Both the position numbers and the translations under genes were made by a program. Positions 1-64,000 of a stretch of 64,000 nucleotides of DNA are shown here, one piece after another. Every line of letters starts with the position of its first letter. The stretch's first letter is position 1. Below the pieces are notes generated by a model, which worked only from the letters and a program-made list of their open reading frames with translations, was not told the origin of the DNA and did not search any database. Source of the DNA: Blastochloris viridis (GTDB lineage: Bacteria; Pseudomonadota; Alphaproteobacteria; UBA2136; UBA6156). Location: contig VAFM01000002.1 in assembly GCA_005768725.1 (NCBI GenBank), forward strand, positions 546,048 to 610,047. Direction: 5' to 3'.

Positions 1-61
1 CACCTTATTTGTAGGATGAACTTAAAAGTTTCCTACGTGGCAACCGAGAAGGAGTATTCTC

Positions 62-430
62 ATGCATGCCGCCCACCCTGCCCACTCCCGTGCCCTCACT
101 CGCGACTTCCAGACGGAGCTCGATGCGTATTATACGCGCGTCAAAGCCCCGTCAGAGGCCCCGCGTGCCGATGTCCGCACCCGTGTCGCCCTCCCCCCGC
201 GCGACGCCGCAACACCGGAGTTCGATGCGGACAAAGCGATTGCGGAACTCTGCACTCCGCCGGTCGTCAAGGCAGCTCACCTGCCGTCGCACTCCTTCCG
301 TGCCCAGACCCCGGCGCGCCAGCGCCAGCCGGACCCCCGCAAGTCGGATGCCCGCCTGCCTCCGCACGAAAAGAGCCAGGACTACCTGTATCTCAACGCC
401 CACCAGCGGGAACAGGTCGCCTACTTCTAA
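62..430 (+). CDS. hypothetical protein; one of three overlapping ORFs at the window start, this frame reads most protein-like
   Basis: Six-frame ORF track. Residues such as DFQTELDAYYTRV and DYLYLNAHQREQVAYF read like protein rather than a GC-rich artefact. No recognisable motif. Confidence 0.2.
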   Translation: MHAAHPAHSRALTRDFQTELDAYYTRVKAPSEAPRADVRTRVALPPRDAATPEFDADKAIAELCTPPVVKAAHLPSHSFRAQTPARQRQPDPRKSDARLPPHEKSQDYLYLNAHQREQVAYF

Positions 431-565
431 CCGATACCCTCAGGCCGCCTTCGGGCGGCCTTTGGCTTGCGTATAACTCTTTACAACACAGGTCAGACAG
501 GCGCAGACTGTAAATGTTCTGAAGCATTTGTACTGCGTGCACTCTCACTACGGGGAACAACCGAG

Positions 566-892
566 ATGCGCATCCTGAAACTCCTGATCTGTCTGGGAAG
601 CCTTACCCTTCCCGCACCGGCGGCATTCGCCTCCCTCCTCCTGCCCGAGACCACCCTCGCCGAGCGCCCAACCGGCCTTAACGTCGCCTGCTCGGCCGAT
701 AACTACGAGCGTATCCGCCGCGAGATGTACTACTGGCTGCGCCAGAATGGCTGGCAACCACCGTCCGACTTCTACGAGATGGCGGTAGACGAGCTGCCGC
801 GCGTGATGCGCCTGTTGGGCCGTCCGGCGGTGGCCGCCGAGGTGGAAGAGAAACTCAGCTTTACTCTCCACCACTGTATGGCCTCCCAATAA
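566..892 (+). CDS. small secreted hypothetical protein with a signal peptide
   Basis: Internal ATG at 566 begins a typical Sec signal (MRILKLLICLGSLTLPAPAAFA). The ORF ends just before a terminator hairpin. Confidence 0.4.
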   Translation: MRILKLLICLGSLTLPAPAAFASLLLPETTLAERPTGLNVACSADNYERIRREMYYWLRQNGWQPPSDFYEMAVDELPRVMRLLGRPAVAAEVEEKLSFTLHHCMASQ

Positions 893-908
893 GCGACTCA
901 AAACACAC

Positions 909-938
909 AAAAACCGCCGGTTCTTCGGCGGTTTTTGG
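909..938. terminator. bidirectional rho-independent terminator between convergent genes
   Basis: GC hairpin ccgccggttcttcggcgg followed by ttttt. It sits between the stop of the + ORF at 892 and the stop of minus-strand ddl at 957. Confidence 0.7.
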
Positions 939-956
939 CGTCCGCTGGGTAAGTAC

Positions 957-2156
957 TTACACCCCGCGTTTGGGGAAGATCGAACCGCCGTTGGCCACGG
1001 GGTCGATCACGCGCACGCGGTTGCGCGACCGCTGGCGGGCTTCCACCAGCATGTCGTCCAGCAGCTCGCTGTAACCCACGCTGGGCGTCGCTGCTTCCCA
1101 TAAAAAGTACCCGAAGCTGCCCGGCAGCGGGTTGACCTCATTGAACCAGATCTCGCCGGTCTGCTCGTTGCACAAAAAGTCCAGGCGCGGCGCCCCCGCC
1201 AGGTCCAGCGCTTCGAACAATGCCACCGCCCACGCCCGCAACTGGGTCGCGCGGCCGTCATCCAGCTCCGGCGGATTAATGATGCGGGTCGCATTCACCA
1301 GTCCCGGGTTGCTGCCGCCGGAAAGCTTGCTCGCCATATCGCCGCTCAGGTACTTGTCCTTGAAGGTATAACTCTCGTCCTTGCGCAGCGGGCGCTCAAT
1401 CGCACTGGTAATCACCGTGCCGTCCGGCTTGCGGCGTACCGCCACGTTGTACTCAATCAGGTTGGGGATGCACCGCTGCACCAGCGCGGCGTGGTCCAGC
1501 CGGAACACCTCGGTCAGCGCCATGCGCGCGTCATCCGGCGTTTTGGCGACACGGGCACCGATGCTGCTGCCTAAGTAGTTGGGCTTTACAAACACAGGGT
1601 AGTCACCGCGCCAGCTGTCCAGCTTGTCATCCAGGTCGTCATCCTTGCTCACGAACATGGTCGGCGGAATCGGTAAGCCCGCGCGTTCCGCCGCACCCAG
1701 CGTCCACATTTTATGAATGGTCAGCGCCATGGCGTCCACACCCCCGCCCACGAACGGAATCTTCTCCGCCGCCAGCACGCCTTGCAGCGTACCATCTTCC
1801 CCCCACGTGCCGTGCAGCGCAGGGATGATCATATCGAACTCTAAGCTCTTGGGCTTGGAAAGCAAGCCTCCACCGCCCACCTCGCGCAGCAGCCAGTGGC
1901 CGCCTTCATACGCTGCACCTACGTTCAGGCTCACACGCGTCAGGCTGCGCTTGGTCGCGGCGTCCGGCAGGTAGTTTTTGCGGTCGCGTAAGGCGTCGCC
2001 CACCCACCATTGACCATCCAGACCGACATACACCGGAAAAGCGTCATACTTTGCGGGGTTTAACGCTTCCAATACTTCCAGGCCGGTCAGCACGCTCACA
2101 TCGTGTTCACTGCTCAGACCGCCGAAAACAACGGCGACTTTGATTTTTTCAGACAT
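957..2156 (-). CDS. ddl: D-alanine--D-alanine ligase, long form
   Basis: N-terminus MSEKIKVAVVFGGLSSEHDVSVLTG plus ATP-grasp body; about 400 aa. Start chosen at MSEKIK, giving a 1 nt gap after the stop of upstream ORFs. Confidence 0.85.
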   Translation of the reverse strand: MSEKIKVAVVFGGLSSEHDVSVLTGLEVLEALNPAKYDAFPVYVGLDGQWWVGDALRDRKNYLPDAATKRSLTRVSLNVGAAYEGGHWLLREVGGGGLLSKPKSLEFDMIIPALHGTWGEDGTLQGVLAAEKIPFVGGGVDAMALTIHKMWTLGAAERAGLPIPPTMFVSKDDDLDDKLDSWRGDYPVFVKPNYLGSSIGARVAKTPDDARMALTEVFRLDHAALVQRCIPNLIEYNVAVRRKPDGTVITSAIERPLRKDESYTFKDKYLSGDMASKLSGGSNPGLVNATRIINPPELDDGRATQLRAWAVALFEALDLAGAPRLDFLCNEQTGEIWFNEVNPLPGSFGYFLWEAATPSVGYSELLDDMLVEARQRSRNRVRVIDPVANGGSIFPKRGV

Positions 2157-2284
2157 AGAATTGTTACCCCCTTGCGTCACCCCCATCGTACCCAAATCCC
2201 GCAAACCCACAACAGGCTTTGCCAAAACCCATGGCATCCCGTACCACTTATCGTAACCGAATACACAACGACTGCTTGTCCGCC

Positions 2285-3076
2285 ATGCCGCAATCCACCC
2301 GCTTCGAACACAACGCCGCCACCCTGCGTGCCGAGCCGTTGACCGAAGCTGCCGGGCCGATCCGCTTGGTCTGGCTGCACGGCTGGGGCCAGTCGCGGGA
2401 GGCTTTGCGCCCGCTGGCCGAAAGTCTCTCCGTGCTGGGCGAAAGCTGGATTCTCGACCTCCCCGGCCACGGCGAAGCCCCGAACCCGCCGGAACCCTAT
2501 GACCCCGCCAAATACGCCAAATTGGTCGCCGCCTGGCTGATGACTCAGCCCGTCTGCCCGACCGTGATTCTTGGCCACAGTCTGGGTTTTCGTGTGGCCG
2601 TGCATATGGCGCACCAACGCACCCAAAGCCTGATGGGTCTCGTCTCCTTGGCGGGTGCCGGCGTACCGCGCGCCTTGTCGGCCAAGGAAAAATCCCGCCG
2701 CCGCCTCATCCGCGGGGCCATGAAGCTGGCCAAGCTCCTCAAACCGGTGCTCGGTGAAGGTTTACTCAATACGCTGCGCCAGAAGTTCGGCAGCAGCGAT
2801 TACAAGAATGTCTCGGAAGGCCTGCGCCCGACCTTTATTGCGGTGGTGAACGACAACGTCACCAGTATCGCCCCGTCGGTGACGCTACCGACACTCCTTA
2901 TATATGGCGATGCCGACACCGAAACTCCGCCCTCGGTCGGCCAGAAGTTCTTAAGTCTCCTGCCGCAGGCCCAGCTCAAGATCCTCCCGCATCAGACCCA
3001 CTACACTGTGCTGGCCGGGGGCCGTCATGTGGTGGCACCTTTGGTTCGCGACTTTATTTCCACATTGGAGCGCTAG
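2285..3076 (+). CDS. alpha/beta-fold hydrolase
   Basis: LVWLHGWGQSREALRPL ... LDLPGHGEAP ... ILGHSLGFRVAV (GxSxG nucleophile elbow) ... LIYGDADTETP. Start set at the internal Met. Confidence 0.75.
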   Translation: MPQSTRFEHNAATLRAEPLTEAAGPIRLVWLHGWGQSREALRPLAESLSVLGESWILDLPGHGEAPNPPEPYDPAKYAKLVAAWLMTQPVCPTVILGHSLGFRVAVHMAHQRTQSLMGLVSLAGAGVPRALSAKEKSRRRLIRGAMKLAKLLKPVLGEGLLNTLRQKFGSSDYKNVSEGLRPTFIAVVNDNVTSIAPSVTLPTLLIYGDADTETPPSVGQKFLSLLPQAQLKILPHQTHYTVLAGGRHVVAPLVRDFISTLER

Positions 3077-4676
3077 CGTGTTCCTGCCCCTCGCTTTTGC
3101 CGCAACCACTGCCTACTTCACGACTCTGCGCCTGCGCACCTACCTCCATCCCTTCCAGCAGGAAGAGTACGACAGCCCTCGTCTGCTGCAATGGTGGAAG
3201 GACAAACGCGCCTACGACAGGTATGCAAGTTTGGGCCTCGCCATCGGCGCTCCCTTTGGGTTTTTGCAGGCGTCCGCCCCAACGCTTACCGCTATTCTGT
3301 GGCTTGTCCTGAAGGCGCGACAGGAGCCCGACCCCACGACCACCGCCAAAAAAGCACTTGTCCTCACACAACGTGCCCGCCACATCTGGTACTTAGCCGC
3401 AGGGCTGAACCTGCCGGTGCTTATCGCCCTTACTGTCGCCCCTCTACCCGCCTGGGTACAGGTGCTGCTGCTCATCGCTCATATCCAGACCTTGCCACCC
3501 TACCTGATGGCAGCCAATACGCTGCTTCGCCCCCTCCAAACCTGGCAGAACAAAAAGTATACAACCGAGGCGCGCACCCTCCTCACCCGCCTGAAGCCCA
3601 CCACCATTGGCCTTACCGGGTCGTTCGGCAAAACCAGCACCAAGTACCTTCTTAATCATATCCTTTCGGCAAGTGCCCCGACTCTTGCCACCCCCGGCAG
3701 TGTGAATACACCTCTCGGCATTGCCCGCATCGTGCGCGAGCAACTCCAGCCCAACCATCAGTATTTTCTGGCCGAAATGGGCGCCTACGGTCCCGGCAGT
3801 ATCGCCGGTTTGTGCAAGCTTGCGCCACCCGATATCGCCTGCATCACCGCCGTCGGCGAAGCCCACTACGAGCGTTTCAAGTCGCTCGAGACAGTCGCAC
3901 AGGCCAAATTCGAACTCGCCGAAGCCACCCTCGCCCGCGGAGGTAAATGTATTCTGAATGTCGATGGTATTCCCGACCATCTCTGGCAGCCGCGCGTCGC
4001 GCAAAATTCCGCAGCCTATCGCTTGGTCTCAACCCGACCGGACGTTCTGCGTGACGGTGACACTCTCCTTTCCGAAATCGTGCAGGCTCCCAAAGGCTTG
4101 GCCCTTACCCTCACCCGTAACGGCGAAGCGACCCCCATCCAGACCCCTCTTTTTGGTCATGTTCAGGCCGGCAACATCGCAGTTGCGTATGCACTGGCCG
4201 CCGAGCTGGGCCTGAAACCCAAGGCGATTGCCGCCGCGCTCAGTACTGCCCAGGCCGCTCCGCACCGCCTGTCTGTCCAGCAAATAGGCACGCAAACACT
4301 TATTGATGATGCCTATAACGCGAATCCTCAAGGCTTTAGCACGGCGCTGGAAACGCTGACCCTGCTGGGCCATGCCGACCCAGATCATCCGCGTCGCCGT
4401 ATACTTGTCACCCCGGGGCTGGTGGAGCTCGGCACCGCCCATGCCGAAGTCCATGCCAGGCTCGGCAAACTGTCTGCCACCCACGCCGATATCATCCTCG
4501 CCATCCAGCCGCAGCGCATTCCGACCTTTGTAGAAGCCGCCAAAGCCACCGAACTCCACACCTTTGCTACCTTGGCCGAGGCCCGCACCTGGCTGCAAAC
4601 CCACGGCCAGCCGACCGATGTGATCCTGCTGGCCAACGACCTTCCCGACCGCTACGAAGCCCGCTGGACGCTTTAA
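3027..4676 (+). CDS. Mur-ligase family protein (MurF-like) with an unusual ~190-aa hydrophobic N-terminal extension; start uncertain
   Basis: P-loop LTGSFGKTSTKYLL; central domain GxxNTPLGI...EMGA; C-terminal LIDDAYNANPQGF (Mur ligase C domain). N-terminal part has 4-5 predicted TM helices. The ORF overlaps the end of the hydrolase gene by 50 nt. Confidence 0.7.
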   Translation: MWWHLWFATLFPHWSASVFLPLAFAATTAYFTTLRLRTYLHPFQQEEYDSPRLLQWWKDKRAYDRYASLGLAIGAPFGFLQASAPTLTAILWLVLKARQEPDPTTTAKKALVLTQRARHIWYLAAGLNLPVLIALTVAPLPAWVQVLLLIAHIQTLPPYLMAANTLLRPLQTWQNKKYTTEARTLLTRLKPTTIGLTGSFGKTSTKYLLNHILSASAPTLATPGSVNTPLGIARIVREQLQPNHQYFLAEMGAYGPGSIAGLCKLAPPDIACITAVGEAHYERFKSLETVAQAKFELAEATLARGGKCILNVDGIPDHLWQPRVAQNSAAYRLVSTRPDVLRDGDTLLSEIVQAPKGLALTLTRNGEATPIQTPLFGHVQAGNIAVAYALAAELGLKPKAIAAALSTAQAAPHRLSVQQIGTQTLIDDAYNANPQGFSTALETLTLLGHADPDHPRRRILVTPGLVELGTAHAEVHARLGKLSATHADIILAIQPQRIPTFVEAAKATELHTFATLAEARTWLQTHGQPTDVILLANDLPDRYEARWTL

Positions 4677-4781
4677 GTCTCTCTTCCGCTTGCGGTTCCA
4701 CCTCCCCCGCCCTACATCTAAAGGCAGCTAGTCCCGTACAAGCTCTATCTCTCCCTGTCCTCTTACCTAAAGGAGTCCGCC

Positions 4782-5066
4782 ATGAAAAAGGCGATTCTTG
4801 GAATACTCATGCTGGCGTCTGTTCCGGTTGGGGCCTATGCCCAGTCAGTGCCGGAGCCCTATCGGGCGGACGTCATTCTCTATCGCTGCAGCGATACGAT
4901 CACGTCCCAGACCGCACATCGCATCGAAGCCAGCTACTACAAGATCAATATGGGTAGCCGCACATTGATTCGTTTGTCCTACATCGCCACAGCGGTCGGC
5001 GACAAAGACCGAATCAAGAATTACTGCGACAATCTGGCCAAGGCTGCCGCCAAATATATACGCTGA
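4782..5066 (+). CDS. small secreted hypothetical protein (94 aa)
   Basis: Signal peptide MKKAILGILMLASVPVGAYAQ; preceded by an aggag RBS; followed by a terminator. GC looks lower than surrounding DNA. Confidence 0.5.
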   Translation: MKKAILGILMLASVPVGAYAQSVPEPYRADVILYRCSDTITSQTAHRIEASYYKINMGSRTLIRLSYIATAVGDKDRIKNYCDNLAKAAAKYIR

Positions 5067-5087
5067 CGAAGGTTGGCCCTCGACACC

Positions 5088-5118
5088 GAAAGGCCCGCCC
5101 CGCGCGGGCCTTTCGCAT
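5088..5118 (+). terminator. rho-independent terminator
   Basis: cgaaaggcccgccccgcgcgggcctttcgca hairpin. Confidence 0.6.
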
Positions 5119-5232
5119 ACACAAATGCCAGAAAACCAAGCAAATCAAGCCCGTGTTCCGCGTGGAACTTGACGTTCACGTTGCACGGCGTACGCTGAAG
5201 GTGTTCACGTCCCTCTTGAACGGAGACATCCC

Positions 5233-5640
5233 ATGCGTACCTCTTTCGTCGTACTGGCCAGCCTTGCGCTGGCGTATCCCGCATATGCAGCGTATAGCCC
5301 GAGCCCCGAGATTCAAGCAGATACCAAGCCTGTGCTCCAGATGACATCGCTTTGCGAGGTCGTTCAAACAGGATTTGCAGACCTGAAGGACCATCTCGTC
5401 GCGCGCCAATCCAATGCCGTCATGGCCACGGCGCTTAAATCCACCACCAGCCCGAGCCAGTTGGTGCTGGCATTGGGTCTGTTACAGAAACCGCCTGCCC
5501 TGAAGACAGGTCAACCGACTGAACTGCTCATCAGTCTCTCCTACAGTTTTCTGCAAGGTGTGGCGTCGATGGATGATCAGGCCGGCAATGCCCTCGTTCT
5601 TATGCTGCTGGAAGCCAAGGGCGTATGCGCACACAGCTGA
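5233..5640 (+). CDS. small secreted hypothetical protein (135 aa)
   Basis: Signal peptide MRTSFVVLASLALAYPAYAAY; terminator downstream. Confidence 0.5.
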   Translation: MRTSFVVLASLALAYPAYAAYSPSPEIQADTKPVLQMTSLCEVVQTGFADLKDHLVARQSNAVMATALKSTTSPSQLVLALGLLQKPPALKTGQPTELLISLSYSFLQGVASMDDQAGNALVLMLLEAKGVCAHS

Positions 5641-5678
5641 AAGGATCAATCCTACCTCTCGGCACGTCCCAAACCTGA

Positions 5679-5707
5679 CCGGCCTTCTCTCCCGAAGGCC
5701 GGTTTTT
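5679..5707 (+). terminator. rho-independent terminator
   Basis: ccggccttctctcccgaaggccgg followed by ttttt. Confidence 0.7.
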
Positions 5708-5789
5708 GCATGCCGGCCAGCAGGAAAAACGCAGGTGTTGTAAGGTCTTCCCGCTTGACGAATGACCCCCAAGTGCCTATCCAAGAGGC

Positions 5790-7694
5790 ATGTCAGCACT
5801 TACCAACGCCACGAATCCCCTCACCGCCACCTATGACGTTATCGTTGTGGGAGGTGGCCATGCGGGGAGTGAAGCCGCCGCCGCCGCCGCCCGTATGGGG
5901 GCTAACACGCTGTTACTAACAGGCAATCTCGATACCATCGGCCAGATGTCCTGCAACCCGGCCATCGGTGGTCTGGCCAAGGGGCACCTGGTGCGGGAGA
6001 TCGACGCGCTGGACGGTATCATGGGCCGCATGACCGATATCGCCGGTCTGCAGTTCCGCATGCTCAACGCCAGCAAGGGTCCCGCCGTACGTGGCCCGCG
6101 TGCCCAGGCCGATCGCAAGCTTTACCGTGAAGCCGTGCAACATGAGCTCTTCGCAACCCCCAATCTCACCATCCGCCAGTCGGAGGTGACGGACGTTGAG
6201 TTGGACGATACCGGTCGCGCCCGCGTGGTGGTGTGCTCCAGCGGCTGGCGTTTTGCCGCCGAGGCGATCGTCATTACCACCGGCACCTTCCTGCGCGGCT
6301 TGATTCACATTGGCCAGCAGCAGCAGGTCGGCGGCCGTGCCGGAGAATCCGCCAGTATCCGTCTGGCCGACCGCATCAAACAGATGGGCTTCCGTACGGG
6401 GCGCCTCAAAACCGGTACCCCGCCGCGCCTGAACACCAAAACGATTAATTACAGTGGCTTGGAAGAACAGCCCGGCGATACCCCGCCCCTGCCGTTCAGT
6501 TTTCTGAGTTCCACTATTTCACAGCCGCAGCTGCCGTGCCATGTCGCTTATACTAATGAGGCGACGCACGAGGTCATCCGCCAGAATCTGCACCGTAGCC
6601 CCATGTACAGCGGCCAGATCGAAGGCACAGGGCCGCGCTACTGCCCGAGCATCGAGGATAAGGTCGTCCGCTTCGCCGAAAAGACCGGCCACCAGATCTT
6701 CCTGGAGCCGGAAGGCTATGATTCGCTTGAGGTTTACCCCAATGGTATTTCTACCTCTCTGCCGATCGACGTCCAGCACGCCATCCTCCGCACCATTCCG
6801 GGGCTGGAGAACGCTGAGATCCTGCGTCCCGGCTATGCCATTGAATATGATTACATTGAACCCACCGAGCTGCGCCATACGCTGGAGACCAAGAAGATCC
6901 CCGGTCTGTTCTTGGCAGGCCAGATCAACGGCACTACGGGCTACGAAGAAGCGGCGGCACAGGGCTTGATGGCCGGTTTGAACGCGGCCCTCAAAGCAGC
7001 CGGCAAGCCCGCCTTCGTCCTTAACCGGTCGGAAGCCTACATCGGGGTGCTGATCGACGATCTGGTCACCCGTGGAACAAGTGAGCCGTACCGCATGTTT
7101 ACCTCTCGTGCCGAGTACCGTTTGCTCCTCCGCGCCGACAATGCCGACCTCCGACTCACGCCGCGCGGTCTGGAAATCGGGTGTATCGGAGTACAACGTA
7201 AAGGTGTGTTCGCACGTCACCAGAGTGAAGTCGCCGAGCTGTTTGCCTTCGCAAAATCCGAGAAGGTGAAGCCGTCGTCCCCCTTGGGAGGGTATGTTGC
7301 TCAACAAGCAGGCAACTACACCGCTACATGTAGTGTATTCGAAGTGCTGAAACGCCCCCAAATCGACATCTCATACGTAAAAACTTACATACCTCAACTT
7401 GCGCAGTTTTCTGCGGCTTCCATAGAGCAGCTTGATATTGAGGCACAGTATGATGGCTACCTGCAGCGCCAGCTCTCCGACGCACAACGTCTGGCCGAAG
7501 AGGAAATGCTCGAGATACCCACAACCCTCGACTACGAAATCATCGGCGGACTCTCCACCGAGGTCAAGCAAAAGCTCCGGTTGCATCAGCCCCCTACCCT
7601 TGCCGCTGCGGGTCGTATTTCCGGGGTCACGCCTGCTGCCGTGCAGGCCATCTGGCTGCATCTGCGTAAAAAAGCAGCACAGTCAGAGGCTTAG
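5790..7694 (+). CDS. mnmG: tRNA uridine-5-carboxymethylaminomethyl(34) synthesis enzyme MnmG (GidA)
   Basis: [26 protein letters not shown]-binding Rossmann motif, NPAIGG, long GidA-specific body, 634 aa. Confidence 0.95.
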
Positions 7695-7697
7695 CGT

Positions 7698-8324
7698 ATG
7701 GAACATGTGGAACAGGCGATTGGCCGCCCGCTGACATCGCAGGAAATCAAGCAATTACAAGACTATGCGCAGATGCTGCGCCAGTGGAATCCAAAGATCA
7801 ATCTGGTTTCGCCGACCACGCTGCCCGATCTCGAAAAGAGACATATAGTAGACAGTGCCCAGCTGGTGCCTCACCTGCCTGCGCAAGAGGGTTTGGATGT
7901 GCTGGATGTTGGCTCTGGTGCTGGTCTTCCGGGCATTATCATGGCCACTTTGGCGCCGCACCATCGTTTCACGCTGGCCGAACGGGACCAACGGAAGTGT
8001 GCTTTCCTGCATATGGCGGCCTATACGCTGGGTTTGAAGAACCTGAAAGTCCATGCGGCCGACGTAACAAAGCTGGAAAATCAATACGATATTGTCACAT
8101 GCCGCGCTTGGGCCGACATGCAGGCTATCTTTACCCTTACCTCCCCCCTCCTGAAGGAACAGGGGTCGTGGTTGCTGCTTAAAGGTAAGGCACTCGACGC
8201 AGAATTAAAGGTTTGTGAAACGATGTTTCACCTGACAGAGGAGCGTTTTCCGAGTAGAGTATCAGACATCGATGGCGGGCGTGGTTGGGTAGTCAAACTG
8301 ACACGTGGGCAAGTGAAACTTTAA
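7698..8324 (+). CDS. rsmG: 16S rRNA (guanine527-N7)-methyltransferase RsmG (GidB)
   Basis: Immediately follows mnmG. SAM-methyltransferase motif LDVGSGAGLPGI; 208 aa. Confidence 0.9.
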   Translation: MEHVEQAIGRPLTSQEIKQLQDYAQMLRQWNPKINLVSPTTLPDLEKRHIVDSAQLVPHLPAQEGLDVLDVGSGAGLPGIIMATLAPHHRFTLAERDQRKCAFLHMAAYTLGLKNLKVHAADVTKLENQYDIVTCRAWADMQAIFTLTSPLLKEQGSWLLLKGKALDAELKVCETMFHLTEERFPSRVSDIDGGRGWVVKLTRGQVKL

Positions 8325-8326
8325 CC

Positions 8327-8342
8327 GAGTTCCACGGGAAAC
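8327..8342. promoter_or_regulatory. possible degenerate parS-like centromere half-palindrome between rsmG and parA
   Basis: GTTCCACGGGAAAC compared with the parS consensus GTTTCACGTGAAAC, 2 mismatches. Positioned 3 nt after the rsmG stop and upstream of parA. Confidence 0.25.
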
Positions 8343-8439
8343 CCCGGACCCTTCTCCCCCTCATCTATAGGGTATCGCGCAGGTAGCGCCACAGCCGGAT
8401 GTCATGTCCGGTAGAGAAGGGAAATCAGGGGGGACCATC

Positions 8440-9264
8440 ATGGCCACGCGTATCATTACTCTCAGCAATCAGAAGGGTGGGGTCGGCAAAACCACTACGG
8501 CCATTAACCTGGCAACCGCCCTCGCCGCCTGCGGCAACCGCGTTCTGGTGGTCGACTTCGACCCGCAGGGGAATACCACTACCGGCTTCGGTATCGACAA
8601 ACGCAATCTCTCGGCCAGCAGCTATAGCCTGGTCATGGGCGAAACCGACCTGTCCCAGTCCACCATCGCCACCAGTGTTCCGGGGCTTTGGCTGGTGCCC
8701 AGTACGATTCACCTGAGCGGAGCCGAAGTTGAACTCGTCCCCGTTATGGCACGCGAAAACCGTTTAAAAGACGCCCTGCTGCCTGCCCAGGAAGTGTATG
8801 ACTATGTCTTTATCGATAGCCCTCCCTCTCTTGGCCTTCTGACGATTAACGCCTTGGTCGCCAGCACCGATGTGATGATCCCGCTCCAGTGCGAATTCTT
8901 TGCCATGGAAGGTCTGAGCCAGTTGTTCAAGACCATTGATCTGGTCAAGCGCAACCTCAACCCGCAGCTGGAAATGATGGGTGTGCTGCTGACGATGTTC
9001 GACAAGCGCAACAATCTCGCCCAGCAGGTGGTGAATGATGTGCGCGAACACCTCGGCGACAAAGTTTTCGATACCATTATCCCGCGTAATGTCCGCCTGT
9101 CGGAAGCCCCGTCTCACGGTGCGCCGGGCCTTATCTATGATGTGAAATCCCCCGGTTCGCAGGCCTACATCCGTCTCGCGGCCGAACTGATGCAGCGCCT
9201 GACCGTGCCGGTCGCACCTGAAGCGGCGGCTGCATCTTCCCAAACCCCGGCCCAGGCCGCCTAA
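8440..9264 (+). CDS. parA: chromosome-partitioning ATPase ParA
   Basis: IITLSNQKGGVGKTTTAINLATALA deviant Walker A; Mrp/MinD-family body. Start set at the internal Met. Confidence 0.95.
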   Translation: MATRIITLSNQKGGVGKTTTAINLATALAACGNRVLVVDFDPQGNTTTGFGIDKRNLSASSYSLVMGETDLSQSTIATSVPGLWLVPSTIHLSGAEVELVPVMARENRLKDALLPAQEVYDYVFIDSPPSLGLLTINALVASTDVMIPLQCEFFAMEGLSQLFKTIDLVKRNLNPQLEMMGVLLTMFDKRNNLAQQVVNDVREHLGDKVFDTIIPRNVRLSEAPSHGAPGLIYDVKSPGSQAYIRLAAELMQRLTVPVAPEAAAASSQTPAQAA

Positions 9265-9291
9265 CTCCAAGCAACAAGAAGGACGATAGTC

Positions 9292-10431
9292 ATGACTGAT
9301 ACCAAACCGACGCACGCCACCACCCAAACCGGCGGCACCCCTTCCCCGTTGCAATCTGTGTCCCTGCCGGGTGTCACACCCAACCCGCAGGCTCAGGCAG
9401 GCGCCATGGCCGCTATTGCGGCTGCCCAAGCTGCAGCACAGGCCACAATGTCCCAACAACAGCCCAAGCCTGCTGCAGCTCAGCCTGTAAAAGGTCTGGG
9501 GCGTGGTTTGGGTGCGCTGCTGGATGACACTGCCGCTGCTGCCGTTGCGCCGCAAATGCAAAGCGCCGCAACGCCGGCCCAGGCTGTGAAGGGTGATACC
9601 ACCCTGCCCCTCACCGCGCTGATTCCTTCCACCGTCCAGCCGCGCCGCCAGTTCGATGACACCATGCTGGAAGCCCTCACCTCCTCTATTAAGGCGCAAG
9701 GCGTGCTTCAGCCGCTGCTGGTGCGTCCGGCCAAGATGCAGGGCCAGTACGAGATTATTGGTGGCGAACGCCGCTGGCGTGCCGCCAAGGCCGCAGGCCT
9801 CAGCGTGGTGCCGGTGATCATCCGCGACCTCGACGACGGCCGTGCGCTGGAAGTCGCGCTGGTGGAGAACATCCAGCGTGCCGACCTGAACCCGCTTGAA
9901 GAAGCCACCGGTTACCAGCGTCTGGTCGCCGAGTTCAACTATACCCACGAAGATATGGCCCGTGTGACCGGTAAGTCCCGCAGCCATATTACCAACCTGC
10001 TGCGCCTGCTGGCCCTGCCGGAAAAGATCAAGGAATGTGTCAATAATGGCCTCCTGAGCATGGGTCATGCCCGTGCCCTGCTCGGTCTGGCGGAAGACCC
10101 GGAACTCCAGCTCCGTGCCGCCAACCGCGTGATCAAGAATCAACTGAGCGTGCGTGAGACCGAAGACCTGGTGCGTAACCTTGTCCGTCCCAACCAGCCT
10201 GCCCGTGGCCGCCGTCCCGCCGACCCCAAGATCTCCGCGCTGGAAACCCTGATGCAGGAACGCGTCGGCCTGAAGGTGGCCATCCGTCAGAAGGATGCCA
10301 AAGGCGGCGGTTCGGTGCGCATCTTCTTTGATAACGTGGAAGAACTGTCATCCCTGCTCAAGCGTATCGGTACCCAGCAGCAGCTGGCGCGCATGGCCGA
10401 AGCTGCTAATGAAGGTCGTATCGATATCTAG
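9292..10431 (+). CDS. parB: chromosome-partitioning protein ParB
   Basis: ParB N-domain [16 protein letters not shown] (GERRxRAA CTP motif), HTH, C-terminal dimerisation region; follows parA. Confidence 0.95.
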
Positions 10432-10487
10432 TATAGGAAGTGCTGTGATATCAGAAAGGTGCTGAATTAAGTAAGTGCTGACCGACA

Positions 10488-10520
10488 TTCCGACCCCTGC
10501 CCGTGTGGCAGGGGTTTGTT
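10488..10520 (+). terminator. rho-independent terminator after parB
   Basis: gacccctgcccgtgtggcaggggtttgtt. Confidence 0.65.
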
Positions 10521-10954
10521 ATGAACGGTTGCCGCCCTTTTGGGCAGCTGTGTATGCGGCTTGTATGCTGAATAAAACAAGGCGATCCGGAAATCATAAA
10601 TATCCCAAAATCTGTAAGCGCCCACTGACGGCAGGAAATAGTGGCTGGAATGGCAAACCGAGGTTTTGTATGCATGCGCGGAAAGGAAACGCTTTGCGAA
10701 CAGGCACTTGTAAAGGTCCCGCCAATTGACATCCGGGGGGCAACAGATAGCATGCGGAGCGAGGCTACCTGGGGGGTGTCTCCTGTAAAGGCTTGGGAAA
10801 TGAAGACGAATACAATTTGTCTCAAAAGTCACACTCCCTTCCGTAGTTGAGTCGCGGGACGTTGACGGCCCCATGGTTGGAGTACACCCTGCATCCAACC
10901 GCAAGGTCGTACGGCTTGGCGGAACTATAGCAATAAAGAGATAGGGATAACGTA

Positions 10955-12043
10955 ATGAAAAAGACCCTTCTGGCAACGACGGCCCTCGCTTTCGTCGCCG
11001 CACATGCGTCCGCTGTGGACGTAGACCTGTACGGCCAAGTTAACAAGGGCCTGTTTGGTTACAACGATGGCCGCGGTACCGACTTTGTCGTATCCGACAA
11101 CGCTCTCAGCAGCTCGCGTCTGGGTGTCAAGGGTGCTCAAACCCTCGACAACGGTCTGACCGCCAGCGTGCTGTTCGAAGGCGAAATGGCCTCCAACGCC
11201 TCCGACGCTTTCACCCAATCCAGCGCGAACGGTTCCTCCGGTACCGCCACCACCCCGGCCAGCAGCGGTGCTGCCACCTTCTCCGAGCGTCAGGCTCGTG
11301 TCGGTCTGTCCGGTAACTTTGGTGGTGTTTACCTCGGTAAGCAAAGCACCGCTATCGACGGTGTTCTGACCCAAGACCTCGCTGGCGCCCAGGACGTTAT
11401 GTCGGCTGACTACGCCCGTATCGGCGGCGGTCTCAAACTGCGTCAAAGCAGCAATGACACCTTTGTCAACGCCGGTGGCACCACCATTGGCGACCTGACC
11501 AGCGATCTGGCCCAAAGCCGCGATGACAGCATCCGTTACGACAGCCCGATCTTTAACGGCTTCCAGGCCCGCGCAAGCGTAGCCCAGGGTGGCGACAGCG
11601 AAGGCTCCGTCTTCTACGATGGTGCTGTTGCTGGCCTGAAGGTTAAGAGCGCCGCCGGTGTACGCTTCAACAACAGCGACACCACCACCGCCGCTGGTAG
11701 CAACCCGAGCCGTGAATACGTTGCCAGCGTCAGCGCTGCCCACGACTCCGGCCTGGCTGGTACCCTCGGTTACACCAAACAAGATGGCGGCACGGACGCT
11801 GACGCTTGGTACGCCAAGGTTGGTTACGCCTGGGATGCCTACGAAGTGGCTGCCGACTACGGCAAGAGCAGCGACTTTGTGACCGATGGCAACAAGCTGA
11901 ACGCCTACGGTCTCGGTGCTCAGTACAACATGGGTAACGGCGTAAGCGTTGCTGGTCTGTACCGCAAGTACGATGCCGATGTAGTGGCGTCCAGCGCCTC
12001 TGACGTTGACCTGTACGGTGTCAACATGCGCGTTAAGTTCTAA
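10955..12043 (+). CDS. outer-membrane general porin (Gram-negative porin superfamily)
   Basis: Signal peptide MKKTLLATTALAFVAAHASA, alternating beta-strand pattern rich in G/S/T/D/N, C-terminal ...VNMRVKF ending in Phe. Confidence 0.8.
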   Translation: MKKTLLATTALAFVAAHASAVDVDLYGQVNKGLFGYNDGRGTDFVVSDNALSSSRLGVKGAQTLDNGLTASVLFEGEMASNASDAFTQSSANGSSGTATTPASSGAATFSERQARVGLSGNFGGVYLGKQSTAIDGVLTQDLAGAQDVMSADYARIGGGLKLRQSSNDTFVNAGGTTIGDLTSDLAQSRDDSIRYDSPIFNGFQARASVAQGGDSEGSVFYDGAVAGLKVKSAAGVRFNNSDTTTAAGSNPSREYVASVSAAHDSGLAGTLGYTKQDGGTDADAWYAKVGYAWDAYEVAADYGKSSDFVTDGNKLNAYGLGAQYNMGNGVSVAGLYRKYDADVVASSASDVDLYGVNMRVKF

Positions 12044-12062
12044 CCTGCGTTAGATCTGACTC

Positions 12063-12086
12063 AAAAGGCCCTTCGGGGCCTTTTTT
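12063..12086 (+). terminator. rho-independent terminator after the porin gene
   Basis: aaaaggcccttcggggcctttttt. Confidence 0.8.
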
Positions 12087-12205
12087 AGGGGCTTGGCGTG
12101 GCGATGCCGCGTGAGAGGGCGCGCTGGCTTGACAAACGGCGGAGGCGCCGCCACCATCCGCCTCATCCGTGCTCCCCAGAGAGCGCCAACAAGAAAGGCC
12201 AATCC

Positions 12206-12748
12206 ATGAAAGAAACGCCCATGTCCCGAACGTTCGCCGTCCCGTCCCGCCTGCTGGCGGCTGCCCTGTGTGCCAGTGTGCTGGTGGCGTGTGCGGGCGC
12301 CAAGGTAGAGGCGCCGGAAGCCAACCCGACCGATATGCCGAAGGGTCCGGGTCTGTTCTCAGGCGAGTCCGGCAATATTCTGGAAGCCTTCAAGCGCGAC
12401 AAGAACAACGCTGAAACCGGCGGTACCATCGGCGTCAATATCTACCTGTGGCGTGCGGCCTTGGAGAGCGTGGCCTTCATGCCTATCACCCAGGCCGACA
12501 GCAACGGTGGCGTGATCACCACCGACTGGTACACCAACCCATCCCAGCCGAACGAGCGTGTCCGCGCCAATGTGCTGATTCTCGGCAAGACCCTGCGTGC
12601 CGATGCTCTCAAGGTCGCGCTGTTCAAGCAGGTCCGCGTGGGCGATGCCTGGAAGGACGAAGCGGTCGCCCCTGCCACCGTTACCGCACTGGAAGACACG
12701 ATCCTCACCAAGGCTCGCGCCATCAAGGTGCAGACCCGCGGCAAATAG
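12206..12748 (+). CDS. DUF3576-like periplasmic lipoprotein
   Basis: Lipobox LVAC after a signal peptide. Conserved [35 protein letters not shown] region typical of the alphaproteobacterial DUF3576 family. Confidence 0.55.
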
Positions 12749-12759
12749 CGGAAATCATG

Positions 12760-12788
12760 AAAAAGAGGCTGAAAAGCCTCTTTTTTTA
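12760..12788 (+). terminator. rho-independent terminator
   Basis: aaaagaggctgaaaagcctctttttttat. Confidence 0.85.
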
Positions 12789-12810
12789 TGGCGCAAGCCC
12801 TGCTACAACT

Positions 12811-15366
12811 ATGCCCATGAATACAGCATCTCCTAAGTATACACCTGAATCTATCGAACCTAAATGGCAACACAACTGGTTCGCTTCCAACGTTTTCCGT
12901 GCCGAGGTAGATACCTCCAAGCCCAAGTACTACGTGCTGGAGATGCTGCCCTACCCGTCCGGTCAACTGCACATGGGCCACGTGCGCAACTACACGCTGG
13001 GCGATGTGCTGGCCCGCTACAAGCGCGCCCAGGGCTTTAACGTGATGCACCCGATGGGCTGGGACGCCTTCGGCCTGCCCGCCGAGAACGCGGCCATCAA
13101 GCGCAAGGTTCACCCCAAGGCGTGGACGCTGGCCAATATCGCCGAAATGAAGCGCACCATGCAGCAGTTCGGCTGGAGTTACGACTGGAGCAAGGAAGTG
13201 GCGACCTGCCTGCCGGAATACTACGGCCACCAGCAGGGACTGTTCATCAGTCTGTATGAGAAAGGTCTGGTCTACCGCAAGGAAACCTTTGTGAACTGGG
13301 ACCCCATCGACCAGACCGTGCTGGCGAATGAACAGGTGGTTGACGGCAAGGGCTGGCGCTCGGGCGCCCCGGTGGAGCGTCGCTCCATGCCGCAGTGGAT
13401 GTTGAAGATCACCCAGTACGCCGACGAATTGCTCGCCGACCTCGACCAGTTGCCCAACTGGCCGGAGCGCGTGCGCACCATGCAGGAGAACTGGATCGGC
13501 AAATCGCAGGGCCTGCAATTCAGCTTTGTCGTCAAAAACGGCGCTGAAACCCTGCCCGACACCCTTGATGTCTTCACGACGCGTCCGGACACCCTCTACG
13601 GCGCCACCTTCTGTGCGGTTGCCCCCGAGCACGCTCTGGCTGCCCAGACCGCTTTAAACGACGTTAAAGCGCAGGAATTCATCGCCGAAGCCGCAGCCCT
13701 CGGAACGGCACAGGAAACGATCGATAAAGCCGAGAAGAAGGGTTACAAGACCCCCTTCACCGCTGTTCACCCCCTCACCGGACAGGAGCTGCCGATCTTC
13801 ATCGCCAACTTCGTGCTGAGCACCTACGGCACCGGCGCCCTCATGGCGGTTCCGGCGCACGATGAACGCGACCACGCCTTCGCCATCAAGTACAATCTGC
13901 CGATTATCCCAGTCGTGGAAAGTGCCCAAGAACTTCCGTATACCGGCGACGGCGCCCACATCAACAGCCCGCTTATCAACGGCCAGAAGGTGGACGAAGC
14001 GAAAGCCACCATCATTGCGGCTGCCGAAAAGGGCGGCTGGGGGAAAGGCGTCACTCAATGGCGCCTGCGCGACTGGGGTATTTCCCGCCAGCGTTACTGG
14101 GGCTGTCCTATCCCCTTCATTCATTGCGAAAAATGCGGGGTTGTCCCTGTTCCCCGTGAATCACTGCCGGTGGAATTGCCCGAAGATGTCGACATTACCG
14201 GCTCCGGCAACCCGCTGGATACCCACCCGACCTGGAAGCACACCACCTGCCCGACCTGCAGCGGCAAAGCGGTGCGCGAAACCGACACCATGGACACCTT
14301 TGCCGACAGCAGCTGGTACTTCATGCGCTATCTGTGTCCGCAATCCCCGCAGCCGCTCGATAAAAAAGCGCTGGATTACTGGATGCCGGCCGGTAGCGGT
14401 GTCGACCAGTACATTGGCGGGATCGAACACGCCGTGCTCCACCTCCTCTACGCCCGCTTCTTCACCAAAGCTCTGCGCGATACCGGCCACGTCAGTTGCA
14501 CCGAGCCGTTCTCGGCCCTGCTCTGCCAAGGTATGGTTATCGGCAACAGTTACCAGAAGGCCGACGGCACCTACCTCTACCCCTCGCAGGTGGAGCAGAA
14601 GGACGGCAAGTGGGTGGAAAAAGCCACCGGCGAGGCCATCACTGTCAAACCGGCCGAAAAGATCAGCAAGAGTAAGAACAACGGCGACGCACCGGATGCC
14701 TTGGTCGAAAAGTATGGCGCCGACACACTCCGCCTCTTCATGCTCTTCACCGCCCCGCCGGAGCGCGACCTGGAATGGTCGGAAGCCGCCATCGAAGGCG
14801 CCTGGCGCTTCATCAACCGCGTCTGGGCGTTGGCCGAGAAAGTGGCGACGGTCTCCGGCTCGGGCGATGCCGCCACCGATAAGGCCCTCAACCGTAAGAT
14901 TCACCAGACCATCCGCAAAGTGACGTTCGATATTGAGCGTTTCCAGTACAACACCATGGTTGCCGCCTGTATGGAGCTGGCCAACGCACTGGCCGCTGCC
15001 GAAGGCAAGGCCTCTCCGGCCCTGTTCCGCGAAGGGGTGGAAGCACTGGTACGTCTGCTCAACCCGGCCGTGCCGCACGTCACTGAAGAACTCTGGCAAC
15101 TGCTGGGCCATGCCGAGCCGTTGCACGCCGCAAAGTGGCCGGTCTTCAGTGAAGAGGCCGCCAAGGAAGACGAGATCACTCTCATCGTGCAGGTCGACGG
15201 CAAGCTCCGTGCCCGTGTGACGCTCGCGGCGGATGTCTCTGAAGCCGACGCCCTCGCCGCCGCCCACGCAGCTGAAGACGCCAAACCGTGGCTGGAAGGT
15301 AAGATCATCGCCAAGCAGGTCTATGTGCCGGGCCGTCTGGTCAACATCGCCACTGTCAGCGCGTAA
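12811..15366 (+). CDS. leuS: leucine--tRNA ligase
   Basis: [15 protein letters not shown] (HIGH motif), [15 protein letters not shown] region KISKSKNNG, 852 aa from the ATG at 12811. Confidence 0.97.
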
Positions 15367-15471
15367 GGCTGAATAAAAGCAAAAGGCCGGAGGATGTGTG
15401 TTCTCCGGCCTTGTGCGTTATCTTTCAAAGTATACATATAACAGCCCTTGCCGACCGGCGTTGTGCCGCAT

Positions 15472-16062
15472 ATGCTGCCGCACATGAACGTCACCCCTGC
15501 CCTGCGCGCAAGCGCCCTGTCCCTTACGGTCTTTCTGGCATCCTGCGGCTACAGCCCGCTTTATGCGCCCGGCGAAGGCGCGTCGGCTGCCGCCGGCCGT
15601 GTGCAGGTGGGCGATGTCGCGGTCGCTCAGGGCGAGCGCCGCCCGGACAGCCGCATGGCGCAGAAGACCAAGACCGTTGGTATGCGCCGTACCGCCCAGA
15701 CCGTCGCGCAGGAGTTGAAGCTGAACTTCCCCCACAGTGGCGCCGAGATGGACACCCTGACCGTGTACATGGAAGAAGAAACCACCACTCTGGCCGTGCA
15801 GCGTACCGCCGCCATCCAGCGTGCTGAAATTTACCTGCGTGGCCAGATGGAACTGACCGACGCGGATGGCAAGACTCTGCTGAAGACGGGCCTGTCGACC
15901 AGCGCGCCCTATAACGTGGAAGATACCCCGTTCAGTACCGAATCCGGCAAGACCTACGCCCGCCTCACTGCCGCCCGTAATCTGGCTGCCGAGATCTCGC
16001 GCCGCGTGTACCTGTACTACAGCACCCGCCCGGATATCGGCGGTCCGGCTAAAACCAAGTAA
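15472..16062 (+). CDS. lptE: LPS-assembly lipoprotein LptE-like; start uncertain (TTG 15448, ATG 15472 or ATG 15484)
   Basis: Lipobox LTVFLASCGY. Position between leuS and holA matches the conserved leuS-lptE-holA gene order. Confidence 0.6.
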   Translation: MLPHMNVTPALRASALSLTVFLASCGYSPLYAPGEGASAAAGRVQVGDVAVAQGERRPDSRMAQKTKTVGMRRTAQTVAQELKLNFPHSGAEMDTLTVYMEEETTTLAVQRTAAIQRAEIYLRGQMELTDADGKTLLKTGLSTSAPYNVEDTPFSTESGKTYARLTAARNLAAEISRRVYLYYSTRPDIGGPAKTK

Positions 16063-16213
16063 TAGAGCTCGTTCAGAAGGGAGACATCGGGATGAATTTT
16101 TGGGATGCTGAGGATCGTGGAAGCGTAAACGTACATGAGGTACGTGCGAACCGCGAAAGCCGAGGCAGCACAAAAATCCGCCCGAGGGCGAACCTTTTGG
16201 GCGGGGTCTAACC

Positions 16214-17245
16214 ATGCCGGGTATTTACCCCAACCAACTGGCGCAAAACCTCAAGCCCCTGCCCCCGCTGGTGCTGCTGTGGGGCGAAGATGCCGGCGCG
16301 CTGCGTCAGGCTGCCCAGCAGGTCATCGCCGCTACCGGCGTCGATCTGAACGATCCCTTTGCGGCCGAAAAGATCACGTTGACCGACCTGCTCGCCTCGC
16401 CATCGCGCTTGGCCGACAGCGCCCAGACCATGAGTTTCACCAGCCCGCACCGCCTGATCTGGGTGCAGGGCATCTCCGGCGATGAATCCGGCGCGACCAT
16501 CACCGCTCTTACCCAATCGGTGAAAACCGCATTGGAGTTTCCGCTGGAGGCCGTCACCATTGTGCTGGCTGTGCCCCATGCGCTGGAGAAGACCTCCCCC
16601 ATTGTCAAAGCCATTGAAGGGCATTCTAAAGCCCTTGCGGTGCGTTTCTTTGTCGATAGCGCATCCGATATCAGCGGATTCCTTCGAACCGAATTTAACG
16701 CCGCCGGAGTGGCTGTAGAACCGGATGCCATCCAAATGATGGCATCCGGCTTGGGTGCCGACCGTGAACTGGCCCGCCGAGAAGTGGAAAAGCTGCTGGT
16801 GTATGCCGGAGATGAGTTGCCGATTACCGTCGCCCACGTTCAGGCCTGTCTGGCAGGTGCCATTCCTGCTGATGCGTTCCGTCTGGCCGAAGCGGTCGGT
16901 AGTCGTAACCGCACCGAAACCGACCGCCTGCTGCAGCACCTGATCCATCAGGGCGAAGATCTGACGCCCGCCTTCAGCCTTACCCTCAAACACCTGCAAA
17001 GTCTGAAAACGGCGCAGGCCATGAAAGCCCGTAACGAGCCGGAAGGCGAAATTCTCAAGGTCACCGGCAAATTCCGCGCGCCGCGCAATGTCCAGAATGA
17101 GTTCCTCAAGCAGGTGCAGGCCTATCCCCCTGCTCGTCTGGCGGGTCTGTCGGCTTACGCGACGGAAACCCTCTCCCAGGCCCGCTCCGGCCTGCTCGAT
17201 CCCACACTTGCGCTCTCCCGCGCCCTGCTGGGTCTCAGCGCCTAA
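16214..17245 (+). CDS. holA: DNA polymerase III delta subunit
   Basis: LVLLWGEDAGALRQAAQQV N-terminal region; 343 aa; conserved position after lptE. Confidence 0.8.
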   Translation: MPGIYPNQLAQNLKPLPPLVLLWGEDAGALRQAAQQVIAATGVDLNDPFAAEKITLTDLLASPSRLADSAQTMSFTSPHRLIWVQGISGDESGATITALTQSVKTALEFPLEAVTIVLAVPHALEKTSPIVKAIEGHSKALAVRFFVDSASDISGFLRTEFNAAGVAVEPDAIQMMASGLGADRELARREVEKLLVYAGDELPITVAHVQACLAGAIPADAFRLAEAVGSRNRTETDRLLQHLIHQGEDLTPAFSLTLKHLQSLKTAQAMKARNEPEGEILKVTGKFRAPRNVQNEFLKQVQAYPPARLAGLSAYATETLSQARSGLLDPTLALSRALLGLSA

Positions 17246-17252
17246 TACCTAT

Positions 17253-17281
17253 AAAAAAAACCGGCCAAAGCCGGTTTTTTT
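17253..17281. terminator. bidirectional rho-independent terminator (holA and convergent lpoA-like gene)
   Basis: aaaaaaaaccggccaaagccggtttttt, with A-run and T-run flanking the hairpin. Confidence 0.85.
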
Positions 17282-17287
17282 GGTCTC

Positions 17288-18907
17288 TTAACGTTGCCAG
17301 CGCCAGCCAGCGGCCCCATCCGGACGCAGATCCGTCGGTAACGTCAGCGGCAGTAAATTCAGTGCCGGTTTCTTGACTTCAAACTGTGTACCGATGCTCA
17401 CCACATCCAGTCCGCGCTCGGTTAAGCCATTGCTACCAAAACGGAAGTAGCCGCCGCTACCGTAATAGCCTTCCGGACGGGTTAGCAGTTCGCCTACCGG
17501 TTTGCCGGTGCGCTGCTTCTCTCCCGCAATATCCGCCAGAATCCGGGCGGCATCGTAGCCGGTCACGGCCAAGGCGGTGGCATCTTCGCCAAAGCTGGCC
17601 TTGTAGCTCTGCTCAAAGCGCTGCACCTTGGGAGCCGCCGCGAATACCGCGCCGCGCATACCGCTGTTGGTACGCAAGAGGTCATTATTCTGCCAGAGGC
17701 CCGTGCCCAGCAGCATCACAGTGGCGTTGTTCACACCGTAGTAGCTCAACTGCGCCTTGATCAGGGGCATCTTCGACGCAGGCGCCGGTACCAGTAACGC
17801 GTTGAAAGGCAAGGTGGACGATGTCGCCGAAGCACCGGTCAGCTGGCGGATGCTGGCGCCGATATCCGTCGCGTTCGGGTCAAAGTACGCCGTTCCGGTC
17901 ACAGTCGCGCCCTCGCGGCGGCCCTCATCGGCAAAGGCTTCCAGAGCTTCTGTGCTGTAATCCGTGCTGGGGGCCAAGACCGCCAGCTTGCGGTTGCCCT
18001 GCCGGATGGCTGCGCGTGCCGCCAGGCGGGCCTGCTCGCTCGGCAGGTAATTGAGTGCGTATACACCATGCCCCATTACACTTTTGTCATTGCTGAGGGC
18101 CAGAATCGGCGTGTTGCTGCCGTCAAAGGCTTCCGCGGTATCGCCTACGCCGTTGGCCAGCAGCGGGCCGACCACAATATCCACGCCCTGTTCGCGCAAT
18201 GCCTTGGCGGCAGTGGCCGTTTGGGCGCCGTCACCGCTGTCCTGCACAATCAGCTCTAAACGCGTACCGCGGCGGCCATCAAACTCACGCAGCCCCAATT
18301 GCAGCCCATGCAGAATGCTTGTCCCCACCTCCCCCAGTTGTCCGCTCAGCGGCAGAATCACACCTACCCGTAGTACCATGCTGGCCTGCTGGCCCTGGAA
18401 GGTATCGTAAGCGGCGCGCAAGCGCTCATAACGCGAGCGGTCCGGCTGATCGGTCAGGCGTTCATAGCTGTTGAGCCACGGGTTGGCAGTTGCAGTGCCT
18501 TTTTCGGCCAGAAAACGCTCGGCCAACTGCAAAGCCAGACGGCCGCGCAGATCGCCCACGGCCTGTCCCAGCGGGGTGGCGTCACGCAGGGTGCCGTCCA
18601 ATACTTTAAAGGCTTCCTCGTCTTCGCCTAGTTGGCTGAGCGCCAGAGCCAAACCATAGCGCGATTGTCCACGCACCACACTGTCAGCATTGTTTACCAA
18701 AGGCTTATAGGTCTCAATGGCGGCAAGCCAGCGGCGCTCGCGGAGCGCCAGCGCACCGGCTTCCAGACCACCGGTGCCGGAGGCCATGACCGGCTGGCTG
18801 GCCCCTACCACAGGCGCCTGAGCCACGGCGGGTTGACTGAAAAAACCGAGGCTTACCAAAAAGGTGGTTGCCAGAAGGGTAGGAGAAAGGGCTATGCTGC
18901 GCGTCAT
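17288..18907 (-). CDS. LpoA-like penicillin-binding-protein activator / periplasmic binding protein family, with TPR-like N-terminal part
   Basis: Signal peptide MTRSIALSPTLLATTFLVSLGFFSQPAVAQA, TPR-like helical region, then a type-1 periplasmic binding fold (leucine-binding-protein-like). Divergent neighbour is yraN, as in lpoA-yraN loci. Confidence 0.55.
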   Translation of the reverse strand: MTRSIALSPTLLATTFLVSLGFFSQPAVAQAPVVGASQPVMASGTGGLEAGALALRERRWLAAIETYKPLVNNADSVVRGQSRYGLALALSQLGEDEEAFKVLDGTLRDATPLGQAVGDLRGRLALQLAERFLAEKGTATANPWLNSYERLTDQPDRSRYERLRAAYDTFQGQQASMVLRVGVILPLSGQLGEVGTSILHGLQLGLREFDGRRGTRLELIVQDSGDGAQTATAAKALREQGVDIVVGPLLANGVGDTAEAFDGSNTPILALSNDKSVMGHGVYALNYLPSEQARLAARAAIRQGNRKLAVLAPSTDYSTEALEAFADEGRREGATVTGTAYFDPNATDIGASIRQLTGASATSSTLPFNALLVPAPASKMPLIKAQLSYYGVNNATVMLLGTGLWQNNDLLRTNSGMRGAVFAAAPKVQRFEQSYKASFGEDATALAVTGYDAARILADIAGEKQRTGKPVGELLTRPEGYYGSGGYFRFGSNGLTERGLDVVSIGTQFEVKKPALNLLPLTLPTDLRPDGAAGWRWQR

Positions 18908-18908
18908 G

Positions 18909-19277
18909 ATGCAAAGCCTACCCCTGCTCTCGCGGCTTGCCAAGCGCCTGCCGGTACATGTGCGTGGTGCGTTGGCCGAAAAAGCGGCGCTGGTAAGTTA
19001 CCTGATACGTGGCTTTACACCCCTCACCGTCTCGCAGCATCTGGCGCAGACCGACCTGACGCTGCGCCGTGGCAACTTGATTCTCTTGGTGGAAGTTAAA
19101 TACCGCACCACGCGCGAGCGTGGCCATCTGGCACTTACACCCGCTCAAAAGGCACGCCTTAACCGGCAGGCGCGCAGTGTCGCCGCTCGTTATCCAGCGT
19201 GTACGGTGCGTCTCGAGGTCTGTCTGCTCTTCCCGCATTGGCCGTTTCAGCAGCGTATACCGTTGCAGGATGCCTGA
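18909..19277 (+). CDS. yraN: YraN family (UPF0102) endonuclease
   Basis: GEDLAARY-like core; ...ILLVEVKYRTTRERGHLALTPAQKARL...; 120-135 aa. The ORF could start at 18864, overlapping the divergent lpoA-like start. Confidence 0.75.
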   Translation: MQSLPLLSRLAKRLPVHVRGALAEKAALVSYLIRGFTPLTVSQHLAQTDLTLRRGNLILLVEVKYRTTRERGHLALTPAQKARLNRQARSVAARYPACTVRLEVCLLFPHWPFQQRIPLQDA

Positions 19278-19320
19278 ATTCATCGCTGATAAACGCCAAG
19301 ACTTTTGTCGACACGCGTGG

Positions 19321-19350
19321 TTGACAGGTACCCGCCGCGTTTCCTACCAT
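19321..19350 (+). promoter_or_regulatory. sigma70-like promoter candidate for the BON-domain gene
   Basis: TTGACA, 18-nt spacer, TACCAT, ending ~24 nt upstream of the ATG at 19374. Confidence 0.4.
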
Positions 19351-19373
19351 CGGGTAACAAGAAAGTTTTCCCG

Positions 19374-20006
19374 ATGTTTGCCTCTCCCCTTCGCTCCACG
19401 GCCCTCGCCACCACGCTGGTTCTCTCTACGCTGTTGGGTGGGTGTGCGGCGCCGCTAATCATCGGTGGCGCGGCTACCGCCGGTTACGTGGGTCTGCAGA
19501 ACCGCACGACCCAGCAAATTGCGGCCGATACCGAGGTGAAGCTGCGCATCAAGGATGCCCTCACTCAGGCGCGCGGTAACTACTTTGTCGATGTTGGTAT
19601 TGATGTCTTTTACGGGAATGTCTTGCTGACCGGCGTCGTCCCCACGCAGGCGGAAGGCGAGCAGGTGCTGGATCTGGCTCGCCGCACGGTCGGCGTCCAG
19701 AAGGTGTATAACGAACTCTTTGTCGGCAGCGCCTATACCGCGGGCCAAAAAGCCAAGGATGCCTGGATATCGGCGCAGATTCAGCCGCGCCTGCTCGGTG
19801 CGAAGGATGCCTACCCGCTCAACTACCTCATCACAGTCGTGAATAATCACGTCTACATCATGGGAGACGCGCTGACGCAGGGCGAAAAGGATCACGTGTT
19901 GCACATCTTGCGGACCACGCGCGGTGTTCAGCAAGTGCATGATTATCTTGTGATAAAAGGTGTGAATCCCGATGATGACCGGGCCAATGTTGTCAAGCGC
20001 AACTAG
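19374..20006 (+). CDS. BON-domain periplasmic lipoprotein (YraP/OsmY-like)
   Basis: Signal plus LLGGCA lipobox, then two BON-like repeats (KLRIKDALTQARGN...VDVGIDVFYGNVLLTGVVPTQ and HVYIMGDALTQGEKD). Conserved yraN-BON neighbourhood. Confidence 0.75.
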   Translation: MFASPLRSTALATTLVLSTLLGGCAAPLIIGGAATAGYVGLQNRTTQQIAADTEVKLRIKDALTQARGNYFVDVGIDVFYGNVLLTGVVPTQAEGEQVLDLARRTVGVQKVYNELFVGSAYTAGQKAKDAWISAQIQPRLLGAKDAYPLNYLITVVNNHVYIMGDALTQGEKDHVLHILRTTRGVQQVHDYLVIKGVNPDDDRANVVKRN

Positions 20007-20708
20007 TTGCTAAGACCTCTGTCTCAGACGCCCTCTGGGCGTCTTTTTGATGCGTATGTGAAAAGTATGAACAGTCTCTGGCGGGATCTTTTTAAGCCTC
20101 TCTGCGTTACCCTGTAGCGAGAGCACTTCTTTAATATCAGTGAATTAACGTTCTTGAGGATCTCTCCATCTGCGTTTGTGGAACTCTGTGAATCATGTTG
20201 CATGTTTCTGTGAAACATAGCCCGATTCCACAGGGGCGACAGCTTCATGCTCATCACTTCAGGCGAAGCTGCCGAAACGGCGTTTCACAACTCCACAGTG
20301 CCGTGCACACAAAGTAAGCAAAGCGCGGAATAGGTCTTGCCTCAGACGTCAAGGGTGCCTAAAATGGCATCATACCCCTCGGAAGGGTCCCGAAAGTTTT
20401 TGCAACACGCGAAAACACCCTCAAAAACGCTTGAAAAGGCGTTTCACAAATTGTGTGAATTTCCAAAATCCGCGCTCACACACAGGTCTAATTTGTGAAT
20501 AAGCATTTACATAAAAGTTATTCTCATAAAATCAAAGGGGATAGCTAGGCTTCGTTGTGCGCCGCACAATAAAGTGTGAAAGCTCTGTAAAAGATGGCCT
20601 GAAACCGAAAAGATCTGCAATTTCAAGTCTTCATGTGTGACATGAAAAGCGCATTTTGCGTGATAATGTATGCACTCATGTAGGGTGTCATGAGGAGAGG
20701 GTGTGACG
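20007..20708. promoter_or_regulatory. 700-bp AT-rich non-coding region with multiple repeated motifs; candidate complex regulatory region or oriC
   Basis: No credible ORF. GCGTTTCACAA appears twice (20279, 20439), plus TGTGAAACAT, TGTGAATAA (8/9 match to DnaA box TGTGGATAA), TGTGGAACT, the near-palindrome TTCACAAATTGTGTGAA and several GATC sites. Lies ~10 kb from parAB/gidAB. Confidence 0.4.
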
Positions 20709-21956
20709 TTAGACGAGGGGGAGCGGACGCAGAATGCGTTGTAAAATACTGTTCAGCAGCGGCCATCCGGCGTCCGTCAGATGAAGATGGCTGCGTGTAC
20801 GCTTTAACAGGCCTTTCGAGATCAAAAAGGCCACTTCATCGGTGTCAATTGCCGCTTTATACAGCGCCTCTGGAGAGTGTTTTAAGAGGGAGTCCATATC
20901 AACACCCTCTGCAAGACGTAAACCTGCAAAAAACGCTTCCTGAATCGCTTCAGCAGGTGTGAGCTCGGTGACGTGCAAAACGCGCGAAATATCCTCTACA
21001 GCACGGAAATAACTGTCGGGATGCTTCAAAACACGTGTCGCTAAAACATCACGGGGAGAGGTGTGCAGGCGGCCGTGAGCTCCCGGTCCGAAGCCGGCAT
21101 AATCGCCATAACGCCAGATGTGCAGGTTATGGCGGCATTCCTTGCCCGGCTTGCAGAAATTGCTGATCTCATAATTACTATAGTTATGCTGCCGCAGAAT
21201 CTGACGCGTTTCTTCAAAGAAAACATGCTCTTGATCGCTGTCCAGAGGCTCCCACGCGCCGCGCCGTACAGCTGTGTAAAACGCTGTGTTGGGTTCGATC
21301 GTCAGCTGATAGGCGGAAATATGACTTAAACCGCGGTCAGCAAGGAAATGCAGCAGTTCGCGCCAGTCGGCGATATCCTGATTCGGTAAGCCATAGATCA
21401 CGTCGGCATTTACGTTGTCAAAAACGCTCTGCGCGGCATCCAGCGTGGCTAGAGCATCGCTAACACTATGTTCGCGGCCTAAAAAGGTGAGCCATTCGGG
21501 TTTAAGGCCTTGAATGCCGATGCTGATGCGGTTAACGCCACAGGATTTAAGATCTTGAAAAAACTGTTGTGCTTCAACCGGAGAGGCAAAACTGGTAGGG
21601 TTACACTCGACGGTGACTTCCATATCCGGCTCTGGCGGAGCAATTTCGGTCAATCCGATGATGAGCTTTTCCAATGTTTTGGGAGACATCAGGCTAGGCG
21701 TGCCGCCCCCGAAAAACACGCTGGTGAGAGAGCTGTGTGTAGGCCGGAATTGTACCTTTTGTGAAGGGGTAATGACTCCATGATCATGAAAATGCCGAAA
21801 CTCACGCAAAACGGCGTTGAGATAGTCCTGCTCGCGTGGGGCGCTGGCATGGCTGTTGAAGTCGCAATACGGGCACTTGGCCTTGCACCAAGGCCAGTGC
21901 ACATAGGCTGCCAAAGGAGTTGGCGATGCCCTGAATTCCTGTAAGGAATCACTCAC
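20709..21956 (-). CDS. hemW: radical-SAM heme chaperone HemW (HemN-like, oxygen-independent coproporphyrinogen-III oxidase family)
   Basis: YVHWPWCKAKCPYCDFNS radical-SAM CxxxCxxC motif near the N-terminus; 415 aa; rph-rdgB-hemW order. Confidence 0.9.
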   Translation of the reverse strand: MSDSLQEFRASPTPLAAYVHWPWCKAKCPYCDFNSHASAPREQDYLNAVLREFRHFHDHGVITPSQKVQFRPTHSSLTSVFFGGGTPSLMSPKTLEKLIIGLTEIAPPEPDMEVTVECNPTSFASPVEAQQFFQDLKSCGVNRISIGIQGLKPEWLTFLGREHSVSDALATLDAAQSVFDNVNADVIYGLPNQDIADWRELLHFLADRGLSHISAYQLTIEPNTAFYTAVRRGAWEPLDSDQEHVFFEETRQILRQHNYSNYEISNFCKPGKECRHNLHIWRYGDYAGFGPGAHGRLHTSPRDVLATRVLKHPDSYFRAVEDISRVLHVTELTPAEAIQEAFFAGLRLAEGVDMDSLLKHSPEALYKAAIDTDEVAFLISKGLLKRTRSHLHLTDAGWPLLNSILQRILRPLPLV

Positions 21957-21958
21957 GT

Positions 21959-22585
21959 TTAAGACTCCAGCCAGGCGGCGGGTTGGCGCAAGGCAGCGCC
22001 ACGATGGGAGAAGCTGTGTTTGGCCTCAGCGGTCATCTCTGCAAATGTCTGTAACTGGCCCTCAGGGCGGAACACAGGGTCATACCCAAAACCTTTTTCG
22101 CCACGCGCATCGAGTGTAATAACGCCTTCGCACACGCCCTCAAAAAACGTTGTAACGCCTTGCGGAGACTGCAAGGCCAGAACACACACGAAGCGCGCCT
22201 GCCGTTGTTTCTCCGGCGTCTCCTTCAGTGCGTTTAAGAGCTTTTCCCACCCTCCGTAGTGCGCCGTATCGACGCCTGGCGCGCCGTTTAAGGTAAGCAC
22301 TTTCAGACCAGAATCATCGGCCAGAGTCCAACAGCCGGTCGCAAGGCGTCCTTGGGTTGCTTTCAATTCAGCGTTGGCATGGAAGGTTGTGCCCGTTTCT
22401 TCGGGCGCGGGCAGGCCTTCCTCGGCAAGTGTGCGCATGCGGAACCCGAAGGGAGAGAGGAGCGTTTCTAATTCACGCGCCTTGCCGACGTTGTGTGTTG
22501 CAAGGAGCAGCGTCTCGCCGCGTTGGGGGCGATTTTCCAGTAAATTCGGGGCATTAAGAGTCATCGGGAGTGGCTTTCGGGTCAA
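21959..22585 (-). CDS. rdgB: non-canonical purine NTP pyrophosphatase RdgB/HAM1 (start may be the internal Met at 22564)
   Basis: LLLATHNVGKARE ... FGYDPVF... motifs; ~200 aa; between rph and hemW. Confidence 0.9.
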   Translation of the reverse strand: MTRKPLPMTLNAPNLLENRPQRGETLLLATHNVGKARELETLLSPFGFRMRTLAEEGLPAPEETGTTFHANAELKATQGRLATGCWTLADDSGLKVLTLNGAPGVDTAHYGGWEKLLNALKETPEKQRQARFVCVLALQSPQGVTTFFEGVCEGVITLDARGEKGFGYDPVFRPEGQLQTFAEMTAEAKHSFSHRGAALRQPAAWLES

Positions 22586-22682
22586 GTCTGAAAACAGTGC
22601 GCAAGCAGCATCGAGAGAGTTGTGTGGTGTTTGTGCAATGAGTAGGTATTTACTTAAATTTGACGGGTTGAAAATCAGACGA

Positions 22683-23426
22683 TTAGGCGCTCATTGCGAG
22701 TGCCTGCTGTTGCAGATCGATAAGCTGGCGAATGCCTTGGGCAGCATAATCTTTCATCAGGGCAATCTCGGCATCCTTCACGGGGCGTTGCTCGGCGGAG
22801 ACCTGAACCTCAATCCAGTCGCCACTGGCCGACATGACAAAGTTCGCATCGGCGTGTGTCTGGCTGTCTTCGGCATAATCCATGTCCAGAATAACGCCCG
22901 TATCTGTAAGTCCGCAGGAAATGGCGGCCACAGGCTCTCGCAATACAGGGCCTCTCAGCAGTTTTTTGGAAGCGCATTCGCGCAAAGCCAGCGCAGCGGC
23001 AATATAGCTGCCGGTAATGGCTGCTGTGCGCGTTCCGCCATCGGCGACCAGTACATCGCAATCGAGCCAGAGAGTCAGGCCATCCATGTCGGAGAGGGTG
23101 CAAATGCTGCGCAGGGAGCGGCCAATAAGGCGTTGAATTTCAACGGTGCGGCCGTCCTGCTTGCCGCGTGTCGCTTCACGGTCTTTGCGTTCGCCTGTTG
23201 CGCGCGGCAACATGCCGTACTCGGCTGTTAGCCAGCCCTGGCCTTTGCCTTTCAGCCATTGCGGCACTTTGGTTTGCACGCTGGCCGTGCAAATCACCTC
23301 GGTACGACCAAACTGAATAAGGCAGCTGCCTTCCGCGTAAGGGTTGCAACCGGTCGTAATACGCACTTCACGCAGCTCGTTGGCGGTGCGTCCGTCAGCG
23401 CGCAGAGGGGTAGATGGTGTGGTCAT
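22683..23426 (-). CDS. rph: ribonuclease PH
   Basis: RADGRTANELREVRITTG... GTRTAAITGSYIA; 247 aa. Confidence 0.95.
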   Translation of the reverse strand: MTTPSTPLRADGRTANELREVRITTGCNPYAEGSCLIQFGRTEVICTASVQTKVPQWLKGKGQGWLTAEYGMLPRATGERKDREATRGKQDGRTVEIQRLIGRSLRSICTLSDMDGLTLWLDCDVLVADGGTRTAAITGSYIAAALALRECASKKLLRGPVLREPVAAISCGLTDTGVILDMDYAEDSQTHADANFVMSASGDWIEVQVSAEQRPVKDAEIALMKDYAAQGIRQLIDLQQQALAMSA

Positions 23427-23570
23427 GATAAAAATCCTTTTAATCGTCCCTCAAGAGGTGGGTCTGACCTTTAAGGAAGCTTGGCCGGAAAGGCAAGCTT
23501 TCTGGCAGTGCGTTCAATGATGCATGTGAAACATTGAACGGAAGTGACGCATTATAGCACTTATTGAATA

Positions 23571-24038
23571 TTAGGATTGATAGTGACTTATGCTTTCAAC
23601 AACGAAGTTGATATGGTCTTTGGGTGATATTTTTCGCTTGGCTGCAACAAGGTCCCCCTGGGGGCTGTAAATGAAAATATCACGCGAAAGACCCATATAA
23701 GTGCGCCCGTACATGCTCTTCTGCACCCAGGAATGAAACTGATTTGCAAGGATTTGCGCGTTATCGCTCAGTAAATCGAAGTTAAGACCTTCTTTTTGCT
23801 TGAATTTGACGAGAGTGGCGGGGGCATCGGGGCTGATGCCATAGGTGATTGCGTTCAGCTTGCTCAAAACGTCCTTATTATCCCGTATGGCACAGGCTTG
23901 CTCTGTACAGCCAGATGTCATGGCTTTCGGGTAAAAGTAAATAACTACAAACTTACCTAGCGTTTCTGCGATCTGTACAGGGGTGCCGTCTTGGTTGAGA
24001 AGCTCAAGATGAGGGATCGTGCGGGGAGCTTGCTGCAT
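23571..24038 (-). CDS. bcp: peroxiredoxin (Bcp / thiol peroxidase family, thioredoxin fold)
   Basis: FVVIYFYPKAMTSGCTEQAC peroxidatic-Cys motif; 155 aa. Lower GC than the upstream core genes. Confidence 0.8.
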   Translation of the reverse strand: MQQAPRTIPHLELLNQDGTPVQIAETLGKFVVIYFYPKAMTSGCTEQACAIRDNKDVLSKLNAITYGISPDAPATLVKFKQKEGLNFDLLSDNAQILANQFHSWVQKSMYGRTYMGLSRDIFIYSPQGDLVAAKRKISPKDHINFVVESISHYQS

Positions 24039-24186
24039 GGCGTGTCGTTCCTTTCCTTTGTCAGTGGGCAGATGCTAGGCATTGTCATGACCTCTGGCAA
24101 TCCCAAATGCGTCTGGCTGGCGTATAAAGGAGTGTAATGAGGTCGCCGAAGCAGTGTGTGACCTGAAATAGAAGGGGATAGGGATT

Positions 24187-24663
24187 GTGAAACAATCGAC
24201 AAAAGCGAGCGCTGAACGGCAGACAAATAAAGCGAGTCAGAGCGCCAAGAAGACTGTTGCAGATAAGAATGCAAAGGCGGATCTCGCAAAAGAAAATTCT
24301 AGCTTTCAAAAGAAAGCAAGCGTGACAGGATGGATTCAGGATGCCTCTTTGGAGACGTCTTTAGCATCTTTTGGATATGAGCCGAAGCCGGGTGAGCGTG
24401 AGGTTGAGTTTTCGGTCGCGATGCGCCGTCGCCAGGAAGAGGGGCGTGATTATGCTGAACTACGTGGCCGGGCTCTGATCCATGCCTCCGGAAACGTCCT
24501 GGCGCTCGCTGAGGCCAGCTACGTGGCGGAAATGGGGACGGATGAGAGTGAGGCCGTTTTGGTTCAGGGCATGTATCCATCCCTGCGCGACGCGCTCCAA
24601 TCGCTGCTGCAAATGGCTGGGCACACCCCGCCATTACCAGAATCTCTGGAAAATGCGGCCTAA
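24187..24663 (+). CDS. hypothetical protein (158 aa); Lys-rich N-terminus, no confident family
   Basis: ORF preceded by an aggggatagggattg RBS-like region; followed by a terminator. A weak SecB-like impression from the C-terminal half only. Confidence 0.4.
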   Translation: MKQSTKASAERQTNKASQSAKKTVADKNAKADLAKENSSFQKKASVTGWIQDASLETSLASFGYEPKPGEREVEFSVAMRRRQEEGRDYAELRGRALIHASGNVLALAEASYVAEMGTDESEAVLVQGMYPSLRDALQSLLQMAGHTPPLPESLENAA

Positions 24664-24805
24664 AATAGGTCGTATTTTTTTGCCATAGAGGGTGTCCAGG
24701 AGGAATTCTAGGTGATGCATATAGGCAATAATGTGTGTCTTGTGTGCTTTAGAAGAAAATCTTTAGATTCATGAAAACAACCGCCTAAACACTAGCCTAT
24801 GGTGA

Positions 24806-24834
24806 GAAAAAGCCCCTTATCGGGGCTTTAAACT
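24806..24834. terminator. bidirectional rho-independent terminator
   Basis: aaaaagccccttatcggggcttt between convergent genes. Confidence 0.75.
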
Positions 24835-24851
24835 GATAAATAAGGGATTTT

Positions 24852-25151
24852 CTAGTGGATCATGCTGGCAGCGAATGTGCTGATGACTTTCAGAATTCCG
24901 TTACGAATGAACACAATTGCCACGATCAGAACAACGGGGGTCAGGTCCAGTCCGCCGATCAGGGGAACATAGGGGCGCAGCTTTTCCAACACAGGCTCCG
25001 TAATATTCCGCAGGATGCGAACCAGGGGGTTGAGGGGGTCTGGATTGACCCAGCTGAAGATAGCTACGGCAATGATAATGCACATATAAATCAGCAGAAG
25101 CGAGTCGATGATATTGACCGCAGCCAGCAGGGGGTAGGCGATGGCGTACAT
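24852..25151 (-). CDS. YggT-family integral membrane protein
   Basis: 99 aa, four hydrophobic segments, conserved YggT-like pattern (IIDSLLLIYMCIIIAVAIFSW ... PLIGGLDLTPVVLIVAI). Confidence 0.7.
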   Translation of the reverse strand: MYAIAYPLLAAVNIIDSLLLIYMCIIIAVAIFSWVNPDPLNPLVRILRNITEPVLEKLRPYVPLIGGLDLTPVVLIVAIVFIRNGILKVISTFAASMIH

Positions 25152-25216
25152 GGTTGTCTCCTTTTTTTCTGTTTATAGATAGCATATCCTGAAGGAAAAG
25201 AAAGAGAACCTCCGAA

Positions 25217-26371
25217 ATGGCCTACCCTCTACGCCTCTTGATGAGCCAGCCGGCTTATGAAGCTGCTGTCGCAGGGCGCCACGCACAGGCTGTCAGGCTG
25301 GCTCAGGGGTTCAAGAAATATGGTTTTGACAGCTGTGGCAAGAGTGTGTCTAAAATACAGGCAATGCCAGTGGCAAAGAGAGGGAGTGTGTTTCACGTGC
25401 AACGGATGTTGAGTGAAGGTTTGAATCAGTTGATGCAGTTAAGGGAGGGTGCTTTATTGACGCATTCCCGCAACAATCGCCTTAAATGGAGCCATGTCTG
25501 CTTAGCAGGGACGGCTTTGGCTGTTTTTCAAGGGTTTTTAACGATTGGGCATGCTGAAGATAAGGAGTGTATCAACTTCTATACGGTCGGAGACAGCAAA
25601 TGTGAGCCGGCAACCAAGGCAACTGAGCCGTCTTCAAATGCTCCCACGCTGTTAAAGCCGACAACTGCGAAGAGCGATGACCAAAAAGTGGATGAGTACC
25701 TTGAAAACTATGGGAAACCGCCGCGGGAATTTGTTGAGTTTTATATGAACCCTACACCGGATAATGCCAAAAAGTGGGTGGAAGCCTACCAAGGGATCGT
25801 GCAGAAGAGTCAGGATCTGTCCAAGATGTGGGAAGATGCCGAGCGTCTCTACACTCAGCAGGGAGCAGAACCGGCATTGCGTCGTCCCGCAACGGTCGTA
25901 CCGGCAGTTACACCTCAACCGACTACGCACCCTCAACCTGCTGTCACGGTTCCGTCGGCTCAGGCTTCGCCACTGGGCAATTTTGGTGGTTTGAATGCGG
26001 TCCCCGTAGCAGCTCAAACCGGGGGAGTGATGCCTCAGGACCAGGGGCTGAAACTGACCTATTACTTCAGTCAGGTCTGCCCGTACTGTGCGCGTATGAC
26101 ACCTGAATTATCTGTATTAACAAATAATTATTCAGGTAAGTTAGAATTTACTTGCGTAGATGTGACGCCGTTCTCCGGTGCAACAGCACCCAACCCAGCC
26201 TATCTGCGTGACAAATTGGCATGCCAGTGGCGTTTGCCGGGAGAAGGAGAATTGCAGCGCGAAGGTGTGAACCAGACCCCAACGTTACTCGTACAACAGG
26301 GTGGCAAGGCACAGGTGAAACTTTCCGGTTACATGTCGCAGGAGCAACTCAAGCCGTACTTCGCCCGTTAG
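25217..26371 (+). CDS. periplasmic thioredoxin-fold protein with CPYC active site (DsbA/TrbB-like thiol:disulfide oxidoreductase); start uncertain (25217/25364/25406)
   Basis: C-terminal LTYYFSQVCPYCARMTPEL followed by a thioredoxin-like fold. Signal-like WSHVCLAGTALAVFQGFLTIGHA upstream. Pro/Thr-rich linker. Confidence 0.55.
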   Translation: MAYPLRLLMSQPAYEAAVAGRHAQAVRLAQGFKKYGFDSCGKSVSKIQAMPVAKRGSVFHVQRMLSEGLNQLMQLREGALLTHSRNNRLKWSHVCLAGTALAVFQGFLTIGHAEDKECINFYTVGDSKCEPATKATEPSSNAPTLLKPTTAKSDDQKVDEYLENYGKPPREFVEFYMNPTPDNAKKWVEAYQGIVQKSQDLSKMWEDAERLYTQQGAEPALRRPATVVPAVTPQPTTHPQPAVTVPSAQASPLGNFGGLNAVPVAAQTGGVMPQDQGLKLTYYFSQVCPYCARMTPELSVLTNNYSGKLEFTCVDVTPFSGATAPNPAYLRDKLACQWRLPGEGELQREGVNQTPTLLVQQGGKAQVKLSGYMSQEQLKPYFAR

Positions 26372-26410
26372 GCATCAGAGTAAAAGCGCGCCACAAGTAA
26401 GCCGCTTAAT

Positions 26411-26442
26411 GTCGAAACCCCGTCTGTCAGGCGGGGCTTTTC
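26411..26442 (+). terminator. rho-independent terminator
   Basis: aaaccccgtctgtcaggcggggctttt. Confidence 0.7.
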
Positions 26443-26502
26443 TTTCCCTTCATAAGACAGCACAATAAGCCCTGCTTCCGGCAGGAAAGAAAGGATATAC
26501 CC

Positions 26503-26832
26503 ATGAGTGAGATCAAGACCCAGGCGGTCAGCGCCAAGATCGGCGGCGAGACAGCTTTTGTGAAGGAGCGCCTTATCTGGGCGAGCCGTCCGATGGGCCT
26601 GCTCATTCTGGTTCTCTGGATTTTGCACCCGGCTACCGGTATCGGCTCGGACGCAGTGCACCTGGCTCTGATGGGCTTTCTGGCGGGGACGGCCTACGGG
26701 CTGGTTCTGTATGGCCGCAAGCTGCGTTCCTACCTGACCCTCAAGCCCGCCAGCCTGACCCAGACCCCCAACCGCGTGCCGTCTGAATACTACTGGGGTA
26801 GCATCGCGCAAGTGATGTACGACAACAGCTAA
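26503..26832 (+). CDS. small membrane protein (109 aa, 2-3 TM helices)
   Basis: aaggatatacccATG RBS; hydrophobic segments LLILVLWILHPA and LALMGFLAGTAYGLVLYG. Directly upstream of the T4CP-like ATPase. Confidence 0.5.
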   Translation: MSEIKTQAVSAKIGGETAFVKERLIWASRPMGLLILVLWILHPATGIGSDAVHLALMGFLAGTAYGLVLYGRKLRSYLTLKPASLTQTPNRVPSEYYWGSIAQVMYDNS

Positions 26833-26870
26833 GCCGTAAAGCAAGATAAAATAAATAGATAGACCGCCCC

Positions 26871-28283
26871 ATGAGCCAGGATCTCTTCCTTCCGTCCGAT
26901 CTTCTCTCCCGTCACTGTCTGGGTATTGCTGCCACCGGGGGTGGTAAGTCCAATTTCCTGAACCTGATCCTCAAACAGCAGATGATGCGCGGAGGCGGGG
27001 TTATTCACGTCGACGGGAAGAACAACAAGGATGCCATTCGCGAATTCCTGACGCTGGCCGAGCAGCATAACCGCTGGCAGGACGTGCGGATCATCAATAT
27101 CGATGAAGCCTCTCTTAGTAATACCTATAACCCGCTGCTGCGTGGCGACGCGGAAGAGTTGACGACGCGTATCATGCTGCTGATCGGCAGTGGCGGCGAT
27201 TCCTTTTTCCGTTCGCAGGCCAGTAAGGGTCTGGGAGCCATTTCCGGCTTGGTGAAGCGTATGGGCGTCCCGTTCAGCTTTGCGGACCTCTCTGTGCTGA
27301 TGGGAAGCGAGGGGGCGCTGCGTTATCTGCTGCGGGAAGCACCGAAGGATACCCGCGAATACACCGATTTTAAGATGTTCTTTGACCAATTGCTGGAAGC
27401 GGACCGTCGTACGGGTGCGATGATCGTCAGCGAAAAGAAGCTTCAGCATACCTTTGGCGATATGCTTGGCCGCTTGGCGGCCTATACCCGTGGCCAGGCG
27501 CGCGACGTAGTAAACAGTTACAATCCGGAAGTGGATCTGCTGCAGGCGATTAAGGAAAACCTGCTGGTGTATGTGGCGTTGCCCATGCTCAGTAAGGCGG
27601 AAGTGGCCACCGACTTTGCCAAGATCTTCCTCTCCGACCTGCGTACCGCCGTCGGTCAGCTCCAGAACGTGCCGCCGGAGCAGCGTCCGAATCCGACCTT
27701 CCTCTGTCTGATGGACGAGTTCAGCAGCTACGCCATGCCTACCCTGGCGCCGCTGTTCGAGCAGGCGCGTTCGGCTAATATCTGTCTGTTCCCCTTTATC
27801 CAGACCGTCTCGTCGCTGTCGGATAAGGAGCGTGGCCTGAGTCCGGACTTTGCCCAGAAGATTATCGGTAACACATGGAATAAAATAAGTTTTGTGTTAA
27901 AAGACCCGGAATCGTGCGAGCAGATGAGCAAGATTGCCGGTCAGGCGCTGAAGGAGTTTGTCAGCAAGAGTGTAGGCGAAAACATTGGCTTTGCCTCCGG
28001 CACGCAGGATGCTTCGATGCTTTATACTGCCAACCGTGGGCGCAGTGTCAGTACGTCGACCCGTGTCGAGTACGATGCCGTGGCGCGCCCGGAAGACTTC
28101 AGTAACCTCAAGGTCGGGGAAGGCATCTATATGGGTCCCAGTGGGGTGATGAAGATCCGGGTTCCCTTAGTCAAGCTGGCCAAAAATGGCGAAGATATTG
28201 TTTTTCCGCGCTTCCGTATGACGCCGGTACCTGGCTTGGCGGTGGCTGAAAAATACCATATGTTCAGCGCCACAGGGGGTTAG
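26871..28283 (+). CDS. type IV coupling-protein-like (TraD/VirD4/TraG family) P-loop ATPase lacking an N-terminal membrane anchor
   Basis: Walker A GIAATGGGKSNFL at residue ~20; Walker B FLCLMDEFSSYA followed by a QTVSSL-type motif as in T4CP/FtsK-HerA ATPases; no TM helices; 470 aa. Confidence 0.55.
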   Translation: MSQDLFLPSDLLSRHCLGIAATGGGKSNFLNLILKQQMMRGGGVIHVDGKNNKDAIREFLTLAEQHNRWQDVRIINIDEASLSNTYNPLLRGDAEELTTRIMLLIGSGGDSFFRSQASKGLGAISGLVKRMGVPFSFADLSVLMGSEGALRYLLREAPKDTREYTDFKMFFDQLLEADRRTGAMIVSEKKLQHTFGDMLGRLAAYTRGQARDVVNSYNPEVDLLQAIKENLLVYVALPMLSKAEVATDFAKIFLSDLRTAVGQLQNVPPEQRPNPTFLCLMDEFSSYAMPTLAPLFEQARSANICLFPFIQTVSSLSDKERGLSPDFAQKIIGNTWNKISFVLKDPESCEQMSKIAGQALKEFVSKSVGENIGFASGTQDASMLYTANRGRSVSTSTRVEYDAVARPEDFSNLKVGEGIYMGPSGVMKIRVPLVKLAKNGEDIVFPRFRMTPVPGLAVAEKYHMFSATGG

Positions 28284-28321
28284 CGCATAATGGCAAAGCC
28301 TTTTAAGGAGAGAATGAGTTC

Positions 28322-28603
28322 ATGATCGCGTACCTCGCGCAGTTGTATGTCAATGTTATTGAGCCGGGCTTGCGTATCTTCGCGATTATTGCCCTGATCA
28401 TGGCGGTGCTCTATGTGTTCAACCTGCTGCGTGGCGGTAAGGACGACGCCATTACCAAGCTGGTGAACGGTTTCTTCCGCCTGATCTATAAGACGGTGTG
28501 TTTGTTTGGAGTCCTGATGGTCAAGTTGATGCGCGGCTTCATTAAGCGTATGATGCTGGTGTTTGCGGTTATTCGCGACTTTTTTACATCGCGCGATTTG
28601 TAG
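28322..28603 (+). CDS. small membrane protein (93 aa)
   Basis: Two hydrophobic helices (IFAIIALIMAVLYVF; VCLFGVLMVKL); RBS aaggagag. Confidence 0.45.
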   Translation: MIAYLAQLYVNVIEPGLRIFAIIALIMAVLYVFNLLRGGKDDAITKLVNGFFRLIYKTVCLFGVLMVKLMRGFIKRMMLVFAVIRDFFTSRDL

Positions 28604-28767
28604 TTATTTTAATGAGATAGATGGTGATTGCGATTGTGTTTGTGTAAAAGAGTTGTCAAAAATCACGAGTGTTCAACTTATCACATAAGGTGCTATTTAA
28701 GTGCTGCATAAAGAGGCGGTGTACTTGCCTATATTATAAGGTGTCTATTTAATTGGGTCAGAACAGT

Positions 28768-28785
28768 AACAGGTTTTCACCTGTT
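28768..28785. promoter_or_regulatory. perfect 7-bp inverted repeat (AACAGGT-tttc-ACCTGTT), operator-like, upstream of the lipoprotein gene
   Basis: Seen directly in an AT-rich promoter region ~30 nt upstream of the ATG at 28815 and just before the aaggag RBS. Confidence 0.35.
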
Positions 28786-28814
28786 GCAGAGGATACCAAG
28801 AAGGAGCCCCGGAT

Positions 28815-29735
28815 ATGGGAAAGACAGGCACGGTACGCATCGGTCGTCGGTATGGCTGGCACTTAAGCGTTGCGGCGGTGGCGTTGGTCGGCGGCGGTTG
28901 CCAGTCGGCACCGGGTCCTTACGGCGGTTACCCGGCGTATCCGGCCTATGATTACAGCACGGCGCCCCGCCCGGCAGCACAGGCTCCCCAGCCAGCTGTT
29001 ACCGAGGTTCCTTACCAGTCTCCGGCGTATCAGGCGTTGGAAGGTGCGACGATGGAATTGAAAGAGCGCCTCGACCGCGTCGAAAAAGCCATGCTGCGTC
29101 TGGACCGCCGCATGCAACTGGTGGAGCGCAACGAATTATCCCGCATGAACGGCCGTACCTCGTCCTTAGCACCGGCGACAGGTTCTGATGCCGGTCAGGC
29201 TGTGTCCGTCAGCGCCAATGCCTCGGATGTAGATGAAGCCATGAAGGCGTTGGGCCTGAACGATGCCTCTGGCTACCGTCCGGTTGTCAGTCGTAACGAA
29301 ACGATTACCTCGGCTTTGCAAGCCGCACCGAGCCTGGCCTCGACCGATATCGGCGCCCCGCGCAGCGAGCCGGTGCGCATGGCCAGCCGTAACAGTCTGC
29401 CGTCTCTGGCCGATCCGGTCCGTCCCGCGGGGCGTGATCTAAAAGCGGGTCAGCAGGATGTCGCCATCTGGACCGTCCATTACGAGTCCGGCAAGGTCTG
29501 GCCGGACCGCACCCAGTTGCCCTCCAGCCGTGATGTGGTGGATGTACTGCGTGAGAACGGTAAGGCCAATATCTATGCCCGCGGCAAAAACGCCAGCGCG
29601 GTCGAGTTCCGTGACCGCGTCAAGGCCCTTAGCCGTTACCTGTCCAAGGTCAGCAGTCTGGAGACCGTGCCGATTGCCGCCATGGCCGCGCCGCACCTCG
29701 ATGACGAGACCATTGAGATTGTTGTGACACACTAG
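28815..29735 (+). CDS. probable lipoprotein (306 aa), Pro/Tyr-rich N-terminal region then coiled coil; hypothetical
   Basis: Signal plus LVGGGC lipobox-like motif; GPYGGYPAYPAYDYS low-complexity region; no recognised family. Confidence 0.5.
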   Translation: MGKTGTVRIGRRYGWHLSVAAVALVGGGCQSAPGPYGGYPAYPAYDYSTAPRPAAQAPQPAVTEVPYQSPAYQALEGATMELKERLDRVEKAMLRLDRRMQLVERNELSRMNGRTSSLAPATGSDAGQAVSVSANASDVDEAMKALGLNDASGYRPVVSRNETITSALQAAPSLASTDIGAPRSEPVRMASRNSLPSLADPVRPAGRDLKAGQQDVAIWTVHYESGKVWPDRTQLPSSRDVVDVLRENGKANIYARGKNASAVEFRDRVKALSRYLSKVSSLETVPIAAMAAPHLDDETIEIVVTH

Positions 29736-29911
29736 TTTCTTACGGAGAGCTGTTGGAGGCCCGCTACGCTTGAGGTCTCCGGCAAAACCCCTTAGGATGA
29801 GCGAACGTTCACCTACTTCGGTAGAGGAATGATACCTATGCAGCTCCGGCTGCAAACGTGCCGAGGAAGACTCCCCTTTCTCGCCTAGAACCAAAAGAAA
29901 GGCACCTGCTT

Positions 29912-30523
29912 ATGTCCGACGTCCCCACGTCTCCTATGTCCAATGGCTCCGGTTCCAATGCCGAAACCGCCAGCCTTGAAGCCGCTCTCGGCGCCGTGCT
30001 CAACAAGCACCTCGCCAAGGGTAACGCCCAGTTCCGTGCCCGATTGCTCAACCAGATGGTGCAGCTGGCCCGCCATGGTAATTTCGCCGAAACCTTTATC
30101 CGCACCACGCCAGAAGGCACCGATATGGTGAACTTTGCCCGTATGTGGGAATATGTTCTGGTGCAGGCTGACCGCCAAACCCGCGGTTATGTGGCCAAGA
30201 CCAGCCGTAACGAATTTGAACAGACCCGCAAGGATTTTGAAGACTGTGTCGATTTCATGGTCAGCAAACTCCGCAGCGCCAGCCAACGCCACAAGCTGGA
30301 TCTCTCTGGTACCAACTTTATCTCCCGCGTGGCTCAGCGTTACGGTATCGCCGACAAGGTCCGCAAGGCTCCCAGTCTGAGTGCCAAGCCGAGCGATGAA
30401 CAGGTTGACGCCTTTGCCCCGCAGGCAGCTGCACCCGTGCAGGCCGAAGAGGCTGCCCGCCCCGCGCGCGTTCCGGCCCAGCCGAAGGCCGCCACGGTGA
30501 TGCCGGACGTTGACGATCTCTAG
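29912..30523 (+). CDS. hypothetical protein (~203 aa)
   Basis: aaagaaagg RBS then ATG; soluble; Ala/Pro-rich C-terminal tail; terminator follows. Confidence 0.45.
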   Translation: MSDVPTSPMSNGSGSNAETASLEAALGAVLNKHLAKGNAQFRARLLNQMVQLARHGNFAETFIRTTPEGTDMVNFARMWEYVLVQADRQTRGYVAKTSRNEFEQTRKDFEDCVDFMVSKLRSASQRHKLDLSGTNFISRVAQRYGIADKVRKAPSLSAKPSDEQVDAFAPQAAAPVQAEEAARPARVPAQPKAATVMPDVDDL

Positions 30524-30553
30524 TGGGTGGTCGCTTACCGACAGCCCAAGCCC

Positions 30554-30582
30554 CCGCATCTGCGGGGGTTTTTGGTACGTTG
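30554..30582 (+). terminator. rho-independent terminator
   Basis: agcccccgcatctgcgggggttttt. Confidence 0.8.
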
Positions 30583-30689
30583 CGATGTCGCAGTGGCGTG
30601 CCACATGAAACATCAGAAGACGCGGGAGGACTGGTCAGACGCCCAAATGTACCGTAAGGTCTGGTTCAGTAACGAGAGAAGGAGCCCCC

Positions 30690-31028
30690 ATGGCTGGTAA
30701 AGATGGCATGTCGACGGTAAGCACCATCGTCGTTTTCGGTGTATTGATCGGTGTCTGTGTCTGGGGGTTGATGATCGCCTCCGCCCAAGGTGAGCGCCGC
30801 CTGGAACAGGCCTGCAAGCCGATCGAATATGCCACCCAGTTCCTCCATGAAATGGCCACAACCGTCTCTGGCCGCCAGCCGACCTGGAGTCTGTACGTCC
30901 AGCGTTACCTGATGACCGGCTGCTACTACGGTTTCAGCATTGTCTTCTCCGAAACGCTTGAGCAAAACCCCCTGAGCGGTGTGCCGGTCACTATTGAGGA
31001 TCAGGGTGTCGGCGGTATCCACCAATAA
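30690..31028 (+). CDS. small membrane protein (112 aa)
   Basis: RBS agaaggag; TM helix IVVFGVLIGVCVWGLMIASA. Confidence 0.45.
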   Translation: MAGKDGMSTVSTIVVFGVLIGVCVWGLMIASAQGERRLEQACKPIEYATQFLHEMATTVSGRQPTWSLYVQRYLMTGCYYGFSIVFSETLEQNPLSGVPVTIEDQGVGGIHQ

Positions 31029-31045
31029 GCCTCCAGATGCCTGAA

Positions 31046-31075
31046 AAAGCCGCCGGAAGGGCGGCTTTTTCAGAG
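31046..31075. terminator. bidirectional rho-independent terminator
   Basis: aaaaagccgccggaagggcggcttttt between convergent genes. Confidence 0.8.
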
Positions 31076-31082
31076 CGAAGCG

Positions 31083-32495
31083 TTAGAACATCTCCGAGAG
31101 CTTGGCGTCCACATGGCCTGCCTGTACATGGGCAAACGCGGTCAGTTGCTGCAGGTCCATCACCACTTCCGGCTGGTCTGGCAGGCTGGGTAGCTCGTGC
31201 CAGCGCTTCAGCACCGCGGTGTGGCGTCCTGCGTCCGGCGTTAGTTTCAGAACCGGACCCCACATGTGCGTGTGGATCAGTAAGGTAAAGCAGCCATTGC
31301 TGGCATTCTGGCCGTCATGCTCACGGGCGATGAAACCAGCTTCCTGCAACTGGTTGGCCAGGTGCGGCCATGCCGGGTGTTGCAAGCCGCCGCTGGTATC
31401 CCACAGGCCAAGGGTTTGGCGCAGGGTGGGCTTCAAGAGCGGTGCTAGCACATGCAACAGCGCTTCCTGTTTTAGCCAGACGCTGCCATCGGCCAGTTTC
31501 AGGCAGGTGGTGCCACTGTCCAGGCTGGAAGCAGGTTCCAGTTCGTTCAGCAGGGCGGGCCACTGGCTGGCCATATTCGTGCGCAGTTCGTCCAGTTGTT
31601 CGGCGTCCATCTGGTCCAGTTCGCGCACATCCAGTTGCTGGAGCTGGGCATCGGCACGCCACAGATAATCAACAATTTCGCGCGCCAGCGGCGTGCTGTT
31701 CAGGGGCAACTGGTGGGGTGTCGCGTGGTAGCGCAGGGCTATCAGCAGAGTGCGTTGTAATTCTTCACCTTCAGCAGTGCCTTTCATCGCGCGGAACGCC
31801 GGGAACGTGGAGAGCAGAAAGGCGGTAATGCCGCCATGGGCTTGGCAACGCTGCGTGAACTTCACGCTATCGCGCTTCCAGAAATGGCTGAGTGGCGCGC
31901 TGCTGCGCTTCTCCACAAAGGCATGGACTAAGGCCAGATCCTTCGAGAGTGCCGCAATACGATGCCAGTGGGTCGCACCGGGGATCTGCCGCATCACCTG
32001 CCAACGGGCAACGGCCAGCTCATACAGGCTGGCGAACTCGCGGCCGGGGCTGGCTTCGTGGCGTTTGTTCTGGGCATTCAGATTGACCGGCCAGTGACGA
32101 TAACCCTGCAGAAAACCAATCAATTCCGCTTCCAGCGGGTGCAATCCCGGCCAGTCCGGCGGAGCCACCAGTTGCGGCAGGAACTTGGTCAGAGACATCT
32201 TGAAGGGAGTGGTGGATTTTCCGTCCGGCGTCGCCATCTGGAATTCGGTGCCGAACTCATCCGTTACTCCGGCTTCAAACCCGGTGGAGAGATTGCGACG
32301 CATATCGCCCAGCAGGGTGGCGGCCCATACCAGTACAAAACCGGCCAGTGCGCCGCCCGCTAAGAGCAGAACACTTCCGGCATAACGATGCGTATCAAGG
32401 CCAGTCCCGAGCAAAACACTCCAGACCACGTGGGCTGCCCACAAAAACATCATCAAAAGACTCATCACCAGAACGGCGCGACCTCTAGGTCCCAT
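31083..32495 (-). CDS. hypothetical membrane-anchored protein (two N-terminal TM helices plus a large cytoplasmic domain); start uncertain (ORF extends to 32639)
   Basis: TM helices VLVMSLLMMFLWAAHVVWSVLL and SVLLLAGGALAGFVLVWAATLL; no confident catalytic motif. Opposite strand to the surrounding pilus genes. Confidence 0.4.
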   Translation of the reverse strand: MGPRGRAVLVMSLLMMFLWAAHVVWSVLLGTGLDTHRYAGSVLLLAGGALAGFVLVWAATLLGDMRRNLSTGFEAGVTDEFGTEFQMATPDGKSTTPFKMSLTKFLPQLVAPPDWPGLHPLEAELIGFLQGYRHWPVNLNAQNKRHEASPGREFASLYELAVARWQVMRQIPGATHWHRIAALSKDLALVHAFVEKRSSAPLSHFWKRDSVKFTQRCQAHGGITAFLLSTFPAFRAMKGTAEGEELQRTLLIALRYHATPHQLPLNSTPLAREIVDYLWRADAQLQQLDVRELDQMDAEQLDELRTNMASQWPALLNELEPASSLDSGTTCLKLADGSVWLKQEALLHVLAPLLKPTLRQTLGLWDTSGGLQHPAWPHLANQLQEAGFIAREHDGQNASNGCFTLLIHTHMWGPVLKLTPDAGRHTAVLKRWHELPSLPDQPEVVMDLQQLTAFAHVQAGHVDAKLSEMF

Positions 32496-32660
32496 ACGGC
32501 ACTTTTCCTTTGTGAGAGCGTGGCTTTCCAAGGTTCCGCTGCGGTTGCAGCATTGTCTTTTGGTCACACTCCGGTCATCAGATGCGGCTGGGCCACTCCC
32601 AGACCGCCATACAACTATGATAGCGTCACATCCAACCAATAACAGTCAAGCACGTCGGGC

Positions 32661-33992
32661 ATGTCCATGAAACTTTTTCAGACCCTACCGCAGCAAACCC
32701 GCATCAACCTGAGCGGGATGCGCCACGCATTCTGGGCCGTCGCTCTCGCGTCCACGGTGCTCAGCACAGCGTCTGCCGCACCCTCACTACCGGTACCGGG
32801 CTATGTCGCGCCGGTCGTCGGCACCGATGTAGCACCCTATGTCGATGATACGCGCGGGGTTTACATTCCGCCGCACCAGCAACTGCGCCAGAAAACCGAT
32901 TCCGAACTGGCCAACTGGGATGCGGTGATGGAAACCAACCGTCCGCTCTACGCCCAGCAAAACCCGGCTGGCCGCCAGTATGAGCGCGCCCTTAACACGG
33001 TCGCTTCCGGTGTCGCCGACACCCGCAGCGAACTGGACCGCATTGCCGGCGACCCTGGCCTTCTGCAAGGCGGCAAGCCCAAGGCCGATGCCGACCTGTA
33101 CGCGCAGGATGAATACGCCGACAACACCGAAACACTGTCGATGAATGGCCGTCAATTGGCCCAGAACACCCGCGCCAGCCAACCGCGCGGTCTGGAAGAT
33201 TACCCCTCGCTGGCCACCGGTGGTCGTCCTCGCACCCAGGCAGGCGTGGATATCGGTGCGGCTCCGTCAGCAGCCGCTGCGCCGTCCGCGCCTTCATCCT
33301 CCGCTATGAGCGATGGCGGTGTTGAACTGGCCGTCGGCGGTCCGGCTGGCCGTTCCGACCTCGACCTCCAGAACGGTATCGTCCGCCTGAAGGAAGAACG
33401 TATTTCCGTCCGCCGCGCCATGCAGCGCATGCTCGACCAGGTTGGCGGTGCAGGCTGGACAGTGGTGTGGGACCTTGATGAGGTTAACGCCGGTCTGCCG
33501 GATATGGAGATTAGCATTTACGCTGAAGAGCCGTTCATCAAGGTGATGAATGCCATGCTTGCCCGTCTGCAAACCCGCAGCGGCCAGCCGATCCGCGTGA
33601 TCAAGTACGATAAGACCCAGCGTCTGGTTGTCACCGACCGTACCGGCGGCGACGCCCGTAGCGGCAGCATCGGTGCCGGTGGAGCCGCAGGCGGTAACGT
33701 TGCGATCACCGAGACCGTGCTGAAGGAAAGCACCATCAGCCTCCACTACGATGAAATTCCGCTGGTCGATGCGCTGGAAAACATTGTGAACCAGGCTGGT
33801 AAGGGCCAGTGGCGCCTGCGTATGTACGCCGGTACCGACCAGGTCCTGAAGCCTGCCCACGTCGAAGAACCCTTCGGTGTTGCCCTTGAGCGTATCCTTA
33901 AGGTGTTTAACCTGCGTTACGAAATCTTCCCCGGTGGCAAGCTTATCGTGGTGACCAGTGGCAGCACGTTTGGTTTCCGCGGCGTAGAATAA
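32661..33992 (+). CDS. periplasmic pilus-biogenesis accessory protein with two tandem TcpQ/PilL-family (STN-like) domains
   Basis: Signal peptide; two ~80-aa repeats (…GWTVVWDLD…EEPFIKVMNAMLARL…RLVVTDRTG and …GQWRLRMYAG…EEPFGVALERILKV…KLIVVTSG). Located immediately upstream of the secretin gene. Confidence 0.55.
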   Translation: MSMKLFQTLPQQTRINLSGMRHAFWAVALASTVLSTASAAPSLPVPGYVAPVVGTDVAPYVDDTRGVYIPPHQQLRQKTDSELANWDAVMETNRPLYAQQNPAGRQYERALNTVASGVADTRSELDRIAGDPGLLQGGKPKADADLYAQDEYADNTETLSMNGRQLAQNTRASQPRGLEDYPSLATGGRPRTQAGVDIGAAPSAAAAPSAPSSSAMSDGGVELAVGGPAGRSDLDLQNGIVRLKEERISVRRAMQRMLDQVGGAGWTVVWDLDEVNAGLPDMEISIYAEEPFIKVMNAMLARLQTRSGQPIRVIKYDKTQRLVVTDRTGGDARSGSIGAGGAAGGNVAITETVLKESTISLHYDEIPLVDALENIVNQAGKGQWRLRMYAGTDQVLKPAHVEEPFGVALERILKVFNLRYEIFPGGKLIVVTSGSTFGFRGVE

Positions 33993-34008
33993 GAAGAAGT
34001 AGAAAACG

Positions 34009-36015
34009 ATGACCCGTCCCAGCATGATGCCTTTCAGTTCGCAACCCTCCGGCAAACTGTTCTGCCGCGCTTCAGCCCTTGTTCTGGTAGCTGCTGCTTT
34101 GGCATCGTGCAACGGTATCTCGTACACTCAGCGCCAGTCTCCGGCCAATCCATACAAAGATTTCAAAGAGAAGAACCAGTCTAACGCCTCGGTGCTGGGT
34201 ATGGGCGAGCCGATCAGCTCGCGCCAGATGACCGCCAACGCCACGCTGTCGCTCAATGGCCAGTACACGCTGGCCGAGGTAATGCAGCGCGTGGCCGGTA
34301 CCTATAATACCGCTATCCGCTGGGGCAACGGCGCCCGCCGCGAAAAGCGCGAGAACGTGACCATCAACAAGCTGACCTTCGATGAAGCGCGTAACTATAT
34401 CGAAGATGTTTACGATATCCAGATCATCAAGGAAGGCGAACGCCGCCTGCTGATTCTGCCGTCGGCCTCCGAACCGCGCCTGACAGCCTTCAACCCGGGC
34501 AACAACGTCAGCCTGTCGCAGGCACTGCGCGGTCTGGCCGAGCAATGTAACTACAACCTCGTCATTAACGAGAACCGCGAGCAGATCAACAGCATCCGCG
34601 TGACCGCCAACCTCAAGAACGTCACCTGCTACGACGCGTTTGAAGCCCTGCTCAATCCGCACGGTCTCAGCATCATCAACGCAGGCGACTACATGACCGT
34701 CGGTGGCCTGCCGCAACGCCAGTGGACACTGAACCTGTACGAGCCGCAGCGCACCGAAACCGTGGAAGTGAACTACTCGTCCGACTTCTCCGCAGCCACC
34801 GGCGGCGGTACCGGCAGCAGCAGCGGTGGCGGCTCGTCCGAGTCTTCCAGCGGTGCCCAAAGCGCCGGTGGCAGCACCAAGGTCAGCGTCAAATACGACC
34901 GTAACCTCTGGAAAGATCTGCAGGAAGATCTGGACGAATTGGTCAAGAGCAACTGTATCCGCCCGCTGGATGCCGGTGTGGTGCAGCCCGCCACGGCCAG
35001 CCTGCTGCCACCACCGGATGGCAGCACGCCGGATCCGTCTCTGGTTCCGCCGCAAGATCCCTCTATGGCAGGCGTAGGCGGTAGTAGTACGGGCTCTTCA
35101 AGCTCGGGCATGACCGACGACGCAAGCGCTGCAGCACAGTGTGGTTATGTGCGTATCAACAGCGCGGTCGGTCTCATCCAGATGCGTGCACCACGTGCCG
35201 TGCTCGACGAAGCCGATGAAATCATTCAACGTGTGCAGGATATCGCCAGCCGCCGTCTGCTGCTGGAAGCCCGTGTGCTGGCTGTCAGTCGCAACCGCAA
35301 TTTCAACCAGCAGGCTAACCTCAAGGTGGGCAGCAACAAGCTGAACACCGGTGCCGGCTTTAGCGGTAGCGTCACCGCGGCGCTCAATAACATGCTGCCG
35401 ACTTTCACGGCCACCGACATGACCACCGTGGGCGGTATCGCTGTCAAGAGTGGTTCGCTGGATGCCGTGATAGCGTTGCTGGAACAGTACGGCACTACCT
35501 ATGAGCTGATGCATCCGATGATGGAGCTGATGGACCGCCAGCGCGCCACTCTGATTGATGGCCGTAACGAGAAGTACTACGTGGTTACCACCGATACCAC
35601 GACCGATTCTGGCACCACCACCAGCACCAGCGAAGTGGAAGAGCGCAGCCAGTTCCTGGGCCTGCAGTTCTCCGCCACAGCGCAGGTGAGCGACAGCCCG
35701 GAAGAGCCGCACACCATCAGCCTGCAGATTCCGATCACCTCGCTGGCCAAAACCATCGATATTCCGAATGGTGACGGTACCACGGCCGGTGTCGCTCCTG
35801 TCGCCAACACCCGTCTTATCGACCAGAAGGTGCGTATCCGCGATAACGAGATCAAAGTCATCGGTGGTTTGACCAAGACCATTGCGATTGATACCGAATC
35901 CGGCGTGCCGCTGATCCGCGATATCCCGGCGCTGGGCAAGCTGGCCAACGAAGAAGCGATCCAGTACGAGAACGTCGAGTTTGTAATTTTGCTACAGGTG
36001 CGTCGTCTCTATTAA
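34009..36015 (+). CDS. lipoprotein secretin (PilN/BfpB/TcpC-like, type IVb pilus outer-membrane channel)
   Basis: Lipobox ALASC; C-terminal secretin motif KVIGGLTKT...GVPLIRDIPALGKLANEE...VEFVILLQVRRL; Gly/Ser-rich linker; 668 aa. Confidence 0.85.
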   Translation: MTRPSMMPFSSQPSGKLFCRASALVLVAAALASCNGISYTQRQSPANPYKDFKEKNQSNASVLGMGEPISSRQMTANATLSLNGQYTLAEVMQRVAGTYNTAIRWGNGARREKRENVTINKLTFDEARNYIEDVYDIQIIKEGERRLLILPSASEPRLTAFNPGNNVSLSQALRGLAEQCNYNLVINENREQINSIRVTANLKNVTCYDAFEALLNPHGLSIINAGDYMTVGGLPQRQWTLNLYEPQRTETVEVNYSSDFSAATGGGTGSSSGGGSSESSSGAQSAGGSTKVSVKYDRNLWKDLQEDLDELVKSNCIRPLDAGVVQPATASLLPPPDGSTPDPSLVPPQDPSMAGVGGSSTGSSSSGMTDDASAAAQCGYVRINSAVGLIQMRAPRAVLDEADEIIQRVQDIASRRLLLEARVLAVSRNRNFNQQANLKVGSNKLNTGAGFSGSVTAALNNMLPTFTATDMTTVGGIAVKSGSLDAVIALLEQYGTTYELMHPMMELMDRQRATLIDGRNEKYYVVTTDTTTDSGTTTSTSEVEERSQFLGLQFSATAQVSDSPEEPHTISLQIPITSLAKTIDIPNGDGTTAGVAPVANTRLIDQKVRIRDNEIKVIGGLTKTIAIDTESGVPLIRDIPALGKLANEEAIQYENVEFVILLQVRRLY

Positions 36016-36166
36016 GCTCAAATGCCCGCGGCCTCTAGCCGAAACAGGGCAAATCAGGGCAACATAGAATCCAAGGTCTGTCTGCCGGTGTGGGGCGGTG
36101 CGTAATCTCTTACGCCCCGCACGGGTAAGACCAAGAGGAGGAAAAACCATTAACACGCCCCTGCCC

Positions 36167-38017
36167 ATGCAGAACCCGCTCCCGCCGGAAGCTACACCGG
36201 CGCAGGAGGCTGGTGCCGCGTTGCCGCCGCAAACGTCCTTGCCACAAGGCGTTCCGATGCCGATCAGCCTGAGCCCGACGCCGCAGGTCCAGGTGGGGGG
36301 AGAAGAACTTTCCCCGCGCGAGGAGATGTATCAGAGCATTCTGAAGATTCTGCATGCCTCGAACGATCTCGGTATCGACCGCATGGCGCACGCGCATCTG
36401 GAGAAGGCGCTGGTCAGCGCCAGCAGCAAGCAGCTGGTGGTGCGTGACCTCATTAACCAGAAGATCATTAACCGCGTCCAGCTGGCCCGCGCCATGGCAC
36501 GCTACAACCGCGCGCGTGAGCTTCTCTCGATTCTCGATATTCCCGCCGAAGCGCAGGCCCTCCGCTCCGAACTGCAGCCACGTCTGCGCACCGTGCTGCG
36601 CCGCGAACGTATTATTCCGATGTCCATCCGCAAGGAGGAAAGTGGCGCGATCACCGACGTCCACTTTGCCCACGACAGCCCGCTGCGCGACTTGGTGCTG
36701 GAAGCCAACCTGCGGGAATTCTTCCCCCCTACCGCCAAAATTCACTGGCACTTCTGCCTGCGCGAAGTGGCGGGTGCGTTCTGGATGGCCGGCGAATCGG
36801 AAAGCATCGACTCCGACATGGAGGCCGAAGCCCTGCTTGACCGTATCATCACCAACGCCATCGATGCCCGCTCCTCGGATATTCACATCGACCCGTCGAT
36901 CAAGGGTGAGCCGCGCGCCATCATCAAGTACCGTATCGATGGTTTCGTGCACCCCAAAGAGGTGATCACCACCGAGCAGCTGGAACGCCTGCGCGTGCGT
37001 ATTGAGAACTTGGCGCGTATGCCGAAAGTGAACCTCAATTACGCCAACAAGGGCGCGTTCACGCGTTCGGGGTACGACTGGCGTGTCCAGATCCAGCCGC
37101 ACGCGGGCCGTCTGGGCCCGGTGCCGCGTCTGGTCCTGCGTCGTCTGCAGCCGGATGTCATGCCGCTCGAAGTGCTGGGTTATCCGCCTGACTTCATTGA
37201 AAAGATCAAGACTGCCGCCGGCTCGCCGAACGGGGTTATTTTCTGGACCGGGCCGACCGGGAGCGGCAAAACCGAAGCGATTCACTCCGCCGTGGTCAGT
37301 GCCAACCCGATGGCCAAGGGCCTCTCGGTCCATACCATTGAAGACCCGCCCGAAAAGCGCGTGCCCGGTTATGCCGTGCAGATGGAGATTGCCAGTGAAG
37401 ACCCCAACCGTACCGGTCTGCAGCTCATGAAATCGTCGCTGCGTGCCGACCCGGATGTGGTGATCTTTGGTGAGGTACGTGACTCGGAAATGGCCAAACT
37501 GGTGTTCGAAGCCGCCAACACCGGTCACTTGGTGTTCACAACGCTCCACACCAACACCGCGTTGGATGCGATCGCGCGTCTAGATGAGCTCGGCATCAAC
37601 GGCTTCCTGCTGTCCTATGTCCGCGGTATCGCAGCACAGCGTCTGGTGCGTCGTCTGTGCGGTCACTGCAAACTGCCGATGCAAGAGCCGGATGATTACA
37701 CCCGTTACGTCTTCGACCGCTACAACGTGCCGCTGAGTGGCGCCAACCTGTTCGTGGCCAATAACGAAGGTTGTGCCAACTGCAACTACACCGGTTACTA
37801 TGGCCGTATCGCCGCCGCCGAATGGCTCAAGCCGACGCGCGAGATCGTTGAAGCCAGTACCGAAAAGAACTACGCCGACCTGGAAGATATGGCTAAGCGT
37901 GCCGGCTGGCAGCCGATGGGCCGTATGGGCGTGCAGCATGTCAAGAACGGCATTACCGACGCGACCGAACTGTCCACCAAGATTCTCGAGCTCGCCGCCG
38001 AGACGCTGACGGGATAA
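36167..38017 (+). CDS. GspE/PilB-family secretion ATPase (type IVb pilus assembly ATPase)
   Basis: Walker A WTGPTGSGKT, Asp box, Walker B VVIFGEVRD, His box LVFTTLHTNTA, tetracysteine CGHC...CANC. The ORF extends upstream to 36098, where aagaggagg is followed by an in-frame ATT. Confidence 0.92.
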   Translation: MQNPLPPEATPAQEAGAALPPQTSLPQGVPMPISLSPTPQVQVGGEELSPREEMYQSILKILHASNDLGIDRMAHAHLEKALVSASSKQLVVRDLINQKIINRVQLARAMARYNRARELLSILDIPAEAQALRSELQPRLRTVLRRERIIPMSIRKEESGAITDVHFAHDSPLRDLVLEANLREFFPPTAKIHWHFCLREVAGAFWMAGESESIDSDMEAEALLDRIITNAIDARSSDIHIDPSIKGEPRAIIKYRIDGFVHPKEVITTEQLERLRVRIENLARMPKVNLNYANKGAFTRSGYDWRVQIQPHAGRLGPVPRLVLRRLQPDVMPLEVLGYPPDFIEKIKTAAGSPNGVIFWTGPTGSGKTEAIHSAVVSANPMAKGLSVHTIEDPPEKRVPGYAVQMEIASEDPNRTGLQLMKSSLRADPDVVIFGEVRDSEMAKLVFEAANTGHLVFTTLHTNTALDAIARLDELGINGFLLSYVRGIAAQRLVRRLCGHCKLPMQEPDDYTRYVFDRYNVPLSGANLFVANNEGCANCNYTGYYGRIAAAEWLKPTREIVEASTEKNYADLEDMAKRAGWQPMGRMGVQHVKNGITDATELSTKILELAAETLTG

Positions 38018-38023
38018 CGGCAT

Positions 38024-39112
38024 ATGGGCATTCAGTTTGGTAAAGCCGGGTTCAATACCTCCGACCGTATCGATTTTTTCAAGACCCTGTCGGGCTGGAT
38101 GAACTCCGGCGCCGGGCAGATGTCGCTGGGTGAAGCCGTGGCCAACACCACACAGGGTTTCAGTCAGGAAGAATACGCCACGCTGGCCCCGCAGATGAGC
38201 ATGATCGAGCGCGACGTGGCTGGTGGTCAGACACCGCTGTATCAGGCCCTGGCCATGGCCAACGTCGGCTTCAAACCGCAGGAATTGGCCATCATCGAGG
38301 CTGCGGAAAAAGGGAACCAATTGCGCCAGGCCTTGCCGGCACTGGTCGAGGCGCTGGAAGTCGAAAGCTCCGGCCGACGCGACCTGATGTCGAAAATGGC
38401 GGGCCCGATCATTATCGGCGTGATGCTGATCGCGCTGTCGATCGGGGTACTGATTTTCATGCTGCCGATGGTGATCCAGCCGGTACTTGACCGTAATGCC
38501 GAAGCGCTGATGAAGTTTCCGTTTATTCTACGCATGTTCTGGTACACTTCGGTCTGGCTACGCGCCAACCCGATGATACCGATCGTGTTGGTGGGGGTTC
38601 TCGTAGCGGGTCTGCTGCTGCGCAATGCACCGTTGGTCCAGCCGCACTGGATCCGTTTCACCATGTGGTGGGGCGTGACCCGTAAGCTGATTCTGGGCTT
38701 CAACGCGATGGTCTCGGTCTTCTTCATTCCGGCGCTGGTGCGCTCCGGCATGCCGACCTACATGGTGCTGGAGCAAATGGCTTACTGTGTCAGTCACCCT
38801 CTTATCCGCAGCCAGTATCTGGCCGCTGCCGAAGATCACCGCAATGGGATGCGTATGAGCCAGGCCGTGGAAGGCCTGCCGTTCCGCGCCTCGTTTTTCA
38901 ACGCCATCGTGGCGGGCGAGTCCACCGGTGCCATCGCGGCCCGTGTGGAAGACCTCCAGCTGGCCTACAAACTGGAGCTTGAGCGCTATATCCGTCAGGT
39001 TTCTGCAACCCTCAAGTTCATCGTGATGACCGTGCTGCTGCCGTTGTTCATTATCTGCACCTATACCTCGCTGGTGGGGCCGATCTTCGCGCTGATGGAA
39101 TACGGACGCTAG
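38024..39112 (+). CDS. GspF/PilC-family inner-membrane platform protein
   Basis: 362 aa, three TM segments, duplicated GspF-type cytoplasmic domains; follows the ATPase with a 6-nt gap. Confidence 0.85.
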   Translation: MGIQFGKAGFNTSDRIDFFKTLSGWMNSGAGQMSLGEAVANTTQGFSQEEYATLAPQMSMIERDVAGGQTPLYQALAMANVGFKPQELAIIEAAEKGNQLRQALPALVEALEVESSGRRDLMSKMAGPIIIGVMLIALSIGVLIFMLPMVIQPVLDRNAEALMKFPFILRMFWYTSVWLRANPMIPIVLVGVLVAGLLLRNAPLVQPHWIRFTMWWGVTRKLILGFNAMVSVFFIPALVRSGMPTYMVLEQMAYCVSHPLIRSQYLAAAEDHRNGMRMSQAVEGLPFRASFFNAIVAGESTGAIAARVEDLQLAYKLELERYIRQVSATLKFIVMTVLLPLFIICTYTSLVGPIFALMEYGR

Positions 39113-39145
39113 GACGATGCAGGATTACGAAGGACGACCCACACC

Positions 39146-40636
39146 ATGCCATTAACCGTTATTTCCCGCCGTTCTGTTGTCTACCGCGAAAGCGGTAGCG
39201 GCGAAATGACCGTGCTGCTGGTCCCGGGACGCGACCAGATTCAGGTTGTGAAAGACCTTGCCGGTCTCGGTAAGGCCGACATTCCGGTACGCGACCCCAA
39301 TGCGCAAGGCAAGCAGGTACAGGTGCGCAAACAGGCGCAGTTAAGCCGTGTGTATATTGGTCGCCGGTATATTTACGGTAACCTGCCGAACGAGATTTCC
39401 GATCTCCGCCAGCCGGTAAAGGTCTGGCTGGCCGAAGACTACGCGCCGACCCAGAGCCAGGCGTTCTTCTATGTGTTCAGCAGCACGGTGGTTATCCACG
39501 GTGTGCGCGAGCAGGATGACGAAGGCCAGCAAAGCTGGCGCACCGCCCAGTTGCTGCTGGGGGAAGGTGACCCGGTCAAGAACATCATCGATGCCATCAG
39601 CGACTATGCGCTGGCCAATTCCACCGAAACGCTCACCGTGGCGGTGCTCAACAAGCTGGACTTGTACGAAAAGCTGCAGGCGGGCCTGGCGACCTATAAC
39701 ATCAGCCCGGTGCCGTTCTCCAAGCTTAAGCCGCAGCCGGGCGTCAAACCGCTGTACCGCCACCGCGACTACACCATTCTCTATCTCACCTTCGCATTGC
39801 TGGGTCTTATCACCGTGCTGGCCAGCGGCGCCTATGCCTTCTTTACGATGCTGGAGCGCGACAAACTGGCCGAAGAGGTCAAGGACGTCCAGCACCGCAT
39901 CGAGTCGATCAAGCTCAACCAGAACGTCGGTCAGGTGACCGACCCGCAATCCGTCTTGCAGGCCATGAGCCGTGGTATCAACCAGCAGATGTCCGTCATT
40001 CTGCACGCCGCAGGTGAAGTGGGCGAACAGTTGGGGAAAATGGAAAAAGTTCGCCTGATGTTTGAAGGCGGCGACTACGAAGGTATTCCGGTCGAAGGTG
40101 TGGGCGAGGGCCAGCAGGTCGCACTTGTCCGTCTGTTGGAGATGAAGAAAGAACTGCTGCTGGATCAGGAACTGGATGCCACCCAGATCGTCGCCACCCA
40201 CCCGTGGGTGCGTGGCATCATGCGTGGTGGCGCGGTCGGAGAATCTGGCGTCATCGCCGTGGTTCTGCAGGTGGACCAGACCGCCGAGATGCGTGCGGCC
40301 GCGACCGCTCCGTTGCCAGAGGCTCAACCGGCTCCGCAACCGGAAGCTTCTGCGCCTAACCCCGACGCCGCAACCGCGACCGAGGCACCTGCTGCCACGG
40401 TTCCTGAAGGACCGTCTGCCACCCAGCCAGTGGCCTCGACCTTTGCTCCGGTACCGGCTGTCCAGGCGTCGGCCACCGTTCAGCCGGAAGGACTCGTTTC
40501 CACTTCGGCACCCTCCACCGGTGGAAGCTTCCAGCCGGCGGCGCAGCCCCAAACTCAACCGGTTTCGGCCACACTTCCGGCAGCGGCGCCCGCCGTGTCG
40601 GCTACGCAGCCTAAAGTACAGGAGGCCGCGCAATGA
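39146..40636 (+). CDS. bitopic inner-membrane pilus-assembly protein (GspL/PilM-PilO-like architecture) with a Pro/Ala/Gln-rich C-terminal tail
   Basis: Cytoplasmic N-domain, single TM ILYLTFALLGLITVLASGAYAFF, periplasmic domain, then APQPEASAPNPDAATATEAPAATVPEGP low-complexity tail. Confidence 0.5.
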   Translation: MPLTVISRRSVVYRESGSGEMTVLLVPGRDQIQVVKDLAGLGKADIPVRDPNAQGKQVQVRKQAQLSRVYIGRRYIYGNLPNEISDLRQPVKVWLAEDYAPTQSQAFFYVFSSTVVIHGVREQDDEGQQSWRTAQLLLGEGDPVKNIIDAISDYALANSTETLTVAVLNKLDLYEKLQAGLATYNISPVPFSKLKPQPGVKPLYRHRDYTILYLTFALLGLITVLASGAYAFFTMLERDKLAEEVKDVQHRIESIKLNQNVGQVTDPQSVLQAMSRGINQQMSVILHAAGEVGEQLGKMEKVRLMFEGGDYEGIPVEGVGEGQQVALVRLLEMKKELLLDQELDATQIVATHPWVRGIMRGGAVGESGVIAVVLQVDQTAEMRAAATAPLPEAQPAPQPEASAPNPDAATATEAPAATVPEGPSATQPVASTFAPVPAVQASATVQPEGLVSTSAPSTGGSFQPAAQPQTQPVSATLPAAAPAVSATQPKVQEAAQ

Positions 40637-41262
40637 TTCGCAGTACCTACCGCAACCTGATGATCGGTGTGCTTCTGGCCTGCTTTGGCCTGTCGTATTA
40701 CCTGTTCACCACCTCGCAGGATTTCCAGCTGCAGATCCAGCAGAACAACAACGACCTGATTCGTCTGAATCAGGAACTGGAGAATATGCAGAACCTCAAC
40801 GTCGCGCTGACCGAGCTGGATAACCTGACGATCACCGAACAGACCGCCACACAGCTCGACATTCTGCGCCACTTGGGCCTCGACAAGAGTGATTACAACT
40901 TCCAGCTGGAAGCGCGCGACCAGCAGAGCGTGGGCGGTACCTCGCTGTTCATCCACACCGTGCAGGTTTCGGCCAAACTGCCGTATGCCGAGGCGCTGGC
41001 CCTGTGCGACCGTCTTCAGAACACCAAGAAGATCGTGATGAGCGAGATCACGTTGGATGCGCCGCAGCCCAGTGCCAACGATAACCTCGTCGGTCTCACC
41101 ATCCGCGGGAATATTTACGGTCTGGACAAGATCATTCCGCCGCTGGAGATCATTCCTGCCGAGCCGATGAAGCCGGAGACCGAGGCCGGAGCGGTCCCGG
41201 AAGCATCAACCGAAACGGCACCGGCCGACGCAGCTGCGTCACCGCAACCGGCCCAGCAGTAA
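40633..41262 (+). CDS. bitopic pilus-assembly protein (GspM/PilO-like architecture)
   Basis: N-terminal TM LMIGVLLACFGLSYYLF, coiled coil, periplasmic domain. Start overlaps the previous stop (ATGA). Confidence 0.5.
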   Translation: MIRSTYRNLMIGVLLACFGLSYYLFTTSQDFQLQIQQNNNDLIRLNQELENMQNLNVALTELDNLTITEQTATQLDILRHLGLDKSDYNFQLEARDQQSVGGTSLFIHTVQVSAKLPYAEALALCDRLQNTKKIVMSEITLDAPQPSANDNLVGLTIRGNIYGLDKIIPPLEIIPAEPMKPETEAGAVPEASTETAPADAAASPQPAQQ

Positions 41263-41274
41263 GGAGGCGGCACT

Positions 41275-41874
41275 ATGATATTCTCCCCCACTTTCGCCCG
41301 CAGTCTGACCGCGTTGATTCTCACGCTGGCGGCTATGCCGGCGGCTCAGGCCGAAGGCTTGCTCTGGAAGACCACCAGCCGCTACCAGCCGGCGGTAGTT
41401 CCTCCCTACACCGGTCAGCCCAGTCCATTCCCGTCCGTCGTCACCGTCGTGCCGGAAGCCTCTCCCGAAGGTCCGACGCTGGAAGACATGGAAGTGGAGC
41501 GCCTCCAGCAGGAAGCGGTGGAACACGCTACGCAGCTGATCAACTCGCCCGGCGCGCTGGTACCCTACATGGAAGGTGCCGTAGTTGGCGGTCGGGTCGA
41601 AGGTCCCCACGGCAGCAAGATTCTTATCGGTAATGAATGGATCGGCCCGGGCATGAGCATGAATGTGCGCCTGATGGCGTCCGACAGTGTGCGCGAGGCC
41701 ATCAACAAGGTCTCCGACTTTAACCAGGATACCGCCAAAAGCCTGAAGGAGCAGCTTTCCCTGCGCCTGCGCCAGACCCCGCTGACCAAGATGAAACTGC
41801 GCGAGATCCGTAGCGACTCGCTGGTGCTGGTGGGCGACTACGGCGAAAAAGTCATGAAATTCGTCATGCAATAA
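41275..41874 (+). CDS. periplasmic pilus-assembly accessory protein (PilP-like)
   Basis: Signal peptide SLTALILTLAAMPAAQA; ~170-aa periplasmic domain. Confidence 0.4.
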   Translation: MIFSPTFARSLTALILTLAAMPAAQAEGLLWKTTSRYQPAVVPPYTGQPSPFPSVVTVVPEASPEGPTLEDMEVERLQQEAVEHATQLINSPGALVPYMEGAVVGGRVEGPHGSKILIGNEWIGPGMSMNVRLMASDSVREAINKVSDFNQDTAKSLKEQLSLRLRQTPLTKMKLREIRSDSLVLVGDYGEKVMKFVMQ

Positions 41875-41957
41875 CCGCGTGTCAGTCACAAAGGTTGGAG
41901 ACACCTTCCATAAGAAGTGACCACGAAGGCCTATAACCAAGGATACTTACAGCGCAT

Positions 41958-42920
41958 ATGCAGGCAATGTTCATCTTTTCTCTGTTTACGTTCGTCCTGG
42001 CGTTGATGGGCTCGATTATCTCGTTCGGCAGTAAGGATGCCGCGATCCTGACCGACGAACGTATCAAGGAAACCGGACGCTTCTTCGAAGCCATGGCGCA
42101 GGTGATCAAGACGGATGTGACCCAGAAGTATCTGACGGCCAACCCGAACAATCACGTAACGATTGCCAATTATATTACGGGTCTTCCGGAAGTGGCCGCC
42201 ATGTCGGCGGGTCTGTATAACGATGTCGGCGTCGATGCCTGGGGTAAGCCCCTGCAAGGTGCCATCGTCACCGAATATCAGCTGATTACCGCCTCCGCCG
42301 ATGCTAATAGCGCGGTCAGTGTACCGGTCACGGCCATTGCCTTTGTTTCCAGCGGACCGGATGGCGTGTTGCAAACCGTAATGCCGCTTAACCCGACCAC
42401 CATCAACCAGGTGCGTAATATCGTGGCGCCGAGCGATGCCGCAGGCCGCCCGACCAGCGACGATATCGTCTATACGTTCGATAACCGCGAAGACCAGATG
42501 CGCCAGTTGCAAACCCTCCACGCGCACATGGAGCGTATCGGTACTGCCTCGCTCAAAGAGTACCAGTACCGTGTCAGCGATTTCCGCGCGGCCCTGATCA
42601 AACAGTATGAGACCGATGTGGCGCTGGGTAAGGCTGTGGCTGCACCGGATATGAATCTGGCCAACCAGCCCAACCCGCCCAAAATGCTGTCGCTGGACAG
42701 CAGTGCCAACCGTTACAAGCTGGGGGTGGACGAAGATATCGCCATTCTGGAGCGTACGCTGGCCAGTGGCCGTCGCATGGTGCTTTCGGCCGTCACACCG
42801 GCAACCGCTACCGCACCGCTGGTGCTGACACTCACCAACAGCAGCTCCAGCCCGACACCCTGGGGCACGTCCAGCCGACCGTTCCGCTACGTTGTCCGCG
42901 TCTTTCCGGATAAAATCTAA
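41958..42920 (+). CDS. hypothetical protein with a hydrophobic N-terminus (320 aa)
   Basis: MFIFSLFTFVLALMGSIISFG N-terminal helix but no canonical prepilin G/FTLxE motif. Confidence 0.4.
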   Translation: MQAMFIFSLFTFVLALMGSIISFGSKDAAILTDERIKETGRFFEAMAQVIKTDVTQKYLTANPNNHVTIANYITGLPEVAAMSAGLYNDVGVDAWGKPLQGAIVTEYQLITASADANSAVSVPVTAIAFVSSGPDGVLQTVMPLNPTTINQVRNIVAPSDAAGRPTSDDIVYTFDNREDQMRQLQTLHAHMERIGTASLKEYQYRVSDFRAALIKQYETDVALGKAVAAPDMNLANQPNPPKMLSLDSSANRYKLGVDEDIAILERTLASGRRMVLSAVTPATATAPLVLTLTNSSSSPTPWGTSSRPFRYVVRVFPDKI

Positions 42921-42988
42921 CGGGAGCCCCACGTATGATCTTAACCCGCACATTGTTTAAATCCGCCCCCCAACAAAAGGATGCACCC

Positions 42989-44089
42989 ATGAACCTGAAG
43001 AGTTCCAAAGGCTTTACGCTGTTTGAAATGATCTTGACCGTCGCCATTATGGCGATTCTGGTGGCCACCACCACGCCGTCGATCTACGAATTCATTCGCC
43101 AGCGCGACAAGCAGAATGAGGAGGTCGCGCAAATGCAGGTGCGCAAGGCGCTGGAAGCCTATATCGCCGACAAGGGCGTACCGCCGAGCGACAACGATGT
43201 GACCGAACCGTGGTACGAAAAACTGGCCGGTTATACCAGCCTGTCCGCGAACGAGATTGCCAACGACGTCTGGGGCCGTCCGCGCATGTATCTCTCGTAT
43301 CTCGATACCTCCCGCAATATCTACGGGACGACCGTCAGCGTGACCTACGTCACCCTGCACAGCATGGGCGAGAACGGTCGGGCTGAACGGACGGAAACCG
43401 TGAACGGCAGTACCGTGACCGTGAACGGTGTCGCTGTCAGCAACAACGCGTTCAGCGGCAGCACCGCATCCGGCGCTACCGGTTGGTGGAAGAACATGAC
43501 CGACCGTGCCACCGCCTTTGCTACCGTACGCGGCGCGGGGGATGACCAGATGATGCGCTATACCAATTACGAAGACGTGCTGCGCCGCTATAACGCCACG
43601 CGCGAACGTATGGACAAACTCAGCGAAGCGCTGGAAACCTATGCCCGCAGCCAGTATGCCAACCACGTGGCCGCCTGTTCGTCCTCTACCACCACCACCG
43701 CCACCTGTAACAGCGATGGTACCCCGCGCCTGGCGATCTACTACCCGCGCAGTACCGCCCGTCAGGTGACGGCCGATGCCGCCCGCTATGTTCGCGATGG
43801 AGCTATCGTCACCGAAGTGGTCGTCAACAACGCAGCTACAACGGATGATGATCGCCGTAAGAACATGGAAGACCTGATGGCCCGTCTCGGTTTGCCGCTG
43901 GAGTATTGCTGCTCGGCGCTGAACAACGCAGCCGATGGCAAACCTGCGCCGTTCTACTACTTCAGCAACCCGCGCCCGCGTGACGTGAGTTCCTGTGGTG
44001 CCCGCCCAGGTGTGGATGCCGCCAAATTGCCGGCGCGTATCACTACCATCTACAACGTAGATACCAGCGCCCAGCGTACCTGCGGTTAA
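42989..44089 (+). CDS. large type IV prepilin (366 aa) with a class-III signal peptide; PilV/TcpB/minor-pilin-like
   Basis: MNLKSSKG|FTLFEMILTVAIMAILVATT: leader, G-1, F+1, E+5 and hydrophobic alpha1-N. The ORF extends upstream to 42935. Confidence 0.85.
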   Translation: MNLKSSKGFTLFEMILTVAIMAILVATTTPSIYEFIRQRDKQNEEVAQMQVRKALEAYIADKGVPPSDNDVTEPWYEKLAGYTSLSANEIANDVWGRPRMYLSYLDTSRNIYGTTVSVTYVTLHSMGENGRAERTETVNGSTVTVNGVAVSNNAFSGSTASGATGWWKNMTDRATAFATVRGAGDDQMMRYTNYEDVLRRYNATRERMDKLSEALETYARSQYANHVAACSSSTTTTATCNSDGTPRLAIYYPRSTARQVTADAARYVRDGAIVTEVVVNNAATTDDDRRKNMEDLMARLGLPLEYCCSALNNAADGKPAPFYYFSNPRPRDVSSCGARPGVDAAKLPARITTIYNVDTSAQRTCG

Positions 44090-44105
44090 TCGGACGCGGC
44101 CGGAC

Positions 44106-44459
44106 GTGGAGTTCCTGACCAGACTGATGACGCTCTACGTCAACGGAGCGGCGGCGATAGCCGCCGCTTGGCCGTGGTTCTGGCCGCTGGTGGGTGGCAT
44201 GCTGGGCGCCGTCTTCGGGTCCTTCCTCAACTGTGCGCGCTACCGGGTTCCGCGGGGGCTATCGCTGCGCCGTCCACCCAGTCATTGCCCCTCCTGCAAA
44301 ACGGTGCTGGGCGTACCAGACCTCGTGCCGATCCTTAGCTTCGTGGCATTACGGGGCCGTTGCCGCCATTGCGGCATCCGTATCGGCAGCACCAGTCTCT
44401 GGATTGAGATCGTCTGCGCACTTCTCGCTGCAGCTCTTGTGGCGCTCCTTCAGGGTTAA
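44106..44459 (+). CDS. prepilin-peptidase N-terminal zinc-binding domain only (A24 N-domain / DiS-P-DiS); truncated, no catalytic domain
   Basis: LGAVFGSFLNCARYRVP...CPSCKTVLGVPDLVPILSF...GRCRHCGIRIG matches the PilD N-domain with two Cys pairs. The ORF stops after 117 aa and no continuation exists in any frame before the next gene. Confidence 0.65.
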   Translation: MEFLTRLMTLYVNGAAAIAAAWPWFWPLVGGMLGAVFGSFLNCARYRVPRGLSLRRPPSHCPSCKTVLGVPDLVPILSFVALRGRCRHCGIRIGSTSLWIEIVCALLAAALVALLQG

Positions 44460-44581
44460 CCACCCTCCCGCTCCATCTCCTGCCGGGCGGTGCTAATTTC
44501 CCACAGCCCGCGCGCCCAAAAGTGAACACAATGCGTTGAACACTTGGCGGAGCGCCGCATGCACGGCACAATCCGGCCAGT

Positions 44582-46696
44582 ATGACAGTGTTGCACACCC
44601 TTTCGCGTACCGCTCTGGTGGGGACGGCCCTTGGCCTGACCCTCGCTGGCTGTGCCGCAAGCCCGGCGGCTGCCGTAACCGAGCAGAACCACACCGCAGC
44701 GGCCAGCCTTAACCAGCCGCAGGGCGTGCAGTATGCCAGTCTCGACACCTCCGAGGTGATGACCGACGCCACCGAACCGGTCGTGCGCAAAGGCACCGTG
44801 CTCTGGCGCCGTATGGGAGACGAACCGGCGCCCAAGGCCCCGGAACCGCAAGTGAGCGAAGAGCTCAAGCGCCTGCGCGAAGCGGTCGAACGCATGCAGG
44901 GCCTCACCACTGAGCAGATCGCAGCCCTCCAGCAGAAACTGGCTACCAACGAGCAGGCTCTCCAGCAGGTCTCGGCCGAGCAGGCCCGTCAGGAGCGTGA
45001 CCTGCGTGAGCAAACCACCTCCACCGTCTCCAATGTGGCCAAAATGGCCGAAGAAAGCCTGCGCTCCATGCGTCAGGTGGCCGAAAACAATTCGCAGACG
45101 CTCGAACAGAGCAACCAGCAGTTGTCGCGCTTGGAAAACAGCCTGCAATCGCAACTGAGCGAGGTGAAAACCCTTCAGAAAACCGCGGCCGAAGTCCAGC
45201 TGGCGCGCCAGAAGGCTGCCGAAGAAGCCCACAACGCACGCCTCAAGGAGGTCAGTATTCAGTTAGCTGCCGCCGAAAAGATCCAGCAGGAACGTCTGGC
45301 AGCTGCTGAGAAGGTTCAACAGGAACGCCTCACTACGGCCGAGCAACTCCATCAGGCACGCCTCAAGGAAGTCAGCAATCAGGTGGCCACGGCAGAACAA
45401 CTGCAGCAGGCTCGCCTGGCGACGGTCGAGCAGGTTCAGAATGCCCGTCTCAAAGAAGTCAGCACGCAACTCGCCGCTGCCGAGCAGGTGCAGCAGGCCC
45501 GTATGGTTGCGGTCAGCAGTCAATTGGCCGCCAACCAGCGCCTCACCGAGGCGCAACTGGCTGACCTCCGTAAGGTCGCCGCCGAAAACCGCGCGCTCGC
45601 CAGCTCCGAAACCGCCAACGTCGCCGTGGCGCTGCGTATTTACGCCGACCGCCAGCTGGCGCAGGCGCAGGCGACCACCTCCGCCACGCTGGCCGAGATG
45701 GCTTCCGCCACCAATCAGAACATTGCCGCGTTGGACCAACGCACCAGCCAGCGCATGGGTGTGATGTGGACCGCCGCCAGCCGTCAGGCCGAAAAACTGG
45801 CCGAAGAAAAGGCCAACGCCGTGGCCGCCAGCGTTGCCGCCCTGCAGCAGCAGACCGCTTCTCAGAAGATCGAACCGGCCCAGATCCGCGCCATCGCCGA
45901 ACAGACCGTGGCCGAATCCACCCCCGAATTCCGCGCTCTGGCTCTTCAGACCCTCAAGGATGGTCAGGATTATATCCGCAGCGTCGCCCGCAGCGCGGTA
46001 CAGGACAAAGACCCCGGCATGACCAGTGCGCTGGCCGATGCCGCGCGTGATGTGATTACCCGTGACGACAAGGTCGTCTTCGCCATCCGCAAAGCCGTGG
46101 CCGACGAATTGCAGAGTGCCGTCACCGGCACGACCACGACGGCCGAGCCCGCCACCGGCGCACGCACAACCTTGGGCCCGGACCACACCCTGACCGAAGC
46201 CGAACAACTCGACCCCAACCGCCTGCGCATTGCCCAGTTACTGGCACCGGAAGGCGGTCCCGCCTCCGACGCCGCCAAGCTGACCGATGCCCAGCTGGCG
46301 GCCATCAGCCCGGCCGCAGGTCAGGCTTCGGCTGGCGCGGTGGTAGGCCAGCAATCATGGTCGGCGCAGGGCACCAGCCTCATGCGCCCGCGTAACCGTG
46401 CCGACTGGATGGACATCCGTCAGTACAAGGTGGTGGTGCACCAAGATGACCAGACGCTGGAAACCCTGCTTGGCAATATCCTCAAGCACGCCGAGCCGTT
46501 CACCGGTCCGTGGCAGATCCGCTGGAAGATCTCCGACAGCAACAAGGACCTGATGACCGAGAAGTTCAGCCTGGACGCCGAAGCGCCGTTTGAAGAGTTT
46601 GTCAGTTACCTGGCCCAGTACATCGTCAACGATCGTGGCGTAAAACTGAGCGTAAGCCTGTTCGACAGCGAACGAATTATTGTAATTTCCGACTGA
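44582..46696 (+). CDS. PilL-like conjugative-region lipoprotein: long coiled coil plus C-terminal TcpQ/STN-like domain
   Basis: Lipobox LAGC; ~450 aa of heptad/11-mer repeats (AEKIQQERLAAAEKVQQERLTTAEQLHQARL...); C-terminal domain ...TLETLLGNILKHAEPFTGPWQIRWK...LSVSLFDSERIIVISD. Confidence 0.6.
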   Translation: MTVLHTLSRTALVGTALGLTLAGCAASPAAAVTEQNHTAAASLNQPQGVQYASLDTSEVMTDATEPVVRKGTVLWRRMGDEPAPKAPEPQVSEELKRLREAVERMQGLTTEQIAALQQKLATNEQALQQVSAEQARQERDLREQTTSTVSNVAKMAEESLRSMRQVAENNSQTLEQSNQQLSRLENSLQSQLSEVKTLQKTAAEVQLARQKAAEEAHNARLKEVSIQLAAAEKIQQERLAAAEKVQQERLTTAEQLHQARLKEVSNQVATAEQLQQARLATVEQVQNARLKEVSTQLAAAEQVQQARMVAVSSQLAANQRLTEAQLADLRKVAAENRALASSETANVAVALRIYADRQLAQAQATTSATLAEMASATNQNIAALDQRTSQRMGVMWTAASRQAEKLAEEKANAVAASVAALQQQTASQKIEPAQIRAIAEQTVAESTPEFRALALQTLKDGQDYIRSVARSAVQDKDPGMTSALADAARDVITRDDKVVFAIRKAVADELQSAVTGTTTTAEPATGARTTLGPDHTLTEAEQLDPNRLRIAQLLAPEGGPASDAAKLTDAQLAAISPAAGQASAGAVVGQQSWSAQGTSLMRPRNRADWMDIRQYKVVVHQDDQTLETLLGNILKHAEPFTGPWQIRWKISDSNKDLMTEKFSLDAEAPFEEFVSYLAQYIVNDRGVKLSVSLFDSERIIVISD
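45240..45530 (+). repeat. imperfect tandem ~33-nt (11-codon) coding repeats inside the PilL-like gene
   Basis: Repeating units ...caggaacgtctggca / caggaacgcctcact / caggcacgcctcaag / caggctcgcctggcg / aatgcccgtctcaaa... encode QQERL/QQARL coiled-coil repeats. Confidence 0.7.
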
Positions 46697-48237
46697 TGAC
46701 CCCGATGCGCCGCCGCTTCCTCCTCGCTCTCACCGCCTCCACGCTGCTGGCGGGTTGCGCTGTACCGCATACGGCCTCGGGCCCTACGGCGTTTGAGGCA
46801 CCGCGCCTCAGCGATGAAGGTGTGGTGATTGCCGAATCGACACTGGTCACCGGTGTCTCCAAGGGCAACAGCATTACCGGTGGCACCGACGACTGCGTCG
46901 GCCCGGGCCTGGGTGTCACGGTTGGCACCACGCGCGGCGACGACCGCTTCCTGTTCGATAAGAACGGCGAACCCTGCGACTCTGCCGAAATGCTGTTCGA
47001 TGGCCGCAGTCAGGTCAATCAGCGCCAGGGCGATCCCGCCATCACACTCAAGTTCTTCGACGGTAAATCCGCCAAGACCACTGGCGACCTGCCGGATCTG
47101 CAACCAGTTCCGACGATTCAGTTGAAGTCGGAGCTATTGCCGCAAGGGGGCAAGGCGGTGGCGCAGACCGACTTTAGTGCGATCGAACCGGCCGCTGGCC
47201 CGGCCAAGCTCTCGGCCAACGGCACGGTACCGGCTACACCGGCTCCGGTGCAGGTTGCTGCCGTCAATAAGCCAGACCCCGTACTGGCCACGCTGGCCTC
47301 CTGGCAGAACCAGGACACCGTGTACGCCGCCCGCAGCGAAGAAGCGACCGCTGCCGCCGAGCGCAACCTGAACAACATCGTCAAGGGCAACCGCAGCAAC
47401 TCCGAGCAGGAGACCATGTCGAAGCTGATGGCCCAGTTGCGCGAGCGTGAACGTCAGGTACAGGAAGAGCAGCGCCGTCATACCGAAACGCTTGAACGTG
47501 CACAGCGCAACCGCGATATCACCGTGGCTGCCCGTAACGAATGGCAGCAGAAGGAATCGGAACTGGAAGGCCAGCTTAAGGCCACCCAACAGCGTCTGGC
47601 GCAGGTGGAACAGCTTGCTCAACGCCTGAATGCCGAAAAAGCGAATAAAGAAAAAGCTTATCAGCAGCAGATCAACACCCTCAGTTCCGACCTCAAGGTC
47701 GCCGAACAGCAGGCCGATGTCTCTCGCCGCGAGCTGATTCTGCAGGCCGCCGCCAAGATTGCCGAAGCTGAACAGCTCGCCTCTGCCGCCAAGATTCAGG
47801 AACAACAGATCAAGCTGCGCGAAGCTGCGCGTCTGAAGTCAGAAGCCGAGACCATGATGGACCGCGCGCTGGCGATGAATTCCGGGAAAAATGTGCTGGT
47901 GAACGGCGTGGGGGCCCCGCCCGCCGTGCCGCTGCAACTGATGGAAACGCCGGTGACCGTGGTCGCCAACGGCAAAACCCTGCCGGAGATTCTGAGCGAT
48001 GTCCTCAAGCAGGCAGCCCCGCAGGCGGGTGCCTGGAAAGCCGACTGGCAACTCGCCGCCGCCAACAAAAAGCTGCTGAGCGACAAATGGTCGCTGACGG
48101 CGGAAGCCCCGGTGGAGCAGGTGCTGGCCCAGTTGAACCAACAGGTTAAGGACGCCTACGGATTCCCGTTGCTGTTCACGCAATTCGGCCAGTCACAGCT
48201 GATTGTTGTCACCGAGGCCACACCCCCAACGCGTTAA
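46696..48237 (+). CDS. second PilL-like lipoprotein paralog (coiled coil plus TcpQ/STN-like C-domain)
   Basis: Lipobox LLAGCA; coiled-coil middle; C-terminal ...TLPEILSDVLKQAAPQAGAWKADWQL...PLLFTQFGQSQLIVVTE. Start ATG overlaps the upstream stop (TGATG). Confidence 0.6.
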   Translation: MTPMRRRFLLALTASTLLAGCAVPHTASGPTAFEAPRLSDEGVVIAESTLVTGVSKGNSITGGTDDCVGPGLGVTVGTTRGDDRFLFDKNGEPCDSAEMLFDGRSQVNQRQGDPAITLKFFDGKSAKTTGDLPDLQPVPTIQLKSELLPQGGKAVAQTDFSAIEPAAGPAKLSANGTVPATPAPVQVAAVNKPDPVLATLASWQNQDTVYAARSEEATAAAERNLNNIVKGNRSNSEQETMSKLMAQLRERERQVQEEQRRHTETLERAQRNRDITVAARNEWQQKESELEGQLKATQQRLAQVEQLAQRLNAEKANKEKAYQQQINTLSSDLKVAEQQADVSRRELILQAAAKIAEAEQLASAAKIQEQQIKLREAARLKSEAETMMDRALAMNSGKNVLVNGVGAPPAVPLQLMETPVTVVANGKTLPEILSDVLKQAAPQAGAWKADWQLAAANKKLLSDKWSLTAEAPVEQVLAQLNQQVKDAYGFPLLFTQFGQSQLIVVTEATPPTR

Positions 48238-48272
48238 GCACCCTCGTGTACGCACATTTTTCGGTAAAGATC

Positions 48273-48300
48273 TTGCAAACCTTGCATGAAGCACCATAAT
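48273..48300 (+). promoter_or_regulatory. sigma70-like promoter candidate for the pilin/T4SS operon
   Basis: TTGCAA, 16-nt spacer, CATAAT, 24 nt upstream of the aaggag RBS and ATG at 48325. Confidence 0.4.
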
Positions 48301-48324
48301 CAAAGGCAAAGGAGACCCAAACAT

Positions 48325-48696
48325 ATGAATCAACGCACTCTTCTCTTCAGTGTAGCTGCCGTGGCCCTCATGGCGGTCATGATCGCTAACCCGGCTCTGG
48401 CGCAGGGTACGGGCGACGTCGGCGAAGCCGGTAACGCAGCAGCGCAAACCCTTGTCAGCGCCATTACCGGTAACATCGGTCTATTGATCGGCCTCGGTAT
48501 CACCGTGATGGGCCTGTGGACCTGGATTATCGGCCAGAAGACCGCAGCTGGTCTCACCATGGTTGTAGGTGGCGTGCTGCTGACCATGGCCCCGGGTATC
48601 TTCAAGGGTGCTCGCGACGTGGCCGTGGGTGTGGTCGAAGGTTTTGGTGGCGAAGCCTACCAGGTCGACGGCGCCCAGTCCTCGGGAGCTAACTAA
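48325..48696 (+). CDS. TrbC/VirB2/TraA-family conjugative pilin-like protein (paralog 1)
   Basis: Sec signal MNQRTLLFSVAAVALMAVMIANPALAQG, then two hydrophobic helices separated by a short charged loop (…ITGNIGLLIGLGITVMGLWTWIIGQKTAAGLTMVVGGVLLTMAPGIF…), ~95-aa mature size. Confidence 0.5.
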   Translation: MNQRTLLFSVAAVALMAVMIANPALAQGTGDVGEAGNAAAQTLVSAITGNIGLLIGLGITVMGLWTWIIGQKTAAGLTMVVGGVLLTMAPGIFKGARDVAVGVVEGFGGEAYQVDGAQSSGAN

Positions 48697-48715
48697 TCCA
48701 AGCGTAGTAGCATCC

Positions 48716-49036
48716 GTGACAAAACTCTTGCTACTGGTGGTGGCGGCACTCCTTCTGGGTGCCGCCACTGGCTATGCGCAGAGCGATGCCGGCGCGGTCG
48801 AGCTTGATCTCGTGCGGCGTATCTTCACGGGGAATATCGGCCTTTTCATCGGGCTGGCTATCACGATCATGGGCATCATCATGTTCGTGCAGGGCGATAC
48901 CGGTGGCGCGATCTTTACCGTCATTCTGGGCGTGCTTATCACCATGCTGCCGGGTGTCTATAATGGCCTCCGTTACATTGCCTGCCCGATCGCGGAGGGC
49001 TTTGGCGGGCATTGTGGAACTGAAACTTCGCAGTAG
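48716..49036 (+). CDS. TrbC/VirB2-family pilin-like protein (paralog 2); probable GTG start
   Basis: VTKLLLLVVAALLLGAATGYAQS signal, then …FTGNIGLFIGLAITIMGIIMFVQGDTGGAIFTVILGVLITMLPGVY…, same architecture as the upstream gene. Confidence 0.45.
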   Translation: MTKLLLLVVAALLLGAATGYAQSDAGAVELDLVRRIFTGNIGLFIGLAITIMGIIMFVQGDTGGAIFTVILGVLITMLPGVYNGLRYIACPIAEGFGGHCGTETSQ

Positions 49037-49048
49037 GACGTAACAGTC

Positions 49049-49315
49049 ATGCAGATGCGTCCGGTACCCCGTAATATCGATAAACCGAACCGCACCCCGG
49101 AATACGCGGTCACGTTCCTGTTTGCCTATTACATGACGCTGTTCCTGTTCAGTAAAGCCTTGGTAGCGCTGCTGGTAGGCGCTATAGCAACCTACATCAT
49201 GTACAAGGTCACATTGGATAAACCGGAAGGTCTGGCCATGCGTCTCGCCTACCGTCATGTCAAATTCGGCAAAATGCGCCCGAGCCCCAAGCACGCCCCC
49301 CGTCTCGAAATCTGA
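49049..49315 (+). CDS. small inner-membrane protein, TraL/VirB3-like by size and position
   Basis: 88 aa with one or two TM helices (VTFLFAYYMTLFLFSKALVALLVGAIATYIMY); directly follows the pilin genes as traL does in F-like operons. Confidence 0.35.
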   Translation: MQMRPVPRNIDKPNRTPEYAVTFLFAYYMTLFLFSKALVALLVGAIATYIMYKVTLDKPEGLAMRLAYRHVKFGKMRPSPKHAPRLEI

Positions 49316-49452
49316 TTGAGCATCGCGGCTCAAGCGCGGCTTTGGTGCCACACGCAAAGCGCAGGCGGGAGGGTTGCTGCCTGTTTTCGCAACAGCCTAC
49401 TCCCCAACGCCTTCAAAAGCAGCTAGTCTGACGCGCAAGGAGAAGACCAAGA

Positions 49453-50115
49453 ATGGATTTTGTCGCGCGTGCAGGTGCAATTGTCGACCGTGCCCACCGG
49501 GTGGCCGGTATTCTGTTGTTATGCGTGCTCGTGCTCTGTCTGGTCAGCATGTGCCAGCTGGTTGAGAATCAGAATCTCCAGGCGGAAATGAACGCCCAGC
49601 GTATCCGTTATCCGGTGATCGTGGTGCCGGACGCTACCACTGGGGTATACAGCCCGACCGAAGAAGATCGCCTGATCTACCTGTTTGCCGACTTCGTCAC
49701 CCAGTCGCTTAACTCTTACACGCCAGCCAATATTGGCCAGCTCTATCGTGGCCTGTACCCCTACATGGGGCCAGCCCTGCAAACCGACTCGCAGCCTTAC
49801 TTTGAGCGTAAGATCCGTGACTCGACCTCCGATCGCCGCTCGTCCTTCTTTGTGCCGGACCGCACGCAACTGCCGACCGTGAAGAAGCGCCGCGAAAACG
49901 GTGTGGAATTCCGTGATGTCGCCGTACGCGGCCAGATCAGCACCATCGTCGGCGGTACACTGGCCGAAGGCTCTCCGATGGAGATCCAGATGACTTTCCA
50001 GAAAGTCTTCGCCAGCCCGGTCAACCCCTACGGCTTCCTGCTGACCAAGTACTACGAGAAACTGCTGGTCGACCCGCTGCAAGCCCCCAAACTGCCGCCC
50101 GCCGCGGCCCGGTAA
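49453..50115 (+). CDS. bitopic membrane protein, TraE/VirB8-like by architecture
   Basis: RBS aaggag; N-terminal TM GILLLCVLVLCLVSM followed by a ~180-aa periplasmic domain; operon position after the TraL-like gene. Confidence 0.35.
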   Translation: MDFVARAGAIVDRAHRVAGILLLCVLVLCLVSMCQLVENQNLQAEMNAQRIRYPVIVVPDATTGVYSPTEEDRLIYLFADFVTQSLNSYTPANIGQLYRGLYPYMGPALQTDSQPYFERKIRDSTSDRRSSFFVPDRTQLPTVKKRRENGVEFRDVAVRGQISTIVGGTLAEGSPMEIQMTFQKVFASPVNPYGFLLTKYYEKLLVDPLQAPKLPPAAAR

Positions 50116-50136
50116 TTCTGTAAAGGAGATAACTCT

Positions 50137-50856
50137 ATGCGTATGCGCCTCACTCTTCTCACTTTGGCTTTGGTGGCACAGGTCGCCGGTGTCTGGGCCG
50201 ATACTCTGGTCTGGCGCAGCCCCACCAAGCCGCTGACCATCGGTCTCTCCACCGGCGACTATACGCAGGTGATGTTCCCGGAGCCGATCAAGGCCGTGAC
50301 GCTGGAAAACCCGAGCTATATCGATGGTAAACCGCTCGACGGCTATAACGGTCAGGCCATCATGTTCCAGTCCCTGCTGCCGAAGATGGCAACCCGCGGC
50401 TTCTTTGTCGGCCAGAGCGGTAATACGTATATTCTCATTCTGACCACCGACGTGCCGTACCGCACGTATATCGAAATTGTCGACGGCGTGGCGATGAAGC
50501 AGCTCAAGGAAACGGTCGCCTCCAAAATGGGGCCGCACGATCTCATCCGCGCCATGGCGCAGGATGTCGATGTGCCCGGCATCACTCGCGAAACCTACGT
50601 GGTTCCCAACTGGTTCCGTGGCAGCGGCATGACCTTCGACCTCTCCGAGATCTGGCAGTCGCCGACCATGACCGGTTTGGTCGTACACGTGCGGAATGAA
50701 AACCCGGTGCCGAACGAGGTCAACCTGCCCGCCATCGTCATCCCCAAAACTAGCGAATGGGGTAATCTGCGCTTTGCCAGCATGGAAAATCTGCGCCTTG
50801 CACCCGCTGGCCAGCCGAACGACAAGGGCGTGCTGCTGCTCGTCTTCCTGCGCTAG
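50137..50856 (+). CDS. periplasmic protein, TraK/VirB9-like by architecture and position
   Basis: RBS aaggag; signal peptide MRMRLTLLTLALVAQVAGVWA; 239 aa, secreted and soluble. Confidence 0.3.
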   Translation: MRMRLTLLTLALVAQVAGVWADTLVWRSPTKPLTIGLSTGDYTQVMFPEPIKAVTLENPSYIDGKPLDGYNGQAIMFQSLLPKMATRGFFVGQSGNTYILILTTDVPYRTYIEIVDGVAMKQLKETVASKMGPHDLIRAMAQDVDVPGITRETYVVPNWFRGSGMTFDLSEIWQSPTMTGLVVHVRNENPVPNEVNLPAIVIPKTSEWGNLRFASMENLRLAPAGQPNDKGVLLLVFLR

Positions 50857-50958
50857 TCGTTTTGACCGGAGTGCGGCGTGACAAAAACCCCGCGCTCCCT
50901 GCCGCTCTTGGCGGCTTTCCCCTTGGCAATCCGCCTTTTTCAGCCCTATATTCTCAGT

Positions 50959-51723
50959 ATGAACCTCTCTCGGGCCTTGTTGGCATGTATCTGTCTGTCT
51001 GCCGCCGTTATGGCGCAGCCGGTGCGTGCCGATTATGAGAACGACCCGTTCGACCCGCTGATCGCCCGTGACGCCTGGATGCTGATCGCTCAGGCCGAAC
51101 GCTCCAACGGTATTCCGGCAGGCCTGCTGCACGCCATGAGCCTGGTCGAAACTGGCAAGGGGATCCGTGGCTGGGTCTTGCCGTGGCCGTACACCATCGG
51201 CGTCAATGGCACCGGAGTACAAAAGTTTGCCACGCGTGAAGAGGCGATGACGGCGTTCACCCGTTACCGCAACCTGGGCTTCGTCCGTTTTAATGTCAGC
51301 GCGCTCGGTGTACGCCTCAGCAAGGCCAAACCCTTGGAAGTGGCCGCCGCACTGGGCAGTGTTCCGGCAGGTTCTCCGGTTACGCTGGAAGGCATCAATT
51401 ACGGCCGTCGCTTCAATAGCGAGCGTGAAGCCGCCGCATTTCTCCGCCGCATGTTCAGCGCAGGCTACCGCAATGTCGATGTCGGCATGATGCAGATCAA
51501 CTGGCGCGTCCACAGCCAGCACTTCAGCAGTATCGAAGAAGCCCTGAACCCCGACACCAACCTCAATTATGCCGTGCGCTACCTGTTGGAGCACCGTCAG
51601 ACCCGCGACTGGTGGGGTTCGGTCGGCCGTTACCACAGTGGCACCAGCCGCTATGCCAACAAATACATCCGCAGCGTGTACAACATGTACCTGCGCATTC
51701 ACCGGGTGAATACCTCCGCATGA
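50959..51723 (+). CDS. lytic transglycosylase (SLT domain; PilT of R64 / BfpH / VirB1-like)
   Basis: Signal peptide MNLSRALLACICLSAAVMAQPVRA; SLT motif GLLHAMSLVETGKG (catalytic Glu); ...DVGMMQINWRVH..YAVRYL. Confidence 0.85.
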   Translation: MNLSRALLACICLSAAVMAQPVRADYENDPFDPLIARDAWMLIAQAERSNGIPAGLLHAMSLVETGKGIRGWVLPWPYTIGVNGTGVQKFATREEAMTAFTRYRNLGFVRFNVSALGVRLSKAKPLEVAAALGSVPAGSPVTLEGINYGRRFNSEREAAAFLRRMFSAGYRNVDVGMMQINWRVHSQHFSSIEEALNPDTNLNYAVRYLLEHRQTRDWWGSVGRYHSGTSRYANKYIRSVYNMYLRIHRVNTSA

Positions 51724-53558
51724 GCAAACCGATGTCCTCCGGGCGTAGCTGGACGCCTTCGCAACAGCAGGTGCTGGCCTTCAATGGCAGCAGCCTGACC
51801 GTTGGTACGCCCGGCAGTGGCAAAACCTCGCTGCTGCTGGCGCAGGCCGAGCATCTGGCCAATCATGGCCACAAGGTGGCCGTCGCCACCTTCTCCTTCC
51901 GCAGCCATCAGTATCTCAAGGCCATCGCCACGCCGTCGCAGGCGGCTATCTGGAACCGCCTCGGTACCGGTACGCTGCGCGATCTGGCCATCCAGCAACT
52001 GCATATTGCGGGCCAGAGCTTCAGCTTCGCCAGCAACAATCAGGTGCGCGAGATCCTGCGCGGCCTGATCCCGGCCCAGGCCTTCCCCGGTACGCTGGAA
52101 GATGCCGAGCACATCATCCGTACCGCCAAGGCCCGTGCCAAAAAGCTGCCCGAAAGTGATCGTTATTACCCATTCGTCGAAGCCTATAAAGCGCGTCTGG
52201 AAGAACTTGGCCTGGCCGACCGCCATGACATCATCCGCCGCCACGTTATCGGCATGCGCGATGGCTCGGTGCCGCCGCTGCCCGTCACCCATCTGTTGCT
52301 GGATAACGTGCAGGATGCCACCGAACTCCAGCTTATCTGGCTGCAGATGCATCTGGCGCAGGGTATCACGCTCAAACTGACTGGCGACGATGACGTTACC
52401 GCCTTCGGTCAGGATGGCGCGCAAGGCCCTAAAGCGCTGGAAACGATTGAAAGCTGGGGCGAGATGACCCGCTTTAACCTGACCGAGACCCAGCGCATCG
52501 CACCGGTACTCGTACCGGCGGTCGACAAGATCGCGCGCCAGCTCCGCACCCGCGTTGCCAAAACGCTGGAGGCCGCCCCTGCGACGAAGGACTCTCTCCG
52601 TCAGAATGCCACCCTGCGCGTCGAGGTTTTTCCCAACGCGCCCGCCGAGCACGTCTTTCTGGCCGAAACCTGTCAGGAACTGCTGCGCAAGCTTCCACAG
52701 GGCCAGCGCACACCCGGCGCCGGCCACCAGATCGGCATTCTTACCCGCACCCACTTCGAGGCCGCTTGCATCACCCACGCGCTGCGCCGCCATGGCCTGA
52801 ATCCCGCAAGCTATGCCCGTCTTATCTGGGAAGAACGCACGCCCCAGATCATCCTCTCGCTGCTGTACCTGATGCTCGGGCAGGGCAACAACGGCCACCT
52901 GCATATGGTGCTGCTCGGCTTTGGTGTACCCGCCACCACCGTCGCGGCACTCTTCCAGGCGGGCCTGCGCGCCGAACAATGGGCGGCCCACGGGTTTACT
53001 GTTCCTGCCTTGCCAGACGAATCCCCGACAACCCTGGCTACGCTCCAGCAAGTCCGTCGTGCCATGCGTACGTCCCAACAACTTCTGCAGGCGCCACCGG
53101 CCGCCACCGGCATGGCCGATGCCGCACTCACGCCGCGTATGGTCTTCAAAGCACTGGTGTCTGAACTTCTGCCCCACCTGCCGGCCGACGAACACGCCTA
53201 CGCGCTACTGGCCACGGATATGCTGCTGAATCTGTCCGGCAAGCTCACCGAAGTATTGCCGCGCGTGCGGACGGAAACCCTGCCGGATATGGCTTCACCC
53301 ATCGTGGTGGCGCCGGTGCGCGAAACCCGCAACCAGCAGTTCGGTACCGTCATTCTGCCCTATGCCTCGGCGAACCACTGGCCCAAGCCGCCCTCCAAAC
53401 TGATGGGCACGGATGCCGACCACGAGCGCCGCCTGTTCTATCTGGCCATTACCCGGAGCGCCGGTTCGCTCATCTTTACCCGCCACCAGCCGGAAGCATC
53501 GCCGCTGGTGCAGGAGCTTCAGCAGAGCCTGAAGCAGCAGGCCCGCAAGGCTGCATAA
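51720..53558 (+). CDS. UvrD/Rep-family superfamily-1 helicase-like protein with degenerate motif II
   Basis: Motif I TVGTPGSGKTS; motif II LLDNVQDAT (canonical DEFQD, so the catalytic Glu is replaced by Asn); motif III LTGDDDVTAFGQDGA; motif VI YLAITRSAGSLIF. Start ATG overlaps the SLT stop (ATGA). Confidence 0.75.
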   Translation: MSKPMSSGRSWTPSQQQVLAFNGSSLTVGTPGSGKTSLLLAQAEHLANHGHKVAVATFSFRSHQYLKAIATPSQAAIWNRLGTGTLRDLAIQQLHIAGQSFSFASNNQVREILRGLIPAQAFPGTLEDAEHIIRTAKARAKKLPESDRYYPFVEAYKARLEELGLADRHDIIRRHVIGMRDGSVPPLPVTHLLLDNVQDATELQLIWLQMHLAQGITLKLTGDDDVTAFGQDGAQGPKALETIESWGEMTRFNLTETQRIAPVLVPAVDKIARQLRTRVAKTLEAAPATKDSLRQNATLRVEVFPNAPAEHVFLAETCQELLRKLPQGQRTPGAGHQIGILTRTHFEAACITHALRRHGLNPASYARLIWEERTPQIILSLLYLMLGQGNNGHLHMVLLGFGVPATTVAALFQAGLRAEQWAAHGFTVPALPDESPTTLATLQQVRRAMRTSQQLLQAPPAATGMADAALTPRMVFKALVSELLPHLPADEHAYALLATDMLLNLSGKLTEVLPRVRTETLPDMASPIVVAPVRETRNQQFGTVILPYASANHWPKPPSKLMGTDADHERRLFYLAITRSAGSLIFTRHQPEASPLVQELQQSLKQQARKAA

Positions 53559-53584
53559 AAGAACCGGCCTCCAGGCCGGTTCAG
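53559..53584. terminator. bidirectional terminator hairpin between convergent genes
   Basis: agaaccggcctccaggccggttc perfect hairpin. Confidence 0.6.
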
Positions 53585-53595
53585 AGTTTTGAGCG

Positions 53596-54147
53596 TTATT
53601 GGCACACGCTGCGACCACAGGTCGTCGTGTAAATGGGGTTACAGGTCTCACAACCGTCATGATATCCCGAAGAGCGGTACCCGGTTAAAACCGTACCAAA
53701 GCTGCTGTAACCTGCGGGGCACTGGCCAGAGGTTGTCGTGGTCGTCTCCAGACGGCAGTTGGCCGAAACCTGGCTGCTGGAGGTCGAACGGCAGCTGTCG
53801 CTGGCGCGAGAGTAGACCTGGTTGTTGTTGCCGCACGCGATGAACTTCTGCAGGATCGAATCATCATAGGCCGCCCCCTTACATCCAAGCGCATCGGCAC
53901 CCTGTTCGTTTTTACCGATATAGAGAAGACCGCGCTTACCGCATTCAATCGCTTCGGTCACACGCACATTCAGTCCTGCTATCCGCCCTTCTGCAGCCGT
54001 GGCGAGATTGGAGAGTGCCTGCCAGGAGGTTTGGTCTGTCTGCGCACCCGCTGCCGTGCGCTCCTGCGCAAGGGGAGCGGCGGAGGTCATGCTCAGGGCA
54101 CACAAGGAGAGGCACAGGGCGAGAAGGCGGGAAGAGGCGAAGATCAT
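53596..54147 (-). CDS. secreted cysteine-rich protein, paralog A (~184 aa, 10 Cys)
   Basis: Signal peptide MIFASSRLLALCLSLCALSMTSAAP; conserved FIACG, QCPAGY, HDGCETCNPIYTTTC; ends ...GRSVCQ. Confidence 0.65.
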   Translation of the reverse strand: MIFASSRLLALCLSLCALSMTSAAPLAQERTAAGAQTDQTSWQALSNLATAAEGRIAGLNVRVTEAIECGKRGLLYIGKNEQGADALGCKGAAYDDSILQKFIACGNNNQVYSRASDSCRSTSSSQVSANCRLETTTTTSGQCPAGYSSFGTVLTGYRSSGYHDGCETCNPIYTTTCGRSVCQ

Positions 54148-54170
54148 GGTAAGGCTCTTGATGTTGGTTG

Positions 54171-54737
54171 TTATTTGTACTCGCACACCATCGTGGCACA
54201 GGTCGTCGTGTAAATGGGGTTGCACGTTTCGCAACCGTCATGCCAACCGGAGGATTTGTAGCCCGCGAAAACGGTACCCATATTGTTATATCCGGCCGGG
54301 CAACGGTTGCCGTACGACATATTGCTGGTGATTGTGGTCGTTCGCATGGAGCATACCTGAACCTTTTCGATGGTGGAGAGGCAACGGTCCTGATTCATCG
54401 CATAGATCAGGCCTTGGTCACCGCAGGCGATGAACTTGTTCAGAATGGCGCTGGAGTAGGGCGCAGCAAGGCAGCCTTCCGCGTCGGCCCCGTTAATGCC
54501 TGGCGCATACATACGTCCCTTGGCGGCGCATTTGGACGACTGGTTCAGCCGGATGGACACGGTTTGTGCCGCCATCTGGGTTTTGTTGAGGGAATTGGCG
54601 ATACCGGACCATTTTGTTTCCGTCTCAAGAGACTCGGTCACGGCGCGTTCCTGGGCTGCGGCGGCAGGGAGGTAAACGCCACAGGCAAGGCCAGCAAGGC
54701 TTGCGACGCAGAAAAGGGTTTTCGTGAAGAGACTCAT
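54171..54737 (-). CDS. secreted cysteine-rich protein, paralog B (~189 aa, 10 Cys)
   Basis: Signal peptide MSLFTKTLFCVASLAGLACGVYLPAAAA; same conserved Cys spacing (FIACG, RCPAGY, HDGCETCNPIYTTTC); 23-nt gap to paralog A. Confidence 0.65.
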   Translation of the reverse strand: MSLFTKTLFCVASLAGLACGVYLPAAAAQERAVTESLETETKWSGIANSLNKTQMAAQTVSIRLNQSSKCAAKGRMYAPGINGADAEGCLAAPYSSAILNKFIACGDQGLIYAMNQDRCLSTIEKVQVCSMRTTTITSNMSYGNRCPAGYNNMGTVFAGYKSSGWHDGCETCNPIYTTTCATMVCEYK

Positions 54738-54850
54738 GTGTACCTTTATAGGGATGAGGGGTGGGGTGTCTGACATAGCGTCCGGAACGACGAGATATCA
54801 GGCTGCAAAACGATTACATCTCAAAGAAGACAAACCCGACACCAAATTCG

Positions 54851-54900
54851 CACACCCCCTGTCAGTTTTGAGAAGGGGGGTGCATCAAAAAACTGACACT
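54851..54900. promoter_or_regulatory. nested palindrome in the divergent promoter between the Cys-rich operon and the sigma-ParB fusion gene
   Basis: Outer perfect 10-bp inverted repeat TGTCAGTTTT(54860-54869)/AAAACTGACA(54889-54898); inner CCCCC/GGGGGG hairpin arms (54855-54859/54875-54880). Confidence 0.5.
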
Positions 54901-54955
54901 CGCAGAAATCCGTGCCATTCTAAGGGTAATAACAAGCCAGAAGGCATCGTCACGT

Positions 54956-57241
54956 ATGAGTAAAGCCACCAAAGCCACGGTCCGTAAACCTGCAGCTCCC
55001 GCCAAAACTGTTAAGGCCGCACCTGCCATCAAAGCGGTGGCCGAACCCAAGGCCAAAGCGCCCACCAAAGGCCAGCAGCGTCAGGTCGCCCGTAACGAGG
55101 CCGATGTCGCGGCCCTCAAGGCTGCCGACGAAGGTTTCAAGCTTGCCCGCGAGAATGCGGTGAAGTACCTGCACAGCCGCCGTCAGGCCATTTTCGCATT
55201 GGCCCGCCATTTCCACCTGGATGCCGACGACCTGCAGCAGGAAGCCTACGAAGTGCTGTTGACCTGCCTGCGCGATTTCAACCCGCTCTACACCAAGGCC
55301 GATGGCACCACCGTCAACGTCCAGTTCAACACCTTTTTCGGCAACCGTTTGGAAGGCAAGGCGCTGGAGCAGCGCAACCGTGACCCGGAATACCAGGCCC
55401 GTCAGGCCCACCTGCAGGACATGAGCGACGAGGAACGCACCGAATTCCGTAAAAACCCGCCCTTGCTGGTACAGCACCTCGACCAGGAAACCACCATGCA
55501 GGAAACCCTGCGCGGCGAGGTGGCCGCCGCCCAGCGCTCCCGCCAGACCAATATGGCACTGAAAGTAGTGCAGGATACCTTCATCGAACGCAAACTGAAC
55601 GACCTGATTGCCGCCGAACGCGACGACAAGCGCCGTGCCGCCCTGATGCACGTCAAGGTGGGTGGCGTCAGCAGCTTTGAAGAGATCGCCTACCACTTCG
55701 GGGTCACCGACAGTCGCGCCAGCCAGATCCTGAACGAACTGATGGATGCGTTCTACGTGCAGCGCCTGATTGATGGCGACCTGAAGAGCGTGATGTACGA
55801 CTTCCGCAAGCTCAGTCTGCAACCTAAACGCACCCAGCGCCTGCTGGAAGAGGCCATGCGCAATGCCCCTACACCCCGCGCCGCCGAGATTGCCAACCTG
55901 TTCATGGCCGAATACCCGGACCTGCGCGAGGTATTGGGCAGCCTGCCGAAACCCGGCCAGATTGCCGAAAAGACCGAAACCGACAGCGCCGAAGCGCCAG
56001 CGACTGCCAGCGGCAACGCGTTGCCGGCACAGCTGACGCCCGCCGAAGAGGACCAGTACCCGTTGCAGGCCGTGGAATGGCGCGAAATCGCAACCCTGAC
56101 CGCGCTGGGCGTCCAATTCCGCCCGACCTTGATGCAGGCACCGGAAGATATGGCGCATATCCGCCAGATTGCCGCCCATCCCGCCGAAACCTGGGCACCG
56201 CTGATCGTGACGCCGGAAGGCGGCGTGATTGATGGGGAGCGCCGCATTGCGGCCGCCCGCGCCAAGGGTATCACCCGTTTGCTCTGTCAGGTACGTACCA
56301 CGCCTAGTGCTGCGCTGGCCCGCCAGTTGCGTGTCTGCCTCAACAGCCGTGTCCGTCCGCTGGATAAACTGGAACTGTATTTCGCCATCGGTGCATTGTC
56401 CGAGCTGGGCCTGACCCAGGGCGTTATCGCCCAAGCGCTTGGTACCAGTCGCCCCAACGTTATCGTTTACGCCAAGGTGCGCGAAAAAGCTTCGCCGCGC
56501 CTGCGCCAGTTGTTCGAAGACGGACTGATTCAGATCACCAATGCTTCCAGCGCGGTCGATCTTCCGGTCCAGTCGCAGGATGAAATGGCCGACTTCATTC
56601 GCCAATACGGTGCCGGGTGGGGCCGTGGCCCGCAGTTTAACGAGCTGTACGCCGCTGCCGCCGAAGGTCAGATTGCCGCCCTTGTGCCGCCGCAGGTAGG
56701 TGGGCCGCAACCCAGCCATGCTGCCATTCTGCCACTCCCCAGCATTCCCGCCGCCACACTGGCATCCGCTCCGGTGCAGGGTGCCCAACTGGTAGCGCCT
56801 CCCGGTTCACTCTCTCCCACACTGGCAACCGCGCTTAAAAAGCGACAGGAGGCACTGGAAACCGCACTGCGCGACAGCGAGATCTGGGCCCGTCAGCGTG
56901 AGGCGACCATTACCAGCCAAACCAGCCAGATTCATGATCTGCGTCAACAGGTTGAGAGTTATAAACGCGAACTTGAAGCGCAAACTCTGCTGCAACATGG
57001 CGATGCGGCGACCATGGCCAATTATATGAAGGAACTCAAAGCCTTCTATGCGGTGCAGGAGCGTTTGGCCAGTGCCATCCACCAACTGGAAAAGACCCAC
57101 ACCGCGGTGCGCAGCCTGAACCTAACCCACCGTCAAACGGTTGAATTGGAACAGTTGTTGGAGAAAGTTGCCTCTCTGCAAACGGCTCTGCGCGTGCAAC
57201 TGGTAAAATCCCCCACCCCCACACCCGAAAATACGCGCTAA
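54956..57241 (+). CDS. fusion protein: Lys/Ala-rich histone-like tail + sigma-70-family (regions 2 and 4) domain + ParB-like N-domain with HTH + C-terminal coiled coil
   Basis: Residues 1-40 KATKATVRKPAAPAKTVKAAPAIKAVAEPKAKAPTKG. Sigma region 2 DLQQEAYEVLLTCLRDFNP...FNTFFGNRLEGKALEQ. Region-4 HTH VSSFEEIAYHFGVTDSRASQILNELMD. ParB motif LIVTPEGGVIDGERRIAAARAKGITRL with HTH LTQGVIAQALGTSRPNV. Heptad-rich C-terminus. Confidence 0.65.
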   Translation: MSKATKATVRKPAAPAKTVKAAPAIKAVAEPKAKAPTKGQQRQVARNEADVAALKAADEGFKLARENAVKYLHSRRQAIFALARHFHLDADDLQQEAYEVLLTCLRDFNPLYTKADGTTVNVQFNTFFGNRLEGKALEQRNRDPEYQARQAHLQDMSDEERTEFRKNPPLLVQHLDQETTMQETLRGEVAAAQRSRQTNMALKVVQDTFIERKLNDLIAAERDDKRRAALMHVKVGGVSSFEEIAYHFGVTDSRASQILNELMDAFYVQRLIDGDLKSVMYDFRKLSLQPKRTQRLLEEAMRNAPTPRAAEIANLFMAEYPDLREVLGSLPKPGQIAEKTETDSAEAPATASGNALPAQLTPAEEDQYPLQAVEWREIATLTALGVQFRPTLMQAPEDMAHIRQIAAHPAETWAPLIVTPEGGVIDGERRIAAARAKGITRLLCQVRTTPSAALARQLRVCLNSRVRPLDKLELYFAIGALSELGLTQGVIAQALGTSRPNVIVYAKVREKASPRLRQLFEDGLIQITNASSAVDLPVQSQDEMADFIRQYGAGWGRGPQFNELYAAAAEGQIAALVPPQVGGPQPSHAAILPLPSIPAATLASAPVQGAQLVAPPGSLSPTLATALKKRQEALETALRDSEIWARQREATITSQTSQIHDLRQQVESYKRELEAQTLLQHGDAATMANYMKELKAFYAVQERLASAIHQLEKTHTAVRSLNLTHRQTVELEQLLEKVASLQTALRVQLVKSPTPTPENTR

Positions 57242-57251
57242 CCCTTGCATA

Positions 57252-59177
57252 ATGCGTACACCTGCACCATTTTGGAACTATATGGAATGGAAACGTATTT
57301 CCGGGCGATCGGGTAAGGCCGTTGGAGCGGCTGTTTTGGCATTGCAAATCTGTGTTGGCAGCGTTTATGCGCAATTCGATGGAACCGGCGGCATTCCCGC
57401 GGCTGACCTGTATCTATCACCTCTGCCGGAAACAGGTCTTCGTGTTCCGCCGAGTGGAGCTATCAATATTACCCCAGCTTTAAATCCCGAAGAAGCGATG
57501 GGTGATCGAACTCCTGTTATGACCGGTGAAGCCGCAAAGGTAGGAGACGTGACGAATACGCTTGGTTGCGCTGGTATCGGTCAGGGTGAGTTTACCAGCG
57601 GTTTGTACAATATGCCGGAGACCTATCTGAAATTCCAGCAGGATGTGAACTCGACCCTCTCGAAGAACTTGCTCTCCCTCAACTTCGTCATGCCGCAAAC
57701 CTCGGCGCTGTTTGAGCAGTTGAACAATATCGGTAACCAGCGTTATGACCAGTTCCAGCGCGCCTGTAACGTCACTCAGCTTCAGCAGGATGCCAAACAG
57801 ACCTACATGCAGGCCTGTGTGGAAAAGCTGACGCCTGAGCGCAAAAAGCTGATCGAAGAAGACAATAACAAACGTCCTCAAAATGCGCGGATTCCCGAGG
57901 CACAGATCGGCCCGATGGCCTATGCCCAGGCGTGGGAAGTCTGTGGCAACCAGTACACGAGTAATACAACGGCATTGGACGTACGCAATACCAAGCTTAC
58001 GGATTTCTATACAAAAACACGTGAACTGGAACGTGTGAACGATGCTGTTGCACCGCTGCTGTGCCAACTGACCAACTCTCAGAAGGCGTCCGATGATATT
58101 GCTGGCTGCTGGAGTCAATTCCTGATTCCGCAAGTCCGCATCTGTCTTGGGAATGATCTGGAAGGCGGCTGCACCGATGGTAACTATGGCGTTAAAGAGC
58201 CGATTATCACGATGCAGCGTCTATTCGATACCATGCGCTTTGTTATGGAAGATGAAGTGATCGCACGTCGCGTTATCAGTTTTACCACCCAGTTGGATCA
58301 AAAAAATATAGGACCCTCTGCACGTCGCCTTGCAGCGGCAGAGGCCTCGCTGGCAATGAGCACAGCTACATTGTTCCGCGGTGTGAGTGGCACGACATCG
58401 ACGGGTTCAGATATTCCCTCCATGCCTCTTAATACAGTGCAGGATTATCAGCTTGGCTACCTCAGTTGTAAACAGAATGATATTCTTATTCCTTTGAAGG
58501 AATATCAGAACCGCATTAAAGAAAAAGCCGGATCGGGTGTCGAAATTAAGGATATAGAAGAGCTTTTAGAACCCGCCTACGAACAGGTGGTAAAGAGGAT
58601 GAAGCTGCCCAGTATGTCGGGTAAGAACAGTGGTGCAGCGGGCGCAGAATCGGGTGGTGGTGATGTTAATGATGAAAAGGATGTGAAGGCGGTAGGTGCT
58701 CTTCTCAAAACGGCTATTGGTTGTACGGCCAACCAGTCCATTCCGATTTTTGACCCGAATATCACTGCGGCTCTTCAAACCCAATGCAGTGCGCAAGACC
58801 GCTCCGCTTTCTATACCATGGCCGGTTACGATGTCGCCTTAACTGCTACGCGCGATGTCTACCGCTACACAGGCCTCAAGCTGAAGCAGGTCTATGCCCG
58901 CCTGCTGACGGAAGCGATGGTACCGGTCTCTGATACGACGAATACATCTGTCAGCCCGACCCTTAGCCCGGAACTGAACGCCAAGTTCGCCACGGTCGTG
59001 AAGGATGTCATGATTCCGTACGTGGATGCCCAAATCCAGCGTCTGGATGAACTGAACACCACGCGCGGTGTCTTTGGTCAGCGTGTCCGGGAAATTTATA
59101 ACAATAAGAGTGGATGTATGTCGCAGCCTGCAGGGTTCGTTCTGCCAAATGGCAGACCCGCGACATTTCGTCCGTAG
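57252..59177 (+). CDS. large secreted Cys-containing protein (641 aa), possible T4SS periplasmic component (TraH/TraN-like?); lower-GC gene
   Basis: Signal peptide GAAVLALQICVGSVYAQ; ~18 Cys; AT-richer codon usage than neighbours. Alternative start at 57282 (MEWKR). Confidence 0.45.
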   Translation: MRTPAPFWNYMEWKRISGRSGKAVGAAVLALQICVGSVYAQFDGTGGIPAADLYLSPLPETGLRVPPSGAINITPALNPEEAMGDRTPVMTGEAAKVGDVTNTLGCAGIGQGEFTSGLYNMPETYLKFQQDVNSTLSKNLLSLNFVMPQTSALFEQLNNIGNQRYDQFQRACNVTQLQQDAKQTYMQACVEKLTPERKKLIEEDNNKRPQNARIPEAQIGPMAYAQAWEVCGNQYTSNTTALDVRNTKLTDFYTKTRELERVNDAVAPLLCQLTNSQKASDDIAGCWSQFLIPQVRICLGNDLEGGCTDGNYGVKEPIITMQRLFDTMRFVMEDEVIARRVISFTTQLDQKNIGPSARRLAAAEASLAMSTATLFRGVSGTTSTGSDIPSMPLNTVQDYQLGYLSCKQNDILIPLKEYQNRIKEKAGSGVEIKDIEELLEPAYEQVVKRMKLPSMSGKNSGAAGAESGGGDVNDEKDVKAVGALLKTAIGCTANQSIPIFDPNITAALQTQCSAQDRSAFYTMAGYDVALTATRDVYRYTGLKLKQVYARLLTEAMVPVSDTTNTSVSPTLSPELNAKFATVVKDVMIPYVDAQIQRLDELNTTRGVFGQRVREIYNNKSGCMSQPAGFVLPNGRPATFRP

Positions 59178-59294
59178 GCGCGCAAGCCGCTCGTTCTTTC
59201 ACCAACTTGTTTCCCTGCAACACCGGATAACAGCTGACACTCTGTAAAAACGCGGGCATTATCGGCCCAAGGTGTAACAGGGGAACAATAAGTC

Positions 59295-61496
59295 GTGTCC
59301 GATATGCAGCATGTGATGGCGGGGGAGGGGCCGCAGATACTTCCGGTTCTCGCCGGCTGCTGGGATCTACGCCTAGGCTATCACCCGTCCCTGAAACAGC
59401 AATTGCCGATGCTGGCCGACCTTCCGGTGTTGGAATCGGTTGAGGCGCAGCAGTTGGCAGAGCTGGAGCTTCCCGTCGCGCTTGCAACCACCGGTCACCA
59501 CCTGATGAAGGATGCGGCTCTGCTTGCCGCTGCCATGCCGCAGGGGGGTATGGTCGAAGCGGCGGATGTCTATCCGTTGGCGCCGGTCTTTGTGCGCGAC
59601 CTCTGCGGTCGTCCCATCCATACCGGTCTTGTTCCGCTGCCTGCCGCACCGTCGGTACCCCTCTTTCCTACAGGTTGCCGTCATGTCCCGAAGGATCATC
59701 CGGCCTATGCGCATCTCGAAAGCCTGATCTGGCAGACGCTGCGCCGTATCGAATGCGCGCCGGTGCGTCCCGATGCCGCAGGGCTTGCAGGGCAGCCTGA
59801 ACTGAGTTTGCGGGCCGCCATTGCCCAACCGCAAGCGTATGCTTTCAAGCTTCGCCCGGACACGTTTTACGCCGATGGCTGGCGCTTGCCGGTGGTGCCG
59901 CGCGTGTTTGCCGTGCCGGTGCAGCCGGTGCAGGCGCAGGCAGCGGCCGACGAACTTCTGGCGCGCTGGCAGCAGCGTCCGGAAGGGCAGGATTACGAAG
60001 CCTTTTACGACGCCAACAATGGTGAGATCTGGTTTGAAGAGCTGTTCGAGCGCGGCTGTACGGTGATCCCGACCCTGGAGGCCTACAATGGCCGCTATCA
60101 TATCGGGGCCGATTACGTGGCGACGGCGGTCGATCCGGGCCGCGCTCTGCCGGGGTTGCATGAGGTTGTCGGGCGTGAGCCGTCGGAATATGCCGCAGGT
60201 ACGATTCTTGAAGTCAAAGCCCCGGGCTGGGTGACGGCGACCACGGTGCACAAGGCGCAGGTGGTTGTGAGTGATGGCAGTGCATTCGTTGCAGCCGATG
60301 CCCCGCTGCCGCAGTTGCCAGACTTGGCGCTGCCGCACGCGCGGGTGGGGGGCAAGGTGGGCGATGTCTGGCTGCCGACACATCCCGAACACTTTGCCGA
60401 ACCGGCCTTGTACGACTGGAACGAGATGGGGCATTTTGTCCAGATCTCAGGCCCGCTCTGGGATCCTCTCCATTATGTTTATACCAGCACGGCACCGCTT
60501 CTGCGGGCGCTGCGCAAACCGCACCCGGTGGTGGCAGGCGCCTATGTGCTGCCGGAATCCGTCAAGCTGCGCTTCCATCCGCTGGCGCAACTGACGTGGT
60601 ACGACGCCTACAACGAGCGGACCGCCCAGCAGCGCATGCAGGATCCGGCCCACCCCTTGTACGGCAGTGCCATCGACATGGTGCCGCTGATGCGCGAAGT
60701 GGCGCCCGCCGGGTATCACCGTCTGCCGTGGGGGTTGGAATATGAATTGGACCCAGCCCATCTGCCAGCGCTGCATCCGCGTCATCGTGCGGTGGTCTAT
60801 CCAGAAGTTTTGGCTGGTCGTCGCATGGGTATTGCCACATTAAGCGATGCCGACAGCTACCGTACGCACGACACGGTGGTAACCGAAGCGATGCGGGATG
60901 TATTGGCGCATGCGTGTACGGCTCCGTTTGAGGAAGCTGTTTGCGACATCCATGCCACACTGCTTCCTGCCGAATTGCTGGCGCAGCCGGAACCGCACAT
61001 GCGGGCCGTGCCGGTCTGGTTGCCTGAAATTTCAGCCAGCCATCTCGCGGTAAATATCAAGAGAATTTTCGCAGCACGGCGCTATCGGCAGGCGGTACAA
61101 GAGCAGTCGGTCCGCTGGGGACAGTCTGGTTTTCCGGCGGCCTTCTACCAATTCCGAGAGTCAGCGCTGGCTTGGCGCCGCTTGCGTTACCGCCTGTTTG
61201 GCAAGTATGCCTCGGTCTGGCAGCAGGCTGCGGCAGAAGGTTTGGATCTTACCGCGGCTGAACTTCTGGTGCCGGAGTCCGATCCGGTGCGTCATGCGCA
61301 GGTGCAGCACGCGCGTGCCAGCGGGCTGGGAGTGGTTGCAGAGGTGCCTCTCCAGAGGGCGGATGGTTTGCCTTCCTCTGCGGCACAGGGTAAGCTCACG
61401 CAAGCTGAGCGGCCTAAGCCCCCACGGGCGCTGGACAAGGCCTCGCACAAGGTGCGGCAGGGTCGCGCGCAAACCGATAACAACGGCATGGAATAA
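59295..61496 (+). CDS. large cytoplasmic hypothetical protein (733 aa); GTG start
   Basis: Long ORF with consistent codon usage; no recognisable motif; Trp/His-rich. Confidence 0.45.
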   Translation: MSDMQHVMAGEGPQILPVLAGCWDLRLGYHPSLKQQLPMLADLPVLESVEAQQLAELELPVALATTGHHLMKDAALLAAAMPQGGMVEAADVYPLAPVFVRDLCGRPIHTGLVPLPAAPSVPLFPTGCRHVPKDHPAYAHLESLIWQTLRRIECAPVRPDAAGLAGQPELSLRAAIAQPQAYAFKLRPDTFYADGWRLPVVPRVFAVPVQPVQAQAAADELLARWQQRPEGQDYEAFYDANNGEIWFEELFERGCTVIPTLEAYNGRYHIGADYVATAVDPGRALPGLHEVVGREPSEYAAGTILEVKAPGWVTATTVHKAQVVVSDGSAFVAADAPLPQLPDLALPHARVGGKVGDVWLPTHPEHFAEPALYDWNEMGHFVQISGPLWDPLHYVYTSTAPLLRALRKPHPVVAGAYVLPESVKLRFHPLAQLTWYDAYNERTAQQRMQDPAHPLYGSAIDMVPLMREVAPAGYHRLPWGLEYELDPAHLPALHPRHRAVVYPEVLAGRRMGIATLSDADSYRTHDTVVTEAMRDVLAHACTAPFEEAVCDIHATLLPAELLAQPEPHMRAVPVWLPEISASHLAVNIKRIFAARRYRQAVQEQSVRWGQSGFPAAFYQFRESALAWRRLRYRLFGKYASVWQQAAAEGLDLTAAELLVPESDPVRHAQVQHARASGLGVVAEVPLQRADGLPSSAAQGKLTQAERPKPPRALDKASHKVRQGRAQTDNNGME

Positions 61497-61502
61497 CCGA
61501 AG

Positions 61503-62954
61503 ATGGCGTCCGAAAACTCACCCGATTACATCGCCCGTCCGGGCGCCGGTGGCAAGCCGGAAGGTGGCACGTCGCAAGCCTCTGACGCACTGCAGCGTTT
61601 CCGCGCATTGCCGCCCAAGCTGCAGGGTGCCATTCTCATCGGTGCGCTGATTCTGGTGTTCTACGTCATTTCCACCCTGCGCGGCGGCGGTGCGTCTACG
61701 CAGCGCAGCGTTGTCAATCTGGGGCAGACCAATAACCGCACCGGCCAGGTCAGTGCGACTTTCACAGGTATCGAAACCGACCGTCCGGCCGTGATGCAGG
61801 CGGTGTTCGAGCAGAACCGTCGTGATATGGCCGAACTGCGTTCCAAGATCGAAAGCGATTTCAGCATCCGCGACAAAGCCCTGCAGGATGCTATCACCCA
61901 AAACCAGGAACTGCAGCGCCAAATGCAGCAGATGATGGGCGACTTTACCACCGAGCTGAAGAGCATTCAGGTGGAGCGCGCCCGCGATAACGAGCGTCTG
62001 GCTCAACTGGCCGACCAGCAACGCCAGTTGGAACTGAATGCGCCGGTCAACGGCGTTGGTCAGGTCGGCGGCATTACGCCGCAGCGCCGTGCCATCCAGC
62101 AGGTTGTGCTGGGCGGCGGTGGCGGTGGTGTGATGGGAGCTGTCCGCGCCCCTTTCGCGCAGGCGGGGACGGGCTCTAACAAGTCGGACTCAGCGGGTCA
62201 GGCTGTCCGTAACCCCGCTGAAAAGGCGGCGGAAGAGCGCTTACCATTCATTCCGCCGCTGGGCTTTGTCCGTGCAACCATGCTGAACGGTGTTGATGCG
62301 CTGGTCGGTGGAACCACGACACCAGCTCTGGCCCGCCTGTCGGGAACCTACAAAACCGCCATGAACAGCACGATCTCGCTGGATGGCTGTATCGCCATGG
62401 TCGAATTTACCGGTAATATTTCCACCGAGCGCGCCACGGGTAAGCCGGTCCGCATGACGTGTGTCTACCCAGACGGCGGCGCCGCGACCTACAGTCTCTC
62501 TGGGTACGCGGTCGATGCCGAGGACGGTATTATTGGAATTCCCGGCGTTCTATATGAAGGCGACCCGAGCCGTATCGCGGCCGCCATGCTGGCCGAGTTT
62601 GCCGCCGGTGTCGCCGGTATCGTGGAAGACAACACCGGCAACAGCGTCACCCGCGTGAATACCGATGGTACAACGTCTACGTTCGAACTGCCGAGCAGTG
62701 CTGACTGGGCCGAGCAGATTGTCGGCGGGTCCGGCAAGGTGATGGGTTCGCTGCGTGATTATCTCCAGAAACGTGCCGACCGCGTTCAGTCGTTCATCCG
62801 TCTGGATGCCACGCGCGAAATCAATCTGGTGATCCTGAACGGTACCGAACTGCGCAAGTCCGGCGAAGTCTGGAGCGCGCTGTTCGACGGCAATACCGAC
62901 AGCGGCCTGCCGCAATCCAATTTACCCGCCGAGACATCCGGCGCAACGCAATAA
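61503..62954 (+). CDS. TraB/VirB10-family T4SS protein (TrbI-like C-terminal domain)
   Basis: Cytoplasmic N-terminus, one TM (LQGAILIGALILVFYVISTL), coiled coil, Gly-rich linker, C-terminal ...VRMTCVYPDGGAATYSLSGYAVDAEDGIIGIPGVLYEG... consistent with the VirB10/TraB beta-barrel domain. Confidence 0.55.
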   Translation: MASENSPDYIARPGAGGKPEGGTSQASDALQRFRALPPKLQGAILIGALILVFYVISTLRGGGASTQRSVVNLGQTNNRTGQVSATFTGIETDRPAVMQAVFEQNRRDMAELRSKIESDFSIRDKALQDAITQNQELQRQMQQMMGDFTTELKSIQVERARDNERLAQLADQQRQLELNAPVNGVGQVGGITPQRRAIQQVVLGGGGGGVMGAVRAPFAQAGTGSNKSDSAGQAVRNPAEKAAEERLPFIPPLGFVRATMLNGVDALVGGTTTPALARLSGTYKTAMNSTISLDGCIAMVEFTGNISTERATGKPVRMTCVYPDGGAATYSLSGYAVDAEDGIIGIPGVLYEGDPSRIAAAMLAEFAAGVAGIVEDNTGNSVTRVNTDGTTSTFELPSSADWAEQIVGGSGKVMGSLRDYLQKRADRVQSFIRLDATREINLVILNGTELRKSGEVWSALFDGNTDSGLPQSNLPAETSGATQ

Positions 62955-62969
62955 GGGGGAAGACAGATC

Positions 62970-63425
62970 ATGAAAACCTACCGTCTACCTGTAGCACTTC
63001 TGGGTGTGGTCGCCATGCTGGGCGGCTGTAAGTACTATGGCAGCGCCCTTCCGCCGGAGTACCCGATGAGCATGGAAGATGCCCTGACCTCGGCCAACGA
63101 CCAGCGCGCCAGCGCCGGCGGCAGCCAGCGTCCGGTGGTGCGTAATCCTACCCGCCCGCGCGTCGAGCGCCCAAGCTACCTGCCGGAAAAGGAACTGGCA
63201 CTTGTCAGCCCGCCCAAAACCCTGCTGGTCTGGACCTACCCGCACGTCACCGACGATAATACGCGCGTGTTCGGTAACTGGAGCACCATCTTCCTGACCG
63301 ACCGCTACGAATGGGCCCGCCCGAGCAACGAACTGCCGAGCAACGAAGACGATGCTGGCACCGCAGCCGGTCGTCCGTCGCTGGGCATGGCGCCGCAGAA
63401 CGGCGCGGCCGCCCCCACGCCCTAA
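62970..63425 (+). CDS. small lipoprotein, TraV-like by size and position after the TraB-like gene
   Basis: RBS aagggggaag; signal plus LGGC lipobox; 151 aa; Pro-rich. Confidence 0.35.
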   Translation: MKTYRLPVALLGVVAMLGGCKYYGSALPPEYPMSMEDALTSANDQRASAGGSQRPVVRNPTRPRVERPSYLPEKELALVSPPKTLLVWTYPHVTDDNTRVFGNWSTIFLTDRYEWARPSNELPSNEDDAGTAAGRPSLGMAPQNGAAAPTP

Positions 63426-63486
63426 ACGCGTGTAAGGCAACTGGCACACAAACAAGAATATCGGCAAGAATAACGGCACACCACGT

Positions 63487-64000
63487 ATGGACCACAAAAA
63501 TACCTATACGCCGCCCCGCCCGGACCAGCTGGCCGAGCAACTGCCGTATTTCGAGTTTAATGAGGATGAGTCCTCGCAGTTCTACCGCTTCCACCTGCTG
63601 AAGGATGGTGGTTTGGGCATCTGCTGGAAATGCCCGGTTCCTGCAAGTTATTCGTACGATGACGGCTACGGCTCCACGACCAACGAATTCCGCACGTTCC
63701 TCGAAAGCATACCGACCGATTACGAAGCACAGATTTCGATCCTGTCGCACAACAACCTCGTCAAACCGCTGCAGAACTATCTGGAAGCCACCCCGAATCT
63801 GGAGCGTGCCCGTCTGCTGCGCCAGTCGCGCGCCGAAAAGATCCGCGACTCCGGCCATCGGGGCTATGCCACATCCGAGCGCGGGTTTACCCGTCTGCGT
63901 GAATCGTACATGGTCATCAGCCTGCGTTGCCCGGAAACCGTTGAACGCTATGGTCTTCTCAAGGGCGCGATCGAAATGACCTATCAGGCCCTGGCGTTGA
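63487..64000 (+). CDS. partial ORF at the window edge (5' part only); possibly the next T4SS component, e.g. the N-terminus of a TraC/VirB4-like ATPase
   Basis: Open reading frame running to the end of the window; no diagnostic motif within the available 171 aa. Confidence 0.3.
   Translation, partial: MDHKNTYTPPRPDQLAEQLPYFEFNEDESSQFYRFHLLKDGGLGICWKCPVPASYSYDDGYGSTTNEFRTFLESIPTDYEAQISILSHNNLVKPLQNYLEATPNLERARLLRQSRAEKIRDSGHRGYATSERGFTRLRESYMVISLRCPETVERYGLLKGAIEMTYQALAL

What the first reader, a model, noticed from the sequence alone, without database searches (positions are those of the whole stretch)
54956..57241. Sigma-70-like factor fused to a ParB/CTP-clamp-like domain, with a histone-like Lys/Ala tail
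One 761-aa ORF combines four elements.
- A KAxKA-type basic tail, as in histone H1 or HU-tail proteins.
- Sigma-70 region 2 (DLQQEAYEVLLTCLRDFNP...FNTFFGNRL) and a region-4 HTH (FEEIAYHFGVTDSRASQILNELMD).
- A ParB N-terminal domain that retains the CTP-binding signature GERRIAAARAKG, plus a ParB-type HTH.
- A C-terminal coiled coil.

A sigma factor covalently coupled to a ParB-type CTP-gated DNA clamp is not an architecture I know from characterised systems. It could mean a sigma factor whose activity or DNA loading is controlled by a nucleotide switch or by binding to a parS-like site. One obvious candidate target is the palindrome directly upstream.
Basis: partly seen in the sequence, partly recalled or inferred. 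Interest (0 to 1): 0.85.

Follow-up and report, generated by a model that had tools for sequence, protein, structure and literature searches.

The report
Sigma-like/ParB fusion regulator in a T4SS cluster
A real gene, conserved in one group of uncultured bacteria, joins a sigma-factor-like module to a ParB-type DNA clamp inside a DNA/protein secretion gene cluster, and most likely controls that cluster, though nothing has been tested at the bench.

Summary
The 761-aa ORF at 54956-57241 (+) is real, and so is the fusion. More than 115 full-length homologues (41-96% identity) from independent assemblies have the same architecture.

The ParB half is well supported. It has the ParB N-domain, an HTH DNA-binding domain, a disordered linker and a C-terminal coiled coil. 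The evidence is sequence and fold matches to Spo0J, ParB, Noc and KorB.

The sigma half is very divergent. No curated HMM threshold is met, but three lines agree:
- sub-threshold TIGR02937 hits in 19 of 20 members;
- invariant region 2.2 (DLxQE) and region 4.2 (GVTDSRASQI) motifs.

It is also the most conserved part of the protein.

The gene always lies between a UvrD-like helicase gene and TraB/VirB10-like genes. This is a divergent F-like type IV secretion plus type IV pilus cluster, inherited vertically in uncultured Alphaproteobacteria. A conserved inverted repeat, TGTCAG-N(16-18 or 27-29)-CTGACA, lies upstream.

My best reading is a cluster-specific transcription regulator of the KorB/BisD/VirB kind, with a sigma-like module as the part that contacts RNA polymerase.

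ParB-fold/Sigma70 fusions have already been catalogued (PNAS 2025), but in a different domain order and in a phage. I rate this a new variant of a known kind.

The parts
54956..57241 (+). Whole ORF, 761 aa: a sigma-like/ParB fusion protein.
   Evidence: ORF listing. 100% identical to P0001, a hypothetical protein of a MAG on a 626-kb contig. More than 115 full-length homologues.
54956..55090 (+). Residues 1-45: Lys/Ala/Pro-rich disordered basic tail. It varies between lineages and is not a conserved family feature.
   Evidence: pLDDT <50. Mean identity 11% among distant members. Only 25 of 116 members have a comparable tail.
55211..55450 (+). Residues 86-165: sigma2-like domain. It carries a region 2.2-like motif D92-L-Q-Q95-E96 (Q95, E96, E99 and L102 invariant), a beta-hairpin insert at 111-121, and a region 2.3-like motif F124-N-T126-F-F-G.
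55592..55780 (+). Residues 213-275: sigma4-like HTH. F248-G-V-T-D-S-R-A-S-Q257 is invariant and resembles region 4.2 of group 1/3 sigma factors. This is the most conserved segment of the protein.
55781..55951 (+). Residues 276-332: conserved helical extension after the sigma4-like HTH, of unknown role. Disordered linker 333-360 follows, at nt 55952-56035.
   Evidence: AF2 helices 276-329 with pLDDT 90+, and a disordered stretch 335-353. D282, K291 and R292 are invariant.
56036..56305 (+). Residues 361-450: ParB N-terminal (ParB/Srx, 'CTPase') fold. Box II D426-G-E-R-R430 lies at nt 56231-56245.
   Evidence: PDB sequence hits to Spo0J/ParB/Noc. Foldseek E=3e-6. G427 and R430 100%, R429 92%, E428 52%, F388/R389 (Box I-like) 93%/83%.
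56306..56695 (+). Residues 451-580: ParB-type HTH DNA-binding domain. The recognition helix is S498-R-P-N-V-I-V-Y-A-K507. It also carries a Box III-like N463 and R465.
   Evidence: Aligned to the ParB/Noc/KorB DNA-binding domains. KorB and HTH_ParB Pfam hits in some members. 26% identity to this genome's own canonical ParB. N463 99% and R465 97% conserved.
56696..57208 (+). Residues 581-620 are a disordered linker. Residues 621-751 are a three-helix coiled coil and the presumed dimerisation domain.
   Evidence: AF2: pLDDT about 40 for 582-620, and helices 621-679, 684-720 and 725-751. W644, R648, L678, E702 and E730 are invariant.
54851..54921 (+). Upstream control region P1. CACAC box at 54851-54855. 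Inverted repeat TGTCAG 54860-54865 and CTGACA 54893-54898 with a 27-nt spacer. A -10-like CATTCT at 54916-54921, 17 nt after CTGACA.
   Evidence: This is the only such repeat in 64 kb (expected 0.06). An exact repeat occurs in 20 of 34 related loci, in every case just upstream of the target gene. Spacers are 16-18 or 27-29 nt in 19 of them, and 6 nt in L014.
59218..59262 (+). Second conserved promoter-like site P2, between the 641-aa and 733-aa genes. (C)AACAC box, then CTGACA at 59234-59239, a 17-nt spacer, and CATTAT at 59257-59262.
   Evidence: Consensus scan. Conserved in 8 of 10 GC-rich loci.
51612..53558 (+). UvrD-like helicase gene, the near-constant upstream neighbour. The true start is probably near 51729.
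   Evidence: Pfam UvrD-helicase and UvrD_C. Upstream of the target in about 27 loci.
57252..62954 (+). Downstream genes, probably co-transcribed: 641 aa (57252-59177, starting 11 nt after the target's stop), 733 aa (59295-61496), and a TraB/VirB10-like gene (61503-62954).
   Evidence: ORFs. TrbI Pfam hit and F-type TraB NCBIfam hit. Synteny.

Best explanation
The gene encodes a dedicated DNA-binding regulator of an ancient, chromosomally inherited, divergent F-like type IV secretion / type IV pilus gene cluster.

**Shown.** The protein is a conserved five-part chain:
- a variable basic tail;
- a very strongly conserved sigma-70-family-like module (sigma2-like and sigma4-like);
- a helical spacer;
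- a ParB-type nucleotide-binding N-domain with its HTH DNA-binding domain;
- a disordered linker followed by a coiled coil.

It always sits inside the secretion cluster, and a cluster-specific repeat (TGTCAG...CTGACA) lies in front of it.

**Inferred mechanism.**
- The coiled coil makes a dimer.
- One of the two invariant HTHs recognises the CTGACA half-sites. These overlap or adjoin the promoter of its own operon and recur at a second promoter-like site.
- Nucleotide binding at the conserved G-x-R-R pocket drives engagement of the N-domains, so that the dimer clamps and spreads along cluster DNA as KorB, BisD and VirB do.
- The sigma-like module contacts RNA polymerase core. It either supplies promoter recognition itself or holds or recruits polymerase at cluster promoters.

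In short, this is a ParB-type switch regulator in which the effector domain is derived from a sigma factor.
For: - **Fusion.** It is conserved in more than 115 full-length homologues.
- **ParB part.** ParB N-domain plus HTH fold, with about 200 columns aligned to ParB, Noc, Spo0J and KorB. The clamp-like topology is N-domain, DNA-binding domain, 40-aa linker, dimerisation domain. Box II G427 and R430 are invariant, R429 is 92% conserved and N463 99%.
- **Constraint.** The sigma4-like and sigma2-like parts are the most constrained segments, at 76% and 62% identity where the whole protein is below 50%. This is expected if they bind a highly conserved partner such as RNA polymerase.
- **Context.** The order TraE-like, 239-aa gene, SLT, UvrD-like, target, (641 aa), 733 aa, TraB-like is kept across about 25 loci down to 41% identity. 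The downstream T4SS genes start 11 nt after the target's stop codon.
- **Cis-element.** The repeat occurs once per locus and only here. Its spacers fall into two classes one helical turn apart. The CTGACA hexamer is 6.9 times denser in intergenic than in coding DNA over 21 loci (p=7e-22). It ranks first of 180 hexamers of the same composition.
- **Precedent.** BisD is a ParB-like CTP clamp with an extra activator domain. It loads at bisS sites and activates 11 conjugation promoters over about 50 kb. KorB and VirB are also ParB-type regulators.
Against: - No curated sigma model passes its threshold.
- A family profile of the N-terminal region finds no sigma factor in the PDB and none among 1.84 billion representative proteins. 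Foldseek is not significant. Loss of sigma function therefore cannot be excluded.
- The catalytic residues of the ParB CTPase are not conserved: the Box I Gln, the Glu of GERR in half of the family, and the Box III Glu. The one tested ParB/Sigma70 fusion bound ATP. A CTP-driven cycle is unproven.
- The half-sites lie 16-29 nt apart, unlike a contiguous 16-bp parS palindrome.
- CTGACA-N17-TAnnnT also occurs in front of the housekeeping parA gene at 8232. In the GC-rich clade the downstream half-site may simply be an ordinary -35 element.
- Nothing shows which protein binds the repeat.
- The constant neighbour is a helicase, which points at least as much to DNA handling as to transcription.
Confidence: 0.45

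Rival explanations
1. DNA-processing or substrate-handling factor of the secretion system, not a transcription factor. In this reading the protein works with the adjacent UvrD-like helicase. It binds an oriT-like or loading site (the TGTCAG/CTGACA repeat). The sigma2-like domain helps to open or hold single-stranded DNA. The ParB clamp marks or feeds the DNA that is to be transferred or secreted. This would resemble the ParB-like proteins needed for DNA secretion or transfer in some conjugative islands.
For: - The UvrD-like helicase gene lies directly upstream in almost every locus.
- The cluster has a TraD-type coupling protein.
- No relaxase was recognised in the 40 kb of cluster visible here.
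- The repeat lies in the helicase-target intergenic region. In AT-rich clades half-sites flank the gene rather than sitting at a -35 position.
- Sigma2 domains are single-strand-DNA-binding, DNA-melting modules (established knowledge).
Against: - The arms of the repeat are short and its spacer varies in sequence and length, unlike typical oriT hairpins.
- The region 2.2 core-binding motif and the sigma4-like HTH are the most conserved parts. That is easier to explain by RNA polymerase binding.
- The cluster is inherited vertically with the chromosome, so classical conjugative transfer of an element is not evident.
Confidence: 0.2
2. ParB-type (KorB/BisD-like) repressor or activator in which the N-terminal module is only a relic of a sigma factor. 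In this reading it no longer binds RNA polymerase core. It serves as a second sequence-specific DNA-binding domain or as a protein-interaction domain.
For: - The sigma-like module fails all curated thresholds and has no detectable relatives outside this family.
- The melting-residue positions equivalent to W433/W434 of sigma-70 are not aromatic (compared with sigma-70 from my own knowledge).
- Many HTH families match the same 236-273 stretch: MarR_2, HTH_37, IclR.
Against: - A complete sigma2 fold is retained together with the D-L-x-Q-E motif and a sigma4-type HTH in the right order and spacing.
- The module is under extreme purifying selection.
Confidence: 0.2
3. Autonomous alternative sigma factor in which the ParB part is a fused regulatory extension. 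The nucleotide or DNA state of the ParB domain would keep the sigma module inactive or active. This would be analogous to ECF sigma factors with C-terminal regulatory extensions.
For: - The order sigma2-sigma4 followed by a large C-terminal extension is the layout of extension-regulated ECF sigma factors (my own knowledge).
- The gene has a conserved promoter-like site of its own (P1) and a second one (P2) that share CTGACA-N17-CAT(T/A)nT in the GC-rich clade.
Against: - The P1 and P2 -10 regions carry TG-type extended -10 features in several loci and resemble ordinary sigma-70 promoters.
- The -10 is not conserved after CTGACA in AT-rich clades.
- Only one or two such sites occur per cluster.
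- The ParB part has an intact HTH of its own and a dimerisation domain, which is more than a sensor would need.
Confidence: 0.1
4. Partition (centromere-binding) ParB of a mobile element, or an artefactual join of two genes.
For: ParB fold and HTH.
Against: - There is no ParA gene next to it, and no LG-R/K-GL ParA-interaction motif in the sequence.
- The chromosome has its own complete ParA/ParB pair at 8404-10431, with ParB_N, HTH_ParB and ParB_C.
- No plasmid relative exists.
- The fusion is found in more than 115 independent sequences.
Confidence: 0.03

Closest known systems
BisD of ICEclc (Pseudomonas), a ParB-like CTP clamp with a fused activator domain (PMC12409273)
   Same: Both have a ParB N-domain, an HTH and a dimerisation domain, plus an extra domain that provides the transcriptional output. 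Both are encoded within a conjugation/T4SS gene set. BisD loads at parS-like sites and acts on several promoters of the same cluster. The Box II arginine is essential in BisD (R95), and the equivalent R430 is invariant here.
   Different: BisD's extra domain is not sigma-like, and it needs a partner, BisC. Here the extra module lies N-terminal and has a sigma2/sigma4 fold. The T4SS here is F-like rather than ICEclc-type. The cluster is inherited vertically rather than carried on a mobile ICE. No sequence comparison with BisD was possible.
KorB (RK2), VirB (Shigella) and Noc: ParB-family CTP switches with roles outside segregation
   Same: The ParB N-domain and HTH align structurally (8qa8/8qa9 KorB, 7nfu Noc). 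Ten family members hit the Pfam KorB domain. KorB and VirB regulate transfer or secretion genes.
   Different: None of them carries a sigma-like module. Their operators are contiguous palindromes. Their CTPase catalytic residues are conserved, whereas here they are only partly so.
ParB-CTPase fold fused to Sigma70 domains, catalogued in PNAS 2025 (PMC12704722); the tested example is gut-phage protein uvig_297896_22
   Same: The ParB nucleotide-binding fold and a sigma-70-family domain occur in one polypeptide, which shows that such fusions exist and can bind a nucleotide.
   Different: The tested protein is from a phage. All five ATP binders in that study have Box II at residues 52-89, so the ParB fold is N-terminal there. 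Here Box II lies at residues 426-430, behind the sigma module. That protein bound ATP. No T4SS context is described. Only a truncated form of its coding sequence is held in the paper's supplement, and I did not compare it.
ECF/group 3-4 sigma factors (SigK, AlgU, SigW, sigmaE, FliA)
   Same: The sigma2 fold, the region 2.2 motif, a sigma4-type HTH and a short sigma2-sigma4 linker are shared.
   Different: The match is below every curated cut-off. There are extra N-terminal helices, a beta-hairpin insert, a 57-residue helical extension, and 430 further residues of ParB plus coiled coil. Stand-alone relatives do not exist.
Phage T4 late transcription: sigma-like gp55 tethered to the gp45 sliding clamp (my own knowledge)
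   Same: The concept is shared: a promoter-recognition subunit physically coupled to a ring that tracks along DNA from a loading site.
   Different: In T4 the coupling is non-covalent and the clamp is a PCNA-type ring loaded at nicks. Here the coupling would be covalent and the clamp a ParB dimer. The analogy is purely conceptual and untested.

Membership tests
Sigma-70 family of RNA polymerase sigma factors | Score at or above the curated family threshold (Pfam Sigma70_r2/r4, NCBIfam TIGR02937) | tested here: not met
   TIGR02937 scores 27.5 bits (30.9 for the isolated N-terminal part) against a cut-off of 42.9. Sigma70_r4 scores 14.9 against 24.1. Sigma70_r2 appears in only 2 of 32 members at E=0.009.
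Sigma-70 family of RNA polymerase sigma factors | Sigma2 domain fold | tested here: met
Sigma-70 family of RNA polymerase sigma factors | Region 2.2 core-binding motif (D/E-L-x-Q-E...L) | tested here: met
   D92-L-Q-Q95-E96-A-Y-E99-V-L-L102, with Q95, E96, E99 and L102 invariant in 116 sequences. The comparison with sigma-70 region 2.2 is from my own knowledge.
Sigma-70 family of RNA polymerase sigma factors | Region 4.2 helix-turn-helix | tested here: inconclusive
   Sigma70_r4 appears in 26 of 32 members but below cut-off. Other HTH families score as well or better on the same stretch. The motif G-V-T-D-S-R-A-S-Q-I resembles FliA/primary sigma region 4.2 (for weak FliA models; motif comparison from my own knowledge).
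Sigma-70 family of RNA polymerase sigma factors | Binds RNA polymerase core and directs promoter-specific initiation | not testable with these tools
   This needs biochemistry.
ParB/Srx superfamily: ParB-type nucleotide-switch DNA clamps | ParB N-terminal fold followed by the ParB-type HTH DNA-binding domain | tested here: met
   6sdk E=7e-6. The profile hits 1vz0, 6sdk, 7bnk, 7nfu and 6t1f. Foldseek gives probability 1.00 with about 200 aligned columns.
ParB/Srx superfamily: ParB-type nucleotide-switch DNA clamps | Box II P-motif G-x-x-R / GERR arginines | tested here: met
   G427 100%, R429 92% and R430 100% of 116 sequences.
ParB/Srx superfamily: ParB-type nucleotide-switch DNA clamps | CTP-hydrolysis residues: Box I Gln, the Glu of GERR, and the Box III Glu of E-N-x-x-R | tested here: not met
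   Position 387 is D/P/E/T/V, with Q in only 7 of 116. E428 is conserved in 52%. The Box III Glu position (462) is L/V/I. Only N463 is kept (comparison with this genome's canonical ParB).
ParB/Srx superfamily: ParB-type nucleotide-switch DNA clamps | C-terminal dimerisation domain joined by a flexible linker | tested here: inconclusive
   The disordered stretch 582-620 and the coiled coil 621-751 are predicted. This is not the ParB_C domain, and dimerisation was not tested.
ParB/Srx superfamily: ParB-type nucleotide-switch DNA clamps | Binds CTP (or another NTP) and closes on DNA at a specific loading site | not testable with these tools
   The candidate site TGTCAG-N-CTGACA is conserved, but no binding data exist. 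The only tested Sigma70 fusion bound ATP.
Chromosome/plasmid partition ParB (ParABS) | ParA partner gene and N-terminal ParA-interaction motif LG-R/K-GL | tested here: not met
   There is no adjacent ParA, and no such motif in the sequence or the family consensus. The canonical ParA/ParB pair with the motif GLGRGLGAL lies at 8404-10431.
ParB-type transcription regulators of transfer/secretion gene clusters (KorB, BisD, VirB) | Encoded within, and acting on, a conjugation or secretion gene cluster | tested here: inconclusive
   The location inside the T4SS cluster is met. Action on the cluster's promoters was not tested.
Catalogued ParB-CTPase/Sigma70 fusions (PMC12704722) | Same domain order and homology to the described example | tested here: not met
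   In the described ATP binders Box II lies at residues 52-89, against 426-430 here. The example is a gut-phage protein. No comparison with its sequence was made.

The most novel reading that the evidence does not exclude
A sigma factor delivered by a clamp. The ParB half would load as a nucleotide-closed ring at the TGTCAG/CTGACA sites and slide along the secretion cluster. It would carry a covalently attached, functional sigma module that captures core RNA polymerase and starts transcription at distant cluster promoters. This would be the first cellular case of promoter recognition coupled in one polypeptide to a one-dimensional DNA-tracking clamp, a bacterial counterpart of the T4 gp45-gp55 principle. 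It would also be a new class of sigma factor regulated by a nucleotide switch.
Probability: 0.2. Interest if true: 0.9.

Novelty: new variant of a known kind. Interest (0 to 1): 0.6.

Why it matters
ParB-type CTP switches were long seen as chromosome-segregation devices. They are now known to regulate plasmid, ICE and virulence genes (KorB, BisD, VirB). How such a sliding clamp talks to RNA polymerase is still an open question in each case.

This family offers a natural experiment. The clamp is fused to a module with the fold and core-binding motif of a sigma factor, and that module is its most conserved part. If the module is active, the family would show a direct and testable route from a nucleotide-gated DNA clamp to transcription initiation. 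It would also widen the definition of sigma-factor regulation.

The family also marks a previously undescribed, vertically inherited type IV secretion plus pilus system. That system appears to be a core feature of a whole lineage of uncultured Alphaproteobacteria. The regulator and its conserved CTGACA sites give a handle for studying the system in heterologous hosts.

Tried and rejected
- **hhalign against E. coli RpoE.** There was no meaningful match (probability 0.3%). A single-sequence template is too weak for this to count against the sigma reading.
- **Family profile of residues 36-335 against all PDB sequences.** Zero hits at E<=10.
- **tblastn against 72,556 plasmids.** No relative. 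The family is not a plasmid regulator.
- **Whole-library HMM search with the sigma-like profile.** Only 15 representatives, all from the same family. I had hoped to find stand-alone sigma relatives or other fusions, and there are none.
- **Search for the repeat or CTGACA-N17-CAnnnT as a regulon motif across the cluster.** Only two sites (P1, P2) recur. A similar match lies in front of housekeeping parA. A dedicated regulon could not be shown.
- **Frameshift or assembly artefact.** Rejected because of the many full-length homologues.
- **Partition ParB.** Rejected: no ParA partner or interaction motif, and a canonical ParAB pair is present.
- **Histone-like tail as a defining feature.** Rejected because it is not conserved.
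They are not conserved in L003 or L004.
- **Literature searches for sigma/ParB/T4SS and ECF/C-terminal extension/ParB.** Nothing relevant.

Full report
**1. The observation**

The ORF 54956-57241 (+) is present as described: ATG start, 761 codons. It is 100% identical to a hypothetical protein of a metagenome-assembled genome, on a 626-kb contig (P0001).

A search of 5.8 billion proteins returned 138 relatives. At least 115 are full length (about 690-800 aa) and cover 91-100% of the query at 41-96% identity. An assembly or frameshift join of two genes is therefore excluded.

**2. Anatomy**

An AlphaFold2 model built on 116 sequences has a mean pLDDT of 80.8.
- Ordered blocks lie at about 50-165, 210-330, 360-580 and 621-751.
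- Disordered stretches lie at 1-35, 335-353 and 582-620.

*(a) Tail.* Residues 1-45 are K/A/P-rich and disordered. This tail is not a family property. Only 25 of 116 members have a comparable one, and 50 have fewer than 25 residues before the core.

*(b) Sigma-like module.* For residues about 77-275, every sequence-based test is below the curated threshold, yet the tests agree with one another.
- TIGR02937 (sigma-70 family) gives E=2e-6 over model positions 13-158 of 165.
- The same model hits 19 of 20 members, best E=3e-9, and weak FliA/WhiG models also appear.
- Pfam Sigma70_r4 hits 26 of 32 members.
- Foldseek was not significant.
- A family profile found no sigma factor in the PDB.

At motif level the family keeps D92-L-x-Q95-E96...E99..L102 (the last four invariant), F124-x-T126-F-F-G, and an invariant F-G-V-T-D-S-R-A-S-Q. 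From my own knowledge of sigma-70, these correspond to region 2.2 (the contact with the beta-prime clamp helices), region 2.3, and the recognition helix of region 4.2.

*(c) ParB N-domain and HTH.* Residues 361-580 are a ParB N-domain plus ParB-type HTH.
- phmmer against the PDB hits Spo0J at E=7e-6.
- The family profile hits Spo0J, ParB and Noc.
- Foldseek on the whole chain gave 29 hits at E<=1e-3, all ParB, Spo0J, Noc or KorB, with about 200 aligned columns.

*(d) C-terminal end.* A 40-residue disordered linker and a three-helix coiled coil finish the chain.

The ParB half thus has the N-domain / DNA-binding domain / linker / dimerisation topology of clamp-forming ParB proteins.

**3. Is the nucleotide pocket intact?**

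- Box II is D-G-x-R-R. G427 and R430 are 100% conserved, R429 92%, and the Glu of 'GERR' only 52%.
- The Box III position keeps N463 (99%), but the preceding Glu is replaced by L/V/I.
- The Box I Gln is not conserved (7 of 116), while F388 and R389 are.
- The comparison with the genome's own canonical ParB at 9292-10431 makes the contrast plain. That protein has [16 protein letters not shown] and VENIQRADL.

Nucleotide binding is therefore plausible. Efficient CTP hydrolysis is doubtful, and base specificity is open.

A survey of the ParB-CTPase fold found that different fusions bind CTP, ATP or GTP. Its one tested Sigma70 fusion bound ATP.

**4. Which part is under the strongest constraint?**

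I took the 57 members that are below 50% identical overall and measured their identity to the window protein region by region.

| Region | Identity |
|---|---|
| sigma4-like | 76% |
| sigma2-like | 62% |
| ParB DNA-binding domain | 52% |
| ParB N-domain | 35% |
| Coiled coil | 35% |
| Linkers and tail | ~10% |

This pattern is expected if the sigma-like module binds something that hardly changes, such as RNA polymerase core or a fixed DNA motif.

An exhaustive HMM search with the sigma-like profile covered 1.84 billion representative proteins. It found only 15 sequences, all of this family or fragments of it. The module has no stand-alone relatives and no other fusion partners.

**5. Context**

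The first 20 kb of the window are housekeeping genes: mur ligase, mnmG/gidA, parA, a complete parB and leuS. This block is typical of the region near the replication origin.

From about 25 kb to the end of the window lies a type IV secretion plus type IV pilus cluster. It contains:
- a TraF-like thioredoxin;
- a TraD-type coupling protein;
- a secretin;
- a T2SSE ATPase;
- a T2SSF platform protein;
- a prepilin;
- a TraE-like protein;
- an SLT transglycosylase;
- a UvrD-like helicase;
- the target;
- two large proteins of unknown type;
- a TraB/VirB10-like protein.

All the T4SS matches are weak, so this is a very divergent F-like system.

The order TraE-like / 239 aa / SLT / UvrD-like / target / (641 aa) / 733 aa / TraB-like / 151 aa is kept in about 25 loci, down to 41% identity. 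A VirB4/TraC-like ATPase follows. The next gene starts 11 nt after the target's stop codon.

All 32 genome hits are uncultured Alphaproteobacteria-type MAGs, and there is no plasmid relative.

MnmG homologues lie on contigs of the same length as 15 of the target homologues, which I take to be the same contigs. Their identity falls in step with that of the target. Examples (MnmG/target) are 96/91, 86/81, 79/67, 74/54, 70/46 and 69/43%. The cluster therefore looks vertically inherited with the chromosome rather than recently mobile.

**6. Cis-elements**

TGTCAG lies at 54860-54865 and CTGACA at 54893-54898. This is the only such inverted repeat in the 64 kb (0.06 expected).

An exact repeat of this kind is present in 20 of 34 related loci, always and only in front of the target gene. 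Spacers are 16-18 or 27-29 nt in 19 of them, which differ by one helical turn.

In the GC-rich clade the structure upstream of the gene is:
- a CACAC box before the repeat;
- CTGACA;
- exactly 17 nt;
- then CATTCT, CATGCT or TAnnnT, often with a TG two or three bases upstream.

It looks like a promoter whose -35 hexamer is one arm of the repeat.

A second site with the same build, CACAC-N12-CTGACA-N17-CATTAT, is conserved between the 641-aa and 733-aa genes (59218-59262).

In AT-rich clades CTGACA has no conserved -10 partner. A TGTCAG half-site often lies just after the target gene. In L019 a perfect 11-bp inverted repeat flanks the gene.

Across 21 loci the hexamer is 6.9 times denser in intergenic than in coding DNA (49 sites in 27.5 kb against 116 in 448 kb, p=7e-22). 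It ranks first among 180 hexamers of identical composition.

It is therefore a genuine cluster-associated element. Which protein binds it is not known. A CTGACA-N17-TAGAGT match in front of parA warns that part of the signal may be ordinary -35 usage.

**7. What it most likely does**

The best-supported reading (confidence 0.45) is a cluster-dedicated transcription regulator of the ParB-switch kind. The steps would be dimerisation through the coiled coil, site recognition at CTGACA half-sites, nucleotide-dependent clamping or spreading, and contact with RNA polymerase through the sigma-like module.

The domain assignments, conservation, synteny and cis-element are shown. Dimerisation, nucleotide binding, DNA target and polymerase contact are all inferred.

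The closest worked example is BisD of ICEclc. It is a ParB-like CTP clamp with an additional activator domain. It loads at two bisS sites and activates 11 transfer promoters over about 50 kb. KorB and VirB are further ParB-type regulators.

The rivals are:
- a DNA-handling factor that works with the neighbouring helicase (0.2);
- a ParB-type regulator whose sigma module is only a relic used as an extra DNA- or protein-binding domain (0.2);
- an autonomous sigma factor with the ParB part as a regulatory extension (0.1);
- a partition ParB or an artefact (0.03).

**8. Novelty**

Fusions of the ParB-CTPase fold with Sigma70 domains have been catalogued, and one was shown to bind ATP. That protein is from a gut phage (uvig_297896_22). 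In all five ATP binders of that study Box II lies at residues 52-89, so the ParB fold is N-terminal. Here Box II is at 426-430, behind a complete sigma2/sigma4-like module, and a coiled coil follows.

No paper found in the library describes this family or its T4SS association. I therefore rate it a new variant of a known kind, namely the ParB-type switch regulators of transfer and secretion clusters. It is not categorically new.

**9. Verdict**

The finding is interesting because it would make the link between a nucleotide-gated DNA clamp and RNA polymerase directly testable. The key functional claims rest on inference, and the sigma assignment rests on sub-threshold and structural evidence. 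Interest: 0.6.

Noticed in passing
window 53596-54234 (-) and 54171-54776 (-): Two paralogous small genes encode proteins with hydrophobic N-termini (secreted-looking). They share a Cys-rich C-terminus, GY(K/R)SSG(W/Y)HDGCETCNPIYTTTC, and have no Pfam or NCBIfam match. They lie on the opposite strand between the UvrD-like gene and the target. They occur only in this genome and in L004, so they are a recent insertion into an otherwise fixed gene order.
   Followed up: partly
window 25000-64000 and loci L001-L033: A very divergent F-like type IV secretion system (TraE, TraB/VirB10, TraC/VirB4, TraD, TraF-like) is interleaved with a type IV pilus set (secretin, T2SSE ATPase, T2SSF, prepilin, prepilin peptidase). 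Several large proteins in it (496, 704, 513, 641 and 733 aa) match nothing. It appears to be a vertically inherited core feature of an uncultured alphaproteobacterial lineage. No relaxase was recognised in the part seen.
   Followed up: partly
window 59218-59262; L003 14250-14295 and equivalents: A second conserved promoter-like site, CACAC-N12-CTGACA-N17-CATTAT, lies between the 641-aa and 733-aa genes. It has the same build as the site in front of the target gene.
   Followed up: yes
L020, L022, L024, L025, L026 about 130-175 nt upstream of the target homologue; window 44460-44581 region for TGCAAC-type matches: In AT-rich clades CTGACA is preceded by a conserved GTTGCAA(A/T)TTT. TGCAAC/GTTGCA is the second most intergenic-enriched hexamer of that base composition (1.2 per kb against 0.77 per kb in coding DNA). 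It may be a second regulatory element.
   Followed up: no
window 44460-44581 and L003 1167-1284, L013 645-733, L009 about 880-937: A third conserved intergenic region lies in front of the 704-aa gene. It carries ATTTCCCACA(G/C) and a GGCACAAT -10-like box, but has a different -35 region.
   Followed up: no
window 5790-10431: The block mnmG/gidA, a 208-aa gene, a parA-like 286-aa gene and a complete canonical parB (ParB_N, HTH_ParB, ParB_C, with the GLGRGLGAL ParA-interaction motif) lies 15 kb from the secretion cluster. The genome therefore carries a normal ParB as well as the fusion protein.
   Followed up: yes
window 20000-28000: G+C content falls from about 0.60 to 0.50-0.55 at the border between the housekeeping block and the secretion cluster. 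No tRNA gene is present anywhere in the window.
   Followed up: no
window 53561-53582: A strong G+C-rich hairpin with flanking T runs lies directly after the UvrD-like gene and after the convergent Cys-rich gene. It is a likely bidirectional terminator.
   Followed up: no
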